Assembly (NCBI GenBank): GCA_951406725.2
Contig: OX597825.1
Coordinates: forward strand, 86,614,001-86,678,000
Origin: Octopus vulgaris
Taxonomy: Eukaryota
Direction of reading: 5' to 3'
Length of the DNA: 64,000 nucleotides
Shown: one piece after another, positions 1 through 64,000 of the stretch
How the letters are laid out: each line of letters begins with the position of its first letter
How positions within the stretch are numbered: the first letter of the stretch is position 1
The notes under the pieces: generated by a model
Told to the model about the DNA's origin: nothing
Databases searched by the model: none
The model's input: the letters and a program-made list of their open reading frames with translations, nothing else
Program-made: the position numbers and the translations under genes

Positions 1-3000
1 CCTCCTTTTTATGTAGTAAATCTACCATTGCATATTGTGAACCTGTGATTTAAATCTCTTTGAATGTTCTAGAAAAGTTTGCATGTCCACTGGAAAGTAC
101 ATCTCTGTGCTTTTCCTGACTTAAAGATTTTGCAGTGTGTGAGGTCATTGAGGATTTCAGGTTTGTTTAGTGTACTACTTGTCTTGAGTATCTGATTCCT
201 TTAGAAGAATTTCCGTTATTAAATGTTCAATGTTATAGATACTAATGCAAAATAATTTACTCAAAACTAAACTTCATATTTTGATTTTGAGAAGAGTTGA
301 ATATCTTCTCCCAAATTTTCTTCCTCCTTGCCAATATTTATTTCCTTCTTCTATGGAAATCTCTAATTGTATTTGATACTATTCAAAGCAGAATTCCTCT
401 GCAGCTAATTATTTCCTTATCTGCTTCCACTCAGTCTTTTATTTATTTATTTTTTTTGCTATATTGATTGCTAGAAATTCTTCTACTTCTTACTTCATGT
501 TGATTGCATTTCTTGGACTAAACATTGATTATTTAGTATTTCCCCTTATCTTTAGCTACTTCCTTAGAGAACTCTCCTTAGTAATTCCTTTTTCTGGAAT
601 AACCATCATCATATTGGAAAATACAATATACTGTTCTTTCTGAAAACTTGCAAAATGATAGAAACATTTGTGAACACTAATAAAATACTGTGTTTCTTGA
701 TACGGTATAACTTTTGTGTGTGTGTGTGTGTGTGTGTGTATACACACATGCATGGACAGAGAGAAAGAGCACAAATATAGGAGATATCTAATATGTTTGT
801 TAAAGAGTTATCTCTTAAAATGTGACATAAATAAGAAATTAAATAAATTTCCTCTTATAAAATTCTCTTGCTGATAAAAAGAAATAAAAATTTGTTATAA
901 TTAGGAGATAAAATGTAGAAAAATAGCAAAAACTGTAGATTCCGCAATGAGTTTGTTGTTTTCTTTTTTTCTTTTTGTGATTGTGCTTTCTTCAAGATAA
1001 AGGTTATATAAGCTAAGAATTTTTAGCGTTTTTTTTTAAACATAAGAGTTTCTAGTTTTCTAGAATGTCATGTGGAAAGATTAGTTCATATTGAAATAGT
1101 GAAGATAAACTAGTTTTGGTTAGTATTGAGATGGATGACTTGTTTAGAAACCCAGGAACTGTCAGGATGTTCTTATATTTGTGGTTAAAGTGCTCAGCTG
1201 ATCATTATATGGTTGTCTTTTAAAACTGTACTAAAGCATTGGATTGGTGATGTAACGTAGCTGAGTGGTTAAGGAGTCTACTTTGCAGTCACAGAGTTTC
1301 AGGTTTGATCCCACTGTATGAGATCTTGGGCAAGTGTCATTTTCCATAGCCTTAGATTGACCCATACCTTGTGAGTGAAATAGGTGTTGATGGAAACTGT
1401 ATGGAATCTTGTTGGGTAGATTTTAACTGTAATGTAAAGGGGTACCTTTGTCACCCCATTGTTTACGCAGTGCTTGAGAATTATATCAAAGGTACTTGGC
1501 AATCCTGTTGGTGATGGTGCTATGTAAAAAGCTCCCAGTCCACTCTGTAAAGTGGTTGGCATTAGGAAGGGCACCCAGCTGTTGAAGCTCTGCCAAATGG
1601 AGCCTGGTGCTGCTCTGAGGCTTGCCAGCTCCTATCAAATCACTGTACCCATGCTAGCATGAAAAACAGGCATTAAATGATGTGCATGTGTTTGTGGAAT
1701 ACTCAGCCACTGGCATGTCAATTCAAAAGAGAAATTAGTTGATGGAGAAACCGAATCATTGAACAACAGACACCAACCGTAATAATATTGGATTGTGTGG
1801 GTCTGCGTATTGAAAACCTTAGGTGTAAACTATGAGATGAAGTGTAGGTGTGTGTGTGTGTGGTGGGGTAGAGTAAATCATTAGGATGGGGGGAAATGGA
1901 CTCAATCACAGGAACTAATTATCATAATTTAGAGTTAGTGTTAATTAATTTTGTCTTGTGTGTCTTTGGTTTTGTTCTTGGTTCTTACCATAAAGTTCTT
2001 CATTTAATTATTTTGTCTTGTAAAAACTTGAAGAAAAACAATTTTTCTCTAACACAAACTTCTTGAGTTACTATGTCATTCAAAAAAATAAAAGTAAAAA
2101 ACTATACAAAACACTTTCTCTATAAAATATTCAGTTAAGACTTTATGTTGGCCCCTATTGTGGTGAGAATTATTGCCTTCTCCAGTGTTTGTTACATTCC
2201 ACATTGAAATTGTTTTCTTTGAGAAATTCCACACTTCTTCTCATTGGCCATGTCTATATGTGCTAATTCTTTGTATATTCGAGCCAAAGTTGTTTTCTTA
2301 GTAATCTATTGTACATTTCTGGTAGAAGAGTCTAGTGGTGAAGGGGAGGGGGGCATTGATATGTGAAATATAGGTTTGTTAGGTGAGCACTGGCCCCTCC
2401 CCCCATTTTTGAATTAAATTTGTTTCTACCTTTGGTTTCTTTTTCCGTGACCTGTCTGTTTACTGTCTCTTGGCTTTCTCATGACTCGCCTCCGACTCCT
2501 CTGTATGTTTAATTAGCAACTCATGAACTTTTTAATGGTAGATTATTCTGTCTGAGAGAGAAAGAAAGACAGAAAACGGAGAGGTTTTATTTTCTCTTCT
2601 CATTTGTCTCCATGGAATTACATAGAAGCAACACACATGTTTTCATTTCCCTTTTAAGGATGACAGCTACCTAAGGGGGTTTGTTAGGGGGGAAGTTGTT
2701 TGTAATGGGTTTGTTTTATCACAGCAGCAATGTGATCTAAACTACATTTTCTCTGCTTATATTGGAGCAACAGGGAAAGCGAGACAGGATCCGGGCATCG
2801 TCAATTTGTCTGCCTTTCATATTATTAACCCTGTTCATGTTACCTGCAGCTAATGTGCAGCAGGTTCTTTTTCCCCCTCTTTCCCTCCCCTTATTTTAAT
2901 GTTTTTTTTCTTTTACATGTTTAGCTAAAATTAGGAACCTTGAACTGTTTAATCAGTTTTACTCTTTTCTGGTTGGCGCTGTAACTAACTGCTTTTAGAT

Positions 3001-5580
3001 AAATGGAATTCCTAATTTCACAGACATGTTAATTGGTTTAGCATGAGATGAGGATATATGCCATTTTAATCACTTATTAGAACTAGTTTTCATCCTATTT
3101 ATTAATATTTCTGCAAAATTGTGTAAGCTGCAAGCTGGCAGAATCATTAAGCACACTGGGCAAAACAGTGGCATTTCGTCCATCTGTACATTCTGTGTTC
3201 AAATTCTGCCGAGGTTGACTTTGCCTTTCATCCTTCTAGGGTTGATAAAATAAGTACCAGTTGAACACTGGGGTCAATATAATTGACATCTTCCCCTGAA
3301 CTTGCTGACCCAATGTCAAAATTTCAAATCAATATTTCTGCAAAATTATGTGATGTTAGCTTTCAAAAAAGGGAAACATTTTAAATTTAGACTTTGGTGA
3401 AAAAATCATAAAAATGACACAACAAAATAATTTCATATTTCTTTTTTGTTGGTTTATCTGTCAAAGGTCATGGTGGGGTGGTGGTGATTAAACTCTTTGG
3501 TAAGTTGAAATATTTTAGGATATCCTGTGGCGAGTATATTGGAATAGTTTCTTGTTGGTTGTTCTTCGCATTGCTGTCTAGTGAATGAGTTGTACTATAT
3601 AATACCACTGACACAATTTGAACCAGCTTTCCTGTGGACTCAGCCAATATTTTCCTCACAAATTGAATTTCTGCTGGGGAATCTATAAGCCTCAACAAGA
3701 ACCATTATTGCTTTTTTTCTTGTTTGCTTACAACTGTCACACAATATCAAGATATAAAACACGCATACCCCCACTCTGCTGCTAAATGCATCGAATACTC
3801 ATATTAGAACATTTAAACACTTATCGTCATCGTCATACATCCATTTTCCATGCTGGCATGGGTTGAGTGGTTTGACTGAGGTCTGGAGAGCCAGCAGCTG
3901 CACCAGGCTCCAATCTGATCTAGCAATGTTTCTACAACTGGATGCCCTTCCTAATGCCAACCACTCTGAGAGTGTACTAGGTGCTTCTTACGTGCCACCG
4001 GCACAGGAGCCAGTAAGGCAGGCCTGGCATCGATCACATATTTAAAAATCTGTAATAGCTCATCATATAATTAGTTTAAGCCAATTAATATAATTTTTCT
4101 TTCGTTAGTTTTCCGTGTATGTAGCATTGTATACTTTCTGTGTTCAACCAAATTTATTTAGATTTTTCTGACAGTATTGAGATGAAGAATTTTACCTTTA
4201 AATTGATATTGAAAGAATTTTTTTTTCACTGGTTTGGACATTAGCAGATTCATATATCTAATCTGTATTGTTATCTGAAGCTGTTAATGATCTTAGCGGA
4301 TGTGTAACAAGTCACGGTCTGATAATATACAATTATTTCAGCCAATTTAACATTAGAAAAACACTTTAACTCTTTACATTTAAACCAGCCATATCTGGTC
4401 AAAATATTTTGCCTGTTTTATGTTCATACTGGTGGTGCCCCAGCTTGGCCACAGCCTCAGGGCTGAAACATATAAACGAATACTAACTAGATCCAGCCTC
4501 TCACACCTACCTTACAATGTCATTCTAAAAATCATGCAGCTATGGGATAATGCATGATTAATTCAAAACAATGTGACTAAATGTCACATTCAACAGTTAA
4601 AGAATCTACTTTTCCATGGAATCTCTTTCTTCCGTAATCCTGACTTAACTGAATGTCCTCTCTTTCTTTTATAAAACTAACTGGATTATAATATATACTG
4701 ATACTACTCTCTGAGGTTACTAACAACTATCTAGTGAATAAACTATTTCCCTCCTACTCTTCACACTTCTTAAGGAGTGTTACAACCAATAACATCACCA
4801 TCACCACCATCGTAACCAAAGAATAACTGAAACTCAAATAAGATTATAAAGTGCTTTTTTTTTTACAAAATTTATATTTTTGTTTTTACATATTATCTTC
4901 TGTACTTGAGATTTTTTTAATGCTCTAAGTTAAAACACGATGAAATTTAAATCTAATTAATGAAATACAACCCAGTTTATTAGAATTCATATGGCTGTTT
5001 CTATCTCTCTTTCTAACCAGTTGTGAAGAGAATCTTTGCTTTTATGTAGAACTGAAGAAGTATTTTCAAAGTTAGATATAAATAGTTTGAGTAGAAGAGA
5101 CAAGAGAGCAATGTTTAAATGGCTGAGGAGTTGGAGTCAACAGTGGATTCAATATATTTTACATTTTTACAGTAAAGATGATGTTGCGTGAAAATGTGTT
5201 GCGCTCCAAGATGATAAAGTAATCTTTCAGTCTGCCCCAACTGCTGCTGCTGCTATATATATATATATATATATAATATATATATAGATGTACAGTGCTG
5301 CCCTGTATTTGAAATGAATTAGAATCCTTTTCCTACGCAGCCATCCCATATACGTGTTTACAGAATAATTCAATTGCATTAATGTTTTCTTTCAATCCAA
5401 TCTTCTGCTCCAATTAGATAAATTAAAAACAAACAAACAAACAAACAAACGTTTGTCCTTGTACATTTTTCTTTAAGTCTTCTCTCTTTCTCCAGAAATA
5501 TTTCAGGATTTTCTCCTTTAAATATAAAACTTAACCCAACCGAGTTTGATTATGTAATTCCCATAGAAACAACTTGAAAG

Positions 5581-5582
5581 TT

Positions 5583-5645
<63 letters not shown>
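5581..5645. repeat. Compound (TTTC)n(TGTC)n microsatellite
   Basis: Direct reading. Confidence 0.95.
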
Positions 5646-5651
<6 letters not shown>

Positions 5652-5824
5652 TTCTTTCTCCCCCCCCTCTCTCTCTTTCTCTCCTCCTTCCTTTCTCCCT
5701 TTCTTTCTCCCATCCATCCATGGGTTGGCTCCCATGGATAGGATTGATATTATTGATTTTCTGATTAGTTTTCTCCATGTGCCATGCTTCCAAATTTTTA
5801 ACCATTCTTATCCATCTAATTTAG

Positions 5825-6016
5825 GTAACAGAATTAGCACCAATGCGTTCATTACTCGAATGTCTCAAAGAACCTTCTCTACGTTTGGATTTTCCTGTTT
5901 TGCGACTTTGTGACTTTTCCCAGCAAATCTGTGATGGAATGGCATATTTAGAAAGCAAACGTCTCATTCACAGAGATTTAGCAGCGCGCAACATTTTGGT
6001 GTTTAGCAAGAACAAG
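5825..6016 (+). CDS. Ack-like: Kinase exon (subdomains V-VII): [16 protein letters not shown]...[16 protein letters not shown]
   Basis: ttag|GTAACA ... AACAAG|gtaagc; 192 nt, phase 0/0; catalytic loop HRDLAARN. Confidence 0.95.
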
Positions 6017-7625
6017 GTAAGCTTTCCCCACCTATATTTCCAATCAAGGAATATCCTATTTTCCTATCATTTATTAGTATAGCAATAATACCTTTAGTCC
6101 CTTCACCTGTTGTGATTAACAACATTAATGCCAGCACCTATATTTGACATCTACTTCTAGTGTATAGATGCTGGCATTCCAATGTCCTTAATCATAATTT
6201 TATAATTATATACTTAAAAATCAATTTTACCGATATGGTTGTTTTTTATACGCTAGCCACTGATATAATCATTTTAAAGATTATATCAATTTATAAATAA
6301 ATATATATATATATGTCGATGTGGTTGATTTGTAAGAAGCTTACTTTCCAACCACATCGTTCTAAGTTCAGTCCCACTGCATGGCACCTTGGGCAAGTGC
6401 TTTCTACTGTAGCCTTGGGCTGACCAAACCCTTGTGAGTGGATTTGGTAGAAGCCTGCCATGTGTGTGTTTGTTCCTCAACATTGCTTGACATCTGGTGT
6501 TGGTGTGTTTACATCCCATAAGTACTAGGCTTTAAAAATAAATTGATTCATTTGACTAAAACTTCTCCACAGTGGTGCTTCAGCATGGTCGCAGTCTAAT
6601 CGTTGAAACAAGTAAATGATAAAAGATGTCTAATATTAGACTGTATACTATTTGCCAGCCTACATAAACGTGTGTCCTGCTGCAGTTTTATTGAGAAACT
6701 GGGATTATTTATTGTTGGCTGGGTCACAGGCTGTGTCACTGCCCCTTACAATCAACTACTCCCAAATCCTAGCAACTTGTACATGTCATTTGCTTTGGTT
6801 TCTATGGCTCATTGCCCTTCATTATGCCAACCACTTTACAGAAAGATCTGGGGCCATTTTCTCATGGCACCAACACTAGCAAGGTTGATTTGTCCTTGAT
6901 AAGATGGAACTAGAGGGACCATGCTTGTGCGTGTGTGTGTGTGTGTGCATACGCAAGGGTGTCCATGCAGGCATGGATGATGAGTGTGTGGTTAAGGGGT
7001 CTGCTTCCCAATCGTGTGGTCGTAGAGGTTCAGTGTCATTTTGCAGCACTTTGGCCAAGTGGCTTCTGCTTTTTACCTTGAGCCGACTGTTGCCCTCTGA
7101 GTGAAATTGGTAGACAAGAACTGCATGGAACACTTTGCATGTGTCTGTGTTGTATTCCTTACGATGTTGGATTGTTATAACTCTCACTCTGGTAAACAGT
7201 ATACTTAGTAAACCCAGTAAAGACAGGACTCTCTCTGACCACCTACTATGTACTCTGGTACTCCACGTACTTCTCTTTACTTATAGTGACTAGGTTATTC
7301 CATTCGTCATGTGGGAAGGGCACACCATTATTACTAATTTCCTATAACAGTGTGAAAGTTTTCATTTCCACTTCTTGCATGAGACTGTTTGAACAAAAAG
7401 CAGTGTCTCATTCTTACGTTGACAATGAACTTGATGTCAGGTAGCTCTGAGCTCTTAAGATTGTGGAGTAAAATCTCCTTTATTTACATTATTTGCATTT
7501 GACGGATATTTGTCCTCATCTTGTTTGTTGTTAACACAATGTTTCGGCTGATATACCCTCCAGCCTTCATCAGGTGTCTTGGAGAAATTTCAAACCTGGG
7601 TTTTCACTCCTAAGCTATTTTTCAA

Positions 7626-7667
<42 letters not shown>

Positions 7668-8164
7668 GATGGTCACTGCCTGGAATCGAACTTGGAATCT
7701 TGGGGTTAGTAGCCCACGCTCTTAACCACAACACCATATGCCTGTGGGCATAATGGTTAAGAGCATGGGCTAGTAACCTCAAGATTCTGAGTTCGATTCC
7801 AGGCAGTGACCTGAATAATAATAATTATAATAACATCGGAAAATACGTTTTACATTATTTACATCTGACGGATATTTAGCCTCATCTTGTTTGCTTTTAA
7901 CACAACGTTTCGGCTGATATACCTTCCAGCCTTCTTCAGGTGTCTTGGAGTTTTCTTCAGGTGTCTTCAGGCTGGAGGGTATATCAGCCGAAACGTTGTG
8001 TTAAAAGCAAACAAGATGAGGCTAAATATCTGTTAAATGTAAATAATGTACATAATTCCTCATCTCTTAAATATAGAACTATAAAATCTCCTTTATTTGT
8101 AAAACAGGAAATAAATACTCATTCAACGTTTGCCAGCATAGAAAAACAAACCTGTACATATCCA

Positions 8165-8195
<31 letters not shown>

Positions 8196-11100
8196 GGAGC
8201 CCTGTAATGATTTACTTTTGAATTGGTAAGAATAAATAAAATAGTGATGTTATCTCAGTGTTGTAAAAGAAAAGAGGAAGGAATATAACGAACAACAAGA
8301 AAAAAAGTTTAGTATCTGAGATTTCATTGTTGTTGACGGTTAAACTTAGTTTGTCAGTACTGACATTCAAAAAAATAAACGTGGGCTGGCCCACAACTCC
8401 AACACAGACAGGCTGTAGTTTGTGACTCTTTTTCCTTTCCCAACTTGTGTTTAGCTTGTTTTTTAAAGTATGAAATTTGATCTCTTTCTTCCTATCATCT
8501 GAAAGATATGCCTGCATGCAGAAAGATTTTATATTTCATGTTCTTGCAGTGGGGATGTTTCAGTAATTCTGCCTAACTCTCTCTGTCTTAAATTTTCTTC
8601 ATGATCTCACTTTGTGTTGTTTTATTTCCTCTCCAGGTAAAGATCAGTGATTTTGGATTGTCTCGAGCTCTTGGAGTAGGCAAAGACTATTACCAGAGTA
8701 ATTTTACCATCAATCTAAAACTTCCAATTGCTTGGTGAGTCAGTCCTTTGATGATATTTTTTTATATGTTTTGATTTGTAATAGATTTAAGCTTGTTACC
8801 ATTGAGACTCAGAAATGTTGTACGTTTGCCAGAGAATTATTGCTTCAGCATTAAATTGTAATTATAAAGAACTTGCTTCAGTATCAGGTTTAAGTTTGTT
8901 TTGATGGTTCTGTGCTGGTGGTTGCAGTGTGCTCCATTCCGTGTGATAAAGTGAAATATAACAAAGTCTTTAATAAGGCCAGTCTTTTAAAAGATTTCTT
9001 CAGACTTTAATAATAATCTCTGATTGTCGTCAGTGTTTCCTCTTAGTGCTTGTCCATGTGCCCACATTTTACAACTATTGCACAAAAGGAAAACCTGTAC
9101 ACACACACACACACACAGTACAAAGATTTTCAAGACAAAATCAAATTTTTAAAATTGGAAATGGTTACAAGCATAGGTGCGCATATACTTTACAAAGAAC
9201 AAACTTTGCCCAGAAGCAAATTTAGCTCTAGGTCAATTGTGATCGACTTGGGACAGTATTTTAGCAGTAATGGCACTCCCAGATGACCACTCTCAGAACC
9301 ATGAAAGATGAGTATGTGCATTGTACAACTCTCAAATTAATCTGTCTCCGAAACTGCAGAAAATGTTAATATATGCCATGGCAGAAGAGAAAAATGATTT
9401 AGATGTTCTTCTTCTCTAATAAATAACTGAGAAATGGTGAGAGCAAACTTACAAATTTGGAAGAAGAGAGCTGAGAATAAAAACTGACAAATTATTATTT
9501 TTTTTGAGGGCAAAATGCTGTGCTTTTGAGGACTTATCAAGCTGAGTGAAATCATAGTCTGGCTGGCACCTTTGCTGGTGGCGCGTAAAAAGTGCTGTTT
9601 GAGCATTGGGCCTCATGGAAGCAGTGACAGGTGACCAAGACCTTTGGCAATATACCTTGTTTGTGCAGACTTGTCAGGTCAATGGCACCTGTGCTGGTGG
9701 CACATAAAAAAACAACCACTACACTCTCAGAGTGTTTGGTCTTAGGAAGGGCATACAGCTGTAAAAAACCTGGTGCAGCTTCCTGGCTTACCACATTTTC
9801 AGTTAAACCATCCAACCCATGCTGGCATGGAAAGCAGACATTAAGTGATGATGATGATGATAGATTTTGATTATTTGAAATGTTTGAGCCTTTAGCATTT
9901 AAACCCACCATACCTGAGCCCCAAGTGTTCTATGTTCAAGCTGATCAGATCTGGCCTTTCACACTTACCCTACAATGTCATTTGAAAATAAATAATCTCA
10001 TCGTTAAAATAATGCAAACAAGCATTATATTTGACAGAATAATCTGAATGCTAAAGGGTTAAATTATTAACAGAAATTCCTTTCTGAGAGGAAGCTTTGA
10101 CAAGGACACCAAGCAATGACAAGTCTTGTGTAGAGACACAGTTGTCAAAATATTTTTAAACAAATACCTCTTTTTCTTTTTTTTATTTTTAATTTGACAC
10201 TATTATTAGTAAGCTGTTGACAGCCTTCTGAAAGTCATTCAATGTCTGTTTCTTTTTTTTTTGTCATGTCAGAGGTAGGCTTGTCCAGTTCAATGTGCAA
10301 TTATTATATTAACTGAAGGAAAAGTATAGTGACAGTATCCAGTATGAAATTTTAATTGCTGGGGAGTTGTTATAAAAGGCAAGAGGCTAGGGAAACAAAA
10401 TTTATGGAATGAAACTAAAGGATAGTTTATATGTATTTAAGGTCTATAATATTTGTCTGCTTTGAGGGATCATATAACATTTCTTTTGAGGAGTCATTTG
10501 GCTAATTATCGCAGATTAAAATGTGAGGTACCATTGATTGATACATGTGTTGAGAAAGGACTGGCATATAGGAAAAGAATGTTGGATGTGTGTTGAGAAT
10601 CACTTAATTTAATCGAATGTAATTGAAAATATATACTCCAGTTTGAATTTTTCTTTAATTGAAAAAAAAAATTTGCTTTGAGAACAATATATTTTTCATG
10701 ACCATTCATCACCAAGATTTTTTTAAACATTTTCTCCATGCTTGGACACAGGCTCACACAATCTCTGTCTTCTCAGAAACCCCTTATTGTCATCAGATGT
10801 AATACTTCCTTGAAGATTTTCCTTCCCAGTTTTGATCTGGTTACTATGCTCTCAGGACCCTAACTTCTGCTGCTCATTTGGCCCTCCTAGGTAACACTTG
10901 CTGTTAACAACTTGTAAGAGGTCTTCTGACTACTTCTAGAGAGCCATCCAGGCATTTGAAAGTATTCATTCCCTGTCTGTTTTTCATGCCAATTTCTAAC
11001 CCACACCAGCATGGACAACAGACATTAAATGATGATGATGATGTATCATCTTCCTTTTCTGTCAATAAGACAATGATCTCACCAAATCTCTTGTGGACTC

Positions 11101-12085
11101 CTGATTTCTATTGGATATGAACTTTACAATTTCTACAACCACCTATTCTACAAATTGAACACAGACTCTTCCAAGACAGCCATACAATTCAGTATTCTTT
11201 CTACTGTAATATGTTTTTGCCAGGTTTACTTTCAGATCTTGTCATTCTAGACTCCCTTGCATCTTTGGAACTTTACCTCTAAATATTTTAACTGATTCTG
11301 TTGTGAGAACTTGGCAGTCGGCAGTCAGCATTGTGGGGACAGCCATGCTTGAACTGAATTGCTTCCGAACATGTCCATCTGGAGTTATTTCTTTCTGAAA
11401 TATCTCCTTTGTCCTGACAATGATACTGAAACACTTGTTATTGGGAACAGTGTGTCTACCATTAGCAGATACTTTCAACATCACCTGCTCCCTTCCTCAA
11501 GGTCCACTTGCTTTCTCTGCCATTATAAATTAATGCTTCTTTCAACTGTCAACAGCTGCTGATCCTTCAGTTGGATCTACTTGCTGATGTCCCCCCCCTC
11601 TTCATGCATTCTCATCATTTATTAACCTCTTCTTGTGGTATTTCCTCTTGACATCTGTGATGGTGATTATACACCACTTAGCATTCCAAAGACATCCCCA
11701 TTCTCAACAACACAATCTCATCACCTGAAACACATTCTCTCATCTTCTCACCATGAACCTCTTTCTCCTTGAATCCTTGCTAGTTAAGTGTCTACCTTAT
11801 TCTTTTAGTTACCTAACATTGTACCTTGCATCGTTCTTCCTTCCATCCTTTCCAGGTCTGTCCTACATTATCATTCCACCTCTTTGTCACTTACTGATTA
11901 GCTGGAACCTTGCCCCCTGCCCACACAAACTTGCCCTATGGCTTGCAGTGGTTTGTCTGTAAATCATCCCAGGACTTAAGAGTTCAGAGATTTAACTCTC
12001 TGCTTCACTAAAGATGTTTCTCTTTGTCAATTAAGTGTTGATTAATGTGTGTACACGCACACACTCTCACACTCATACATATATA

Positions 12086-12116
<31 letters not shown>

Positions 12117-15100
12117 TTCCTGTTTGCATTTGTATACTTCCTTTCAATGTGTTTTTTACTTGTGTTATTTTAAGTTTGTGTAGCTGTGTATGGTTGAGAA
12201 CATTTTGTGTTTTGCAAGTGACAAGAATTATTAGAAAGAATGGCTGGAATTGCAGACTTCCCTCGCAACATTCTTCTCTAAAGCCTGTAACTTCTTGAAA
12301 GCCTATAATTTGTGTTCATCACTCTAATTACAGGTGTGCTCCGGAGTGTATCAATTATTTGAAGTTTACATCTGCGAGTGATGTTTGGTCATATGGAGTT
12401 ACTCTTTGGGAAATGTTCACATATGGATTCCAGCCTTGGGCTGGAATGACTGGACAACAGGTAGGTTGCTACAAACTTGCAAGTTTCTTCTTTTTTTTGT
12501 TTTTTTTGATTTCTTGAAAGAAAATCTAATAATTATCTTAGAGAAATTTTATTTTATTGAAATATTGTATCTTTTTGATGTATTTAAAGAGTTTATACGC
12601 TCTCTGTCATATATATTGTCTGTTTGATACAATTGAAATGAAACGATCATCTTTGTCACCTTCTAACAATGTGTGGGTCACATGATGGAGTGTACAGTAA
12701 ACAACCTTACAATTAATGAACAAATCATTAAATCTGTGTTGGCATGTGTTAATTATAACCCATCAGTTACTAGAATTGCTCAAATGTTATCATTCACATT
12801 CTTCAGTGTATGGAGAGCTATTAATTTAGTTAAGATTTCCATAATAACCAGCCACGGTCTGTTAAAGACAGGAATGGAAATAAACAATATGAAAGTCCTC
12901 TAAGAAAGAAGAATTTTTTTTTAAATAGGAAATTGGGATAAAATATTAAACCATATGAGATGATTAGGTTAATTTCTCAGCCTATCATTTAACATTTATT
13001 TTTATAGAATTTTAACCTTTTAGCATTTAAACCCACCTTTTAAGATTTAAACCAGAGGCAATGACCAACACCTTTGGCATTATGTCGTACTCGAGAAGAA
13101 GACCCATCAAGCTGAGCAAAATTGCAGTCACGGCAGATACTGGTGCCACGCAAATGGCACCCAAGATGGTAGTGTATAAAAAGCATTCATCACACTCTTG
13201 AAGTGGTTGGCATTAGGAAGGGCATCCAGCCATAGAAAACCATGTCAAATCAGACTGGAGTCTGGTGCAGCCTTCTAACTTACCAGCCCTGGTCAAACCA
13301 TCCAACCCAATACAGCATGGAGAATGGACGTTATATGATGTGATGATATCTGGCCAAAATATTCTACCTGTTGTATGTTTAGACTGGCCAGGCCTGACCT
13401 CTCGCATCAACTCTACACTATCATTCTAAAAATTAAGATGCCTCATCCAGATCTCAAAGCTACAAGATAATGCATAATTAATTTCAAAACAATGTGAATG
13501 AATAAGCATCACTTCTGAGAGAGAATTGTTTAATGCTGAAGAGTTAAACAACAGTCCTGTTTGAGTGGGGGATGGAGGGATGGAGCTCTTAAAACCTATC
13601 CACTGCTTTTTAGTGTAGAGAACATCAGTAAGATCCTTCCCTTAAAGGTTCCATAAATCAAACTTTCTCGGCAAGGTTAGAAAATATTTGAGGCCCTTAT
13701 CAACTGCTGGTCTTGTATAAAGGTGAAGTCTGACCCACATTTGTGTACCTGCTAACCCTGCTCTAACACAACCATAAGCTTTATTCAATAGAAAACCAGT
13801 TGATTGTAAATCTTATTAACATGCTACAACTTCCAGATGTCTTCTTATCTTCCCTTTTCTGGTGCTACTGCCTGTCAAACTAGTTAGCTTCATGTGGGCC
13901 CCCTACTTCAAACTGCCATGACACCCATTTGTCTTTCTGTCCATACTCATAGTATCAACTCAGTTCCTTACATTGCCTAGGGCCACTTCCTTCTTGGCTC
14001 TCTTCTCATGTTTATAGCTGCTCAGACTGTCCCCTCTATGAACCTTCCCAGTTGGGGAGGGTCAGTCATATCCGAGACACTCTCCTCAGTTCTTATGTCT
14101 AAAAACATAAAGACATCTGTCCTTTCATTTTCTTTTTTTTTTTGGTAATGTCCGTCAGCTCTAGTCAAGTCTGTCTTAGTAGGGGTTGGAGGGTTGAGAA
14201 ATTCAGGTGGTCTGCTATCAGAAAGGTTAATGTTGCTGTATCATGAAGACTGGAAATAAGGTTCACTTTGGTGTCCTTTCCAGATATAATCTCTCTAAAG
14301 TTTTACATTAGCTTAGAGCATAGTTTGTCTGGGGTAAGGTTATGGACAATTAGCAGAATAATGCAGGATAATGTTAGGAAAATTTTCAAGGAATTTTGGA
14401 ATAAATTGAATTGTTTTTTTTTTTGTTTTTCTCCTAAAGATCCTTGAAGCTGTTGATCAGCCAAATTGTCAGCGCTTAGATCGACCTGATCTTTGCCCCA
14501 GAGAGTACTTTGACCTAATGAAGTCATGTTGGGAAGATGACCCAAAGGATAGGCCTACATTCAGTGAAATATTTTTGAAACAGCCAAAGGTAAGTTTATT
14601 TACCTTTCCAAGAATTTTCAAAATGATTTGACCTTTATTCTTAAGTTTTCTTCCATAGAATTGTTCCAGTCTTTCTTAGTGAGCCGTTCTTCATGATAAT
14701 GTTCTTGTGTTTTTTGTAGATGCGCCCATCTCTGGCAAAAGCAGTTGCTGATTCTCCAGAAACCTCTGCTGGTGATGAATATTTAGTTTTTAAGGCTTAC
14801 GACACCATTGTTATTTTAGATAAGAAGTAAGTGCCTGCAATTTCTAATTCCTTTGCAACGTTAGTTTCTGACCCTATTTTCTTTGAATTTCCCCAAACTG
14901 GGATTCATCACTGTCCATGCGTCCATCAATGTTCATTATTCACTGCTTTCACTTCTGTCCTCATCTCTACTCACATTCTCACGGACCTCCCTACCCACAC
15001 AACCATTCTTGATTCTCTGCTGCTATTCTCTCTGCATCCATCTTGTTCCTCGAGGGCACACTCTCACACCTTTTCTCCCCAACAACACGTCTCTTCCTGC

Positions 15101-16443
15101 CTCTCTACACCAGGTACAAACACACCTTCCTCAATGCTGCATCCTCACATCTTTCTAAAGATCTTGTCTTGCCAATGTTTGGTGACCTCACTACTGCTGA
15201 TGCCATGAAAAAAAAAAAGCACCTCTTACACTCTCAAGTGGTTGGCATTAGGAAGGACTTCTAGCTGTAGAAACCATGCCAGACATTGGAGATCACCACA
15301 GAGGTCTGACCAGCTGAAGAGCTGCCCACACTCCATTAGTATTTAAGTTTTGTATTATTTCACTTGTTTATGTGTTGTTTAGTCCCAGTTCAATGGAGCA
15401 ATCCTCCTATGGCCAAAAACCTTCCTGCCATGACCATCCCATGCTTTTTGTTTAACATTGGACATCTTAGGCTGTGTAATTTGTGGGAGATTTGGCTCTT
15501 ATTTTTAGCAGGCCAAGCAACTACATAGAAGCACCTCTTTTGCCCAACATTTTAGGTATTTCAGAAATCTGAAGTAGCAGTATTCCTTTCTCTCTCTTTA
15601 CATCTGTTGTTTGTAACTTTGTCTGCTTTGAGTTTCACTGTCCTGAAAAGGGATTTGTGAGAAAGCTTAGTTTTATTCTAGCAATGCATTGTGTGTGTGT
15701 ACCCTGAGTTGTTGGGGTTTCGGGACACAGTAACAGTATGCTTACACATTGACCCTTGCCACCGATGCTTTTGCCAACTCAGCTACAGCTATCCCATCCA
15801 ATGTGAAAGGAACCACGGGGTCAGAGCAACAGTTTGTGTGCTTGCTCAATGGAATGGTGGTGTCAGATTGCCTCTCAACGATAATGGCTGAATGCCTCTA
15901 AGCTGGGATCACAGTCGGACCCAACTTGTTTCCCAAAAGCATTTCAACCTCAAGGTGCATGCCAGCCCATCACGTTTGCATGATGAATGTCATCATCGCT
16001 GGCGGAATTGCCTTTCTGGGGGTGTTGCTTCTGCACTGTCCCACCTGACTTGTTCAAAGAGATTGAGTTGAACAAAATTACCTGTATATGGTGTGACTTA
16101 CTGCTTGGAGGGACGGGCTTAGCAGAGCAGCTGTGTGTGTGGAGACGGAGAGAAATACATACATGCACACAGAGTACTCCACAGAGCATATACATTACAG
16201 ACACACATATGGTAGATTTGTTTAAAATTTGTCAAGAAAATTAACTCTAATCTTTCCAGCTGTATTACATATTTGCATAAATCTGTTTAACATCTTTCTG
16301 GATTAGTTCATTATCATATTTCAAAAGTAAACGATTCTGTGCTGGTGACCCTTTCTGAATTATCCTGAGACGCATTTTAGGGATTTCTGCTCTAGATAAA
16401 TAAGGAAACAACCTTCGGTGGTGCCCCAGTGATAGAATGGTTT

Positions 16444-16507
<64 letters not shown>

Positions 16508-18954
16508 CTTTTAAAACAATTTTGTTGGTGTTAACCCCTAGAGAACATGTGTGACTAACAACTAAACGATTGCAATTTTGACCTAGATTCAATTTTTTTT
16601 TTATCCAACAAGACCACACATGCTCTCTGAGTGTTTAGATATCATTCAATATCATGGAAATATCATCTGTTGGTGTAGATTGTCATCACACTGGGAAAAT
16701 TACAAAATATTCCATAGCTTGTATAAATTAAAAAACCACACACACACACACTTCTTTAAAATTCAAGAAATTAACTGGGCGGCCTCTGCAACTGTGTTGG
16801 ATATTTGTATAGACCTGGTGGACTTCTTCCTTGATTACCTCGTTATGAAGTTTTCATATTTTTATAAATTTCTTGTAAACTGTTGATAATTCATTTATGT
16901 TTAACTAAATTTGTTTTCTTTGTCTCTTTGCAGTCCAGAAAATGCCCCTTCAAAGTTCTGGAAAGGAGCATTGGATACAGGCAAATGTGGGCTCTTTGAT
17001 GCTACAAAGACAGTTGCGTTCATTGAACCCAAGACCAGCCCCATTGAGTTACCAAGAACTTCTCTATCAAGAAAGGGTAACCAACTTCAGTTCTAAAAAT
17101 CTACTCTCAATTTCTACCTTCTGCCCTTCCTGTTTTTCTTAAACTTAGCACTTGCATATTGTAATAGTAAGGTATTGATAGTGTATTACAACTGTAAAAT
17201 AGACTAAACTATGTATTACAACAGTATGGCCATATGTTGTTTCAAACATAATCACTGCAGAAATAAATCTCACTTTTCTAGGAGGATATCTACCAATCAC
17301 ACAACGGTGAGGAATGTTGGTGTTTAGCAATAATAAATTAGTTTGATATTGAAAAATAGAAAATTGATCTAAAGGAACGATCTTTTATGGTATGGCATCA
17401 AAGATAATGTAATTAATTAGATATCAAATGAACGATGGATTTTAATCCTGTTTATAAGCTGTAGTACACTTAATATTACTGACCTGGAAAGTGTGTGACT
17501 AATGACCTTTAATGTACAGTATTCAGTTATGAATAAGTGGCTTAGATAAGATTAATTAGCCTGGCCTGATGATGAATTGAACTTGAAAAGAGATGGTTGG
17601 TTGTTTAATTAAAACTATTGCTTAAGCAAGACTCTAAATTTTCATCTGTTGAAGGGTTATTTAATGAAATTGCATTGGAGTCTGGATGTCGGAGAAAGTA
17701 ATATATGTTGTTGAATCATACAAACTAAAACATCCTGCTTAAAGAGAAGTTAACCTCCTGCTGCTGCTGCTGCTTTGATGAGCTGTAGAAACTAATTTAT
17801 TTATTTTTTATTTCATCTAGTTTCAGCTCACGAGCTGTGGCCATGCTGGGGCGCCCTTGAAATTTCTAAAATTTATTCCTTTACACATTTAATTAGATTA
17901 AATTATGAATTCTAACCTTCATATTTATCTGTGTTAATATTATAATTCATTATTTAGGCGGCAAGCTAGCAGAATCATTCGTACCTCAGGCAAAATACCC
18001 TACAGCAGCATTTTACCCATCTTTACATTCGGATTTCAAATGCCACCAGGGTTGACTTTGCCTTTCATCCTTTCACGGTTGATGAAATATGTATCACTTG
18101 AGCACTGGGGTAGATCTAATCAACCTTAGCCTCTCCCCCAAAATTGCTGGCCTTATGCCAAAATTCGAAGCCTTTATGGTAATTCATTATTTAAAATAGA
18201 AACCTGGTGGCACGTAAAAAGCACCATCCGAACGTGATCGATGCCAGGCCCACCTGACTGGCTCCCCCGTGCTGGTGGCATGTAAAAAGCACCCACTACA
18301 CTCTGAGTGGTTGACGTTAGGAAGGGCATCCAGCTGTAGAAACATTGCCAGGTCAGATTGGAGCCCGGTGCAGCCTACGGGCTCTCCAGACCTCAGTTAA
18401 ACCGTCCAACCCATGCCAGCATGGAAAACGGACGTTAAACGATGATGATGAATTAAAAACCATGTTATAATTCATTATACATCTAAAATACACCCACACT
18501 CACACAGTGCTGTTACTTGTTTATTTTTTTTTGTTTTAGCATGACTTTGTAGCATGTGCAATAGTTTTAGGTGTCCATGCGGTCACAAGCTGACATGGAC
18601 AATCTCTTGGCCATACAATACTTTGAGTGTAACATCCAGGATGTAACACGCAGAGGAGGAAAGAGAGCAGAAAAGAGCTGGTATTTAAGTTATTGAGGTT
18701 AAGTGGATGGAAGTTAGTTAGCCTAGGTGGGATTTGAACTGAGCAGAGAACTGCAATAAATGTCACGAAGCATCTTATTTGATACTTTAAGGATTCCATC
18801 TGTTTGCTGTCTCACTGAGACACATGCAGGTACACACACATACGCACACACCAATACATGTGCACATGTGTGTGTGTGTGTCTGTATATATATATATATA
18901 TATATATATCATCATCATCATCATCATTTAGCGTCCGTTCTCCATGCTAGCATG

Positions 18955-18988
<34 letters not shown>

Positions 18989-19445
18989 AGTATGTTTATC
19001 ATCAAGGTGGCGAGCTGGCAGAATCGTTAGCACACCGGGCGAAATGTGTAACCGTATTTCGTATGCTGTTACGTTCTGAGTTCAAATTCTGCCGAGGTCA
19101 ACTTTGCCTTTCATCCTTTCGGGGTCGATAAATTAAGTACCAGTTACGCACTGGGGTCGATGTAATCGACTTGATCCGTTTGTCTGTCCTTGTTTGTCCC
19201 CTTTATGTTTAGCCCCTTGTGGTCAATAAAGAAATATATATACAAGTATGTGTATCATCATTGTCATCATCGTTTGACGTCCATCTTCCATATATACACG
19301 TCTGCATGTATATATAAATGTGTGTCTCAGTGAGACAGGAAACAGATTGAATCCTTAAAGTATCAAATAAGATGCCTTGTGACTTTTATTGCAGTTCTCT
19401 GCTGATTTCAAATCCCACCTCGGCTAACTAACTTCCGTCCACTTA

Positions 19446-19497
<52 letters not shown>

Positions 19498-22400
19498 ACA
19501 TGATAGTTGATACTTAATTTCAGTGTCTGTTAGAAGTTGGTTGTTAGCCAGAGCTTATGGCAATGTTTTGTTGTTTTTAGTTTCTGTTCAAAGTCTTTCA
19601 CAACCAGCAACAACCACCCAACTCCATAGAAAATGTGTGGAAGCAAGTCAAAAGTTCTTTGAAATCACCAAAATCAGATAATGTAAATGTATTTAGCTGT
19701 GACACCTTTATAGATTCAAGATTATCCTAATTACTGAAACCTATCTTAATAGTGAGGTTGGTAAAAACCCGAGCTAGATCTATCATCATGGTTCAGATGT
19801 TATGGTCCCTGAGGGGTCTTTGGGGATGTTTAGTCCCCCCCCTTACTCAACATACTCATGGGAGTCTTTTTCGCAGCAGAAGTTATGGTGGTTGGCCACA
19901 AAAATGAGTGCAAAGCAAAAAAAAAAAAAGCAAAACAACTATTGAAAATATAAAGAAGGAAGAGTGAGTATGGAGGAGGAAGGAGCAGTCCTTTGAAGTT
20001 CCCTTCCCCAACAGAAGAGTAGAGTGTGTGGGTGGGTGGGAGTGACCTTATAGGAAAAGATGATTTCATTCTAGAAGGAAAAGGTTGAATAGGTTTGAGA
20101 AAGGCAGACAGTGTGAATGTGTAAGAAGGAGAGGAATTGTTTTATAGAAGGGAAAGGGGGGAGACAGGAGAAAGGAGAAAGGGAGAACTTGAGTATTTTC
20201 ACATAGAAAGACATTGATATTTATTGAATTATAATATTGCTAATAACAATAATAAGAAAAATAATAATAACTGCAAATGTTATTCAGAGACCGTTTTGTG
20301 GGATGGGCAACTCCACTTGAAGAAAATTGTGGGCTCTACCTGCAAGGTCATGTTTTATCTTGATGTGAGGTCACCATATCACATGTGCTTGTGAGGCATG
20401 TGCCTGATGTACTTTTATCAAACAGGTAGTCATGATAGGGGTATATTGGGTTTCATATATTTGTGTCCCAGTGTCACTTTGATGGCGTGTGCTACTCTCT
20501 CACTCAATAATAATAATATAATACATAAATTCTGTGTTTTAACTCATTCACCATTAATGTAACGAGTACAACCCAAAACAAATTGTTCTGTAACCATTAG
20601 AATCAGTTGATATTGATTAATTAACAGTTAGGATGATTGTAGCATGAAACAGAATAGATTGTGAAGAGGTCATTTAATCAGACCCAGTGTTGTATAAAGC
20701 TGTGGCTTCTGTTTAGCCTTACATTAACTGACTGAGGACGGAAGACATAAATCTGTTCCTCACCGTCCATAGATCCAGGCAGGTATTTTGATGTAAGGGA
20801 GGTGAAGCTGCATTTTCTTGCCTGTTGAGAGACTGCTCTTTCATTGGTCTCATATGAAATAAAACAGGACTAAATGACGATGTAGATGAGGCACTTTATA
20901 GTGCTGGCTTGTCCTCTTGCTGATGTGGTCAGGCAGGAATAGCTGCTTGAAAGTGTGATGACTTGAGAATTGCAACAGTGGATTTTCTGTCTGGATGTTT
21001 AAGGATGTATACAAACTCTACACCAGAACAATTTCTAAATTGGTTAGTTTCTGATTTTTGGGATGGAAATATAAATACTGAACATGAAGTTGTTTACGCT
21101 ACATAATAGTTTTAACATTTTCTAACATAGAAATGTATAAAATTAAATGCGATTAGAATTGTTGATTGTGCTCAGAATACAAAGAGCTTGGAGTATTGAA
21201 ATGTGAAAATAGCTTTAACTTTGTATCATCCTGCTATTTCTTTTTATTTTTATACTAAAATACTGCAACTTTTCTAATTAAAAAAAAATCAAACCAATGA
21301 AATGAAAAATAGTAAAAAGGAAATATTTTTATTTTTGCCTATTTTTCAAATTCTTTTTCCTAGAATCCAGTCGGAGATCAGGCAGGAAACTTCGTGCTGA
21401 CATGATCAGTGGACCAAAGGACGATCTTCGACACACAGGTCATATTGGTTATGATGGAGCAGTTTTTGGTGACATACCTTTCATTGGGGATGGTAAGCTT
21501 CCAGTAAAAGTATCAAGCCCAGGTTAGTATACTTGGTTCTATGAAGTCAGCTGGTGTTGTTTAGTAACTTTGGTCTCTGGCTTCGGTGCTTAAACACTGA
21601 AGTCGACAGTTCAAGCACTACACACAGTATTTTGGCTACAGTATGTAGCACTATATCTTTGTTTAATCTCAGGTCAGCTCTGATCAAGCAGACCTATAAT
21701 GAAAAGCCTTCCTGCCAAGAATATTCAGTCTTTATTTACATATATCTAGGACTAGGTTATCAAATGCATCTTTTTTTTTTTTTGTATATATATATAGATG
21801 ATAGGTTGCAATTTGATGGAGACGTAGCTGCTATTTTATGAGCTAGTTGGATGGCCACATAACAGAGTTAGAACTGATCTCTGTTTAATGGAGTTGAATA
21901 ATAGGTTTTCTGTTACAGATTTGACTCTGACACCACAAGGCACTAAGACTAGCTTTCTTATATTGATTTCTTTCTTCACCAAAAGGTCACATATTATTGT
22001 GTAATAATATATTTTTGGCTTGATGAATTGAAATTGTTTCACCTGGGATCTACAAATCAACTTCTTACTCTTTGCAGTTGATAACTAACAGTCTAACATT
22101 ATATTTCTATCTCTAAAGTCAAGCTGTTGTCTGAATATTAGGAATTGCTTAAAAAAACGATTACTTAATTGCTAATCAACATTTTGAAGTGGTGTCGTTG
22201 TTTAACATGTTAAATATATTTCGACTTATTTATTTACTGTTTATGCTGTCTGTATAGTGTTTATCAGTTGTTATTGATGTGTTGTTTGATGTTGGCAGGT
22301 AAATTAACTGAAGAAAGTCGTGGTGCATCGATATCGTTACCGAGATTTGCAGGAGAAAGTCCGGCTCATGATCGCATCATTAGGAACAGTCAGTCTGATA

Positions 22401-25400
22401 TATCCCTGAATCAAGATGGCTCTCGACCAGGAACCAATGGCTACGGCAACACATGGTTAGTAACGCAGTCTTTGTCTTTGTTTAGGGTGCAACCAACTTT
22501 GTTGCCAACGTCACTAATGAGGAAGAGAATTAAATGGGATGGGAAGCAGTTTGGCTTTATACAAGGACAGAGTACCTCTGGTACTCTCATGCTAACGAGA
22601 CAACTATAGGAAAAGTACTTAAAGCTAGGGATAAAGCTCTTGACCCACCTTTTGTTGATCTGAAGAAGGGATCTGTCAGGGTTCCCCATTCTGATGATTG
22701 CTAAAATAACTAGGAAGATATGAAGGGCTTCCAAGAGTTGGGGAAGCTGTGCACAGAGGTGCTGTCAGTTAAGGTGACAATCTCGCTCTCTCACCTGTCC
22801 AGATTTAAACTGCATACGTAAAGGGACGTAATGCAGTCCAGCACTATATCACCTTATCTGGTAAAAAGAAGTTAAAAATAAATGGAGTTTATGGTGAAGA
22901 AAAGAAGAGGCCTGGTGTTTCAGTATTATTTGTTCAGTTGTGAATCCCCTGAACTGGTTTTGTCCAGTTCCGTATTTCACTTGGTCTTATTTAATGCCTT
23001 ACTTGTATGGTGAGTGAGTTCTGATTTATCTCCCTTCCTAAACTAGGCCATTAAGGAGAAAACGTATTGAAGGCTTCTTACAAGGAAGATTTAAGAATTT
23101 ATTTTTTGACAATTATGTAACTTCTAGCTTTTAAACTAGTGAATGGCTTTTAAGATCTCCAAACAGATCTCTGATTTGTTTTGGAGAATCTGTTGCAATT
23201 GCTTCTTCCAGAGTCATATCCCAATGAGGATTGTTGCAAAAAATCATGTAAAACAAGTAATGGAAACATAGGAATCCAAAATTTCAGGATTGCAGGTCTG
23301 GATTCAGCTTGGAAAATTTTTTAATTTACTCACTGAGTTAGCCTTTAAGACTATAAAAATTGTTTTCGTACCCAAAAAATTTGTTGCAAAAAGTCACATA
23401 AAAAAATCGCCGGAAACAATCAGAGTAAGGAAAACTTTGGAATCCAAAATTTCAGGATTGCTGGTCCAGATTTGGTCCAGAATGTTTTTCATTGACTCAC
23501 GGAGCCAGCCGGATTTCCAAATGGTATGATGTGTTGGACAACAGTCTCTAGGAGTAAAGTTGAAAAAGGGTGACACACTGACATTCACATTTATTATATA
23601 TGTTTAATTTTGGGGAAACTTTATTTCAATGAAAGTGTATTTTATATATGTGTGTGTGTGTGTGTGTATTAAGGAAAGCAAAAATAAAACAAAAATGATA
23701 GTGTTCAGTATGTTTGTAACAGGGATTTCTGTCAAAGAGACATGGTTAAACAAAGTTGTACATCATCTCCCTCTTTCTCTCTCTTTTATTATTACTCCCA
23801 CTGCTACCATCAACACCCTACTTTTAATAAAACATCAACTCTCCCTAAATTTCTTTGTCTCTCTTTCTCTCCCTCTCTTTCTTTCTCTCCCTCTCTTTCT
23901 TTCTCTCTCTCTTTCTTTCTTTGCCACTGCCCTCACCCCCTGTATACCTACTATTACTCTCACCCCATCATGAGGAATAGTAGGAGTGTCATTGAATAGT
24001 GTGAGAGGTGGTCTAAATGTGACACACTGACACACAGAAATTAGTTTTTGCATTTATTTTGGTCCATAAAATGGACATGTGAATGTTAAGAGCTGCCTCA
24101 GAAAGCTCATTTAACCGTTGCTTGTGTGGAAAAGTGGATGTAAAATGATGAAGATGAATTATTATTGCATAAGCTTTGTAAATTGGTTGGAAATCTGAAG
24201 CTCCATTTCCATTGTTTAACATCAAATTTGGTGGGGGAGGGGGTAGGCAGAGAAGACTTGTTTTATCAACATCATTCTTTCTATTGATAAACACTTATCA
24301 CTTTAAATACACCAACAACTGCCACAGTTCAGTTCTGCCTCGGCATTGAACAGTCCAGCCCAGCTCCGTTTGTGTCGTCCAAAGACCTGAAGCTGGACAA
24401 TCCTCGTTCACTCAATGTTCTGCTGGGATCCTTATTGTCAGCACATGCCATCATAATGGTGAGAGTTCGAGTCTGTGGTTTATAGTTTAAAGATACCTGA
24501 CACTTACACTTACATTTATTGATCAGTCAATGGGTGTCTTTACTGAAGCCTTTTCATTGATTATAAGATCAGAACAGATTGCTAATTGATGTAGCAGAGT
24601 GTCACACTGGGTTGCCGCATCTATATAGAATTTACGTTATTGGTTTTGAGATCAATACTGATTGTTTAAATTGATCTAATAATATTTTGTATACAAATTA
24701 TTTATAGCTGGAAGTGATCGTTTCAAGCTGGATTGTCTAGGTATTTGCTATTCTAACATGAAGAAATACCAAATGTTGTCTATTTTTATAGGAAGGAATT
24801 GTGGTGTGATTCCAGATAGTTAGGAGTTTCCCTCAGTGTTGACTGTTTTCATCATCATAATCATCATCGTTTAACGTCCGTTTTCCATGCTGGCAAAGGT
24901 TGGACGGTTTGACTGGGGTCTGGGAAGCCAGGAGACTGCACCAGGCTCCAATCTGATCTGGCAGTGTTTCTACCGCTGGATGTCCTTCCTAATGCCAGGG
25001 TGCCCTTTGAAATTGTGCCTGTGTTCACCAGACTTAAATTATGGACTATTTCCCACCGACCCTGTGAACTTGATGATAACTTTATCTATTTTTTTCTTTT
25101 TGCTTCAGGTCTAGTCGGGATTCTCTTGAGAGTAGTTCCACCATTCGAACTGAAGGTTCTGGTGGAGGTTATCAGGATATTGATGAAGAAATGGATTTTG
25201 ATTTTGGTGACTTTAAGGTTCCTGATCTAACTGTAAGTTTTGAATATTTACCAATAAACTTATTTTTGCTCTAATTTTTATATTTGATACATTTATAGTG
25301 TTCATTGTAACCCTAGGTTACATCACACACAAACTCTCTGCTGCTGCTGCTCTTACTTTACCTTAACCACTCGGCTATTTCTTTCTTAATTTAATGGAGA

Positions 25401-28400
25401 TGTGTAACTAAATTACCAATGAGCAGTTCTGGTCAGTTCTGTTGGTGTGGTCATGGTTCAAAGACATGAAACTGGACAATCAATCAAAGAATTATTCATT
25501 CAATGTTTTAACTGTGATCCTTATTGTGAAGATATCATCATAATATTGGGAATTTGAACCCATGGCTTGTATTTTACAGACCCAACATTTATTCATTGAG
25601 CAGTCAGTGGGAGTCTGTACTAAAGCTTGCACACTCTCCTCTTATAATTATTATATAAGAAATAAAAGAAAAACAAGTAAAAAAAAAAACCATTATTCCT
25701 CTTATTATTAGGCAAATAATTATCTAATTGCAAACTGTTTTGTTTGATGTAGAAACAAATTGGTCAACGAAATGCATGTTTTTAATCCTTTATTTTTGTG
25801 TGTTTTAGACTTCACTTGATTTTGGACCTTCTCTTATGGATGAAGTTATGAAGGCTCTTGAAGATAAAAAAGATGAAGATATTACACGTAGCTTGTCAAC
25901 TTCAAAAGATACTTCCCCTGTCGTTGAAGAGACAAAGGTAACCCCTGTTGAAACTACGGCTGATGAAGAGGAAGAAAGCACAACGCTCTCGCCCAAAGAT
26001 ACAAGTCCTCTTATTCCTCCTCATGTTCCTGTAAGTCAACCTTCTTTTAAGGAACTACATTTCAGAAATTAGTTTCTCTCCTCTCTTATATCTTCAAGAA
26101 TTAACATGGTGCTTATTAAAGGTTTAGGATAGCTGCAAAATAATGGCAAACTAACCCAGTTTCATAATTATGGTAAAAGCTTGTCTCCTACTCAATCTCT
26201 TTTTATATAGGAAAGGGCTGTACACGCATACACTCCCTTTCTCTAATCTTTTTCTCTCACACATGTGTTAAATTCTTAGATGTTAATCTTTAATGTAAAT
26301 ATAGTTAAATTAGTGTGAATGAACATATTTTATGCAGGGAGGGTAAGCAACTAACTGGAAATAATTAGAGTAAGGAGTAATTTTAGTCAGTGATTAATAT
26401 TTAAATTTTTCTGGCAAGTGTAGGGGTTTTGGTCTTATTCTGAGCTCATAAGAGAACCATAACTTGTTGTAGTGATAGAATTACTAAATAAATGGATAAG
26501 TTTGTGTTGTGTTGTAGGAATATATAGGATTATTGAGAGATTAGTCCGAGACACCAGCTGTTTGGAGAACAGTAAAATTTGTGTTAACACATTTAAAGTA
26601 TGCAACATAAAAAAAAAAGGCTAAAATGAGGGAGATCTAATTGAGTGACTTCATTATTGTACAGGTATTTCTATCTGCACTGGAACGTTTAAAGGTAAAG
26701 TTGTACACGGGTGTATTTGAGCTGTAAATATTGAGGTAGCCAAGTTAATTCTTTGATACTCCTAAATATCAATAGGGTAGTTGTATGGTGTTAAATGAAG
26801 GAAAGATTAATAATTTCCTTGCACCTGACACTATTGCAGGTAGCTTTCTTTGCAGAAACCGTCTCCTGCAAGTCAACAAGCTTCAGTGTTACTATTGTTG
26901 TTATTGTAGTTAAACGATGGTACTTAATTAGTGCTAATTAGCTGCTGAGGATTGTCTTTGTTAGAGAGATACAACTGTATTTCTGGTGGCAGACCTTTCT
27001 GGTATTCTATTGATTGAAACATTGTTTTTCTCAGTAACAAGAATATTTGTAGTGAGTCAGGTATAATCTTTTGAATTGTTCCCAGTACGTAACTAATAGA
27101 GTTACTTTATAAATGTTGAGGGGTGGGTGGGTGAAATCTCCTCTATTCTGTGGTGTAGAAGTTACTTTACCCTGCTGGATTTTGAACTCAGAATGTACAG
27201 GAATGTAACTGTTTTAAAGACATTCCATTGTCCTCTCATTGTTTCTAGCTTTCCAACAACTCATGTTCTGTGTAATATTATGGCCTTAACAACAACTGCA
27301 ATAATAATTATAATAATCCTTTCTACTATAGGCACAAGGCCTGCAATTTTGCGAGAAGGGCCTTGTCAATTACATCGACCCCAGTGATCAAATTATTTTA
27401 TTGATCCCGAAAGAATGAAAGGCAAAGTTGACCATGGTAGAATTTGAACTCAGAATGTAAAGCTGGAAAAAATGCTGTTAAGCTTTTTTTCAGTATGCTA
27501 ATAATAATAATAATCAGGTTAACAATTCTGAGGCAGCGGGAAAGTTGATTACATCAACCCAAGTGCTCAACTGGTAATTATTTTATCGGCCCTGAAAGGA
27601 TGAAAAGCAGAGTTGACCATGGCGGCATTTGAACTCAGAATGTAACGACAAACCAAATGCTGCTAAGTATTTGCCTGGTGTGCTAACGATTCTGCCAGTT
27701 CACTGCCCTAATAACAATAATAATAATAATAATAATAAATTTTTCTGTTTTTATTTTTCTGGCCATTTTCGGGCTGATGATGATGGACACACATACACCC
27801 ACTTTGGTTTTAGATCTGTCACATCTTTTGATGTTTAATCTTGGTGTATCATTCTACAACATGACCTCTTTATACTGTATAATACATATTTATGTTTGCT
27901 GTTAAAGACAAATTTTTAGTTGTTTCTGATTTCATTTTTCTGGCCATTTTTGGGTTGTCAAAAAAAAAAGAAAAAAACTTAATAAAAGAGAGTCAGTACA
28001 AATGCAACTGGTTGCATCGCTTCCAATTAGTTGTCTGCGATCATCAGATGCAGACGTGGTGCATGCTTTAGTTTAATAGTCTGACTTTCCTTCCAAGTTG
28101 CTGAAAACTTTGAGGAAGCCTTTTTACCTCAATGTGGCTGCAATTTATTCCAGTTAGATTTAATCGATCAATTCATATTTACAACAACATCATTGAATAT
28201 TGTTTCGTGTGAAATACTTTTTCCCCAACAGTTTTAACTAATTTGCTTCATGATCAGCTGGCTTTTGATTTCATTTTTGTGGTGAAGATGAACTTTCTAC
28301 TTTTCCATTTAATTATTTCCCTTCTTCTAATGTTTACATTCATTATTTGAATTCGTTTTATTGTTGGTATTATTATCTTAATCATCATCCTCATCATTGT

Positions 28401-30896
28401 CAAGATGGTAAGCTGGGAGAATTATTAGCACACCAGACAAAAGGCTTTGCAGCATTTTGTCTGCTTTTACGTTCTGAGTTCAAATTCCGCTGAGGTTGAC
28501 TTTACCTTTCATCCTTTCAGGGTCAGTGAAATACGTACCAGTTAAGGCCTGGGGTTGATGTTATTGACTGGTCCCCTTTCCTGGGGTCTCAAGAGGGTGT
28601 GCTGAGAGGATTGTTAACATGTTAAAATACTTAGCAGCTTTCTTTGAACTCTTTATGTTCTGAGTTCAAATCACCCCCTGAGGTTAACTTTCTTTCATCT
28701 TTTCAAGGTCAATAAAATACAGCATCAGTCAAATATTGGGATCGATGTAATCGCCTTGCCCCCTTCACCTCAATTTGATTGCTTTGTGCTAAAATTAGAA
28801 TCATCATCATCATCCAGGTGGTGAAGTGGTAGAATCATTAGAGCATCAGGCAAAATGCTTTGGGATATTTCTTCCTCACTCTTTACATTCTGAGTTCAGT
28901 TCCTGACGGGGATCTTTTAATCCCTCTAGGATTGAATAATTTCACTAATTGTCTTTCATCCTTTCAGGGTTGATAAGATAAATACCAGTTGAGCAATGGG
29001 GGTGGGGTGGGGGTCAATGTCTTTGACTAGCTCTTCTCTCCAAAATTGCTGGTCTTGTACCAATGATTGAAACTGTTGTTGTTGTGGTTACTACTAATAC
29101 AATAATTATGAGACCAGTTTGGAATTGTTGCTTTTCTAATAAATAATTATCAATAAATTTAGCAACTTTAACCAAAACTAGTCATGAAAATATTCAATAA
29201 CTGTGCCTGCAAATTTAACAGCTTTTAGTGATTTCTATTGATTCAAAAATCCTTCAGTTCCTGTCAATATTTCATAAAATACCTAAAATATTCCTTACTG
29301 ACTTATTTTTCTTTCTAAAATTTACAAATGATTTGACTAAGTAAATGATATATACACCCACACCCACACACACATTATCATCATTTAATGCTTGCTACCC
29401 CAATATATATATAGGGGTATATATACATAGAGAAAACTTTAGGTAAACTGATTAGCTAAGTAAGTGATATACAGTGGAAGATGAATGATGCAGAGATGAA
29501 CTGATGGAGCAGCTGTTAGCAATTTCGTTTTTTACAACTTATTCTGTTATTTCACATGTAATGCGAGAGCAACAGGTGAGGCCAGAATAATTAATTTAAA
29601 TAGCACAATGGTTTCCCATCTGTACAATGCACCAGAATGCTTCGGTTAAAGTTGGCATCTTGGTGCTGTCTGTAAATAGTTTAAGCTACGTTCATCGTCA
29701 CTTGAGATTTAATATTAAGGGTCAACGTGGACAAAAATTAAGTCCAGACTAAGAATTAAGCCAAACTAAGTATATATAAATGGCTCATAATTGGAATAGC
29801 TCATAATTGGAATTTCTGAGATGGCAAATTATTACTATTGTTATTACCCATTACTATATTCGTAGATGAATTCATCTACGAAGCAATTGCCCCAGGTCCC
29901 CTTCAGGGTTGGCGAAAGCGATGTGGTGGACAACGAAAAACCTGGCTGATGACAGTCAAGGCTGATCTGGAACCCAACCTAGGCTCCCATATCTACGGCA
30001 TTCGTCGCTGGAATAAGGAGTGGTTGAAGATCACGCTGTCATTAGCCTCAAATCGCCAGGTCTGGTCGGCATTTGTGAGAGATGCAGCATTGAGGATGGA
30101 TGAAGCCAGCTCAACCCACCCCGGGTGAATGCTGTCTCAAGTCAAGTCATTACTATATTCAGATTAGTGTCATCCTATCTTGGTTGTTGAAGCTATTGAA
30201 CCTTCTGGCTATTCTGATGCACTGATAAATCTTGCTCTCTTTCCTTCACTGATTCCACCAGAAATAGTTTTGCATTCTTAAATATTTTGTTAAATGAATT
30301 TTTTAATGGCTATTGTTAGAAATTAATTCAAGCAAAGGGATTTGGTACTGACATAGAAAATGCAGCATTGAAATATTTTGTGCTTCTCTTTTGCAGGTGT
30401 ATCTATCTATGTGTGTGTGTGTGTTTTAGTCATTTGTTAAACCTTTTCTGATTTTACTATTTTGTACCATTTTGATCCTTTTGCTGAAATACATTAAAGT
30501 TCCTTTTTTTTTTCCCCCTTTTAATAAAGTTCATATTTTGTTATTTAATTATTTAATTAGTTTGGATGTCATTCCATTCATACTACATGATGTTAGAATG
30601 TACTCAAAGAACTAAATGGCAATCTCCACTTGGAGAAGGTTCTCCTGTTTTCATTACATTTGAAAGAAGTAACATTCATTTACATGTTTAATCTACAAAA
30701 TCAGTTTCCTGAATTTGGTGTTAGAAATTTCACCGTGAACATTATTATTATTTCAGAGGTGTAACTTGCCAGGCAAGTGATTTCATCTGAGAAAGTTTGT
30801 TGGAACTAAATTGATTGCAGTGTGGAACACATATATTAACCATTCCAAAATACTCATGCTCTTAACTTCATCTAACCATTTATTGTTTGTTTTATT

Positions 30897-30932
<36 letters not shown>

Positions 30933-31143
30933 GCAGCAAGCTGGCAGAAGCGTTAGCGCGTTGGACAAAATGCTTAGCAACATTTCTTTTGGCCCTTCAT
31001 GGTTCTAAGTTCAAATGTCACTGACGTTCACTTTGCCTTTCATCCTTTCGGAGTTGATAAAATAAGCACCAGTTGAGCACAGGGAGTGACATGACTGGCT
31101 TGCCCCTCCCCTCAAATTTGCTGGCAATGTGCCAAAATTAGAA

Positions 31144-31194
<51 letters not shown>

Positions 31195-34100
31195 TTACTG
31201 GTTTATATTATTGCCAATAATCATTCACTGCTTGCATAGAAATGAGACTTGAAGTTCTATGTCTCAAAATTTTGGCAAATGCTAGCTTTTTGGCTTGGAC
31301 AAAGATTAACACACCTCATTAATGGGTCAATCTTTCTAATCCACATTCTTTAATCTTCATTTTTCTTCACCTAATTGTTTTTTTACCTATTAATCTTCTT
31401 AAACATCTCAATTTTACCTTTTCTTTCTTTTGGCATAATTTCTTGTAAATTTCTTTCCTCTTCAGCATGTCTTCAATATCCCTTCTCACCTTACAATTCC
31501 ATTTCAGTTGTCGAAAACAATAGAATAGTCTTGGATTTCTTAAAAATTAAGATGACATAAAAAAATGTAAAAAAGTAAAACCAGAGAATTGAAGTCTTAC
31601 AATAAGGACAGTGCTTCACCATTGCCTTTGCCATGCTGGTTAAACTAAAGAACCAAATATTCTCTGTGAACTCAAATTGAAATTCACTTCTATTTGCAAA
31701 ATCATTCCTACCAATTCCTTCACACAATTTTGCTGTGAATTGACAAACAAATCTAGAAAAATTGATTTGTTTTAATTATTTAAATTTAATTTCTTTTATT
31801 AAAGAAAGCTTCTCTAATATTTTTCACATTTAAAAGTTGGGTAAAAATAAAAGGAAAATCAATATTTTGGAATGAGAAACCAATTGTCAAATTTATATTG
31901 ATGAGAATAATGGTTTGAATATCAATAGAGTGTGGGTATTGTTGTGGGATTATTGTGGGCTGATAAAACCCCCAAAAGTAGTGCTAGTGTTGTGTAGTAA
32001 GCATGTGTGTGTACCTTAGTATCCTTGTGTTTTCTATTTCAGGAAACTCCCCCCCGGGAGCCTAAATCTGAAGGAAAGAAGCAAGCAAAAGTCAAACCTA
32101 TGTCTGCTCATGATGAGAAAATGATTAACAATGCCATAGCTTTAGCAAACGAGTTTGCCATGCAGTGCAATAAAATGAACATGGACGATGACCAACTGAG
32201 TCCAAAATCTGAAACCAGTTCAGACTCTCCAAAGCTCATCCAAAAATTGAAGATATCTATGAAGCGGAGTCCTAAACAGGAGCGCAAAAAGACATTCACT
32301 GAAGAGATTGCAATGAAAGCCGACCTCGATGATGATCTTCCACCAGAGTCTCAAGAAGCTTACAATATACTTGTAATGAAAGGTGCAGGGAAAGAGAGCT
32401 CTCCCTCATCTCCAGCTGTAGAATCTCTCTCACAAGAACTAACTATTAATACTGAATTATCTCCAAACAAAGCAGAACCAGAATCCAGCTCATTTTCCTC
32501 TACTGCTACCCTTCCCACTGCTACAATTACAAGAAAAGACTCAGACATAAAGCCACTGAGCAAATCCCGGGCAGCTATGTCTAAAATTGAGCCACCACCT
32601 ATACCGAAACCACGTCCAGAACACAGAGTAGAGCCTACCCCTCGCATCGAGTCAATTACAAAGCCAGAAGTAACCAAACCGGAATTGCCTCCCAAACCAG
32701 ATATTGTTCCACAAATAGACCAACCAAAAGAAGCGCCGCCTCTTCCTGAAACTCCCCCTAGGACTGATCATTTGTCAAGAAGTGAACCGAAATTCGACTA
32801 CCCTATTAAAACTGAATCTTCCATCAAGTCAGAGTCTCAAAGTAAACCAGAGATTGCAGTTAAACCAGAGATTTTGCCCAAAACAGACTTACCGAAAATG
32901 GAAAGCAAAATTGAATATCCTCTGAAATCTGAGCACCCTTCCCGTATCCCCCACCCCAGCAAAATTCCCCCTCCAACTAAGATTGAGTATTCTTTTAGAA
33001 AAGAGTCTCCACCTAGATTAGAACGATCCGAATCTCAACAACGGTCGGAACCATTACCCAGAATGGATGTCCCTCCACCACCACCCCCTACTGCTATTCC
33101 TAAAGCAGAACCTGTTGTTGAGAGAGCACACAGTGTTGATAGAGAGAACGGACATCATTCTTTGAGTCTTGACTCGTTTTCCTTTAGTAAAGAGTCTTCT
33201 CCAGCATCCAGTTCTGAGAGATCTGTTGAGGATCGGGATTTGGAGACAGAATCAAGAGATAAGCTAGGTGGAGGTTATGATAGGAGATCTGATAGCCACT
33301 CAGAAAGATTTGGCATTTCATCACCTAAGATGAGTTTCGATGAAGAATTCGCAGAACCTTCACCAAGAGAAATTATGAGTAAGTTAGCTCGAGAGAGCCG
33401 AATTCGGCGTTCAATGGATCACCAACGAGCTATGTCCACTGAGAGTATGGATCACTCTCATATCCGGAATTTAAGGGAACCACAAGGAATTCCAACTAAA
33501 GTTGTTCCAACTGCAAATGGTGAAGATGAAGAAGTTGATACAAACCCTTTACGAATGCTGCGTGGCGGTGCCATTCCTATTCGAGGAGGGCGTGGACAAG
33601 GTATGAAACCCCCATCTCTTCCGTTGCCTAGGTTACAGTTTACTAGTCCAACTGTTGTTGTTACTTGTACTGCTACCTCTACTACTACTTCTACAACAAC
33701 AATTTCTCAGCATGCAGCCATCAGTTTGTCTCGGGGCTACAAAAGTGACATCATTGATTCAATGCCTCCTCATCTCGTGCCACGACGCACGCCTGTGGTT
33801 CCGCCCCGCACCTACAGCAGTTCTAGTGAAAGCATGCCTGCTCTAGATAAATGTTTCCCACCACAGTTGCCACCGCGTAAGCCGTTGAGGCCAGATGAGC
33901 TGCTCAACGCCAAGCCACGGGCCAGGAAGTACCCCCTATTGCGCCATAGCGACTCTTCTTACTCCAGAGTTTCCACTTCTGTATCCGTCCACTCTTCTGC
34001 CTCTTGCTCTGCTGCAACCACTGTGATGACCACTACTACCACTACCACCACCGCCACCACTACCTCTCCAGCCAAACCCCGGCCCCTCTTTATTAACTGT

Positions 34101-35547
34101 TTGCATGATATTCCTTCTCTCCCACCGGCTCCACCCCCGCCAATAGACTTTGATGAGAACGATGCTGATGATGATGACGACGACGACAATGTGTTTGTTC
34201 CTTGCCAAACGGACTACTGCCCCATGCCGACAACGGCCCCACCTCCTCCCCCTCCTCCTCCTCCACCATCGCCACATCCATTTCCAACGTCACCAGCATT
34301 GTCGTCATCAGCTTCACCAACACCACCAACCTCCCTATCTCCTCCCATTTCAACTCATTCCCTAGTCCCACCCCTTCATGACTCTTCTTCTAGAGAGGCG
34401 TCTAGCATGATTTCAGGACAGTCTGGGTGTTCCACTTTCCCACGTAGGAGGTACCGTTTACAAGTGGTACAGTATAATTTAGAACAGTTGGGATTCTATA
34501 ACCATCAAGACCCATTTTGGTGTAAAACTGGGAATGTTTCGAGGTGGAAATACTCTGATAATGAAAGTTCCGAAGATCTCTCCCCAATGTCTGCCAACTA
34601 CAAGACCTCCGACAGTGTCAGCTATGAAGATCTGCTCGAATTTGCTTTAGATAGGTAAACAAGAGAATCTTTGGTTTTGGAAGATTTTTTTTCTTTTAAT
34701 CAGTTTCTCACTTCTTCCAGTCTTTTCTAATTGTTAATGATTCTGTTAAAAACGACAACAAAAAAAAGCACAAGTTATAATTATTTTGTTATGCTTGTTA
34801 GGGAAAAGTATTAAAAAGTTCTTTGGTTCTCACATCTTTATGTTTCAATTTAAGAACAAGGTTTATATTAAAACACAAGTTTATTTAACGTTTCCATTGC
34901 TTTGGAGATCTTTAAACCTTTTGGGTTTAGTGATTTTTAACAGAGAAACTGAACGTAGAATTTCAAATTGTTTGCACACACACACTAGTTATGTTTGTGT
35001 ATGTATATATATGTGTGTGTGTGTGCACAGACACACACACATATTAACTAATATATGTATAGATATGTGTGTGTATGTATGTATATATATGTATGTGATA
35101 TATGTATATATCTACATATATCTATATATATGAGTAAATGTAATGATAAGCAAGTTAGGCAAGTCAGTATACAAAGAATATTTAATACATTTAAAAGAAA
35201 AAATGTATATTTGGTTAGATACAAAAAAGTCCAAGTTACACAGAATAGAAATGATATGATGAATTAAAGGGGTTAGAATTACAGAAAAGTGTTACAAATC
35301 CAATTTAATTCAACCCCTTTAATTCTTGATATCATTTCTGTTCTGTGTAAGTCAGACCTGTTTGTATCTGTAACCAAATATACATTTTTTTCTATTAACG
35401 GTATTCAATATTTTTTGTATATCAACTTTCCTGTCCCTGCATTTACTTCTCTACCCACTCAAGTTTAAATCTCTTGAGCACTACTGAGTGTATTCTATAC
35501 GGAGAATATCCGATTCTCGTCTATGAACTATTTATAGGTAAATATAC

Positions 35548-35588
<41 letters not shown>

Positions 35589-38500
35589 TGTGTGTGTAAC
35601 TGAGAAAAACTTAGTTAACTTTATGCAGCTTTGTATTTCCTTGATATGGAATTAATTACATACACACAGTTATCTGTATTTTAAGTAAATGCTGACAATT
35701 ATCTGTTGGTTAATTAACTCACACATACATGCACATTTAAATCATTTATGTCAGAAAATATCCAACAGGTGTGGTAGGATTTCATCAATATTTTCAGGAA
35801 CAATTCTTGGAATATTAATAGTTCCTTAATTTGTTTCCATTCAATATGGAACCTTTCTTGTTAATCACTTCCATGATTCAACGTAAAATGAAATATTTTT
35901 AACAAAAAAATTAATTTTAATTTGCAATAGAATAACTGATAAAACAAAAATTTGAAAAAATCCTCCCAAATTTTGTTTCTAATTCCTAGTTCAACATTGC
36001 ATTTCATTTTTCTTCCTTTTTCGATTCTTCAGATAGAAACCGAAATTGGTTCCTGAACTGATTTCAGTCATCATTAATATTATGTTTATTATTAACTATT
36101 TTATTTATTTATTTATTTTAAACTAAGAAAACGTCTGAACTAATTTCTCTCTGTTTTTATTAAGTTTTGATGAAATATTATTAGGCATTCTGCAGTTAGT
36201 GTCAATAGTTTTTATAGATTAATTATTGGATATTGTATATTCTTTTTTCTCTTGTTGATGTGTTGGTTGTTGATAGAATATTTAGATTCGTCTGGATGTT
36301 GTTGTTGGCTTTTGAATCTCCTGATGAAACTTTTAAATGTCGAATTAGAATTATCAATTCAGTTTGAAGTAAGAATATTTGAACATTTACTCCCATTGTT
36401 TCTTGGCGGCAGATTTTAGGGGATCTAGTTACCCTGCGTATTTTTGTTGTGTTCCCTACATTTACGATAGTCTCAGGTAGTTTTCCTGTTATAATCATAG
36501 TTGTGGGTAGTTTGACTTGATTGTGAAATTTCACCTTGTTGCACTTCCTGGCTTAAACACTTCTGCAATATAATAATAATATGCATAGTTAGTGCACATT
36601 GCCTGGTTAGGAATGCAGGTTTACTAGCTTAGATGGTACGTGGTGCTATGGACACCACAACCAGAAACAGTTATAAAGTGTCCACAGCATCCAATAACTA
36701 TTACAAAATGGTGTGTGTGTGTGTGATTGCTTTGGAGTTCCGTTTCCCATGCTTGGATTGGGCAGAGGAAATTTGGGGAAGCAGAATTTCCACAGCTGGA
36801 TGCACTTCCTCTCTCATCGACCGTCACCTGTTTCCAGGCAGTTTCCTGTTTCCCCTTGGCTGGACGCATTTAATAGGAGACTAGAAATGAAGGACCTTGC
36901 TTGTTTGACATTGTGATGCTCATCTACAACTACCATGCGATGTTAAGACAAGGAGTTTCACACAAAACAGACACACACACACACACACACACATTTATGT
37001 GTGTGTATATCTATCTGTGTGTGTGTGTGTGTGTGTGCACACAAACACTCACTCTACAAGACAGTGACATACTTTTCATAGAGATATTGTAGGATTATTG
37101 TAAGCACAGAGGGTTTGGAACTTCCACTGTTCACCGTTATATATTAGAAGCACATAACATAGTCTGATCTGTGTTCAATATAGAATATCTAACCCTGCAG
37201 TATGTATTGATTGTTGATCATACCATATTGTTAATATTGATTAACTGGTTATTTTGTATCACCAAGTTTTAGGAAGCTAAGCCTTTGTCAACTTTGTATT
37301 GAGGAAATATTGTACCTCCATTCATTTGAAGACATTCTTTGGATTGGAATGGCACCATAATAGATATACATGATAGCTCTTGATGACCCTTATTAGACCG
37401 ATCCATCGTCCTGGTGGTGGTGGTGGAGGTGGTAGTAACGGCAGAGTTGCAGAAATACAGGATGGTGGCTGGTGGCAGCTTCAGCGCAATTACACCCGAC
37501 AGTATATTGTTTTGGCCTTTCTTCTTCTTCTTCTTCTTCACCTCCTCTCATTCAAAACACCAAAATGCATGAATTCTAGTGAACACCCGCACACCTTGCA
37601 CGCATTCTCCTTGTTGTTCTCTGTCTTTGCATGATTCTTGGTTTTTGCATGAATTTTTGTTTTTCTTTTTTTTGATCTTCAGCTTTTTTTTTAAATTTGA
37701 TGAAAATAAGAGTTTTTTGTTGTTTTCTCTGTTGTTGTTGTTGTTGCTGTTGTTGTTTGTGGTATTGACCTGTCTTGTACTGATTGTCTTGGTTGTTCTT
37801 GTTTTGGTCAGTTCTTCTTCTTCTTCTTCTTCTTCTCCAAATCTAAAATTTCCTTCAGCATGTTGTTGTTGTCAAAGCCATGTCCTGCTGCATTTCATTT
37901 GCTTTGAGGTTAGTTGGCTTTCGTAAATGTATGTTTGGTTTGCAATGATATTGGTACATTTCTTGGATGCCAGCAGATTTTCTGTGAATACTTTAGATTT
38001 AGTTCCTTGATTTTCACTGTGAGATCTGGATTTTTTCTTTTCTGTGATAAATACTTTATAAAAAACAAAATCTACAAATGAAAACAAAACCTTTGCTGTT
38101 GTTGACTGAATTTAAACCAAAAAATCTATGAGAATAGTTTTTACTCCACTTCCCTCTGATTCCATGAAACCATGGAAATATCATTAAAGTACAATTTGAC
38201 TATGTGAAACTATTGACTCACAGTATTGGGTGGGGGGTGGGGGAGTTATCAGAATTCCCCCCCCCTTTTTTTTTTATAGGTTTCATTAGAAAATTACTAA
38301 ACCTTAAAATGGAGGTTTTCCTTTTCTGACTGGAAAGGAAGAGGTAGAAAAATTGCATAAATTCCTCCTTTTTATGAGCTGACTTAAGAATGGACTAAAA
38401 AATCCACTATATATATATATGTGTGTTTGTGTATATATTGGTTTGCCTGTTGGTTGGAGCATGGTATTCACTGTGTGTCTGTTGTCTCTTCCGTTCCTCG

Positions 38501-41500
38501 CTGACTGCAGCATGTTTTCCTTATATGTCTTCTGTCTTGATGGTTTCTTCATCTTTTGTTGCTTGTGGAAGTAGTTGGAGCATGTCTTGTCTTCAACAGT
38601 TTTTTTTTTTTAAAGTTGTTTTTTTCTCTTTTCTGATATCAATCTCCCATTTGTAAGTTAAGGGTGAGTTTTAAATATTTTTTTCCATTATTTTCCATCC
38701 CTTCGCTTTCTCATTTTGTATGATTTTAGTATATTTGTGGTGTCTGGAACATGTTATTAATAATAACTATTTTTGTCTTCCATCATTTTACAGGAACTAT
38801 TTCTGTTCAGAGCATCACCATTTGATGGAACCATCTCAGTGGTTACCAGCTAAATGGGTAATGGTCTGAAAAGTATTTTTTTTTTTTTTCCATGATTAAA
38901 ATGAATAAATATCAATTAATAAAGGTTATGCTAAATTACTGTCATTTCACAATATCAAACAGGTGTAATGTCTCAGGTAATAGAAGTTGTAAAGAATTTC
39001 CTCAAATGTTTCATTGTTCTGAAAATCTGATTAAGTGTTCTGTCCATCTCTGTGTAAATAAGTTCCGAGGTTTACTTGAGTGGAAAGTAGGATTTGTTTT
39101 TCAAAATTGATTCTTAGAATATTAATAACAAATGAATAGAAATCCTGATTGGTTTGTTTCTACAATTCATGTTAGACATAATTTTACAGCTTCAGAGATT
39201 CATTAACCATTTTTCTATTTTAAATGGCTCCAAAGAAATTTGTTTGTTTTGGCTGCTGTCATTTGAATATCTTATATTCTTTGAAAACATAAACGCATAC
39301 AGTAAGGGTGGTCATTATCTGGATAGTGTCAAATGTTCTTCTATCTTGGGGATTCTTTCTAATTTTAAAATAATTTTGTGATATAAGTATTTTAATTAAT
39401 AAGTTCCAAGTAAGTGGTAAGCATAAAAATATTTAAAATTCTATCAACATTATCACTGTTGTGATGCTGCATCAATTGTTAGACTAGGAAATAATTTTCT
39501 CTGTAACAACCCGTTGGTATCTGCTTTTGAATAGTTTTAATTTGAGAAACCTGAAATGATGAAATTAGTTTCAGTTACAAACTTATTCCTATGTAAAAAA
39601 AAAAAAAAAAGAATGTCATTGAGTCTCTTTGACATTTTCAAGAACCACCTGTAATTCTTGCTTCCTAATTCAAGATTTTCCATCCAGTGTTTGTCTACAG
39701 GATCAATATCAGTGGGAAATGGTTTGTTTTTATTTGTTTGGATCCGGTTGGTTACCATTTCTATGCTAATGGCTAGTTCTGGGACAACCAGTTTGTTGTT
39801 AGGGTACCTCACCATATCTAAAATTTACATGTTTGAATAGTTATTAAGTCCAATCCCCAACCATGTGGTTTTGAGTTCAGTCCCAATGTATGCCACCTTA
39901 GGCAAGTGTCTTACTACTATTATAGCCCTTGGTCAACCAAATCTTTGAATAGATTTGATAAACAAAAGCCAAAAGCAAGCCATTGCAAGCTCATGTGTGC
40001 ATGTGCGTGCATTTGCATCCACAAAATCACCTTTATGAAATTTTGTTGTCCTCTTGTCAACAGATCATCCTCTTTGAAGTTGCATGGAATACGATATCTC
40101 TTATTTGAAAAACAAGTACACATTAGTGACAGGAAAGGCATCTGGCTATAAAACAAGGTCTCAGTGACTTACTCATCTAACCCATGCAAACATAGAAAAA
40201 CAAAACCAGACAAACCTGAAAAGAACTTGACTCTTACCATTCACTTTGGTATCTTAAGATTTTAATGCAAGGATCATCTCAGATGGAATCTATTGGATCT
40301 TATTTAGTCTTTTGTCAAGTAAAATTACTATTTAACCCTAGGCCAAGCCTGATAAAGCAGATCTGGGACCAGACTTGTCCCACTTAGGTGTACACTGTCT
40401 TTTTATTTTATGTCTTAATTTTTGTTTTTAAAGAAATGGTGAGGTGTAATTTTCAGTAACTTTGGCTACTATTTCTAGCTGTCTTCTGACTACATAGAGG
40501 TTCTGTAGGGATATAACTATATTGTATTATATGCAAAAGGCTTTTTTATAAATTAGTGTCTACAAAAAACTCTCTGTCTGTATTTAGTTGTATGTTTGTG
40601 TTTTATGTGAGTGCAATTAAATATTATGGTATGAATATAATTTGTAAAAATTCCAAATTTGTGTGAAAGTAAAGAAAATACAAAACAGAAAAGTCAATAA
40701 CAGTTATAGAAATGGTGTTTGTTTCCATTTGTCATTTAGGTTGGAAGATGTAAATTTTGGCCTAACTTTAATATTCTCTCTATCTGTGACAAAGACACCA
40801 AATATCTTTCGTTGGGTCCTTGAATGTTTTTCTAAAATATTTGAGGTTCATGATTATTGGTTTTTGATGAAAGGAATATGTAAGAGTTGCCGAGAAAGAA
40901 AATTAGGGAATCGAGGTTGGGATAATAATGGTATTAGTAAATTAGAATAAGAACAGACAGAAAGTTAAGAGATTTCATTACATATATTAAATTGTTGCTA
41001 GGTTTAACGAGCTGTAATACTAATGCATTGTTATTAATTAATAAGAGTTAATTAAGAATATAAGAAAATGATTCGAGAAAGATTAAGATATTACTGAAAT
41101 ATAAACAGGTTTGTATAAGTGAAATAAGGTGTTTTTCTTGAATTTGATCATTTCTAAAGACTGCCATGTTCGTTTTAAGGTTTTATGTTTATTGATATAT
41201 TTAACATATTTTGATCCTTTTTGCCAATGAATTCCCTTCATGGAATTCTATGCCCTTCTTCCCCCTCTATATTTTGGTTATTACTATTCTGTTCCATTTG
41301 GTAGTTTTGGAAGAACAGAAACCTGTCTTACCTCTGCTAGGCAATGAAATGAGGCAAAACAAAAAAAAAAAAAAAAAAAGATGCAACTAAATCCCTTCTT
41401 GTATTAATTAAAGTTAATTAGTTTTGTTTCTGGCTGCGGTAAGTATGTTTTCTAATTAGTATTGTGTGATTCCAAACAACATGGGGGTAGAGAAGCACTG

Positions 41501-42419
41501 TCCCCCCTTGACCTCGCTAGTTGTAAGCAGACACTGTTTTATCAGATTGACTTCTTGTGTTGTTTATTGACTTCATCTGTATTTTTTTTTTTTTATTCTC
41601 TCGATATTCTTTGAATTGTTTCCATGATTGGAGAGGAAGATGCAGTGGAAGTTTTGAGGCAAATAATTCAATGGAGCATTATTGGGAGGATGGGGGTGAG
41701 GGGTGAGGGTGGGGAGGACCAAAAACACAAAACCATTGATTCCATATGAGCACTGTTGACACTATATCTCAAGAATTTTGGTCTGGGATTCTATTTTTTT
41801 GCCAAAGTACTTTTTAAGCATCAAGCATCATACCCCAGTCTCAGAATGTTTCTCTAAAATTATAAAATGGAATCAGTTCACTTTCAATGACTGAATTATT
41901 TAACCAATAAAACTGACCATAATGTGGTATTGAGGGAGACGACAGCTATTGTTTTTATGTGATTGGTTAAAAAAAAAGTGAAGGAACCAATGTATTTTTG
42001 AAGACATCACTAGTAAATCTGAGTGTTTCTGGTGCTTGGGAATCTGAAGGTGTGAATTGTATCTGCCGCATCTTCCTCCCTAACAACTGATGAAAGCATG
42101 TTGTGTTGTGGGTCACCTACCAATCTAGATGTTAATTACAGGCAAACTCCTCTTCCACCGCAACAAGATTAGCCCCTGGTAAGACACCAATAATCTATCT
42201 TGCTATTTTTATTTATTTCTTTGCCACACTTTTATTATTTGGTGCATGGTCAGTCTTCTTGTTATTCTGACACGAGATTGGGGATGTGTTGGCAATAATA
42301 GAAAGGCCACAAGAAGTAGAGGGTGTCACAGTACTTTAGTTGATTGTCTTCAACCTGTTGCTGTGCTACTGTTGCTCTGCATGCCCACATGTAAACATAT
42401 TTATATATGCATTCACATG

Positions 42420-42452
<33 letters not shown>

Positions 42453-45400
42453 GTATATATATATATACATGTGAATGCATATATACATATGTGTATACAT
42501 ATATATATACATACACACATTATAGTTTGGTGCTATTGACTCCTGTTTCCATTTTGTTTAGAAACCTACCTCTCATGTTGTTTGCAGTCATGTCATTACT
42601 CCCCAATATGCTTATTTGTAGTCAACACACACTGCTAGTAGGAACCAACAATTATATTTTACAAGGCTTTTATGTTTTGTATTTGAAAAAAAAAAAAATT
42701 TAAACCTGAAAGAAACCGATTCACTTTTTTTGGTTGATAATTATCAGCTTTCTTTTGAAAATTTCATTTATTTCCAAATATAGTTTGTCTTGTTTTAGTA
42801 ATTGGTTTGTTGATATGGAGGAAAAAAGCAAACAGGAAAAAACCCCACCCAAATTAAAACTGGTTTGTGCTAAAAGATCTCTGTTTTATTTTGGAATATT
42901 GTCACAGACTTTTATAAAGAATATTTATAAAAAAAATAAGGAAAAAAAAATCTCAGAAAATCAAAACCATTTATTCCTTCAACAGTTTCAGTTGATATTA
43001 CGTGTTGTGTTGAGGGGTTCATAAATGCATCAAATCGTACACTGTGAGGTAAGGTATTTGAGAGTTAATTGGATATTTAGATATTCTTTACATCAGCCAT
43101 TTCTTAATGAAATGTCTTTAGAAATCAAAATATATAATTTCATTTAATCATTTTGTAACAGTATTTCTTATGAAAATAACACTACCAATGTGTTTTATTT
43201 AATTTTGAAAATAATTCTGAATTTAATGGATTCAGTGAACTAAATAAAAAATTTTCATTATGAATTTAGTGTTAGTTAGGAATAGGTTTAAAAAGAAACT
43301 ATTCTGGAATGTCTCTGTTGAAATATAAACACTTTTGAATTTATAGTGTTTGTATCAAAGCTAGCGATAGTTTCAGATGGTTTGCTGTATAATTATAAGC
43401 AGTAATTGCTGCTGCTGCTGCTGCAGTTTATTTTAAATCTATACAGCAACAAACTTAACAGTATTTCCTCCAATAAAATAAAGGGTCAAGTTGATTGGTG
43501 CTGACAAATTCTATGACATTTATTAGAGATTAATATTTCAGAAGAAGCAGAATGAATATTGCTAATTGCTGTTTGATAATTATTATTAAACCTATCCTAT
43601 GAGTAAATTTATGAGATGAGTTTTGATTTTAAAAATAGATTTAGCTTTGAAAATTGACTATTTGATACATTACAAATGTTGATGTTTTCAAAATTTCTTT
43701 CCCTAGAAAATGTGGAATCTATTACATGAAATGGTTTTTGTTTTGTTAGTTGGGTCACTTTACTGAAGACTTGGTCTTGCATTTGTTGGTACCATATTTC
43801 TGGAAGCAACACCAGTATTGTTAAGTGATTTAAGCAGGCTCTCCTGTAATTGCAGTTTAATGCCTTTCGGGTCAAAATGGGATTTTATCTTTGATGCCAG
43901 GCTATGAAAAAAGCATCACATCTGGGAGCTTGAAAGCTGTGATGAAGTTGATGGGTTTTAAAGTAGAACATATTTAGGATGGCTATAAATGTCACCTGCA
44001 AAACGATAGTTTGTCTTCTGATGCTGTTGGAAATTGTTTTAGAAATTTATACAAATCAAAATTTACAAATTTCTTATTGAAATAAATTAGTTGTAAATTA
44101 ATTCACAAATTTAATTAGTTCACAAGTGAATCAAACAAAATTTTAATTAAACTGTTAAATTGTTTCTATTCAGTAACTCTTTAGTGTTTGGCTGAATGAA
44201 CCAATTTATCAGTAATGAAATGTCATTGATAGACTAAATAACAAAATATAGATTATTGATTTGCTTGATTTGATCACTGTCTATTTTACTTGGTCCCCAT
44301 GCTATTTGTGACTTTTTCTGCTGTGGTCGACTTTGCCTTTCATCCTTTTGGAGTCGATAAGAACCAGTCAAGTACTGAAGTTGATGAATGGATTTATTCT
44401 CCTAAAATTGCAGGCCTTGTGCCATAATTTGAAACCATTAATATTTTACCAAGGTCAGCTTTGCCCTTCATCCTTTTGGGGGGTGGGGTCAATAAAACAA
44501 GTACCAGTGAAGTCCTGGAGTCAATGTAATTGACTAGACCCTCCTTTCAACATCTGCTTGCCCTGTACCAACATTTGAAACCATTATTAATATTATTATT
44601 ATTATTATTATTATTATTGCTGTCTTTCAGTGACCTCCTCCTCTTCCTCCTCCTCCTCCATTCAAACACAACCTCAACCATTTCCTCCAACTTCATTTAT
44701 TCCTCCTTGCACTGCCTTTGTTCTTTGTGTGACATTTTCCACACGTCCATCTTTTCAATATTCATCTCTGTTCTGTGTACCGTTGTTGTTGTTGTTGTTC
44801 TTGCTGCTACCTTTCATTATTTATTTCATCTTGCCATCATCATTTCATGCTTCAGTAAATATATTTTGGAATGGAGTATTTTCTATCCATTTTGTTTTTT
44901 TTTTAAACCTTCTAAACTTGAAATTGTAGAAAAACATTCACCATTGATTCGAGAATCACTAAAAAATGTTTTTTTTCTCTGAATTTAAAATGAATTCAAA
45001 ATTTTCTTTTTATTGTTTCTTATTTCAATAGTTTAAAAATGTCCTATAAAATGTATATCAACATCCTGATGGTCACAAGTGTGTATGTGTATGTGTGTGT
45101 TTTGGTAACGGCTCATTTGGTGAGCATATTTAGTAATTGTTGAATTGGGGAAATGTAAGCCATAAGTTTGGCTTCCTAACTACGTGATTCTGGGTTCAGT
45201 CCCTCTGCACAGCATGTTAAGCAAGTGTCTTTCTGTTGTAACCTCAGTCCAGCCAAAGCCTTGTGAAAGGATTTGGTAAATGGAAACTGAAAGAAGCCCG
45301 ACACATATAAAACTGGCACTCCACTGGTGATGACAATGAGGGTCCCAGCTGATATGATCAACAGAACAGTCCCCTCATGAAACTCACGTGCAAGTGGCTG

Positions 45401-48400
45401 AGTACTCCACAGGCACGTGTACTCTTACTGTAGCTCTCAGGAAGATTCAGTGTGACACAATATGTAACAAGGCTGCTCCTCTGAAATACAGGTACAACTC
45501 ACTTTTGTCAGCAGGGTGAAGTAAAGTGTCTTGCTCAAGGACACACCACACACCACTGGGAGTTGATTGTAAGCCAGATATCGTAACCACTAAGCCACAC
45601 ACATCTACATGTATCTTTGTGTCTGTTTGCTCCCCCAGCCCTGGCAACCAGTGTTGGTGGGTTTATATCCCTGCAACTTAGTAGTTTGGCAAAAAGTCAC
45701 TGATAGAATAAGTACCAGGCTTTAAAAACGAAAAGAAAAAGGAAGTCCTGGGGTTTATTCAACTAAAAATTTTTCAGTGTTTCCCCAGCAAGGCTGCAGT
45801 CCAATGACTGAAACAAGGAAACGATAAAAGATGTGTGTAATAAATTCCCTTTTTGATGAAATCTTACGGTTTCACTTGGTTATTGTTGTAGATTTTTCTG
45901 TTATAAATTAACAGGTAGGTCACACGTTTTACCTCACACAATGCAGGACACAACAAAGGAAGTCTTATTTATTCTTTCTGTTTTTAATGACTAACATGCT
46001 CCTAAGATATTCATAACAGCTCAGTTGACAGCTGGGACATACCAAAAGATAACAACTGTCATTACTCAATTCGACACCATGTTAGCAGGTCTAAGAATAA
46101 TTATTTCAACTCTCTCGCAATGTCATCACACCCAGCTTGAAACTCTGATCTGATGAGAGTGAGGTGATGGGGCAGAGGAGGAGTGTAGATTCTGGGTGTG
46201 ACAACATTGTGTCACTTGTAAAATAATAAATATTTGTAGACCTCTTGACATTGTCAGTAATTGTTTGATAACAATTATTATATGTTGGCATCTCTTAGCT
46301 CGTTTAACATGTAATGAGTGTCTTAGCAGAATATTAACTGCTAATTAATTACATACTGACAATTATTGAATTTCTGGGTTCTACTGACATATTTACTTGG
46401 TTTAGTGAGGAAAACAACAACCACCTTACTATTGTTTCATGTGTGTGTGTTAGCATCCATATATAGAAAAGTGGATGTTAAATGGTGTGTGTGGGTGTGT
46501 GTGGGTGTGTGTGTGTGGTGCTAAATTTGATGTTAAAAATTTAAAAAAAAAATGTATTTGCATCTAATTACTCTTTGCTGAACTCTGGTTACTCTATTGA
46601 TTCCTAAAATATTGGGCTTAGATGACATTGATTAACCACTTCTTATGAGGTCCACCTGGAGCTGCTCCATAATCATAATAATCCTTTCTGCTCTAGGTAC
46701 AAAAGGTGTGACATGTTTTAGGGAAGGTGGGGGCTAGTTGCTTGCATCAACTCCAGTGCACAACAGGTGCTTATTTCATTGACCCTGAAAGACAAAGTTG
46801 ACGGTGACAGAATTTTGAACTCCTGAAGTAAAGCTGGATGAAACACTGCCATGCATTTTCGTCCAACTGTTTTCTGCCACAACCGTTTCACTACTCGTTT
46901 TAGCAGTTAATTTGGCTGAATGGAGCAAGCACAGTTGAAATACTTTGTCACTGTAAGATTTCAACTTTGACCCTCTCTCTGCTCAATTAACCAGTTTTGT
47001 CTTCTCTCGGCCAAATGCTCTGCATTTATTTCACAAACATCTGCTGTTTATAGCATAATCCATTAAGTATTCACTAAGTTGATAGGGGGGGGGGGGTAAA
47101 AAAGATGAATGGTTTAAATAGTTGAAGGAGTGAGTTGCAGGTGGATTGCTTTTAAAGTGTTCCCTTCTATTCATCTCATTAAGACCAGATCCAAAAATAA
47201 TCAACTTTCTATTCAACCATCCTCTCTGCTCACAGTGTAGGGTTTCTGGCCTTGGTTGCTTGTGGCGTTCTTGTCTCTCTTGACACGGGATTCTCAAGTT
47301 AAAGAAAGCTCTGTAGAATTTAGTATTGCTATTGCTGACAGAAATAACAGCTTTCAGTGAAATCTATAAGTTTCTCTTACAGTTTTGGGGTATCGTTTGT
47401 CTTTTAGTACTTTCCATTATATTTTAGAGTTGATTCAGTCAATTCTTCCTACCTTTTCCGGATATTCTCACCTAATTCTCAATAGAAGAAACTGATGCAA
47501 GCAAGTGTTTGTATTGGTTTCATCCATCACAATGTCAGTTGAGGAAGCTTCTGTCCAGAAAATGTCATAATCATGATCTTATTACTTATCAAATATTGAA
47601 AATTATATTGTTGTTGTCAGCAGGCAAGTCTCTCTACAATTATAAATTGGTCTGTTATTGCTATAGGAAATATATTCTGCTGTGTTCGTCTTTTAATGCT
47701 GTAAATTGATCTCCACTGCTCTGCCTTCCGTTACCTTCTAAAAGTATGTTTTAAAGTTAGTTCCCATCACTATCCAACTATCCGGTCCCTCTCTGCAGGG
47801 ACACCGAGTCAATCTAGAGAGACAATACAATGTGTATCGCCTATTTACAAGAAGGACAACCTTTCTTGGCCACAAGCAAGTATAGTTTCTGTAGAGTTAG
47901 ATCCATCACAGATTTGCTCTCCTTTCTCATGCATCAATAATTTCTCAGTTTTGTGGTGAACATCAGTTAAAGCAATGTTGTCTCTTTAGAGACCAACAAA
48001 ATCGTTTTCCTTGTGTCTACTTTGTCAAATCAAGAACTTAACTGGGAAATTCTCAAAGTCCTCTTTACACTCATTCAGTTCCCACAAAATGGCCATTGTG
48101 TTACCCGAGCACTTCTTTGTGTGTATATCAATGTTTCTAATCTCTCTCTCTCTCTCTCTTACAAATGATATTAACCTTCATTTGTTCAATCTTCCCAAAT
48201 CTGTCATCTACATGAAATCAAAACCCCTCTCAACCTGTCCTGTTTCTGCCAATTAGTGACACAGAGCACCAAACCTTCTTCAGCAGTTTTTTTTACTCTG
48301 TTTTCTCCTGTTAGATCAAAGCCCTCACTGTTACAATTGCTTCACCTCACAATCTTACATAGAACATTGTCAAAACAATTCCAGAAAGACTGCAGCTCTG

Positions 48401-49510
48401 TTCAATAGCTCGTCTAAAACTTATGTTCACATCCTCCTCACATGTCTACACACTGCTGCCACTACACATGCACGCACACACAGACACACACAGACACACA
48501 CACACACACACACACACACACCCATTCAAAGAAGGTTATTCAGCTACTTGGTTAAAAACTCACAAGATCACAGGCATACCATTCCTTTCCCCATCTCCCC
48601 AACCCCCCACAACAACAACAGTCTCTGCTCCTCTGAGTACCAGCTCCACTTGTTACTGCTTCTATTAATCTCAGTACTAAATGCTTTACCCAATTCTTCC
48701 TACCACAAACAACCCAAAATATATTTTGCAGCCCTACAAATGTTCAAAGTGTATCAATATCACAAATCTGGGACAACCTACAATGGTTATTAGCATCTTG
48801 TTCCAAATCTTGTAGAATTCATTTCAAACATCACAACAATGGCCACTGACATATTTCTATTCAAACCACTGGCCAAGTCCATTATACAGTGTTATTTGAA
48901 CAACTCTACCTTGTATGTACTTTAGGATTAACTTAGTTTATTTATAACACATTGTTTGAGGTTGAAGGATGTCAAAATCTGTTAGAATGTTGTGCAGCAA
49001 TCTCAAAGGTTTTTGCAGATTTCCTTGTGGAATCTTGTAAATTCCATCTTTTTTTTGTGAAAGACTTGTTTTCCATTGGGTTGAGAATTTGGCTGAAGTA
49101 CATTCTGTATTGATAGAGAATTGTCTTGAGCAATTTTCATTACAGGCTGTGGCAGGTGATAAAGGGATCTTCATGGAACTAATGTTTTGCAGTCTTTTTG
49201 CTGTGTTATTATCATGATTCAGACTGGTTCATTTCGTATTAAAATGTTTATCAGTCTGTAAAATGGGGCCTTTTTTTTTTGTAATATCTTGTTCAGATAC
49301 TTCAACTATTTGATATATCATAGTTTTCAGTAATTTACAAAATAGTTTAGTTGACAATAAAATAGCAGCCAACATAAAGTATAAATTTCTTACCTTTTTA
49401 TAAAACCTTGTTTTTTTTTTTTCTTTTTATAAAGCAAGGTGGAGCAGCTTCAGTGCCCACAGTTGGGAATATTTATTAAGCTATACTCATCTTGGCTTTA
49501 AATAGCAAAT

Positions 49511-49567
<57 letters not shown>

Positions 49568-52500
49568 CTTTTTTTTACTTGTTTCATCATATATATATCG
49601 CTGCAACTATTTTTGTAAGCCGTACTTATTCTATCGGTCTTCGAACCGCTAATAAGGAATAAACCCCAGCATGGTTGTCAGCAATGCTAGGGACAGACAC
49701 AGACACACAACACACATGCATATATATATATATAATACACGGCTTCTTTCAGTTCCGTCTACATCCCTCACAAGGCTTTGTGCGGCTAAAGAAGACACCA
49801 GCCCAAGTGCACGAGTGGACTGACCGCTTGGTTGAAAGTCTACCACAGCCACTCCTGCGCCTATATATGTAAGAGACACACACACTTATGTATTCTAACA
49901 GCCTCGTCATATTTAGTGACAATTATAGTCTTCTCTCTTGATAACACATTGTCTATTCCTATCGATATTAATTAATTAATTATGTGTTTGTGTGTCTGTG
50001 ATCGTCCCCCACCTCCAACATCGCTTGACAATCGATGCTGGTGTGTTTACATCCCCGTAACTTAGTGGTTCGGCAAAAGAGACCGATAGAATAAGTACTA
50101 GGCTTACAAAGAATGAGTCCTGGGGGTCGGTGTCTTCGACTAAAGGCGGTGCTCCAGCATGGCCACAGTCAAATGACTGAAACAAGTAAAAGAGTAAATG
50201 ATGTATTGCAAGGGACGTAACTTTTACAACAATTTAAGTTACCTCCCTTAGTGGAATGCTGAAACAGAATTATCTGAAAGGAAAATGCCTCTTTGTGACA
50301 CTGAGCTCTCTCCTCCTCTGTTGCTCTATTGTAACACCAGATGGTATGTAACATTATAGAAATTAGTTTCCATAGCACGAGAAACATTTGTTTCGGTGGG
50401 AGTTGGGTAATGTTAAATTTTGGCTGAAATACGATCTGTGTCCTAGTTTTACAAAGTTAATATATATTTTGTTATTTGTATATATAACAATCTATTTAGC
50501 CTAATAGGATTTGGGTGAGGGCATAAATGGCCACCTGCCTTGCTGTGTGCATTTGAGCATGGATATTTAATGCAACATGTTTAATGTAGTGTATCTATGG
50601 ATGGCACATGGTTTAGTGGTTAGGATGTTGGTTTCATGGTTGTAAGGTGGTAGGTTTGATCTCAGGACCAAGGCACTTAATTGCTCCTCTGCAACCAAGT
50701 CCCAGCCAAGGGCTGATGGCGCTGTCTTTCGCTCTGCGCTTGCTTTTATGTTCTGCTAATCAACAGGGTCAGTGCTGAGAGGCTGTGTTGTCTGCTTTTG
50801 AGTGCAGAAGCATCTATAAAAGATAACGAAAGGGTGAAAGTGTGGGTTTTACTGCCAGGTCATACTTGCTTGCAGGTGATGGCTAGGTTTAAGCTTTTTA
50901 ATGGATGATGAGTGGTGTGTCTGCAGGTGGACATGTGGTGCAAAGTAATTTAGTGGGTCTATGCGAACAGGTGCAGTTTACTGTGTGTCTATATGTGAAC
51001 TCCTACGCTTAATGTGTATGTATATGGATATATACAGTTAATGTAGTGTGTCTGTATATGTGAACATACACAGTTTACAGCTAAACATATTAAGTTTTCC
51101 ACTCAAAGTTTTTAGTGTGAAGGGAGAGGCTGCTCACTTGTATACCGTCCAAAAGTGACGAGGTGGACTTGTAGCGTTTCTCACTGGTTCTAGAACCAGA
51201 AAGTAGGATAGTCTGCTAAAATACTTTAGATTTTTAGTTTAGTGATCAGAATTCATATTCTGCTGGAGTCAGCATCTCTGAGATTAATAAATTAATTAAT
51301 TTTAAGAATGTGGGATGTTAATTAATTAACATATTATTAACATATTCTATTTCTGGTTTTGTATCAATTACCTTTTAGACAAAAATGAATGTTCTACTTA
51401 AAGAAGCATATAATAAATATTAATCACTGTGTGTGTAATAGTTAAAAACATAACTTTGGTAATTCATAGTTGAGCCATTTCATTTTGAGAATTATCCAAT
51501 CTGATATTTTCTGTCAGTTGTAATTATTGATTTTAAGTTTTAGTAGCAGAATGGTTTGGTATGTCTCTGGATCTCTCCAAATATTAGGGGTGTTTAAGGC
51601 AGTGCAAGCTGGACAAAATGCTTAAGAGCATTTCATCTGTCTTTATGTTGTCAGTTCAAATTCTGCCAAGGGCAGCTTTGCCTTTCATCTTTTTGGGGTC
51701 AATGAAATAAGAACTAGTTCAGTGCTGGGGTTGATGTAATCGACTTGCCCTGTCATCATCATCATCATCGTTTAACATCCACTTTCCATGCTGGCATGGG
51801 TTGGATGGTTTGACTGAGGCCTGGCATGCTAAGAGGTCGCTTGACTCAAGCACAGCATATTGCCTGACTGGTTATGTGACACTGACATCGGGCACGGCTA
51901 AGATATCACTTGACCTGATGGGTCTTCTCAAGCACAGCATATCTCCAGAGGTCTCGGTTGCTTGTCATTGCTTCTGTGAGGCCCATCGTTCGAAGGTCGT
52001 GCTTCACCACCTCATTCCACATCTTCCTGGGTTTACCTCTTCTACAGGTTCCTTCCATTGTTAGGGTGTAACACTTCTTCACACAACTGTCCTCATCCAT
52101 ACGTAACACATGACCATACCAGTGCAGCCGTCTCTCTTGCACACCACATCTGATGCTTCTTATGTCCAACTTTTCTCTCAGGGCACTCACACTCTGTCGT
52201 GTATGCACACTGACATTACACATCCAGTGGAGCATACTAGCTTCATTCCTTGCAAGCCTACACATGTCCTCAGCACTCAACCCATGTATCGCTGCCATGT
52301 AGCATGGCTGTTTGCACACAGGCCTCATCACCCACCCAAAATTGCTGTCCTTGTGCCAGAATTTGAAACCAATATTATTTTGAACTTATCATTTCAGTAT
52401 AGCTGATGTGATTAGAAATTATTTCAAGTTGGTAAAACCTTTTTCTAGTGTTGGTGAAAGTGGATTATTTCCATAGTAATTCATTTGGGGAGAATGTTGT

Positions 52501-54840
52501 CAGTGATGTGAATATCCTCATTGCTTTACATCACTTGCTATGCTGACACGGGTCGGATGTTTTGACAAGATCCAATGTGTCAGAGGATCAGGTCTTGCCT
52601 GAGTATTTCATGTTTTGCATCGTTTCTCCAGCTGGGTGTCCCTTCACAATCCCATCCACTTTACAGAGTGTGGTGGCTCAAGTGCTAGCGGGGTGGTGAT
52701 GCTGGTTGGTAGTAATACAGGGTGTTGACTGGCAGGACTGAAGTTCAATGTGGCATGTAGTAAGAGGTTCTTGCTTTAGTTTCTGACCGCAACAAAACAA
52801 TGTAGTAGATAGGAGAGTGATGGGTGATAGGAGAAGGGACCCTGTTGTTTGAGGGAAGAGAATGGAACGAGGAACGAGGTTTGTAGACTTGTCAGAGACT
52901 TGGTTGTGTGTGGACACTTTAGGCTTTGAAAGGGTCAGAAGTTGTTTTGATTGAAATGGAATGTTTGTGTTTCTCTGTGTTGAAGATTAAATACAGATGA
53001 TAGGTAGGTTGGATAATAATAATAATAATAATAATTAATAATAATTAATAATAATAATTAATAATAATAATGATAATAATAATGATGATGATGTTGATGA
53101 TGGTAATGTGTGTCAGGAAGACACTAGGCAAGAAATGGAAACAATTGAAAGGAGAAGACATAAAATGCAATTAAAGTAATAACGATGTTAGCAAGAGACA
53201 GAAGTTTTAATTTGATGATAAATAGTTGTACGATTATTATTAAAATACTATTTCTAGTCTCTAACCTATAGTTTAGTTACCTACCAATATTATTAATGCT
53301 AAAATACTGATGAAGTCCATCAATATATTAGAAATTAGTGGAGCCATGAAATGTGGAAGGTGAAAAAAAAAGGAAAAAATCTGTAAAAATAGTTTTTGTT
53401 GATTTTGTAATGTTTATTTTTTATTTTAAATGTATTTTTGTATTGTTTTTCTTAACACCTCTTTCGTTTATAAGAATATTCTTTTGTCAATATTGTCCTT
53501 TAGATGGTTTGAATTCTGCTTAGAGCATGTTTTGAAATCGATATAAATCCACACAAATCAAAATATTTATTTACAGTCTTTTTTAAAAAAAGAATATTGT
53601 TTCCATGTTTCATTTTTGTTGCATTATCAAATGACATTTTTAGCAGCATTTTTAGCTTTTGATCACATTTTACCATTCCAGGAGAAATAGTTTAAGTAAA
53701 ACTGAATGGATGTTAAAAACATATAATAAAACGGTTAGAGTTGTTTAGTGTTGGTCTGGGTGTGGCAAGGGGGATCTTATTGAAGAGAGACACCAAACTC
53801 TCTGCTTTCTGGGCATTTACTTTGCTGTCTCCTTTTCTGGTTTTAAACTCAACTGCAACTAGTTTTATCTCTCAAACAAGATATAGAAACGATTATGCTA
53901 CCACAGATTGTAGCTTTTTAACAAACTGGAAGCCTAAATATTTTCCTATAGTTTTACTTGAACTACCTTCCATTTCTTTTATTTGTTTTTTAATGTATAT
54001 ATTGAGATGAGATTTGAACTTGGAAATTTTCCTTTTAATGCAGAATTTTAATTGTTGATTATAAATCTATTTTTTTTCCATGTCAGCCTGGCTGGACATA
54101 TTGTTGTTTTCCATTTGGATGCCCTTTCCATTGCTAACCCATGTCTCTTTCTCAATTCTCTCATTAATAAATATTCTGCTTTTTTCTTTAAATACAAACA
54201 AACTCAAGAATTTAAAAGGCCAAGAATAGTTGTGTGCCTTTGCTTCCGTTCCTTTGTAAGGCCAATGTACAAACTTGTCTCTGCTATTCTGACGCAGCCT
54301 CATAAAAAAACGAAAAAAAAAACACACAGACACAAAAAAAAAAATCTCAAATGAATTCCCTTTTAGAACTGGAAATAAATGTAAAACTGTTCTCCCCCCT
54401 CCCCCCAATATTTCAAACTTCTTTTTATTGTTCAATGTCTTGGCATTCACCATTCTGAGTTTTTATCTTTCAAGAGTTAAGCATTCCGATTTCTTTTTTT
54501 TTTCCTGCTCATTTGAAATCCTGCTTTGTCAGGTTTTTGCATCTGATGTTCTGCCCCAAACCTGTATGTGATACACACACACACACACACGCACACACAT
54601 GCACAGCCATACATATATGTGGGTGTGTGTGAATACTATTCCGCGTGTCACCATTTAATGTCCTCTTCATTTTCAATCTGAGGATGATGACGGGGGGAAA
54701 AGGGCATTCAGACATGAAGCACCCTGCTTTAACAAGCTTCATCCAATCCACCCCATGGGAACCGAAATGAACAAACAACAGAAAAGTGTAGGGAAGGCAT
54801 GGAGGAGCTGAGGACAACACATGCACACACAACCCATATC

Positions 54841-54876
<36 letters not shown>

Positions 54877-55048
54877 CATAATAGATCGTTAGCCACTACA
54901 CACATTTTTTTCTCTCCTTGTTTGTTTTCTGTGTCCCTTTCTGTGGAAGAGCGTAGGGTCGAAACGTAAAATACTTTTTCAATTCCTGAGCGTTATACTG
55001 ATACATCTTTTTGTTTTGTACACCACCTGTCTTCATCTTTTGTTTTCT

Positions 55049-55108
<60 letters not shown>

Positions 55109-57627
55109 ATATGTATATATATATACAATGCACTGTTCCATGATAGAAAATTCAACAAAAAAAGTACTCCATCTGGTGAGAGTTAAATATTAGCTTTATA
55201 TGTTGAGAAATATCTCCAAACATATCCTTAACATATGAAACTGTTAGTAACACTTGGACACATGTATTGTGTCCTGTGAATAAATATGAATATACATATG
55301 CATAGGTAGATATGCAGACACACATGCATGCATGTGCACATATTTGCAAGTCCATGCATGTATATGCATATCTACATTTCCCGTGTGTATATAATGGAGT
55401 TGAGATTATTTTGTTAGCAGTGTGAGTGTTATGAGTCTTGCTTCTCACTCAACTGCATTCTCTGCTCTGCGACACTTTGGTAGGAACAAAGAATTCTCTC
55501 GGACGTACCATAAAGAAAGAATCCCTCTCTGTCAGGGGGTCCTTTCTTATGTCTGAATACACATACGAATTCTGTATTCACCATCTCTTCACATAGAAAG
55601 TTAATGTACAAAACTGTAGAAATATTTTTTGTAAATAATCAATAAGAATGTAGGGATCCATTCAGAGTTTAGTTAGAAACCTGTAAGATGAAATTCATGT
55701 TTGAGAAAAGCTATTATTTTTTTTATAACAAAATCTGATATGAAAGCTGTAAATATGTGGTTTACATTTCCAAGTGTTATCACAACTGAAACAAAATTAA
55801 AACTTGTATTTTTAATTAAGACTTGTATTGTTAATTAAGACTTGTATTGTTAAACAGTCAACAATGCTGACAGATGTTTTGTTTAGAAAATATCTTAACA
55901 AGGATCCTTTTTTACCTTTCAGGAAGAAGAACTCCGAGGAAATAGAGGCTTTACGTAAATTATTTTGTAATGAGGTGCGTATTTTTGGTGTTGGGAAATA
56001 ATTTTGTTGGCAAGTTTAACTTTTAATATTGTTGTTATGGAAATGACAGAAATGTTTTGTTTTTTTAAAGTTGTTGGTTTCAACCTGACTGAGGTTGGAT
56101 TTATTTCTTGTATTTTCCAAGGCTAATAAAATATGCAACAATGAATTAGTAACTTAATTAAATATTTTTGATATAATTAGGGGTAGTGATTAAAATAGCT
56201 TTGCTTTAATTCTGAGTTTAATTAAATCAATTTTTTTGTAGTTAGCAGATATGATTAAGCTTACGTAATTAGTGGGCTTCATTAAATTGACCCAATTCTC
56301 TGCAGATTTGTGGCTTTGTACTGCAGCCAGGGAGGTGGAATGGAAAAAGAATGTCTGATAAAATCATCATCATCATTGTTTAACGTCTGTTTTCCATGCT
56401 GGTATGGGTCGGACAGTTTGACAAGAGTTAGCAAGAGACGGAAGACTGTGCCAGGTCCTGTTCTTCTGCTCTGGCCTGGTTTGTACAACTGGATGCCATA
56501 CACCAACCACTTTATACTGCCTAATACCAACCTCTTTACAGAGTGTATTGAGAGCCTTTTTTATGTGGCACCAGCCTTGTGATATTTGTTGGAATTCTTT
56601 ACATGCTGAGTTCAAATCCTGTCAAACTCCACTTTACTCTTCATCCGTTTGGGTCAATAAAATAAAACCCAAATATTTCTGTTCTATTTTCAAACTGGAC
56701 AGATCTGCCCTTTCACAGCAACCCTGCAATGTCGTCCTAAAGATAAACAATCACATCATGGAAATCCCAAAGCTACAAAATGATACATAATCAATTCCAA
56801 ACAATTTGAAAGAGTGAATCTGGGATGAGAAAGCGTTAAAAACCATTGGTTCAATTCTCACCAGGGTTCACCCAAGGCATTTGACTGTGCTCTTCACATA
56901 TTTGTATCATTGTTTTATTCTGTAAAGGCTTATCTGGGAAACTGACAGTTATTGCCATGTGTATAATACAGGTCTACTCCTAACAGGCTGTTGGTGGGTG
57001 ATACAAGAGTTCTTTGAATTTCCAACTCATCCCCTCCATGCTGTTAAGGAAAATCAATGTAAACAAGACCTGTGATTTCACATCAAAGCAAGGAAAAAAA
57101 AATGGATGTTAAATGATGTCATGACTCAGCATTCCTTAGTTTAGGTCTGTTTTGGTCATGCATTTCGATGTTTGGTATGGCTTCCACTGCAGCCGGGTGA
57201 CTTATTTGCTTTAAAGTCCAGCTCATTAGCAGTCACCCATTTATAATGAAGTAAATATAATACAAAACTTCCCCAGTTGGTCATTTTTAATTTGTCCTTC
57301 ATTTGTTAACAAACTGTCCAACTAATGCCAATGCGGTGAATTAGAAGTAAAGTGATGTTGGTTGCCCCTGAAATATGTTGCCATGTAAACGTTGTTGTTG
57401 TTGTTTTGTAGGTTTCTGAGGTCGATTGCCGGCAAGCCCTGGAAGAGACCAAATGGAACATACAGAGTGCCATAAAGTATATCAAGTTAAAGCAGCTGAT
57501 AAGTACTGGCTTGGCTGATGTGAATCGCTGCAAAGAGGCTCTGTTGAAATGCAACTGGGATGTAGAGCAAGCTGCTGACCATCTCCTTGTTCATCCAAAA
57601 GACAGCCCAGAATGTGTGGACGTCTAA
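5825..57627 (+). CDS. Ack-like: ACK-family non-receptor tyrosine kinase (PR2/Ack-like, TNK2-related), 5'-partial; join(5825..6016,8637..8734,12334..12460,14440..14589,14720..14826,16934..17076,21364..21522,22299..22455,25109..25232,25809..26030,32043..34654,55923..55974,57412..57627)
   Basis: All 13 exons have AG/GT boundaries with matching phases (4359 nt, 1452 aa + stop). Motifs: [54 protein letters not shown]3-like segment, CRIB ([15 protein letters not shown]), C-terminal UBA-like helices. The kinase-SH3-CRIB-...-UBA order is diagnostic of the ACK family. Confidence 0.93.
6315..6630 (+). mobile_element. tRNA-derived CORE-like SINE family B (others ~1250-1420, 6960-7140, 39840-39990, 45160-45830, 49570-49862(-), 49985-50197)
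   Basis: GTTCAGTCCCACTGCATGGCACCTTGGGCAAGTG...CCTTGTGAGTGGATTTGGTAG and 3' CAGCATGGCCACAGTC..TGACTGAAACAAGTAAAAGA repeated across the window. Confidence 0.8.
7533..7578 (-). ncRNA. Minimal type I hammerhead ribozyme motif, copy 1
   Basis: Minus strand reads GACAC-CUGAUGA-A-GGCUG(gagggtatat)CAGCC-GAA-ACAU-U-GUGUU: stem I, conserved core, 5-bp stem II, GAAA; stem III palindrome altered by a CpG transition. Confidence 0.8.
7899..7944 (-). ncRNA. Minimal type I hammerhead ribozyme motif, copy 2
   Basis: Minus strand reads GACAC-CUGAAGA-A-GGCUG(gaaggtatat)CAGCC-GAA-ACGU-U-GUGUU; palindromic stem III ACGU; GUU cleavage triplet. Confidence 0.85.
8637..8734 (+). CDS. Ack-like: Kinase exon: [33 protein letters not shown] (DFG and activation loop)
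   Basis: ctccag|GTAAAG ... GCTTG|gtgagt; 98 nt. Confidence 0.96.
9885..10062. mobile_element. piggyBac-like MITE (family also at ~4366-4600, 13012-13547, ~56660-56840)
   Basis: Termini CCTTTAGCATT ... AATGCTAAAGGG-TTAA; shared internal CTCACACCTACCCTACAATGTCATT. Confidence 0.7.
12334..12460 (+). CDS. Ack-like: Kinase exon: [42 protein letters not shown]
   Basis: ttacag|GTGTGCT ... CAACAG|gtaggt; 127 nt. Confidence 0.96.
13012..13547. mobile_element. piggyBac-like MITE interrupted by an RTE-tail SINE (~13055-13345)
   Basis: TTAA-CCTTTTAGCATT ... AATGCTGAAGAG-TTAA; internal insertion ending ...GGACGTTATATGATGTGATGAT. Confidence 0.7.
14440..14589 (+). CDS. Ack-like: Kinase exon (subdomains X-XI): [50 protein letters not shown]
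   Basis: cctaaag|ATCCTT ... CCAAAG|gtaagt; 150 nt; CW...RPTF motif. Confidence 0.95.
14720..14826 (+). CDS. Ack-like: SH3 exon 1: [35 protein letters not shown]
   Basis: ttgtag|ATGCGC ... AAGAA|gtaagt; 107 nt; follows a 130-nt intron. Confidence 0.9.
16447..16504. repeat. Compound (TC)n(TA)n microsatellite
   Basis: Direct reading. Confidence 0.95.
16934..17076 (+). CDS. Ack-like: SH3 exon 2: [47 protein letters not shown]
   Basis: ttgcag|TCCAGAA ... AAGG|gtaacc; 143 nt; FWKG...GLF SH3 signature. Confidence 0.9.
18204..18450 (+). mobile_element. RTE-tail SINE family C (others ~1500-1683, 3825-4035(-), 9560-9861, 15170-15290, 24855-24995(-), 36730-36870(-), 56365-56575(-))
   Basis: GAGTGGTTGGCGTTAGGAAGGGCATCCAGC...CCAACCCATGCCAGCATGGAAAACGGACGTTAAACGATGATGATG; same 3' end as the RTE LINE at 51753. 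Confidence 0.85.
18698..19447. repeat. Inverted repeat with ~128-bp arms (18698-18825 and 19321-19447)
   Basis: GTTAAGTGGATGGAAGTTAGTTAGCC...CTGAGACACA is the reverse complement of TGTGTCTCAG...GGCTAACTAACTTCCGTCCACTTAAC, with few mismatches. Confidence 0.9.
19005..19235 (+). mobile_element. tRNA-derived SINE family A, best-preserved copy (others ~3130-3335, 17956-18175, 27320-27710(-), 28405-29075, 30931-31145, 44320-44590, 46680-46885(-), 51598-52375, 59218-59510, 61255-61600)
   Basis: A-box-like TGGCAGAATCGTTAG, B-box GAGTTCAAATTC, shared central GCCTTTCATCCTTTCGGGGTCGATAAATTAAGTACCAG. Confidence 0.85.
19449..19494. repeat. (TG)n microsatellite (one of many TG/CA, TA, ATT and CAT tracts)
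   Basis: Direct reading. Confidence 0.95.
21364..21522 (+). CDS. Ack-like: CRIB (Cdc42-binding) exon: [53 protein letters not shown]
   Basis: ttcctag|AATCC ... CCAG|gttagt (alternative same-phase donor at 21492); ISxP-x-D-x-RHxGHxG CRIB consensus. Confidence 0.92.
21660..21862. repeat. Interspersed repeat family (also ~15378-15535, ~40330-40502)
   Basis: Shared TTTAAyCyCAGGTCAGC..TGATCAAGCAGACCTAT ... GGAGATTTGGCTGCTATTTCTAGC ... ACATAGAGG. Confidence 0.6.
22299..22455 (+). CDS. Ack-like: Linker exon: [53 protein letters not shown]
   Basis: ttggcag|GTAAA ... ACATG|gttagt; phases match both neighbours; CpG-rich relative to introns. Confidence 0.85.
22510..22780 (+). mobile_element. Degenerate non-LTR (RTE-like) reverse transcriptase fragment
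   Basis: [23 protein letters not shown]...FVDLKK...RVP matches the QxGF..GRST...FVDLEKAFDRV RT motifs, with a stop and frameshifts. Confidence 0.7.
25109..25232 (+). CDS. Ack-like: Exon: [41 protein letters not shown]
   Basis: gcttcag|GTCTAGT ... CTAACT|gtaagt; 124 nt, phase 2/0. Confidence 0.87.
25809..26030 (+). CDS. Ack-like: Exon: [21 protein letters not shown]...PLIPPHVP
   Basis: ttttag|ACTTCA ... GTTCCT|gtaagt; 222 nt, phase 0/0. Confidence 0.9.
29862..30147 (+). mobile_element. 5'-truncated RTE-type LINE 3' end
   Basis: ORF tail [20 protein letters not shown]...[13 protein letters not shown]; 3' (CAAGT)2 tail; 13-bp TSD CATTACTATATTC at 29849-29861 and 30148-30160. Confidence 0.85.
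31144..31194. repeat. (ATT)n microsatellite at a SINE tail
   Basis: Direct reading. Confidence 0.95.
32043..34654 (+). CDS. Ack-like: Large 2612-nt exon encoding a Pro/Ser-rich disordered region with PxxPxR/K motifs
   Basis: tttcag|GAAACT; 870 open codons; ends GATAG|gtaaac (phase 2, matching the exon at 55923). Confidence 0.9.
35132..35448. repeat. Long imperfect palindrome with ~140-bp arms and a ~26-nt loop
   Basis: GAATTAAAGGGGTTAGAATT vs AATTCAACCCCTTTAATTC; TTACACAGAATAGAAATGATAT vs ATATCATTTCTGTTCTGTGTAA; AAAAAATGTATATTTGGTTA vs TAACCAAATATACATTTTTT. Confidence 0.85.
45315..45600 (-). mobile_element. tRNA-derived SINE nested in a family B SINE
   Basis: Minus strand starts GTGTGGCTTAGTGGTTACG...TGTGTCCTTGAGCAAGACACTTTAC; family B resumes at ~45605. 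Confidence 0.65.
51753..52330 (-). mobile_element. RTE-type LINE 3' fragment with (GAT)n tail, nested in a SINE
   Basis: ORF ...[20 protein letters not shown]...[12 protein letters not shown]... is the typical RTE ORF2 C-terminus; host SINE halves at ~51598-51752 and ~52331-52375. Confidence 0.85.
54874..55051 (+). mobile_element. ~180-bp element inside a (TA)n tract with a degenerate hammerhead-like motif at 54937-54972
   Basis: (TA)n on both sides; CUUU-CUGUGGA-A-GAGC(GUAG)GGUC-GAA-ACGU-A-AAA. Confidence 0.55.
55795..55851. repeat. 19-bp tandem repeat x3 (AATTAAGACTTGTATTGTT)
   Basis: Two identical units and one with two mismatches. Confidence 0.9.
55923..55974 (+). CDS. Ack-like: 52-nt exon: (R)[17 protein letters not shown], start of the UBA-like region
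   Basis: cctttcag|GAAGAAG ... AATGAG|gtgcgt; bridges the phase-2 donor at 34654 to the phase-0 last exon. Confidence 0.85.
57412..57627 (+). CDS. Ack-like: Last coding exon, UBA-like: [71 protein letters not shown]
   Basis: ttgtag|GTTTCT ... GTCTAA; CxxAL...W+++A pattern typical of the ACK C-terminal UBA. Confidence 0.93.
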   Translation, partial: VSEVDCRQALEETKWNIQSAIKYIKLKQLISTGLADVNRCKEALLKCNWDVEQAADHLLVHPKDSPECVDV

Positions 57628-57857
57628 ACTCTCACACCTTCAATATATTCTCAAAATGTTAAAAACCAAACAAATGCAACAAGAGAAATCTCATAAACAC
57701 TAACTTAACGAATCCTGTGACTTTGCTACACAAATGAACAAAAACAAAAACAAAAAAACATCTGACTTTTATTTTATTTTCTTTTTCTGCAGACATTTTA
57801 TATTGGAATTTCTGCTTCCATTCTTTGCACCCTTCTGTAATAATTTTTCCTTTTGAG

Positions 57858-57898
<41 letters not shown>

Positions 57899-58422
57899 TT
57901 CACTTGCAACAGGTATGTTTTGCATTGCAGTTAAACCACCACAGTCCTTGTAGCTTCTCCCCCCCCCCCTCTTCGATATTCTCTGGCTGCCTCAGCCAGA
58001 AGACATCCTTGTAGATTGTCCCCTAAGCCTGTTGCCATCAACAATTCCAACTCCTTCAACTCAACTTGTATAATAGTGCAAAAACCCTGAAACTACCAAA
58101 TTTCAAATATCGCAAGTAATGCTTTGTCTTTGTGATTTTCTTTCTTTCTTTCTTTACAACATTTTCAGAAAGTGTTACTCTGCATGCAAGCAAATATCAA
58201 AGAAGTAGAGGAATGGGTGGAAAGGATGCGTGTGTGCATGTGTGCGTGCGTGTGCGTGCGTGTGTGTATGTGTGTGTGTGTGCTTCTGTGTGAGAGTCAA
58301 AACTTTTCACTGCACAAATCTAGCAATTTTAAAGAATTACAGTGAAGAAGAAGCAAAATATCTTTGGTTATTCTTTGTAATATAATTGTGTGTGTGTATA
58401 CATGCTTACATATGCATGTGTT

Positions 58423-58462
<40 letters not shown>

Positions 58463-59543
58463 TGTATATAAATGTGTGTGTATATATGTGTGTATATACA
58501 TACATGATTATACACACACACTTATAAATTCATATATATATATATATATAGACTGCTCCCTTTTAAATTGAGTCATTAATGATATCCGCCAGCTTTTTTT
58601 CTGTTTAAAAAAAAAAGATACAAACATTTCTGTTTGGATTTTCAAGGCATGAAATGTAGAAGAATTGTGACTAAAACTGTATATCTCTGGCACCATTCTG
58701 ACACCCACCCGCTTCTACATATTGCGTGTGGGTGCATTACAGAGCATTATGTGAGTTTGGTTCCTGTGATGGTTTTTCCCTTGGTCGACTATTATGGTTA
58801 GAATTGTCTTCAGTCAATTTATTCTGTCGACCTCAGCTCCTGAACTTGTTCTCTGTTCTGTCAACTCTTTCCGTTCCTTATTTCCATCAATATTCTTTGA
58901 GTTCTCTATGAAATTGTTGTAAATATTTCTTCATCTTTGATTCTTCTGTCTTGGAACTTCCAAACTGTCTGCTGCCTATTCTTGTCGTTTCTTTGGACAC
59001 TCCACTGTCATGTGTCAGTATGACTAATGGTTAACTGTTGTTATGTTATATTTGTTCTTGGTTCGTTAATCTTTTATCAGTTGAATGATTATGAGTTAAC
59101 CCTACATAACTCTTCAACATTGTTAATTAGTGTAAATTATCAATTAAGTCCTGGCCTTGATTACTTGACTCTCCCCTCACTCTCACAACCACCTGCCTGG
59201 CCCTGTGCCTATGGTACTGGACTGGCAGAGTTGTTAGAGATGAAATGCTTTCTGCTATTTATCCTGGCATTTCACATTTAGAGTTCCAATCTTGTTGAGG
59301 TCACCTTTGCTTTTCATTCTTTAGGGGGCAATAGAATAAATATATTGGTTGAGTACTAAGTGTCAGTATGTCTCCTCTCCTTAGGTAACTGACTGTGGAC
59401 CTAATTTAGAGACCAATAGGATAAAAGTTGTTCAATTGGTAGAATCAGTGGAGCATCAAACACTATACTTTGTGCCACTTCTTTCAGCACTTCTGAGTTT
59501 GAATTCTGCCCAAGAAAGCAAAGGTTTGAACATAGTGTTGTGA

Positions 59544-59861
59544 AAAAAATAAAATGTTTTGAATGGTACAACAATACATTTATAACACAAACAATGGCCT
59601 ATAATAAACTGTTGTAATTTAACCATCCATAACCTGATATGATATTTCGGAATACAAATTCACTGCTAGTGACTCCATCAATTCCTAGGGATATCTGAGG
59701 AAGGAATTTGTATTCCGAAATATCATATCAGACTATGGATGACTAAATTACAACAGTTTATTATAGGCCATTGTTTGTGTTATAAATGCATTGTTGTACC
59801 ATTCAAAACATTTTATTCTTTACAAACAAAACACAATGCTTCAAGCAAACTACAATACTCT
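59544..59861 (+). mobile_element. Fold-back (inverted pLTR-like) non-coding insertion carrying a hammerhead motif
   Basis: ~114-bp near-perfect inverted arms 59548-59661 and 59704-59817; ~44-nt unique 3' tail; TSD CA(T/C)AGTGTTGTGA at 59531-59543 and 59862-59874. Confidence 0.85.
59690..59729 (+). ncRNA. Minimal type I hammerhead ribozyme, motif-intact
   Basis: GAUAU-CUGAGGA-A-GGAAU(UUGU)AUUCC-GAA-AUAU-C-AUAUC: perfect 5-bp stems I and II, complete core, palindromic stem III, AUC triplet (predicted cut after 59724). Confidence 0.85.
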
Positions 59862-61440
59862 CACAGTGTTGTGACTTTTGCTTTCCAGCATTTTAGGTTT
59901 CATAAAATATAGTAACTGCTGAGGATGATTCAATTAACTCCTCCACATTTCTTTGTTCTTAAATTAAAGGCAGTAATTAAATATGCTAATATATAATAAT
60001 TAATGACAGTGCTTTAATGCTAATATATGATAATGACAGAGCTGGTGCTGTAACGTGGCAGTCGGTTTTGAATGAACGACTCGGTTATAGTCTTTGTTGG
60101 AACTATTTAAAATGGTTAATCGCACAAACATTGCAACATCCGCAGCCACTTGGAATTTGGCAATTCTCGTCTCCCCTTATTTTATGTCTAGTAATAATAA
60201 TAATAATAATAATAATGATAATTTCTTTATTTACAACTATGGGTTTGCAAAAAAACCCAAAAAAACCATTGGGGATTGTACAGGACAATACAGTGTCGGG
60301 TTACACAAATAGAAGCGTGTAATAATGATAATCTTAATAATAATGATAATGATAATCTTAATAATAGTGGTGGTATTAGATGTTAGTGTTTTTGCTGATC
60401 TGTTAGTGATGTTTGTGTTATTTGTCGATGCTCCTTGACCATTCTCTCTACAGAAGGGTCCAAACCTTCTACAAACTCGGCTGCTGCTGCTTCTCTCCGT
60501 CTTCATCGATGATGTTGTCTCAGTTGATTCTGAGAGAAGAAAAGTAGAATGGGCGCCATTTTTGCAACTAATTTGAAAATATAGGATTAATTCTTAGGAC
60601 TCCATTAAAAAGGGTTTCTTTTTAAGTCTTAAAAAAATACCCAACTTAATTTATTAACAAAAAGGTTTTCATTATATTTTTATAATTTCCCTGTCATTTC
60701 TAGCTTTTTTTGAAGACCTTGAAACAATTTAACAAATCTTACTCTTGAGTTCTCTCCCTTCCATTGGTGATCTCCCCATTTTCTCTGTAAAATAAAGTTA
60801 AGATCTTTGATTAGTCACCTCTTCCATAACAAGTTAATTAACAGTGAGGGTTCCCTTATTTTTTAAATTTCATTATCCACTTAATGAAATTTTATTTTGA
60901 GGACAAAAACTGTACAATTGCGGCAAAGGCAATAACATAATTAGTCATTGAACAAAAGTAAAGGTTTTGGATGTGAAACCAAAAGTTATTCTTCTGCTGG
61001 TTTTCAGATCATTTTATTTAATGATATTTCTCGAGTTTGATTCCCAGGCCAGGCTTTGAATTTATGTCTTCATATATAATTTTTGTTATTTTCAAATGAA
61101 AAGCAACTCTATAAACATCAATCTCCAAATGATAAATATTTACTTAGAGACTCATTGACATCAAAACTCAGTTGTGCTCCCACTTTACAACTGAATTATT
61201 TATTTTGGTGATGAAACCATTTCAAGTCCAATTGTTTTTTGTTTATTCTGTTTCCAGGCAGTGGACTTGCAGAGTCTGTTGGGAATCAGACTTAATATTT
61301 CATCTGTCTCTCTTTATGTTAGGAGTTCCAATTTCACTAGTTTGACTTTGAGGTTTCTGGACTTCATAAGTTTCAGTCATGTACTTGGGTTGATGTTTTT
61401 TCTCTCGTCCAAATTAGAAAGTTTGTGCCTCTGTTAGAAG

Positions 61441-61480
<40 letters not shown>

Positions 61481-63291
61481 AATGGTGAGTTGGCATAAAA
61501 AATCGAGAGGGGTGTGTTCTTTTGCAACACAGCATTTAGTTTCGTCCTTCTAACTGCTGTGTTCAAATGCCACCCAAGTTAATGTTGCTCTTTGTCACTC
61601 GGAGATCAACAAAACAAACATTAGTTATGGGATAAGGCCAATGCAAGATGTCAATTAATTTGTGTTGTTTCTAATAAATTCTTGTTCGTTATGGCTGTTA
61701 ATTCCATCTTAATAATGTTTTGTCTTCTTTGAGTGGAATTAATGAAAGATTGCAGTCCTTATTCACTGCCGAAACAGAAAAAAAGTAGTTTTTATATCAA
61801 CACATCTTAATCATTAATATAATGATTATTTTGTTTTTCCAAAACTAACGATGGGTCCTTTTGTCGTGGAGCAGAATTCCTGCTTTCAGTTTAGTCATGG
61901 TTTGTTTATGGCAAATGGTATTGAATGTATAATTCATATTGGGTATTTTAATTAATTAGTGAGGTAAATTGAAACATGTATGCATTAGTGGATTCATTCA
62001 TGCATACACTTGCCTGTTAGCTATATATATATACATACATATATGTATATATATGCATATATATATATATATATATACATATATGTATATAGCTGCCTCT
62101 GTGTGATGATTTAACTTTAAAGTACAATTACTTCTACAATATCTGATCCGATGATGGATTTGACGTCTTGATCCAAAAGGTTGAAGAAAACAAACAAAAA
62201 GTTTAGAAACCAAACTGAGACATCTTGGAGGAGAGCCTGATATTTTTTATTCTGGATTCAGTGAGGCAAAAATGGACAGTTTTTTTTTTTTCCCCCTTTT
62301 TTTCTTTTGGTGGAACTGTCTGGAAAATACTCTTATTTATTTTATAATATTCTGTGTACAGTGTTTTGTTGTTCAACAAATGCCATCTCTTCTTTGATCC
62401 ACATTATATCCTTCTTGCTTTGTCGTTTTTGAAATCTGTTATTTAGCAGCCATGTTGGTCATCTATTTAACACTCATGTTCCAGAGGTGGCCACCACCAT
62501 CCCATCTCTCTTTTATTTATATATAATTATATATATATATTTTTTTTTAAACAATAAGTGACCAAACCTTTTTTGATTGGACCAAATAGTTTGATGTGTT
62601 TCGAGAAGTCAGAAATACCTTCAATTATACCAAATCTATATTTGCCCTCCCCCCCCCTCTCCTCATTCTTTTTTTTTTTTTTTTCTTTCATATAATCGAT
62701 CCAGCAGATGATATCTATGCATGTTCTGCTGGAGTCACAACAACAACAACAAACAATCTAAAAGAAGACATGAAAGGACAACAAGAATTGCTGCTAGATT
62801 TACCGTTCTCTGTAGAACCACCACCACCACCACCACCATTACTACTATTACATTATCCTAGCAGTGGATGCATGTCTACCCCCCCTCCACAAAAAAAGAA
62901 AAAAAAATCTAGCCTTTCATAATAATTTCTTATGATAAAAATGCTTTTTGTTTTCTTCCGAGAGAAGAGGAAAAAACCTCTGCAAGGAAAAAGACATTTC
63001 AAAAGAAGAGAATAAAACAGTTTAAACCATAAATGTTGAGTAAAATTACAAATGGGAAGGAAAAGGCTTAAAAATATGACAAAAACAACAACAAAAGACT
63101 TAAAAGACAAGCAGTTTTTTTCCATAAATAAAGAGAAAATTGATATTTATTCTTTGTTGTTCTTTTAGCTCTGTGCTCCTCCCTCCCTCCCTCCCTGTCT
63201 GTCTGTCTGTCCGTACGTATATACATACACACATACAATCTCGATCTCTCTTTTTCTCTCTCCATTCATTCATCCACATTGGCTCTTTTCT

Positions 63292-63424
63292 TCAGAAATC
63301 CAACCTTATCTCCAAGACAAACTGCTGTCTCTGGAACTGTCCAAGAACAGAGCAATCAATATACACAGTGCAGCTCCAAAAGGAAATAAGACCGAATTCT
63401 TCGAGTTCTCTCAACAGTTTGTAC
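63292..63424 (-). CDS. Probable terminal coding exon of a convergent unknown gene: YKLLRELEEFGLISFWSCTVYIDCSVLGQFQRQQFVLEIRLDF*
   Basis: Minus-strand acceptor atattacag|GTACAAA; complex non-repetitive sequence open for 43 codons to TGA, followed by UTR-like low-complexity DNA. Frame not proven: an alternative frame gives VQTVERTRRIRSYFLLELHCVY*. Confidence 0.5.
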
Positions 63425-63691
63425 CTGTAATATATTGATTGCTTTCTTACCAAGGGAAATCATGCAAGAACTCCTTATAAGACTGAAACATGCCTTCAGT
63501 TATCTCCTGTTTTTGCTGACATCAGTTGAAATTAATATTAATCATTGAGTTCCACATAGGTATTATTAATCACATTTTTGTTTTCCTTACGTTAATTAAG
63601 AAGGCATTAACTTCTGATTAACGACTGGTTTAATTTGTTGGCACAATGCTATGTTCATATATAGATTCACATATGTATTCATACCTGTATG

Positions 63692-63915
63692 CATGAGAGG
63701 GTGCTGAGAGGTTCTTGGCTTTAGGAGTATCAGGAAAGGGGCCTGGTCGGAGGCCCAACTTTCTGAGTTCTTTCACAGGGCCTAGAAAAACCGAAGGACC
63801 AGTGCAATAAGTGTGTGAATCTGAGAGTGGAGTATATTCAATGAAATCATAACGAACGGATCCTCCTGCATTTTCTTTTACCCAAAGCCAGGAACTTTTC
63901 AGCCCCCCCCTCGTG
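63692..63915 (+). mobile_element. Mariner-derived MITE
   Basis: Imperfect ~31-bp TIRs (CATGAGAGGGTGCTGAGAGGTTCTTGGCTTT / AAAGCCAGGAACTTTTCAGCCCCCCCCTCGTG); internal remnant AWSEAQLSEFF..GLEK...NKCVNLRVEYIQ* resembles a mariner transposase C-terminus. Confidence 0.8.
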
Positions 63916-64000
63916 TGTATGTATCAATCAATCAATCGCTCAATCAATCACTCAATCAATCAACATGTTTGCATATAAATACAAATCTGAACGAGTCTGC

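What the first reader, a model, noticed from the sequence alone, without database searches (positions are those of the whole stretch)
7469..8098. tRNA-headed SINE fused to a hammerhead ribozyme, inserted as a multi-fold-back with a 17-bp TSD
Seen: read on the minus strand from ~7745 to 7486, the unit is a tRNA-like head (A-box TGGTGTTGTGGTTAAG, B-box GTTCGATTCC), then (AAT)n, a ~40-nt spacer, a hammerhead (7578-7533) and an AT-rich end. The insertion continues with a forward head (7746-7846), a second inverted 3' fragment with a hammerhead (7851-7950), and a forward 3' fragment plus a 31-nt tail (7969-8081). All of it sits between perfect copies of TAAAATCTCCTTTATTT. Known: minimal type I hammerheads with palindromic stem III, inverted 5'-truncated terminal repeats and a short 3' extension are hallmarks of Penelope-like element (PLE) pseudo-LTRs and metazoan non-LTR retrozymes; ordinary SINEs borrow LINE 3' ends instead. 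Inference: this is a Pol III-transcribed, ribozyme-bearing SINE mobilised by a PLE reverse transcriptase, a SINE/PLE/ribozyme hybrid that may be undescribed in this lineage.
Basis: partly seen in the sequence, partly recalled or inferred. Interest (0 to 1): 0.9.

Follow-up and report, generated by a model that had tools for sequence, protein, structure and literature searches.

The report
Penelope retroelement with tRNA-derived promoter
The insert is a back-to-back set of end fragments of a Penelope-type jumping gene whose own terminal repeat contains a tRNA-like module; that module likely acts as an RNA polymerase III promoter, which would explain the thousands of short, SINE-like copies in this animal genome.

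Summary
The anatomy is real, but this is not a separate SINE fused to a ribozyme. The unit (tRNA-like head, (AAT)n, spacer, minimal hammerhead, 30-nt tail) is the terminal repeat (pLTR) of a decayed Penelope/Poseidon-type element. The head follows the ORF's stop codon in 27 of 30 GIY-YIG loci. Spacer, hammerhead and tail are the ORF's translated N-terminus, and the tail end maps onto the reverse-transcription start site measured for the anole element PAc. Back-to-back arms with one tail (53 of 58 pairs) and TSDs (25 of 58; control 0 of 169) are the family norm, so the window is a slightly elaborate ordinary insertion. The unusual part is the tRNA-derived module inside an autonomous PLE's pLTR. 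Of 54 heads reaching the tRNA start, 43 end there; exact-match counts drop from 3013 to 701 across that point; and the ORF's sense strand is nearly free of TTTT terminators (0 versus 3.9 expected, P=0.007). I infer Pol III transcription from the head, feeding SINE-like short copies and perhaps the full element. RNA-seq showed no start sites, so this is untested. Not found in ten literature searches; Pol III-plus-hammerhead repeats are known from schistosomes.

The parts
7469..7485 (.). Target-site duplication, left copy (last 6-7 bases also match the inverted element end)
   Evidence: TSDs of 10-17 nt in 25 of 58 sampled pairs vs 0 of 169 controls
7486..7532 (-). Arm A 3' end, stopping before the tail (tail-less end class); codons of the PLE ORF N-terminus
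7533..7578 (-). Minimal type I hammerhead, core intact, stem III palindrome broken (ACAU)
7579..7626 (-). Spacer holding the putative start codon of the PLE ORF (this copy differs from the majority at that codon)
7627..7667 (-). (AAT)n array, length-variable between copies
7668..7745 (-). Full tRNA-derived head, A-box-like 7736-7722, B box 7691-7682; in autonomous copies it begins about 28 nt after the ORF stop
7746..7846 (+). Forward head (short A-box deletion; B box 7791-7800), short AAT array and first bases of the spacer
7849..7950 (-). Second inverted, tail-less fragment with an intact minimal hammerhead (core 7939-7933, GAAA 7911-7908, ACGU palindrome)
7951..7968 (.). Junction made of short re-copies of the adjacent hammerhead stretch (slippage, inferred)
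   Evidence: family D3
7969..8050 (+). Forward 3' fragment starting in stem II (no CUGANGA); shares four minority variants with 7849-7950, none with arm A
8051..8080 (+). 30-nt PLE tail; its end corresponds to the PAc reverse-transcription start site
   Evidence: PMC11167929
8082..8098 (.). Target-site duplication, right copy

Best explanation
The insert consists of terminal-repeat (pLTR) fragments of a decayed Penelope/Poseidon-type retroelement whose pLTR contains a tRNA-derived module, and that module likely served as an internal Pol III promoter whose transcripts were copied back by the element's own RT-GIY-YIG protein. Shown by sequence: full-length order is [head-(AAT)n-spacer-hammerhead-tail = ORF start]-RT-GIY-YIG-stop-28 nt-[head-(AAT)n-spacer-hammerhead-tail]; 3' ends fall in two classes 25-30 nt apart; arms lie back to back with one tail, often inside a TSD; 5' ends pile up at the tRNA start. 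Inferred steps: (1) a tRNA or simple tRNA-(AAT)n SINE landed in the 3' UTR of a founder PLE and was fixed in the source lineage; (2) Pol III starts a few bases upstream of the tRNA +1 and reads on, since the sense strand has almost no TTTT; (3) as shown in vitro for PAc, the protein binds the ORF's first ~170 nt, nicks both strands of AT-rich DNA and starts reverse transcription inside the RNA at two nearby sites, giving one tail-bearing and one tail-less cDNA; (4) each cDNA truncates or runs off at the RNA 5' end, and the two are joined head to head; (5) any short copy keeps promoter and protein-binding site, so it would behave as a SINE. The window insertion is one event using at least two RNA molecules and one extra template jump (inferred). 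The hammerhead is inherited PLE anatomy; cleavage is probably not needed for these insertions.
For: Head follows the stop codon in 27 of 30 GIY-YIG-selected loci and in near-full-length copies, one of them a partial tandem (L201). Open frame from the spacer ATG through hammerhead and tail into a PLE N-terminus (L112, L139), homologous to the N-terminus of intact protein P0001 (39% over 198 aa, E 6e-36; sister row, SH-aLRT 100, quick tree). RVT_1 in 2 of 5 natural frames. P0014 matches the PAc template RNA printed in the supplement, and the tail end aligns to PAc codon 39, within the 111-118 nt initiation site (PMC11167929). In 96 hammerhead-selected loci: 74 tail ends and 73 pre-tail ends of 161; 53 of 58 divergent pairs have exactly one tail (P 2e-11); TSD of 10 nt or more in 25 of 58 vs 0 of 169. 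43 of 54 heads that reach the tRNA start end within 14 nt there (P 2e-28 against the within-head truncation rate). Exact-pattern counts, each with 27 fixed bases: hammerhead 5321, head 3013, stop/3' UTR 701. Only 10 of 59 such junctions are simple fold-backs at the head palindrome, and the local hairpin is no stronger than others that cause no step. No TTTT is shared among 13 near-full copies; 0 in 2499 nt of natural frames vs 3.9 under synonymous shuffling, P 0.007; 0 of 51 related PLE coding stretches of 1500 nt or more lack TTTT, median 4.7 per kb, against 0.54 per kb in 30 single copies here.
Against: No direct transcript evidence: two RNA-seq runs cover both mate orientations about equally and show no start or end pile-ups. 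A 5-bp palindrome sits exactly at the head start, and short fold-back leaders occur there, so RT pausing may contribute to the step. T-poor relatives come close in TTTT rate (0.4-0.6 per kb in L378, L379, L384, L396, L420), and the TTTT test concerns one family. The acceptor stem is broken and Rfam/ARAGORN do not see the head. Translation of an uncapped Pol III RNA is unexplained. No intact ORF was found (longest stop-free frame 569 aa among 58 matches). Paired arms are hardly more alike than random pairs (8.8% vs 9.1% differences, P 0.10; shared minority variants enriched, P 0.006), so the number of templates per event is not settled.
Confidence: 0.6

Rival explanations
1. Ordinary 5'-truncated PLE ends: the head is a passenger (an old SINE insertion in the 3' UTR), the element is transcribed by Pol II, and the RT stalls or folds back at the palindrome at the head start.
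For: Heavy 5' truncation with inverted copies is normal for PLEs (PMC8557442, passages; PMC4209133). Palindrome at the step and short fold-back leaders. No RNA start sites. The known PLE promoters lie in the pLTR and overlap a spliceosomal intron (PMC8557442, passages).
Against: 49 of 59 full-head junctions are not hairpin fold-backs; stronger hairpins, including hammerhead stem II, give no step; TTTT depletion across the ORF.
Confidence: 0.25
2. One reading: an independent tRNA SINE that captured a PLE 3' end with its hammerhead and parasitises the PLE; ORF-bearing loci with the head are later chimeras.
For: Short head-starting copies outnumber those reaching the 3' UTR about 4 to 1 by exact matches and 76 to 11 in the sample; several minority variants are shared among copies, which suggests many source genes.
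Against: The head follows the stop at a fixed distance in 27 of 30 loci chosen by protein alone; all 30 loci cut out in the search with the anole protein belong to this family; no head-less version with its own 3' end was seen.
Confidence: 0.1
3. Non-LTR retrozyme: tandem units self-cleave, circularise and are reverse transcribed.
For: Minimal hammerhead with palindromic stem III; dimer fold predicted; some tandem units exist (L115, L121); retrozymes are proposed to derive from pLTRs (bioRxiv 10.64898/2026.07.22.740005).
Against: Copies are dispersed inverted pairs or single units, not arrays; ends map to the tail sites, not the cut; no 5' pile-up at the cut (3 of 81; 2 of 44); the core is barely more conserved than its flanks within the family (3.5% vs 4.8%).
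Confidence: 0.05

Closest known systems
Penelope/Poseidon-clade PLEs, in particular PAc (Poseidon_Ac) of Anolis carolinensis (PMC11167929; PMC8557442)
   Same: Single ORF with RT then GIY-YIG; hammerhead overlapping the ORF start; two 3' end classes defining a tail; tail end at the homologous codon; partial tandems and inverted 5'-truncated copies; 35% identity over the RT region.
   Different: A tRNA-derived A/B-box module and (AAT)n array inside the pLTR; sharp 5' step at its start; ORF nearly free of TTTT. No A/B-box pair downstream of the ORF in 58 related metagenome loci scanned, many with little downstream DNA.
Minimal type I hammerheads of metazoan pLTRs (PMC4209133)
   Same: Short helix I, longer helix II, unpaired base 5' of stem II, palindromic stem III; solitary or opposite-strand pairs 100-700 bp apart, as described for Schistosoma.
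   Different: Nothing in the ribozyme itself; cleavage untested here.
Schistosome SINE-like repeats with a Pol III promoter and hammerhead (Ferbeyre 1998, Laha 2000; seen only as cited in PMC6765202)
   Same: Pol III-type promoter followed by a hammerhead in a short repeat.
   Different: Those carry canonical hammerheads shown to cleave multimers and have no described autonomous parent; here the unit is the pLTR of an RT-encoding element and ends at the PLE tail, not at the cut.
tRNA-derived SINEs
   Same: tRNA-like head, no coding capacity in short copies, high copy number, TSDs.
   Different: The 3' part is the partner's ORF start, the partner carries the same head, and insertions are back-to-back pairs.
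Animal non-LTR retrozymes (PMC7229834, PMC7761336, bioRxiv 10.64898/2026.07.22.740005)
   Same: Non-coding, hammerhead-bearing, pLTR-related.
   Different: Retrozymes are tandem and reported to lack promoters (PMC7761336); this family is dispersed, inverted and has a promoter-like head.

Membership tests
Penelope-like element, EN+ (Penelope/Poseidon type) | Single ORF with PLE RT followed by C-terminal GIY-YIG | tested here: met
   Colinear with P0001 over residues 18-846 in L201-L203; RVT_1. The GIY-YIG call rests on homology to P0001/P0014; Pfam did not name it.
Penelope-like element, EN+ (Penelope/Poseidon type) | pLTR formed by partial tandem, reaching into the ORF start | tested here: met
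   L201 and L202
Penelope-like element, EN+ (Penelope/Poseidon type) | 30-40 nt tail at one end only; inverted 5'-truncated copy | tested here: met
   53 of 58 pairs have exactly one tail
Penelope-like element, EN+ (Penelope/Poseidon type) | Phylogenetic placement in the Penelope/Poseidon clade against reference clades | tested here: inconclusive
   Quick tree of 32 rows groups it with P0001 among PAc-like proteins, but no Neptune, Nematis or Hydra references were included and the careful search did not finish
Minimal type I hammerhead | CUGANGA and GAAA core, stems I and II, NUH site, palindromic stem III | tested here: met
   Window 7849-7950; 20 of 41 unselected units keep the core, 12 of 41 also the palindrome; same motif downstream of related ORFs
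Minimal type I hammerhead | Self-cleavage | not testable with these tools
   No 5' pile-up at the predicted cut; no assay
tRNA-derived SINE | tRNA-related head with A and B boxes | tested here: met
   Profile of 83 heads hits 10 of 26 distinct host tRNAs, best Arg(TCG) E 1.9e-5; pairwise best Ala(TGC) and Thr(TGT), 0 of 300 shuffles; isotype unresolved
tRNA-derived SINE | Pol III transcription | tested here: inconclusive
   Indirect support; RNA-seq uninformative
tRNA-derived SINE | Non-autonomous family distinct from its partner, sharing only a 3' end | tested here: not met
   The entire unit lies in the autonomous element
Non-LTR retrozyme | Tandem arrays of hammerhead-bearing units | tested here: not met
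   58 of 96 loci are divergent pairs and 38 have no divergent partner arm; direct repeats of the unit are rare
Non-LTR retrozyme | Unit-length circular RNA | not testable with these tools
   No suitable reads

The most novel reading that the evidence does not exclude
An autonomous Penelope-like retrotransposon switched to a captured tRNA gene as its promoter: Pol III transcribes the whole 2.5-kb protein-coding element, whose ORF was purged of TTTT terminators, and every terminal repeat is at once a ready-made SINE mobilised by the parent's own enzyme.
Probability: 0.35. Interest if true: 0.85.

Novelty: new variant of a known kind. Interest (0 to 1): 0.62.

Why it matters
It gives a direct route from a PLE to a SINE-like family, with parent and progeny in one genome; this partnership was not described in the papers searched. 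If Pol III transcribes the ORF, it would be a protein-coding retrotransposon run from a tRNA promoter, which raises the question of how an uncapped RNA is translated and whether the hammerhead helps. The thousands of two-arm insertions also support, in genomic data from a distant animal, the internal-initiation mechanism measured in vitro for PAc. In practice, repeat pipelines are likely to file these copies as SINEs.

Tried and rejected
Rfam and ARAGORN found neither head nor ribozyme. A Pfam GIY-YIG search of G000 returned mainly another PLE family with an unrelated end, rejected as partner. Pfam did not name the GIY-YIG or N-terminal frames. Viral contigs held no relative. No RNA holder was listed by the run search; laid RNA reads showed the family on both mate orientations without start or end pile-ups, with depth doubling at the head as expected from copy number, and library strandedness is unknown. 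Hammerhead-cleaved templates: no pile-up. Core conservation within the family is weak and confounded by coding and neutral decay. Simple nesting of the right-hand pair into an older copy was rejected because no remainder of a forward arm lies between tail and TSD. Chance nesting of two elements was rejected. The tRNA isotype could not be fixed from 26 tRNAs. Three papers were not held. Scan-finding look-ups by sequence, by all words and by place were empty. Repbase, Dfam and SINEBase sequences could not be searched, so the family may already be deposited there under a SINE or Penelope label; bioRxiv supplements were not seen.

Full report
Observation. The window lies in a 2.8-Gb animal genome, G000; from recall the repeat landscape looks octopus-like, which I did not test. 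The described parts are present: a 17-bp direct repeat at 7469-7485 and 8082-8098; a minus-strand unit of tRNA-like head, (AAT)n, spacer, hammerhead and AT-rich end; a forward head; a second inverted hammerhead fragment; and a forward 3' fragment with a 30-nt tail. The first hammerhead has a broken stem III palindrome, the second is intact, and the third fragment lacks half the core. Rfam and ARAGORN see nothing here.

Family. A 31-base hammerhead pattern has 5321 exact matches (reversed control 0), a head pattern 3013. Linkage holds both ways: 24 of 30 loci found with a head-free query hold a head (window included), and 25 of 30 head-selected loci continue into spacer or hammerhead within 1.1 kb, some across later insertions. 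A profile of 83 heads hits 10 of 26 distinct host tRNAs (best E 1.9e-5); the isotype is unresolved. Median non-CpG divergence from the column majority is 4.2% over 148 units. DNA contigs of two further coded organisms cover all 30 bins of a GIY-YIG-to-tail stretch.

The partner is the parent. One locus ran past the tail into coding sequence. That piece retrieved loci where the frame opens at an ATG in the spacer and runs through hammerhead and tail into a PLE N-terminus. A GIY-YIG-like frame from one of them retrieved 150 scored matches; in 27 of the 30 loci cut out, the head follows the stop codon after about 28 nt. Near-full-length copies give the order pLTR-RT-GIY-YIG-pLTR, with a partial tandem in L201. 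The closest intact protein, P0001, is 55% identical over the RT region and homologous over the hammerhead-and-tail codons. P0014 is the anole PAc family: it matches the template RNA in supplement 1 of PMC11167929. That paper (parts 1-2 of 4 read; text of two supplements) places reverse-transcription starts 111-118 nt into the ORF; in the alignment our tail end falls, by my count, on the first base of the codon matching PAc residue 39, nucleotide 115. All 30 loci cut out in a search with P0014 belong to this one family; no intact ORF was found (longest stop-free frame 569 aa).

Insertion pattern. I took 96 loci covering the first 100 listed pattern matches on contig C1, a sample blind to upstream structure. 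Of 161 3' ends, 74 lie at the tail end and 73 just before the tail; 58 loci are divergent pairs, 53 with exactly one tail; 25 of 58 have a TSD of 10-17 nt against 0 of 169 swapped controls. Either arm can be the longer, including the tail-less one (L266, L286), so the second arm is not simply a fold-back copy of the first. This fits PAc cutting and extending both strands. In the window, the second and third fragments share four minority variants that arm A lacks, which points to at least two RNA templates in one event (inference). These features match the PLE descriptions in PMC8557442 (passages) and PMC4209133 (part 1 of 4).

Is the head a promoter? Of 87 heads, 33 are truncated inside, 43 end in a 14-nt window at the tRNA start, and 11 reach upstream (P 2e-28). 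Genome-wide, exact matches drop from 3013 in the head to 701 at the stop codon about 50 nt upstream. A palindrome sits at this point, but only 10 of 59 junctions are fold-backs there, and equal or stronger hairpins elsewhere make no step; short fold-back leaders do occur, so the hairpin takes part. No TTTT run is shared among 13 near-full copies; four natural frames tiling 2499 nt have none, against 3.9 expected (P 0.007); a second PLE family in the genome has 7-9 per ORF. Of 80 related metagenome loci I scored 58, dropping most of those with short matches; 0 of 51 stretches of 1500 nt or more lack TTTT (median 4.7 per kb), but five T-poor ones have 0.4-0.6 per kb, like the 0.54 per kb of 30 single copies here. 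Many of these relatives have the same minimal hammerhead after the ORF and none shows an A/B-box pair there, though many have little downstream DNA. RNA-seq (19,479 and 13,037 reads laid) shows both orientations and no start sites. Pol III use is therefore inferred.

Ribozyme. The motif fits the minimal type I hammerheads of pLTRs. Within the family the core is only slightly more conserved than its flanks (3.5% vs 4.8% non-CpG mismatch), and 5' ends do not pile up at the cut, in line with PAc, where cleavage was not needed for insertion.

Literature. Ten searches returned no PLE with a tRNA-derived pLTR; most listed papers were seen as listings only. Pol III-plus-hammerhead repeats are known in schistosomes (passages of PMC6765202; the original papers were not seen). 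Retrozymes are proposed pLTR derivatives (bioRxiv 10.64898/2026.07.22.740005, parts 1-3 of 5) and are reported to lack promoters (PMC7761336, passages; PMC7229834, passages). In two cephalopod repeat surveys (PMC13282606, parts 1-2 of 3; PMC8967140, passages) and PMC10886601 (passages), the text I read did not describe it. Repeat databases could not be searched. Three unchecked scan notes report tRNA-bearing, PLE-type non-coding units in other genomes; I did not test them.

Verdict. Membership in the EN+ PLEs is well supported; membership in SINEs fails on independence from the partner, though short copies likely work like SINEs. New variant of a known kind; interest 0.62; the full Pol III reading has probability about 0.35.

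Noticed in passing
L067, L072 and L091-L098 (G000): A second, young PLE family: 16 of 148 GIY-YIG matches lie in 781-aa open frames; copies end in (TA)n and carry a hammerhead-like motif with the U3-A8 core variant and a palindromic stem III, read by eye.
   Followed up: partly
L111-L118, L120-L122 (G000): Internally deleted sub-lineages in which the ORF start is joined straight to head or spacer, giving 276-380 nt direct repeats, several on contig C29; retrozyme-like derivatives of the same PLE.
   Followed up: no
L301 1283-1783: Two tail-bearing units in convergent (tail-to-tail) orientation, unlike the family norm.
   Followed up: no
L352, L364, L365, L368: Head plus (AAT)n with no spacer or hammerhead downstream: either breakage in the array or solo head-AAT retrocopies.
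   Followed up: no
L428, L422, L437, L445 (metagenome contigs): Related PLEs with a U3-A8 hammerhead core and mostly palindromic stem III downstream of the ORF.
   Followed up: no
window 12042-62792, several places: All Rfam hits in the window are below gathering score; the six alignments shown lie on TA/CA microsatellites, artefacts.
   Followed up: no

Follow-up and report, generated by a model that had tools for sequence, protein, structure and literature searches.

A Penelope-like hammerhead ribozyme likely locked by its own inverted copy in the putative 3' UTR of an octopus Ack-like kinase gene

Minimal type-I hammerhead ribozymes of Penelope-like elements (PLEs) are recognized by an extra nucleotide before G10.1, a G10.1-C11.1 pair and an unstable palindromic stem III (PMC4209133). 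For a single minimal PLE ribozyme no detectable cleavage was described, and dimers were slow (PMC4209133); the same is given for minimal PLE hammerheads in PMC6765202, and the PLE ribozyme of Anolis is protein-assisted (PMC11167929). PLE insertions are characteristically truncated at the 5' side, lie next to an inverted copy and end in a tail of 30-40 nt (PMC8557442, PMC11167929). Self-folding repeats and the lizard Penelope are heavily hyper-edited, and hyper-editing in octopus is exceptional (PMC5625713); another precedent for octopus hyper-editing is found in PMC9989829.

Here we consider one hammerhead motif in the window (that is, the whole 64-kb stretch of octopus DNA that was analysed). 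We believe it likely that the motif belongs to an old truncated insertion of a high-copy PLE in what is probably the 3' UTR of an Ack-like gene, that its active fold is blocked, by prediction, by the inverted copy upstream of it, and that the element is an ADAR substrate rather than a cutter. In published papers we found no report of an antisense-locked PLE ribozyme and none of this octopus PLE family; the family may be listed in supplements or in Repbase/Dfam, which lay outside the search.

The insertion and its hammerhead motif

The insertion occupies positions 59531-59874 (344 nt) and is bounded by 13-bp target-site duplications (TSDs) at 59531-59543 and 59862-59874, identical at 12/13 positions; the last 3 nt of the left one overlap the start of an inverted arm. 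This left arm (59541-59661, minus strand) is an inverted 5'-truncated copy of the PLE terminal repeat (pLTR) and is antisense to the 3' half of the ribozyme in plus-strand RNA. It lacks CUGANGA and is therefore not a second ribozyme. It is followed by the sense 3' end of a Penelope-like pLTR (59662-59861, plus strand, 200 nt), which is 5'-truncated about 28 nt before the ribozyme and ends in a “tail” of about 37 nt (59825-59861, plus strand) found in the sense copy only. The right arm (59704-59824, plus strand) of the 121-bp hairpin that is predicted takes in the larger part of stem II and the 3' strand of stem I, along with GAAA and the scissile C. The two arms are 121 nt each and 94% complementary, with 7/121 sites differing; the fold-back element flanked by TSDs, proposed in the earlier note, is thus present. 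The fixed 3' end, the tail of about 37 nt, the inverted 5' copy and the TSD constitute the typical PLE anatomy. The single motif and the inverted arrangement distinguish the insertion from non-LTR retrozymes, which consist of head-to-tail tandem hammerhead units.

A descriptor scan of both strands of the window revealed a minimal type-I hammerhead motif at 59690-59729 (plus strand, as are all its parts). It comprises stem I (59690-94/59725-29, 5 bp), the core CUGAGGA (59695-59701), an extra A before G10.1 (A59702), stem II (59703-07/59712-16, 5 bp with a UUGU loop), GAAA (59717-20), the G10.1-C11.1 pair formed by G59703-C59716, and the palindromic AUAU of stem III (59720-23), with the cut predicted after C59724. 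Hence the motif has both the minimal type-I core of the PLE type (CUGANGA, GAAA and UH together with stems I and II) and the PLE-type extras (the additional nucleotide before G10.1, the G10.1-C11.1 pair and the palindromic unstable stem III). The complete core and the cut after C59724 had been proposed from the letters alone, and the descriptor scan agrees with them. The same proposal spoke of perfect stems, which holds for stems I and II and fails for stem III: the latter is a 4-nt all-A-U palindrome unable to close inside one molecule, and the palindrome duplex has an energy of +1.6 kcal/mol.

The descriptor has three sites in the window: 59695 (plus strand), 7939 and 7573 (both minus strand). 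By chance the loose descriptor gives 0.017 matches per simulated window, and the strict one gave 0 in 300 simulated windows; the hammerhead motif at 59690-59729 is real. The scan found no second same-strand hammerhead motif in the window that could act as a dimer partner. The window has no other copy of this ribozyme family, and the family has no similarity to the ribozymes at about 7.5 kb, in agreement with the earlier suggestion of a second family. In the Rfam search recommended together with that suggestion, hammerhead families were absent both over the whole window (E<=1) and over 59640-59780 (E<=10). Rfam matches to miRNA and snoRNA families were rejected as microsatellite or hairpin artefacts, far under the gathering scores.

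The Penelope-like family in the genome

A first look through the genome with the 200-nt sense part yielded 1,820 candidates, and the closest other copy among the 40 scored of these is 93% identical. The exact ribozyme pattern has 28 genome matches, compared with 0 for a control pattern. The family set included 53 non-redundant loci, 46 of them usably aligned. The fetched copies have a common fixed 3' end and variable 5' cut points; in the longer ones the upstream part is an interrupted reading frame that encodes a Cys-rich linker with GIY-YIG and, further up, a reverse transcriptase (RT). At locus L062, RVT_1 (E 5.5e-13) is followed by a weak GIY-YIG and then by a pLTR with the same ribozyme; at locus L003, GIY-YIG has E 2e-5. 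The best longer homologues are unnamed proteins with 58% and 44% identity. The features of endonuclease-bearing (EN+) PLEs are thus found: RT and then a C-terminal GIY-YIG upstream of the pLTR, as well as 5' truncation, an inverted copy and a tail of 30-40 nt. This homology supports the assignment of the ribozyme at 59690 to the 3' end of a decayed Penelope-like family, a second one relative to the 7.5-kb ribozymes. The RT-EN order and the Cys-rich linker would point to the Neptune/Nematis type, the two being taken together here. No full-length autonomous copy was found in 25 loci picked by RT or in 6 widened stretches, and all frames seen were broken or truncated; the lack of an intact ORF or of recent activity bears on the activity of the family rather than on its PLE origin.

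An upstream inverted arm is present in 18 of the 46 aligned copies. In 12/46 the arm overlaps the ribozyme by 9 nt or more; the overlap in L048 (6 nt) is outside this count. The inverted arms end 33-55 nt before the family 3' end in 16 fold-back copies, half of which (8/16) have a TSD-like match by eye; the automatic TSD search was confounded by TA microsatellites. Many family copies adjoin TA microsatellites.

The arms are 84-96% identical over the 16 fold-back copies, and in none of these are they identical. The window copy has 8/175 sites unlike the family majority, as well as 2 extra bases. The core and both stems are intact in 11/46 copies, and the window copy is intact as well. In 28 copies chosen by likeness, the core has 13/331 mismatches, the stems have 25/557 and the flank has 134/2373. 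The core is thus barely more conserved than the flank; selection on single copies has left little trace, and the copies decay nearly neutrally. Stem covariation is confined to one two-sided change, at the terminal pair of stem I in 3/46 copies.

An element-skipping joint (empty allele) was absent among the joints listed for the contig runs compared. In a DNA-size run about 1% divergent (X17), contigs enter the element from the two flanks by 24 and 29 nt, which is below the 31-letter threshold; they weakly suggest that the element is present in X17. The insertion had been described as a recent one of PLE type. Its PLE type stands, considering the RT, GIY-YIG and ribozyme in longer copies. It is not recent, because the arms differ at 7/121 sites, the best other copy is 93% identical, none of the 16 fold-back copies has identical arms, and contigs of four studies cross the right junction. 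It is old, originates from a past wave and is probably fixed.

The host transcript, the hairpin and its editing

Kinase-domain exons lie at 5.8-14.6 kb of the window, and the last coding exon (57412-57627, plus strand) carries UBA domains and ends with the stop codon at 57627. The large exon has its best relative in Octopus bimaculoides, in an activated Cdc42 kinase-like protein (P0012; 97% identity over 60% of the query), whose C-terminus coincides with the last exon at 71/71 residues. By this homology the host is the octopus Ack-like (activated Cdc42 kinase-like) gene. The ribozyme is in the sense orientation relative to the kinase, as had been stated earlier, and lies about 2 kb past the stop.

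The 3' UTR would extend for about 5.5 kb (57628-63150, plus strand); it is spanned by no single contig, and none joins it to the coding exon. The proximal AATAAA hexamers are at 59335, 59548 and 59603 (plus strand), and the latter two are inside the left arm and paired in the finished hairpin; the earlier note had correctly located the first of them by eye and placed two more within the element. Another AATAAA (63127-63132, plus strand) is followed by a U/GU-rich tract and is likely the distal poly(A) signal. The runs compared here consist of contigs whose RNA nature is guessed and from which strand, ends and levels are unreadable; within these limits, 14 RNA-type runs contain 83-90% of the sampled words of 57400-60600. 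In the comparison of 55400-64000, three such runs from three studies (X1, X4 and X6) have contigs from 59736 to 63105-63140 with breaks mainly at microsatellites. These contigs end just past the AATAAA at 63127, whereas the DNA-size run X17 continues; in repeat-free intron bins their depth is 0-12 vs 28-71 in X17. The rise of contig depth toward 63,140 was left unused, since depth cannot rank parts of a gene. A single 942-nt contig of X15 (58576-59517, 0 differences) crosses the AATAAA at 59335, and the right junction of the element is crossed by RNA-type contigs of four studies (X1, X4, X6 and X10). The holes of X1, X4 and X6 at 57409-57695 and 58557-59130 may stem from a record filter and were not counted as absence. 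The element is likely within the kinase 3' UTR of about 5.5 kb, about 2 kb into it.

Of the two positions considered in the earlier note, in the 3' UTR or just beyond it, the former is very likely, given the RNA-type contigs reaching 63140 and the X15 contig, and the latter is unlikely. The same note placed the element between two convergent genes. A convergent gene failed to appear: there are 0 Pfam matches in 6 candidate ORFs at 60.2-63.9 kb and 0 in the 119 ORFs scanned of the 161 listed for the next 30 kb, while the RNA-type contigs are unspliced through 60333-61433, with no splice at the apparent acceptor near 60535.

What escaped the earlier note is the pairing between the upstream inverted arm and the 3' half of the ribozyme, in which GAAA and the scissile C take part. 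The left arm is complementary to 59704-59729, a segment with all the ribozyme parts named above for the right arm, and in plus-strand RNA the left arm is transcribed before the ribozyme. Folding was treated by an equilibrium model with no proteins or tertiary contacts. In this model the ribozyme fold, when imposed, is 1.3 kcal/mol worse for the isolated 40-mer and 3.5 kcal/mol worse for the sense part alone; with the left arm the cost is +25.7 kcal/mol when the RNA 3' end is at 59729 and +34.5 kcal/mol at full length. The predicted probability of the active fold is about 1e-19 to 1e-25 with the left arm vs 0.13 for the isolated 40-mer. Folding and cleavage within the mRNA, which define a ribozyme of the Clec2 type, are therefore absent by prediction, the fold being +25.7 to +34.5 kcal/mol against the hairpin. 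Self-cleavage of the 59690 ribozyme in the kinase transcript would thus probably be blocked. We consider cutting improbable because there is neither a stable stem III nor a partner in the window and because the left arm sequesters the 3' half. The effect on the mRNA by self-cleavage, as suggested earlier, is accordingly disfavoured, for a dimer is needed (PMC4209133, in the passages considered) and the window offers no partner. Considering that the Anolis ribozyme is protein-assisted, a protein might refold the octopus one. An mRNA effect, if any, may proceed through the double-stranded hairpin rather than through the ribozyme.

Three A>G differences, at 59782, 59784 and 59785 (plus strand), are found in RNA-type contigs of X1, X4 and X6, and each of these A's faces U in the hairpin. 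Among the difference rows listed, the depth of G at the three sites is 37.6, 9.0 and 49.9 of 73 in X1 and 20.3, 4.3 and 16 of 20.3 in X4; it is 64.2 of 64.2 in X6, where the contig (59736-60180) is gap-free and anchored in unique flank, and 0 of 170.5 at all three sites in the DNA-size X17. The sites are in the perfectly paired part of the right arm, and A>G on the plus strand fits kinase-sense RNA. Genomic copies have G at 59782 in 0/44, at 59784 in 4/44 and at 59785 in 39/44 cases (the family majority), which leaves 59782 as the one site that cross-mapping would not explain. The difference table of X9, X10, X19 and X15 (4/4 runs) contains none of the three. A 9-letter loose end in X10 fits the three sites, and further A>G rows are at 59822, 59825 and 59828; the X10 contig also has the family-type T at 59830 and may therefore be chimeric or cross-mapped. 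An allele is possible as well, the DNA-size run being unmatched. We believe that the 121-bp hairpin is likely A-to-I edited by ADAR and regard the sites as candidates. In folding, the three observed changes leave the sequestration unchanged. Changing all 10 A's of the lock strand that face the ribozyme still leaves from +8.6 kcal/mol (if unpaired) to +22.8 kcal/mol (if pairing like G), and 9 A's of the ribozyme, including the GAAA core, are within the same duplex.

Explanations considered and known systems

The explanation that we prefer can be laid down as follows. A PLE family encoding RT with a C-terminal GIY-YIG and bearing a ribozyme in the pLTR would have inserted its last 200 nt and a tail-less inverted copy between the TSDs, an anatomy directly visible in the window. 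The kinase transcript would continue past the element as far as a poly(A) site near 63,150. The antisense arm, made first, is predicted to pair with the 3' half of the emerging ribozyme and to leave the active fold unpopulated; even if freed, the motif would still need a second ribozyme to build stem III. The 121-bp duplex may then be edited A-to-I, and such editing would imply that the duplex forms in cells. As a net result, the insertion would probably be carried along and tolerated, and the mRNA, if affected at all, would be affected via dsRNA handling, not cleavage.

Another possibility is that the ribozyme is active (as a monomer, as a trans-dimer with family transcripts, or with the assistance of a protein), cuts after C59724 and splits the coding part from the distal poly(A), similar to Clec2; we hold this to be very improbable. 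Its core and stems I/II are indeed intact, which is true of only 11/46 copies, it lies in sense orientation, after the stop codon and ahead of the likely poly(A) site, and other family copies are transcribed, as loose ends from other loci indicate. The X6 contig begins at 59736, 12 nt past the cut site; however, contig starts near the site are accounted for by repeat branching, and the X19 contig 59655-59733 (the kind of run is unclear) crosses the site unchanged, albeit by only 9 nt. Cleavage is further opposed by the penalty of +26 to +35 kcal/mol, by the lack of stem III (an all-A-U palindrome) and of a partner in the window, by a core barely more conserved than the flank (13/331 vs 134/2373), and by only one two-sided change of a stem pair (3/46). 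One could also imagine an editing-gated ribozyme: heavy A-to-I editing of the lock strand would loosen the duplex enough for the kinase 3' UTR to be cleaved with the help of a protein or by a trans-dimer. This is hardly credible, because the release is limited by the +8.6 to +22.8 kcal/mol that remain after all 10 lock-strand A changes and by the 9 ribozyme A's in the same duplex.

The remaining alternatives concern the transcript, the editing and the role of the hairpin. The element may be past the main kinase poly(A) site (e.g., that of the AATAAA at 59335), the RNA at 59.7-63.1 kb being a separate plus-strand transcript, possibly started in the pLTR, or a minor long isoform. X1, X4 and X6 have no contigs at 58557-59130, where X17 has them, and no contig links the two sides; nevertheless, X1/X4/X6 contain 87-90% of the sampled words of 57400-60600, too many for a gap of about a quarter of that length, the X15 contig 58576-59517 runs through the 59335 hexamer, and the copy retains only about 28 nt of the pLTR upstream of the ribozyme. 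We find this unlikely. A somewhat more serious doubt is that A>G reflects DNA polymorphism or reads from other family copies, with the hairpin transcribed all the same: matched DNA is lacking, G at 59785 is the family majority, and the sites are unlisted in X9/X10/X19/X15. On the other hand, in X1 and X4 the fraction of G differs among the three neighbouring A's, a pattern unlike that of a single haplotype, the X6 contig has no gap and reaches into unique flank, and G at 59782 occurs in 0/44 genomic copies and in 0 of 170.5 in X17; we therefore give this possibility a minor place. Finally, the hairpin could have been co-opted as an edited dsRNA element tuning the stability, export or translation of the kinase mRNA, by analogy with the inverted Alu pairs of human UTRs. 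In its favour, samples of four studies contain the right junction, the duplex is long and its editing is likely; yet the arm identity of 94% is inside the family range (84-96%), with no sign of selection for pairing, and fold-backs are common in the family (18/46), so that co-option seems quite unlikely. The locked PLE insertion that is probably edited and not cut thus remains the explanation we prefer.

If so, the predicted masking of the catalytic half by the inverted copy, which arose at insertion, would provide an example of a harmless PLE ribozyme in an mRNA. Considering that the arm reaches into the ribozyme in 12/46 copies, this may be a general route for PLE scars to become tolerated ADAR targets in octopus; inverted Alus in primates are a parallel for tolerated ADAR-target repeats. 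The observation would gain in significance if RNA were found cleaved at 59724 or if editing were found to influence the kinase mRNA; the present evidence is against cleavage.

The comparison with known systems concerns four cases, each in the passages considered. Relative to the minimal type-I hammerheads of PLEs (Cervera and de la Pena 2014, PMC4209133), stem II of the octopus motif has 5 bp vs 7-8 bp in Schistosoma families; those passages name no octopus family, and the octopus inverted arm extends over no more than the 3' half of the ribozyme. The EN+ PLEs Neptune/Nematis (Craig et al. 2021, PMC8557442) are alike in the RT with a C-terminal GIY-YIG and the Cys-rich linker, as well as in 5' truncation, the inverted 5' copy, the tail of 30-40 nt and TA microsatellite neighbours; unlike them, the octopus family has no intact or full-length copy among the fetched loci. 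The hyper-edited self-folding repeats, Xenopus Harbinger and Anolis Penelope (Porath et al. 2017, PMC5625713), are similar in that one insertion yields a long short-looped duplex that is an ADAR target, whereas the octopus duplex also buries a ribozyme and its likely editing is seen at three sites in contigs rather than in matched reads. The hammerhead in the Clec2 3' UTR of mammals (PMC6765202) likewise follows the stop codon and precedes the poly(A) signal; however, it is discontinuous and its cleavage in vitro has been shown, while the octopus motif is minimal and transposon-borne, with no stem III and with an antisense lock. Each ingredient is already known.

Dispersed repeats and an extended kinase frame

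Shortly upstream of the fold-back PLE insertion, in the inferred 3' untranslated region of the Ack-like kinase, there are fragments (59272-59326 and 59426-59483) of a SINE-like repeat that is scattered over the window in about 12 copies. On the reverse strand, a 159-aa frame (51906-52385) is similar by eye to LINE-type proteins at their C-terminus, and a Pfam search of this frame gave no match.

On the forward strand, an 885-aa open frame (32001-34658) continues for about 340 aa beyond the splice point of P0012, the activated Cdc42 kinase-like protein of Octopus bimaculoides. It is matched by P0013, an unnamed protein of 897 aa. The frame possibly represents an alternative C-terminal isoform of the kinase that lacks the UBA exon.

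Hairpin mismatches and intron inverted repeats

Two dinucleotides, 59732-59733 and 59742-59743, account for four of the seven differences between the arms of the insertion; at both, the forward strand reads AC in either arm, which gives tandem A-C/C-A mismatches in the predicted hairpin. Inverted-repeat pairs are also found in introns, at 7649-7833 (89% complementary), 18698-19447 (93%) and 35192-35394 (76%); these are possible dsRNA or editing substrates.

Other hammerheads and tandem arrangements

Another hammerhead family occupies 7480-8055 within a kinase intron. Its two motifs, at 7573 and 7939, lie on the reverse strand, antisense to the kinase, have a stem II of 6 bp and U at position 17, and are accompanied in this region by partial inverted copies.

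At L024 (G000:C1:107429103-107432293), a locus of the PLE family of the insertion, two copies of the family's terminal repeat (pLTR) lie on the same strand about 230 nt apart, with an inverted arm additionally present upstream; in such a tandem arrangement a ribozyme dimer could form.

The locus L062 contains, at 1301-2000 (inside G000:C6:75823500-75831500), a head-to-tail pair of units of about 352 nt each, which is not among the repeats reported by Tandem Repeats Finder. The pair is 1.6 kb away from a copy of the insertion's PLE family, and each unit carries a canonical type-I hammerhead (at 1489 and 1841) with a 6-bp stem I, without the extra nucleotide, and with an 8-nt palindrome as stem III. 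This pair looks like a non-LTR retrozyme.
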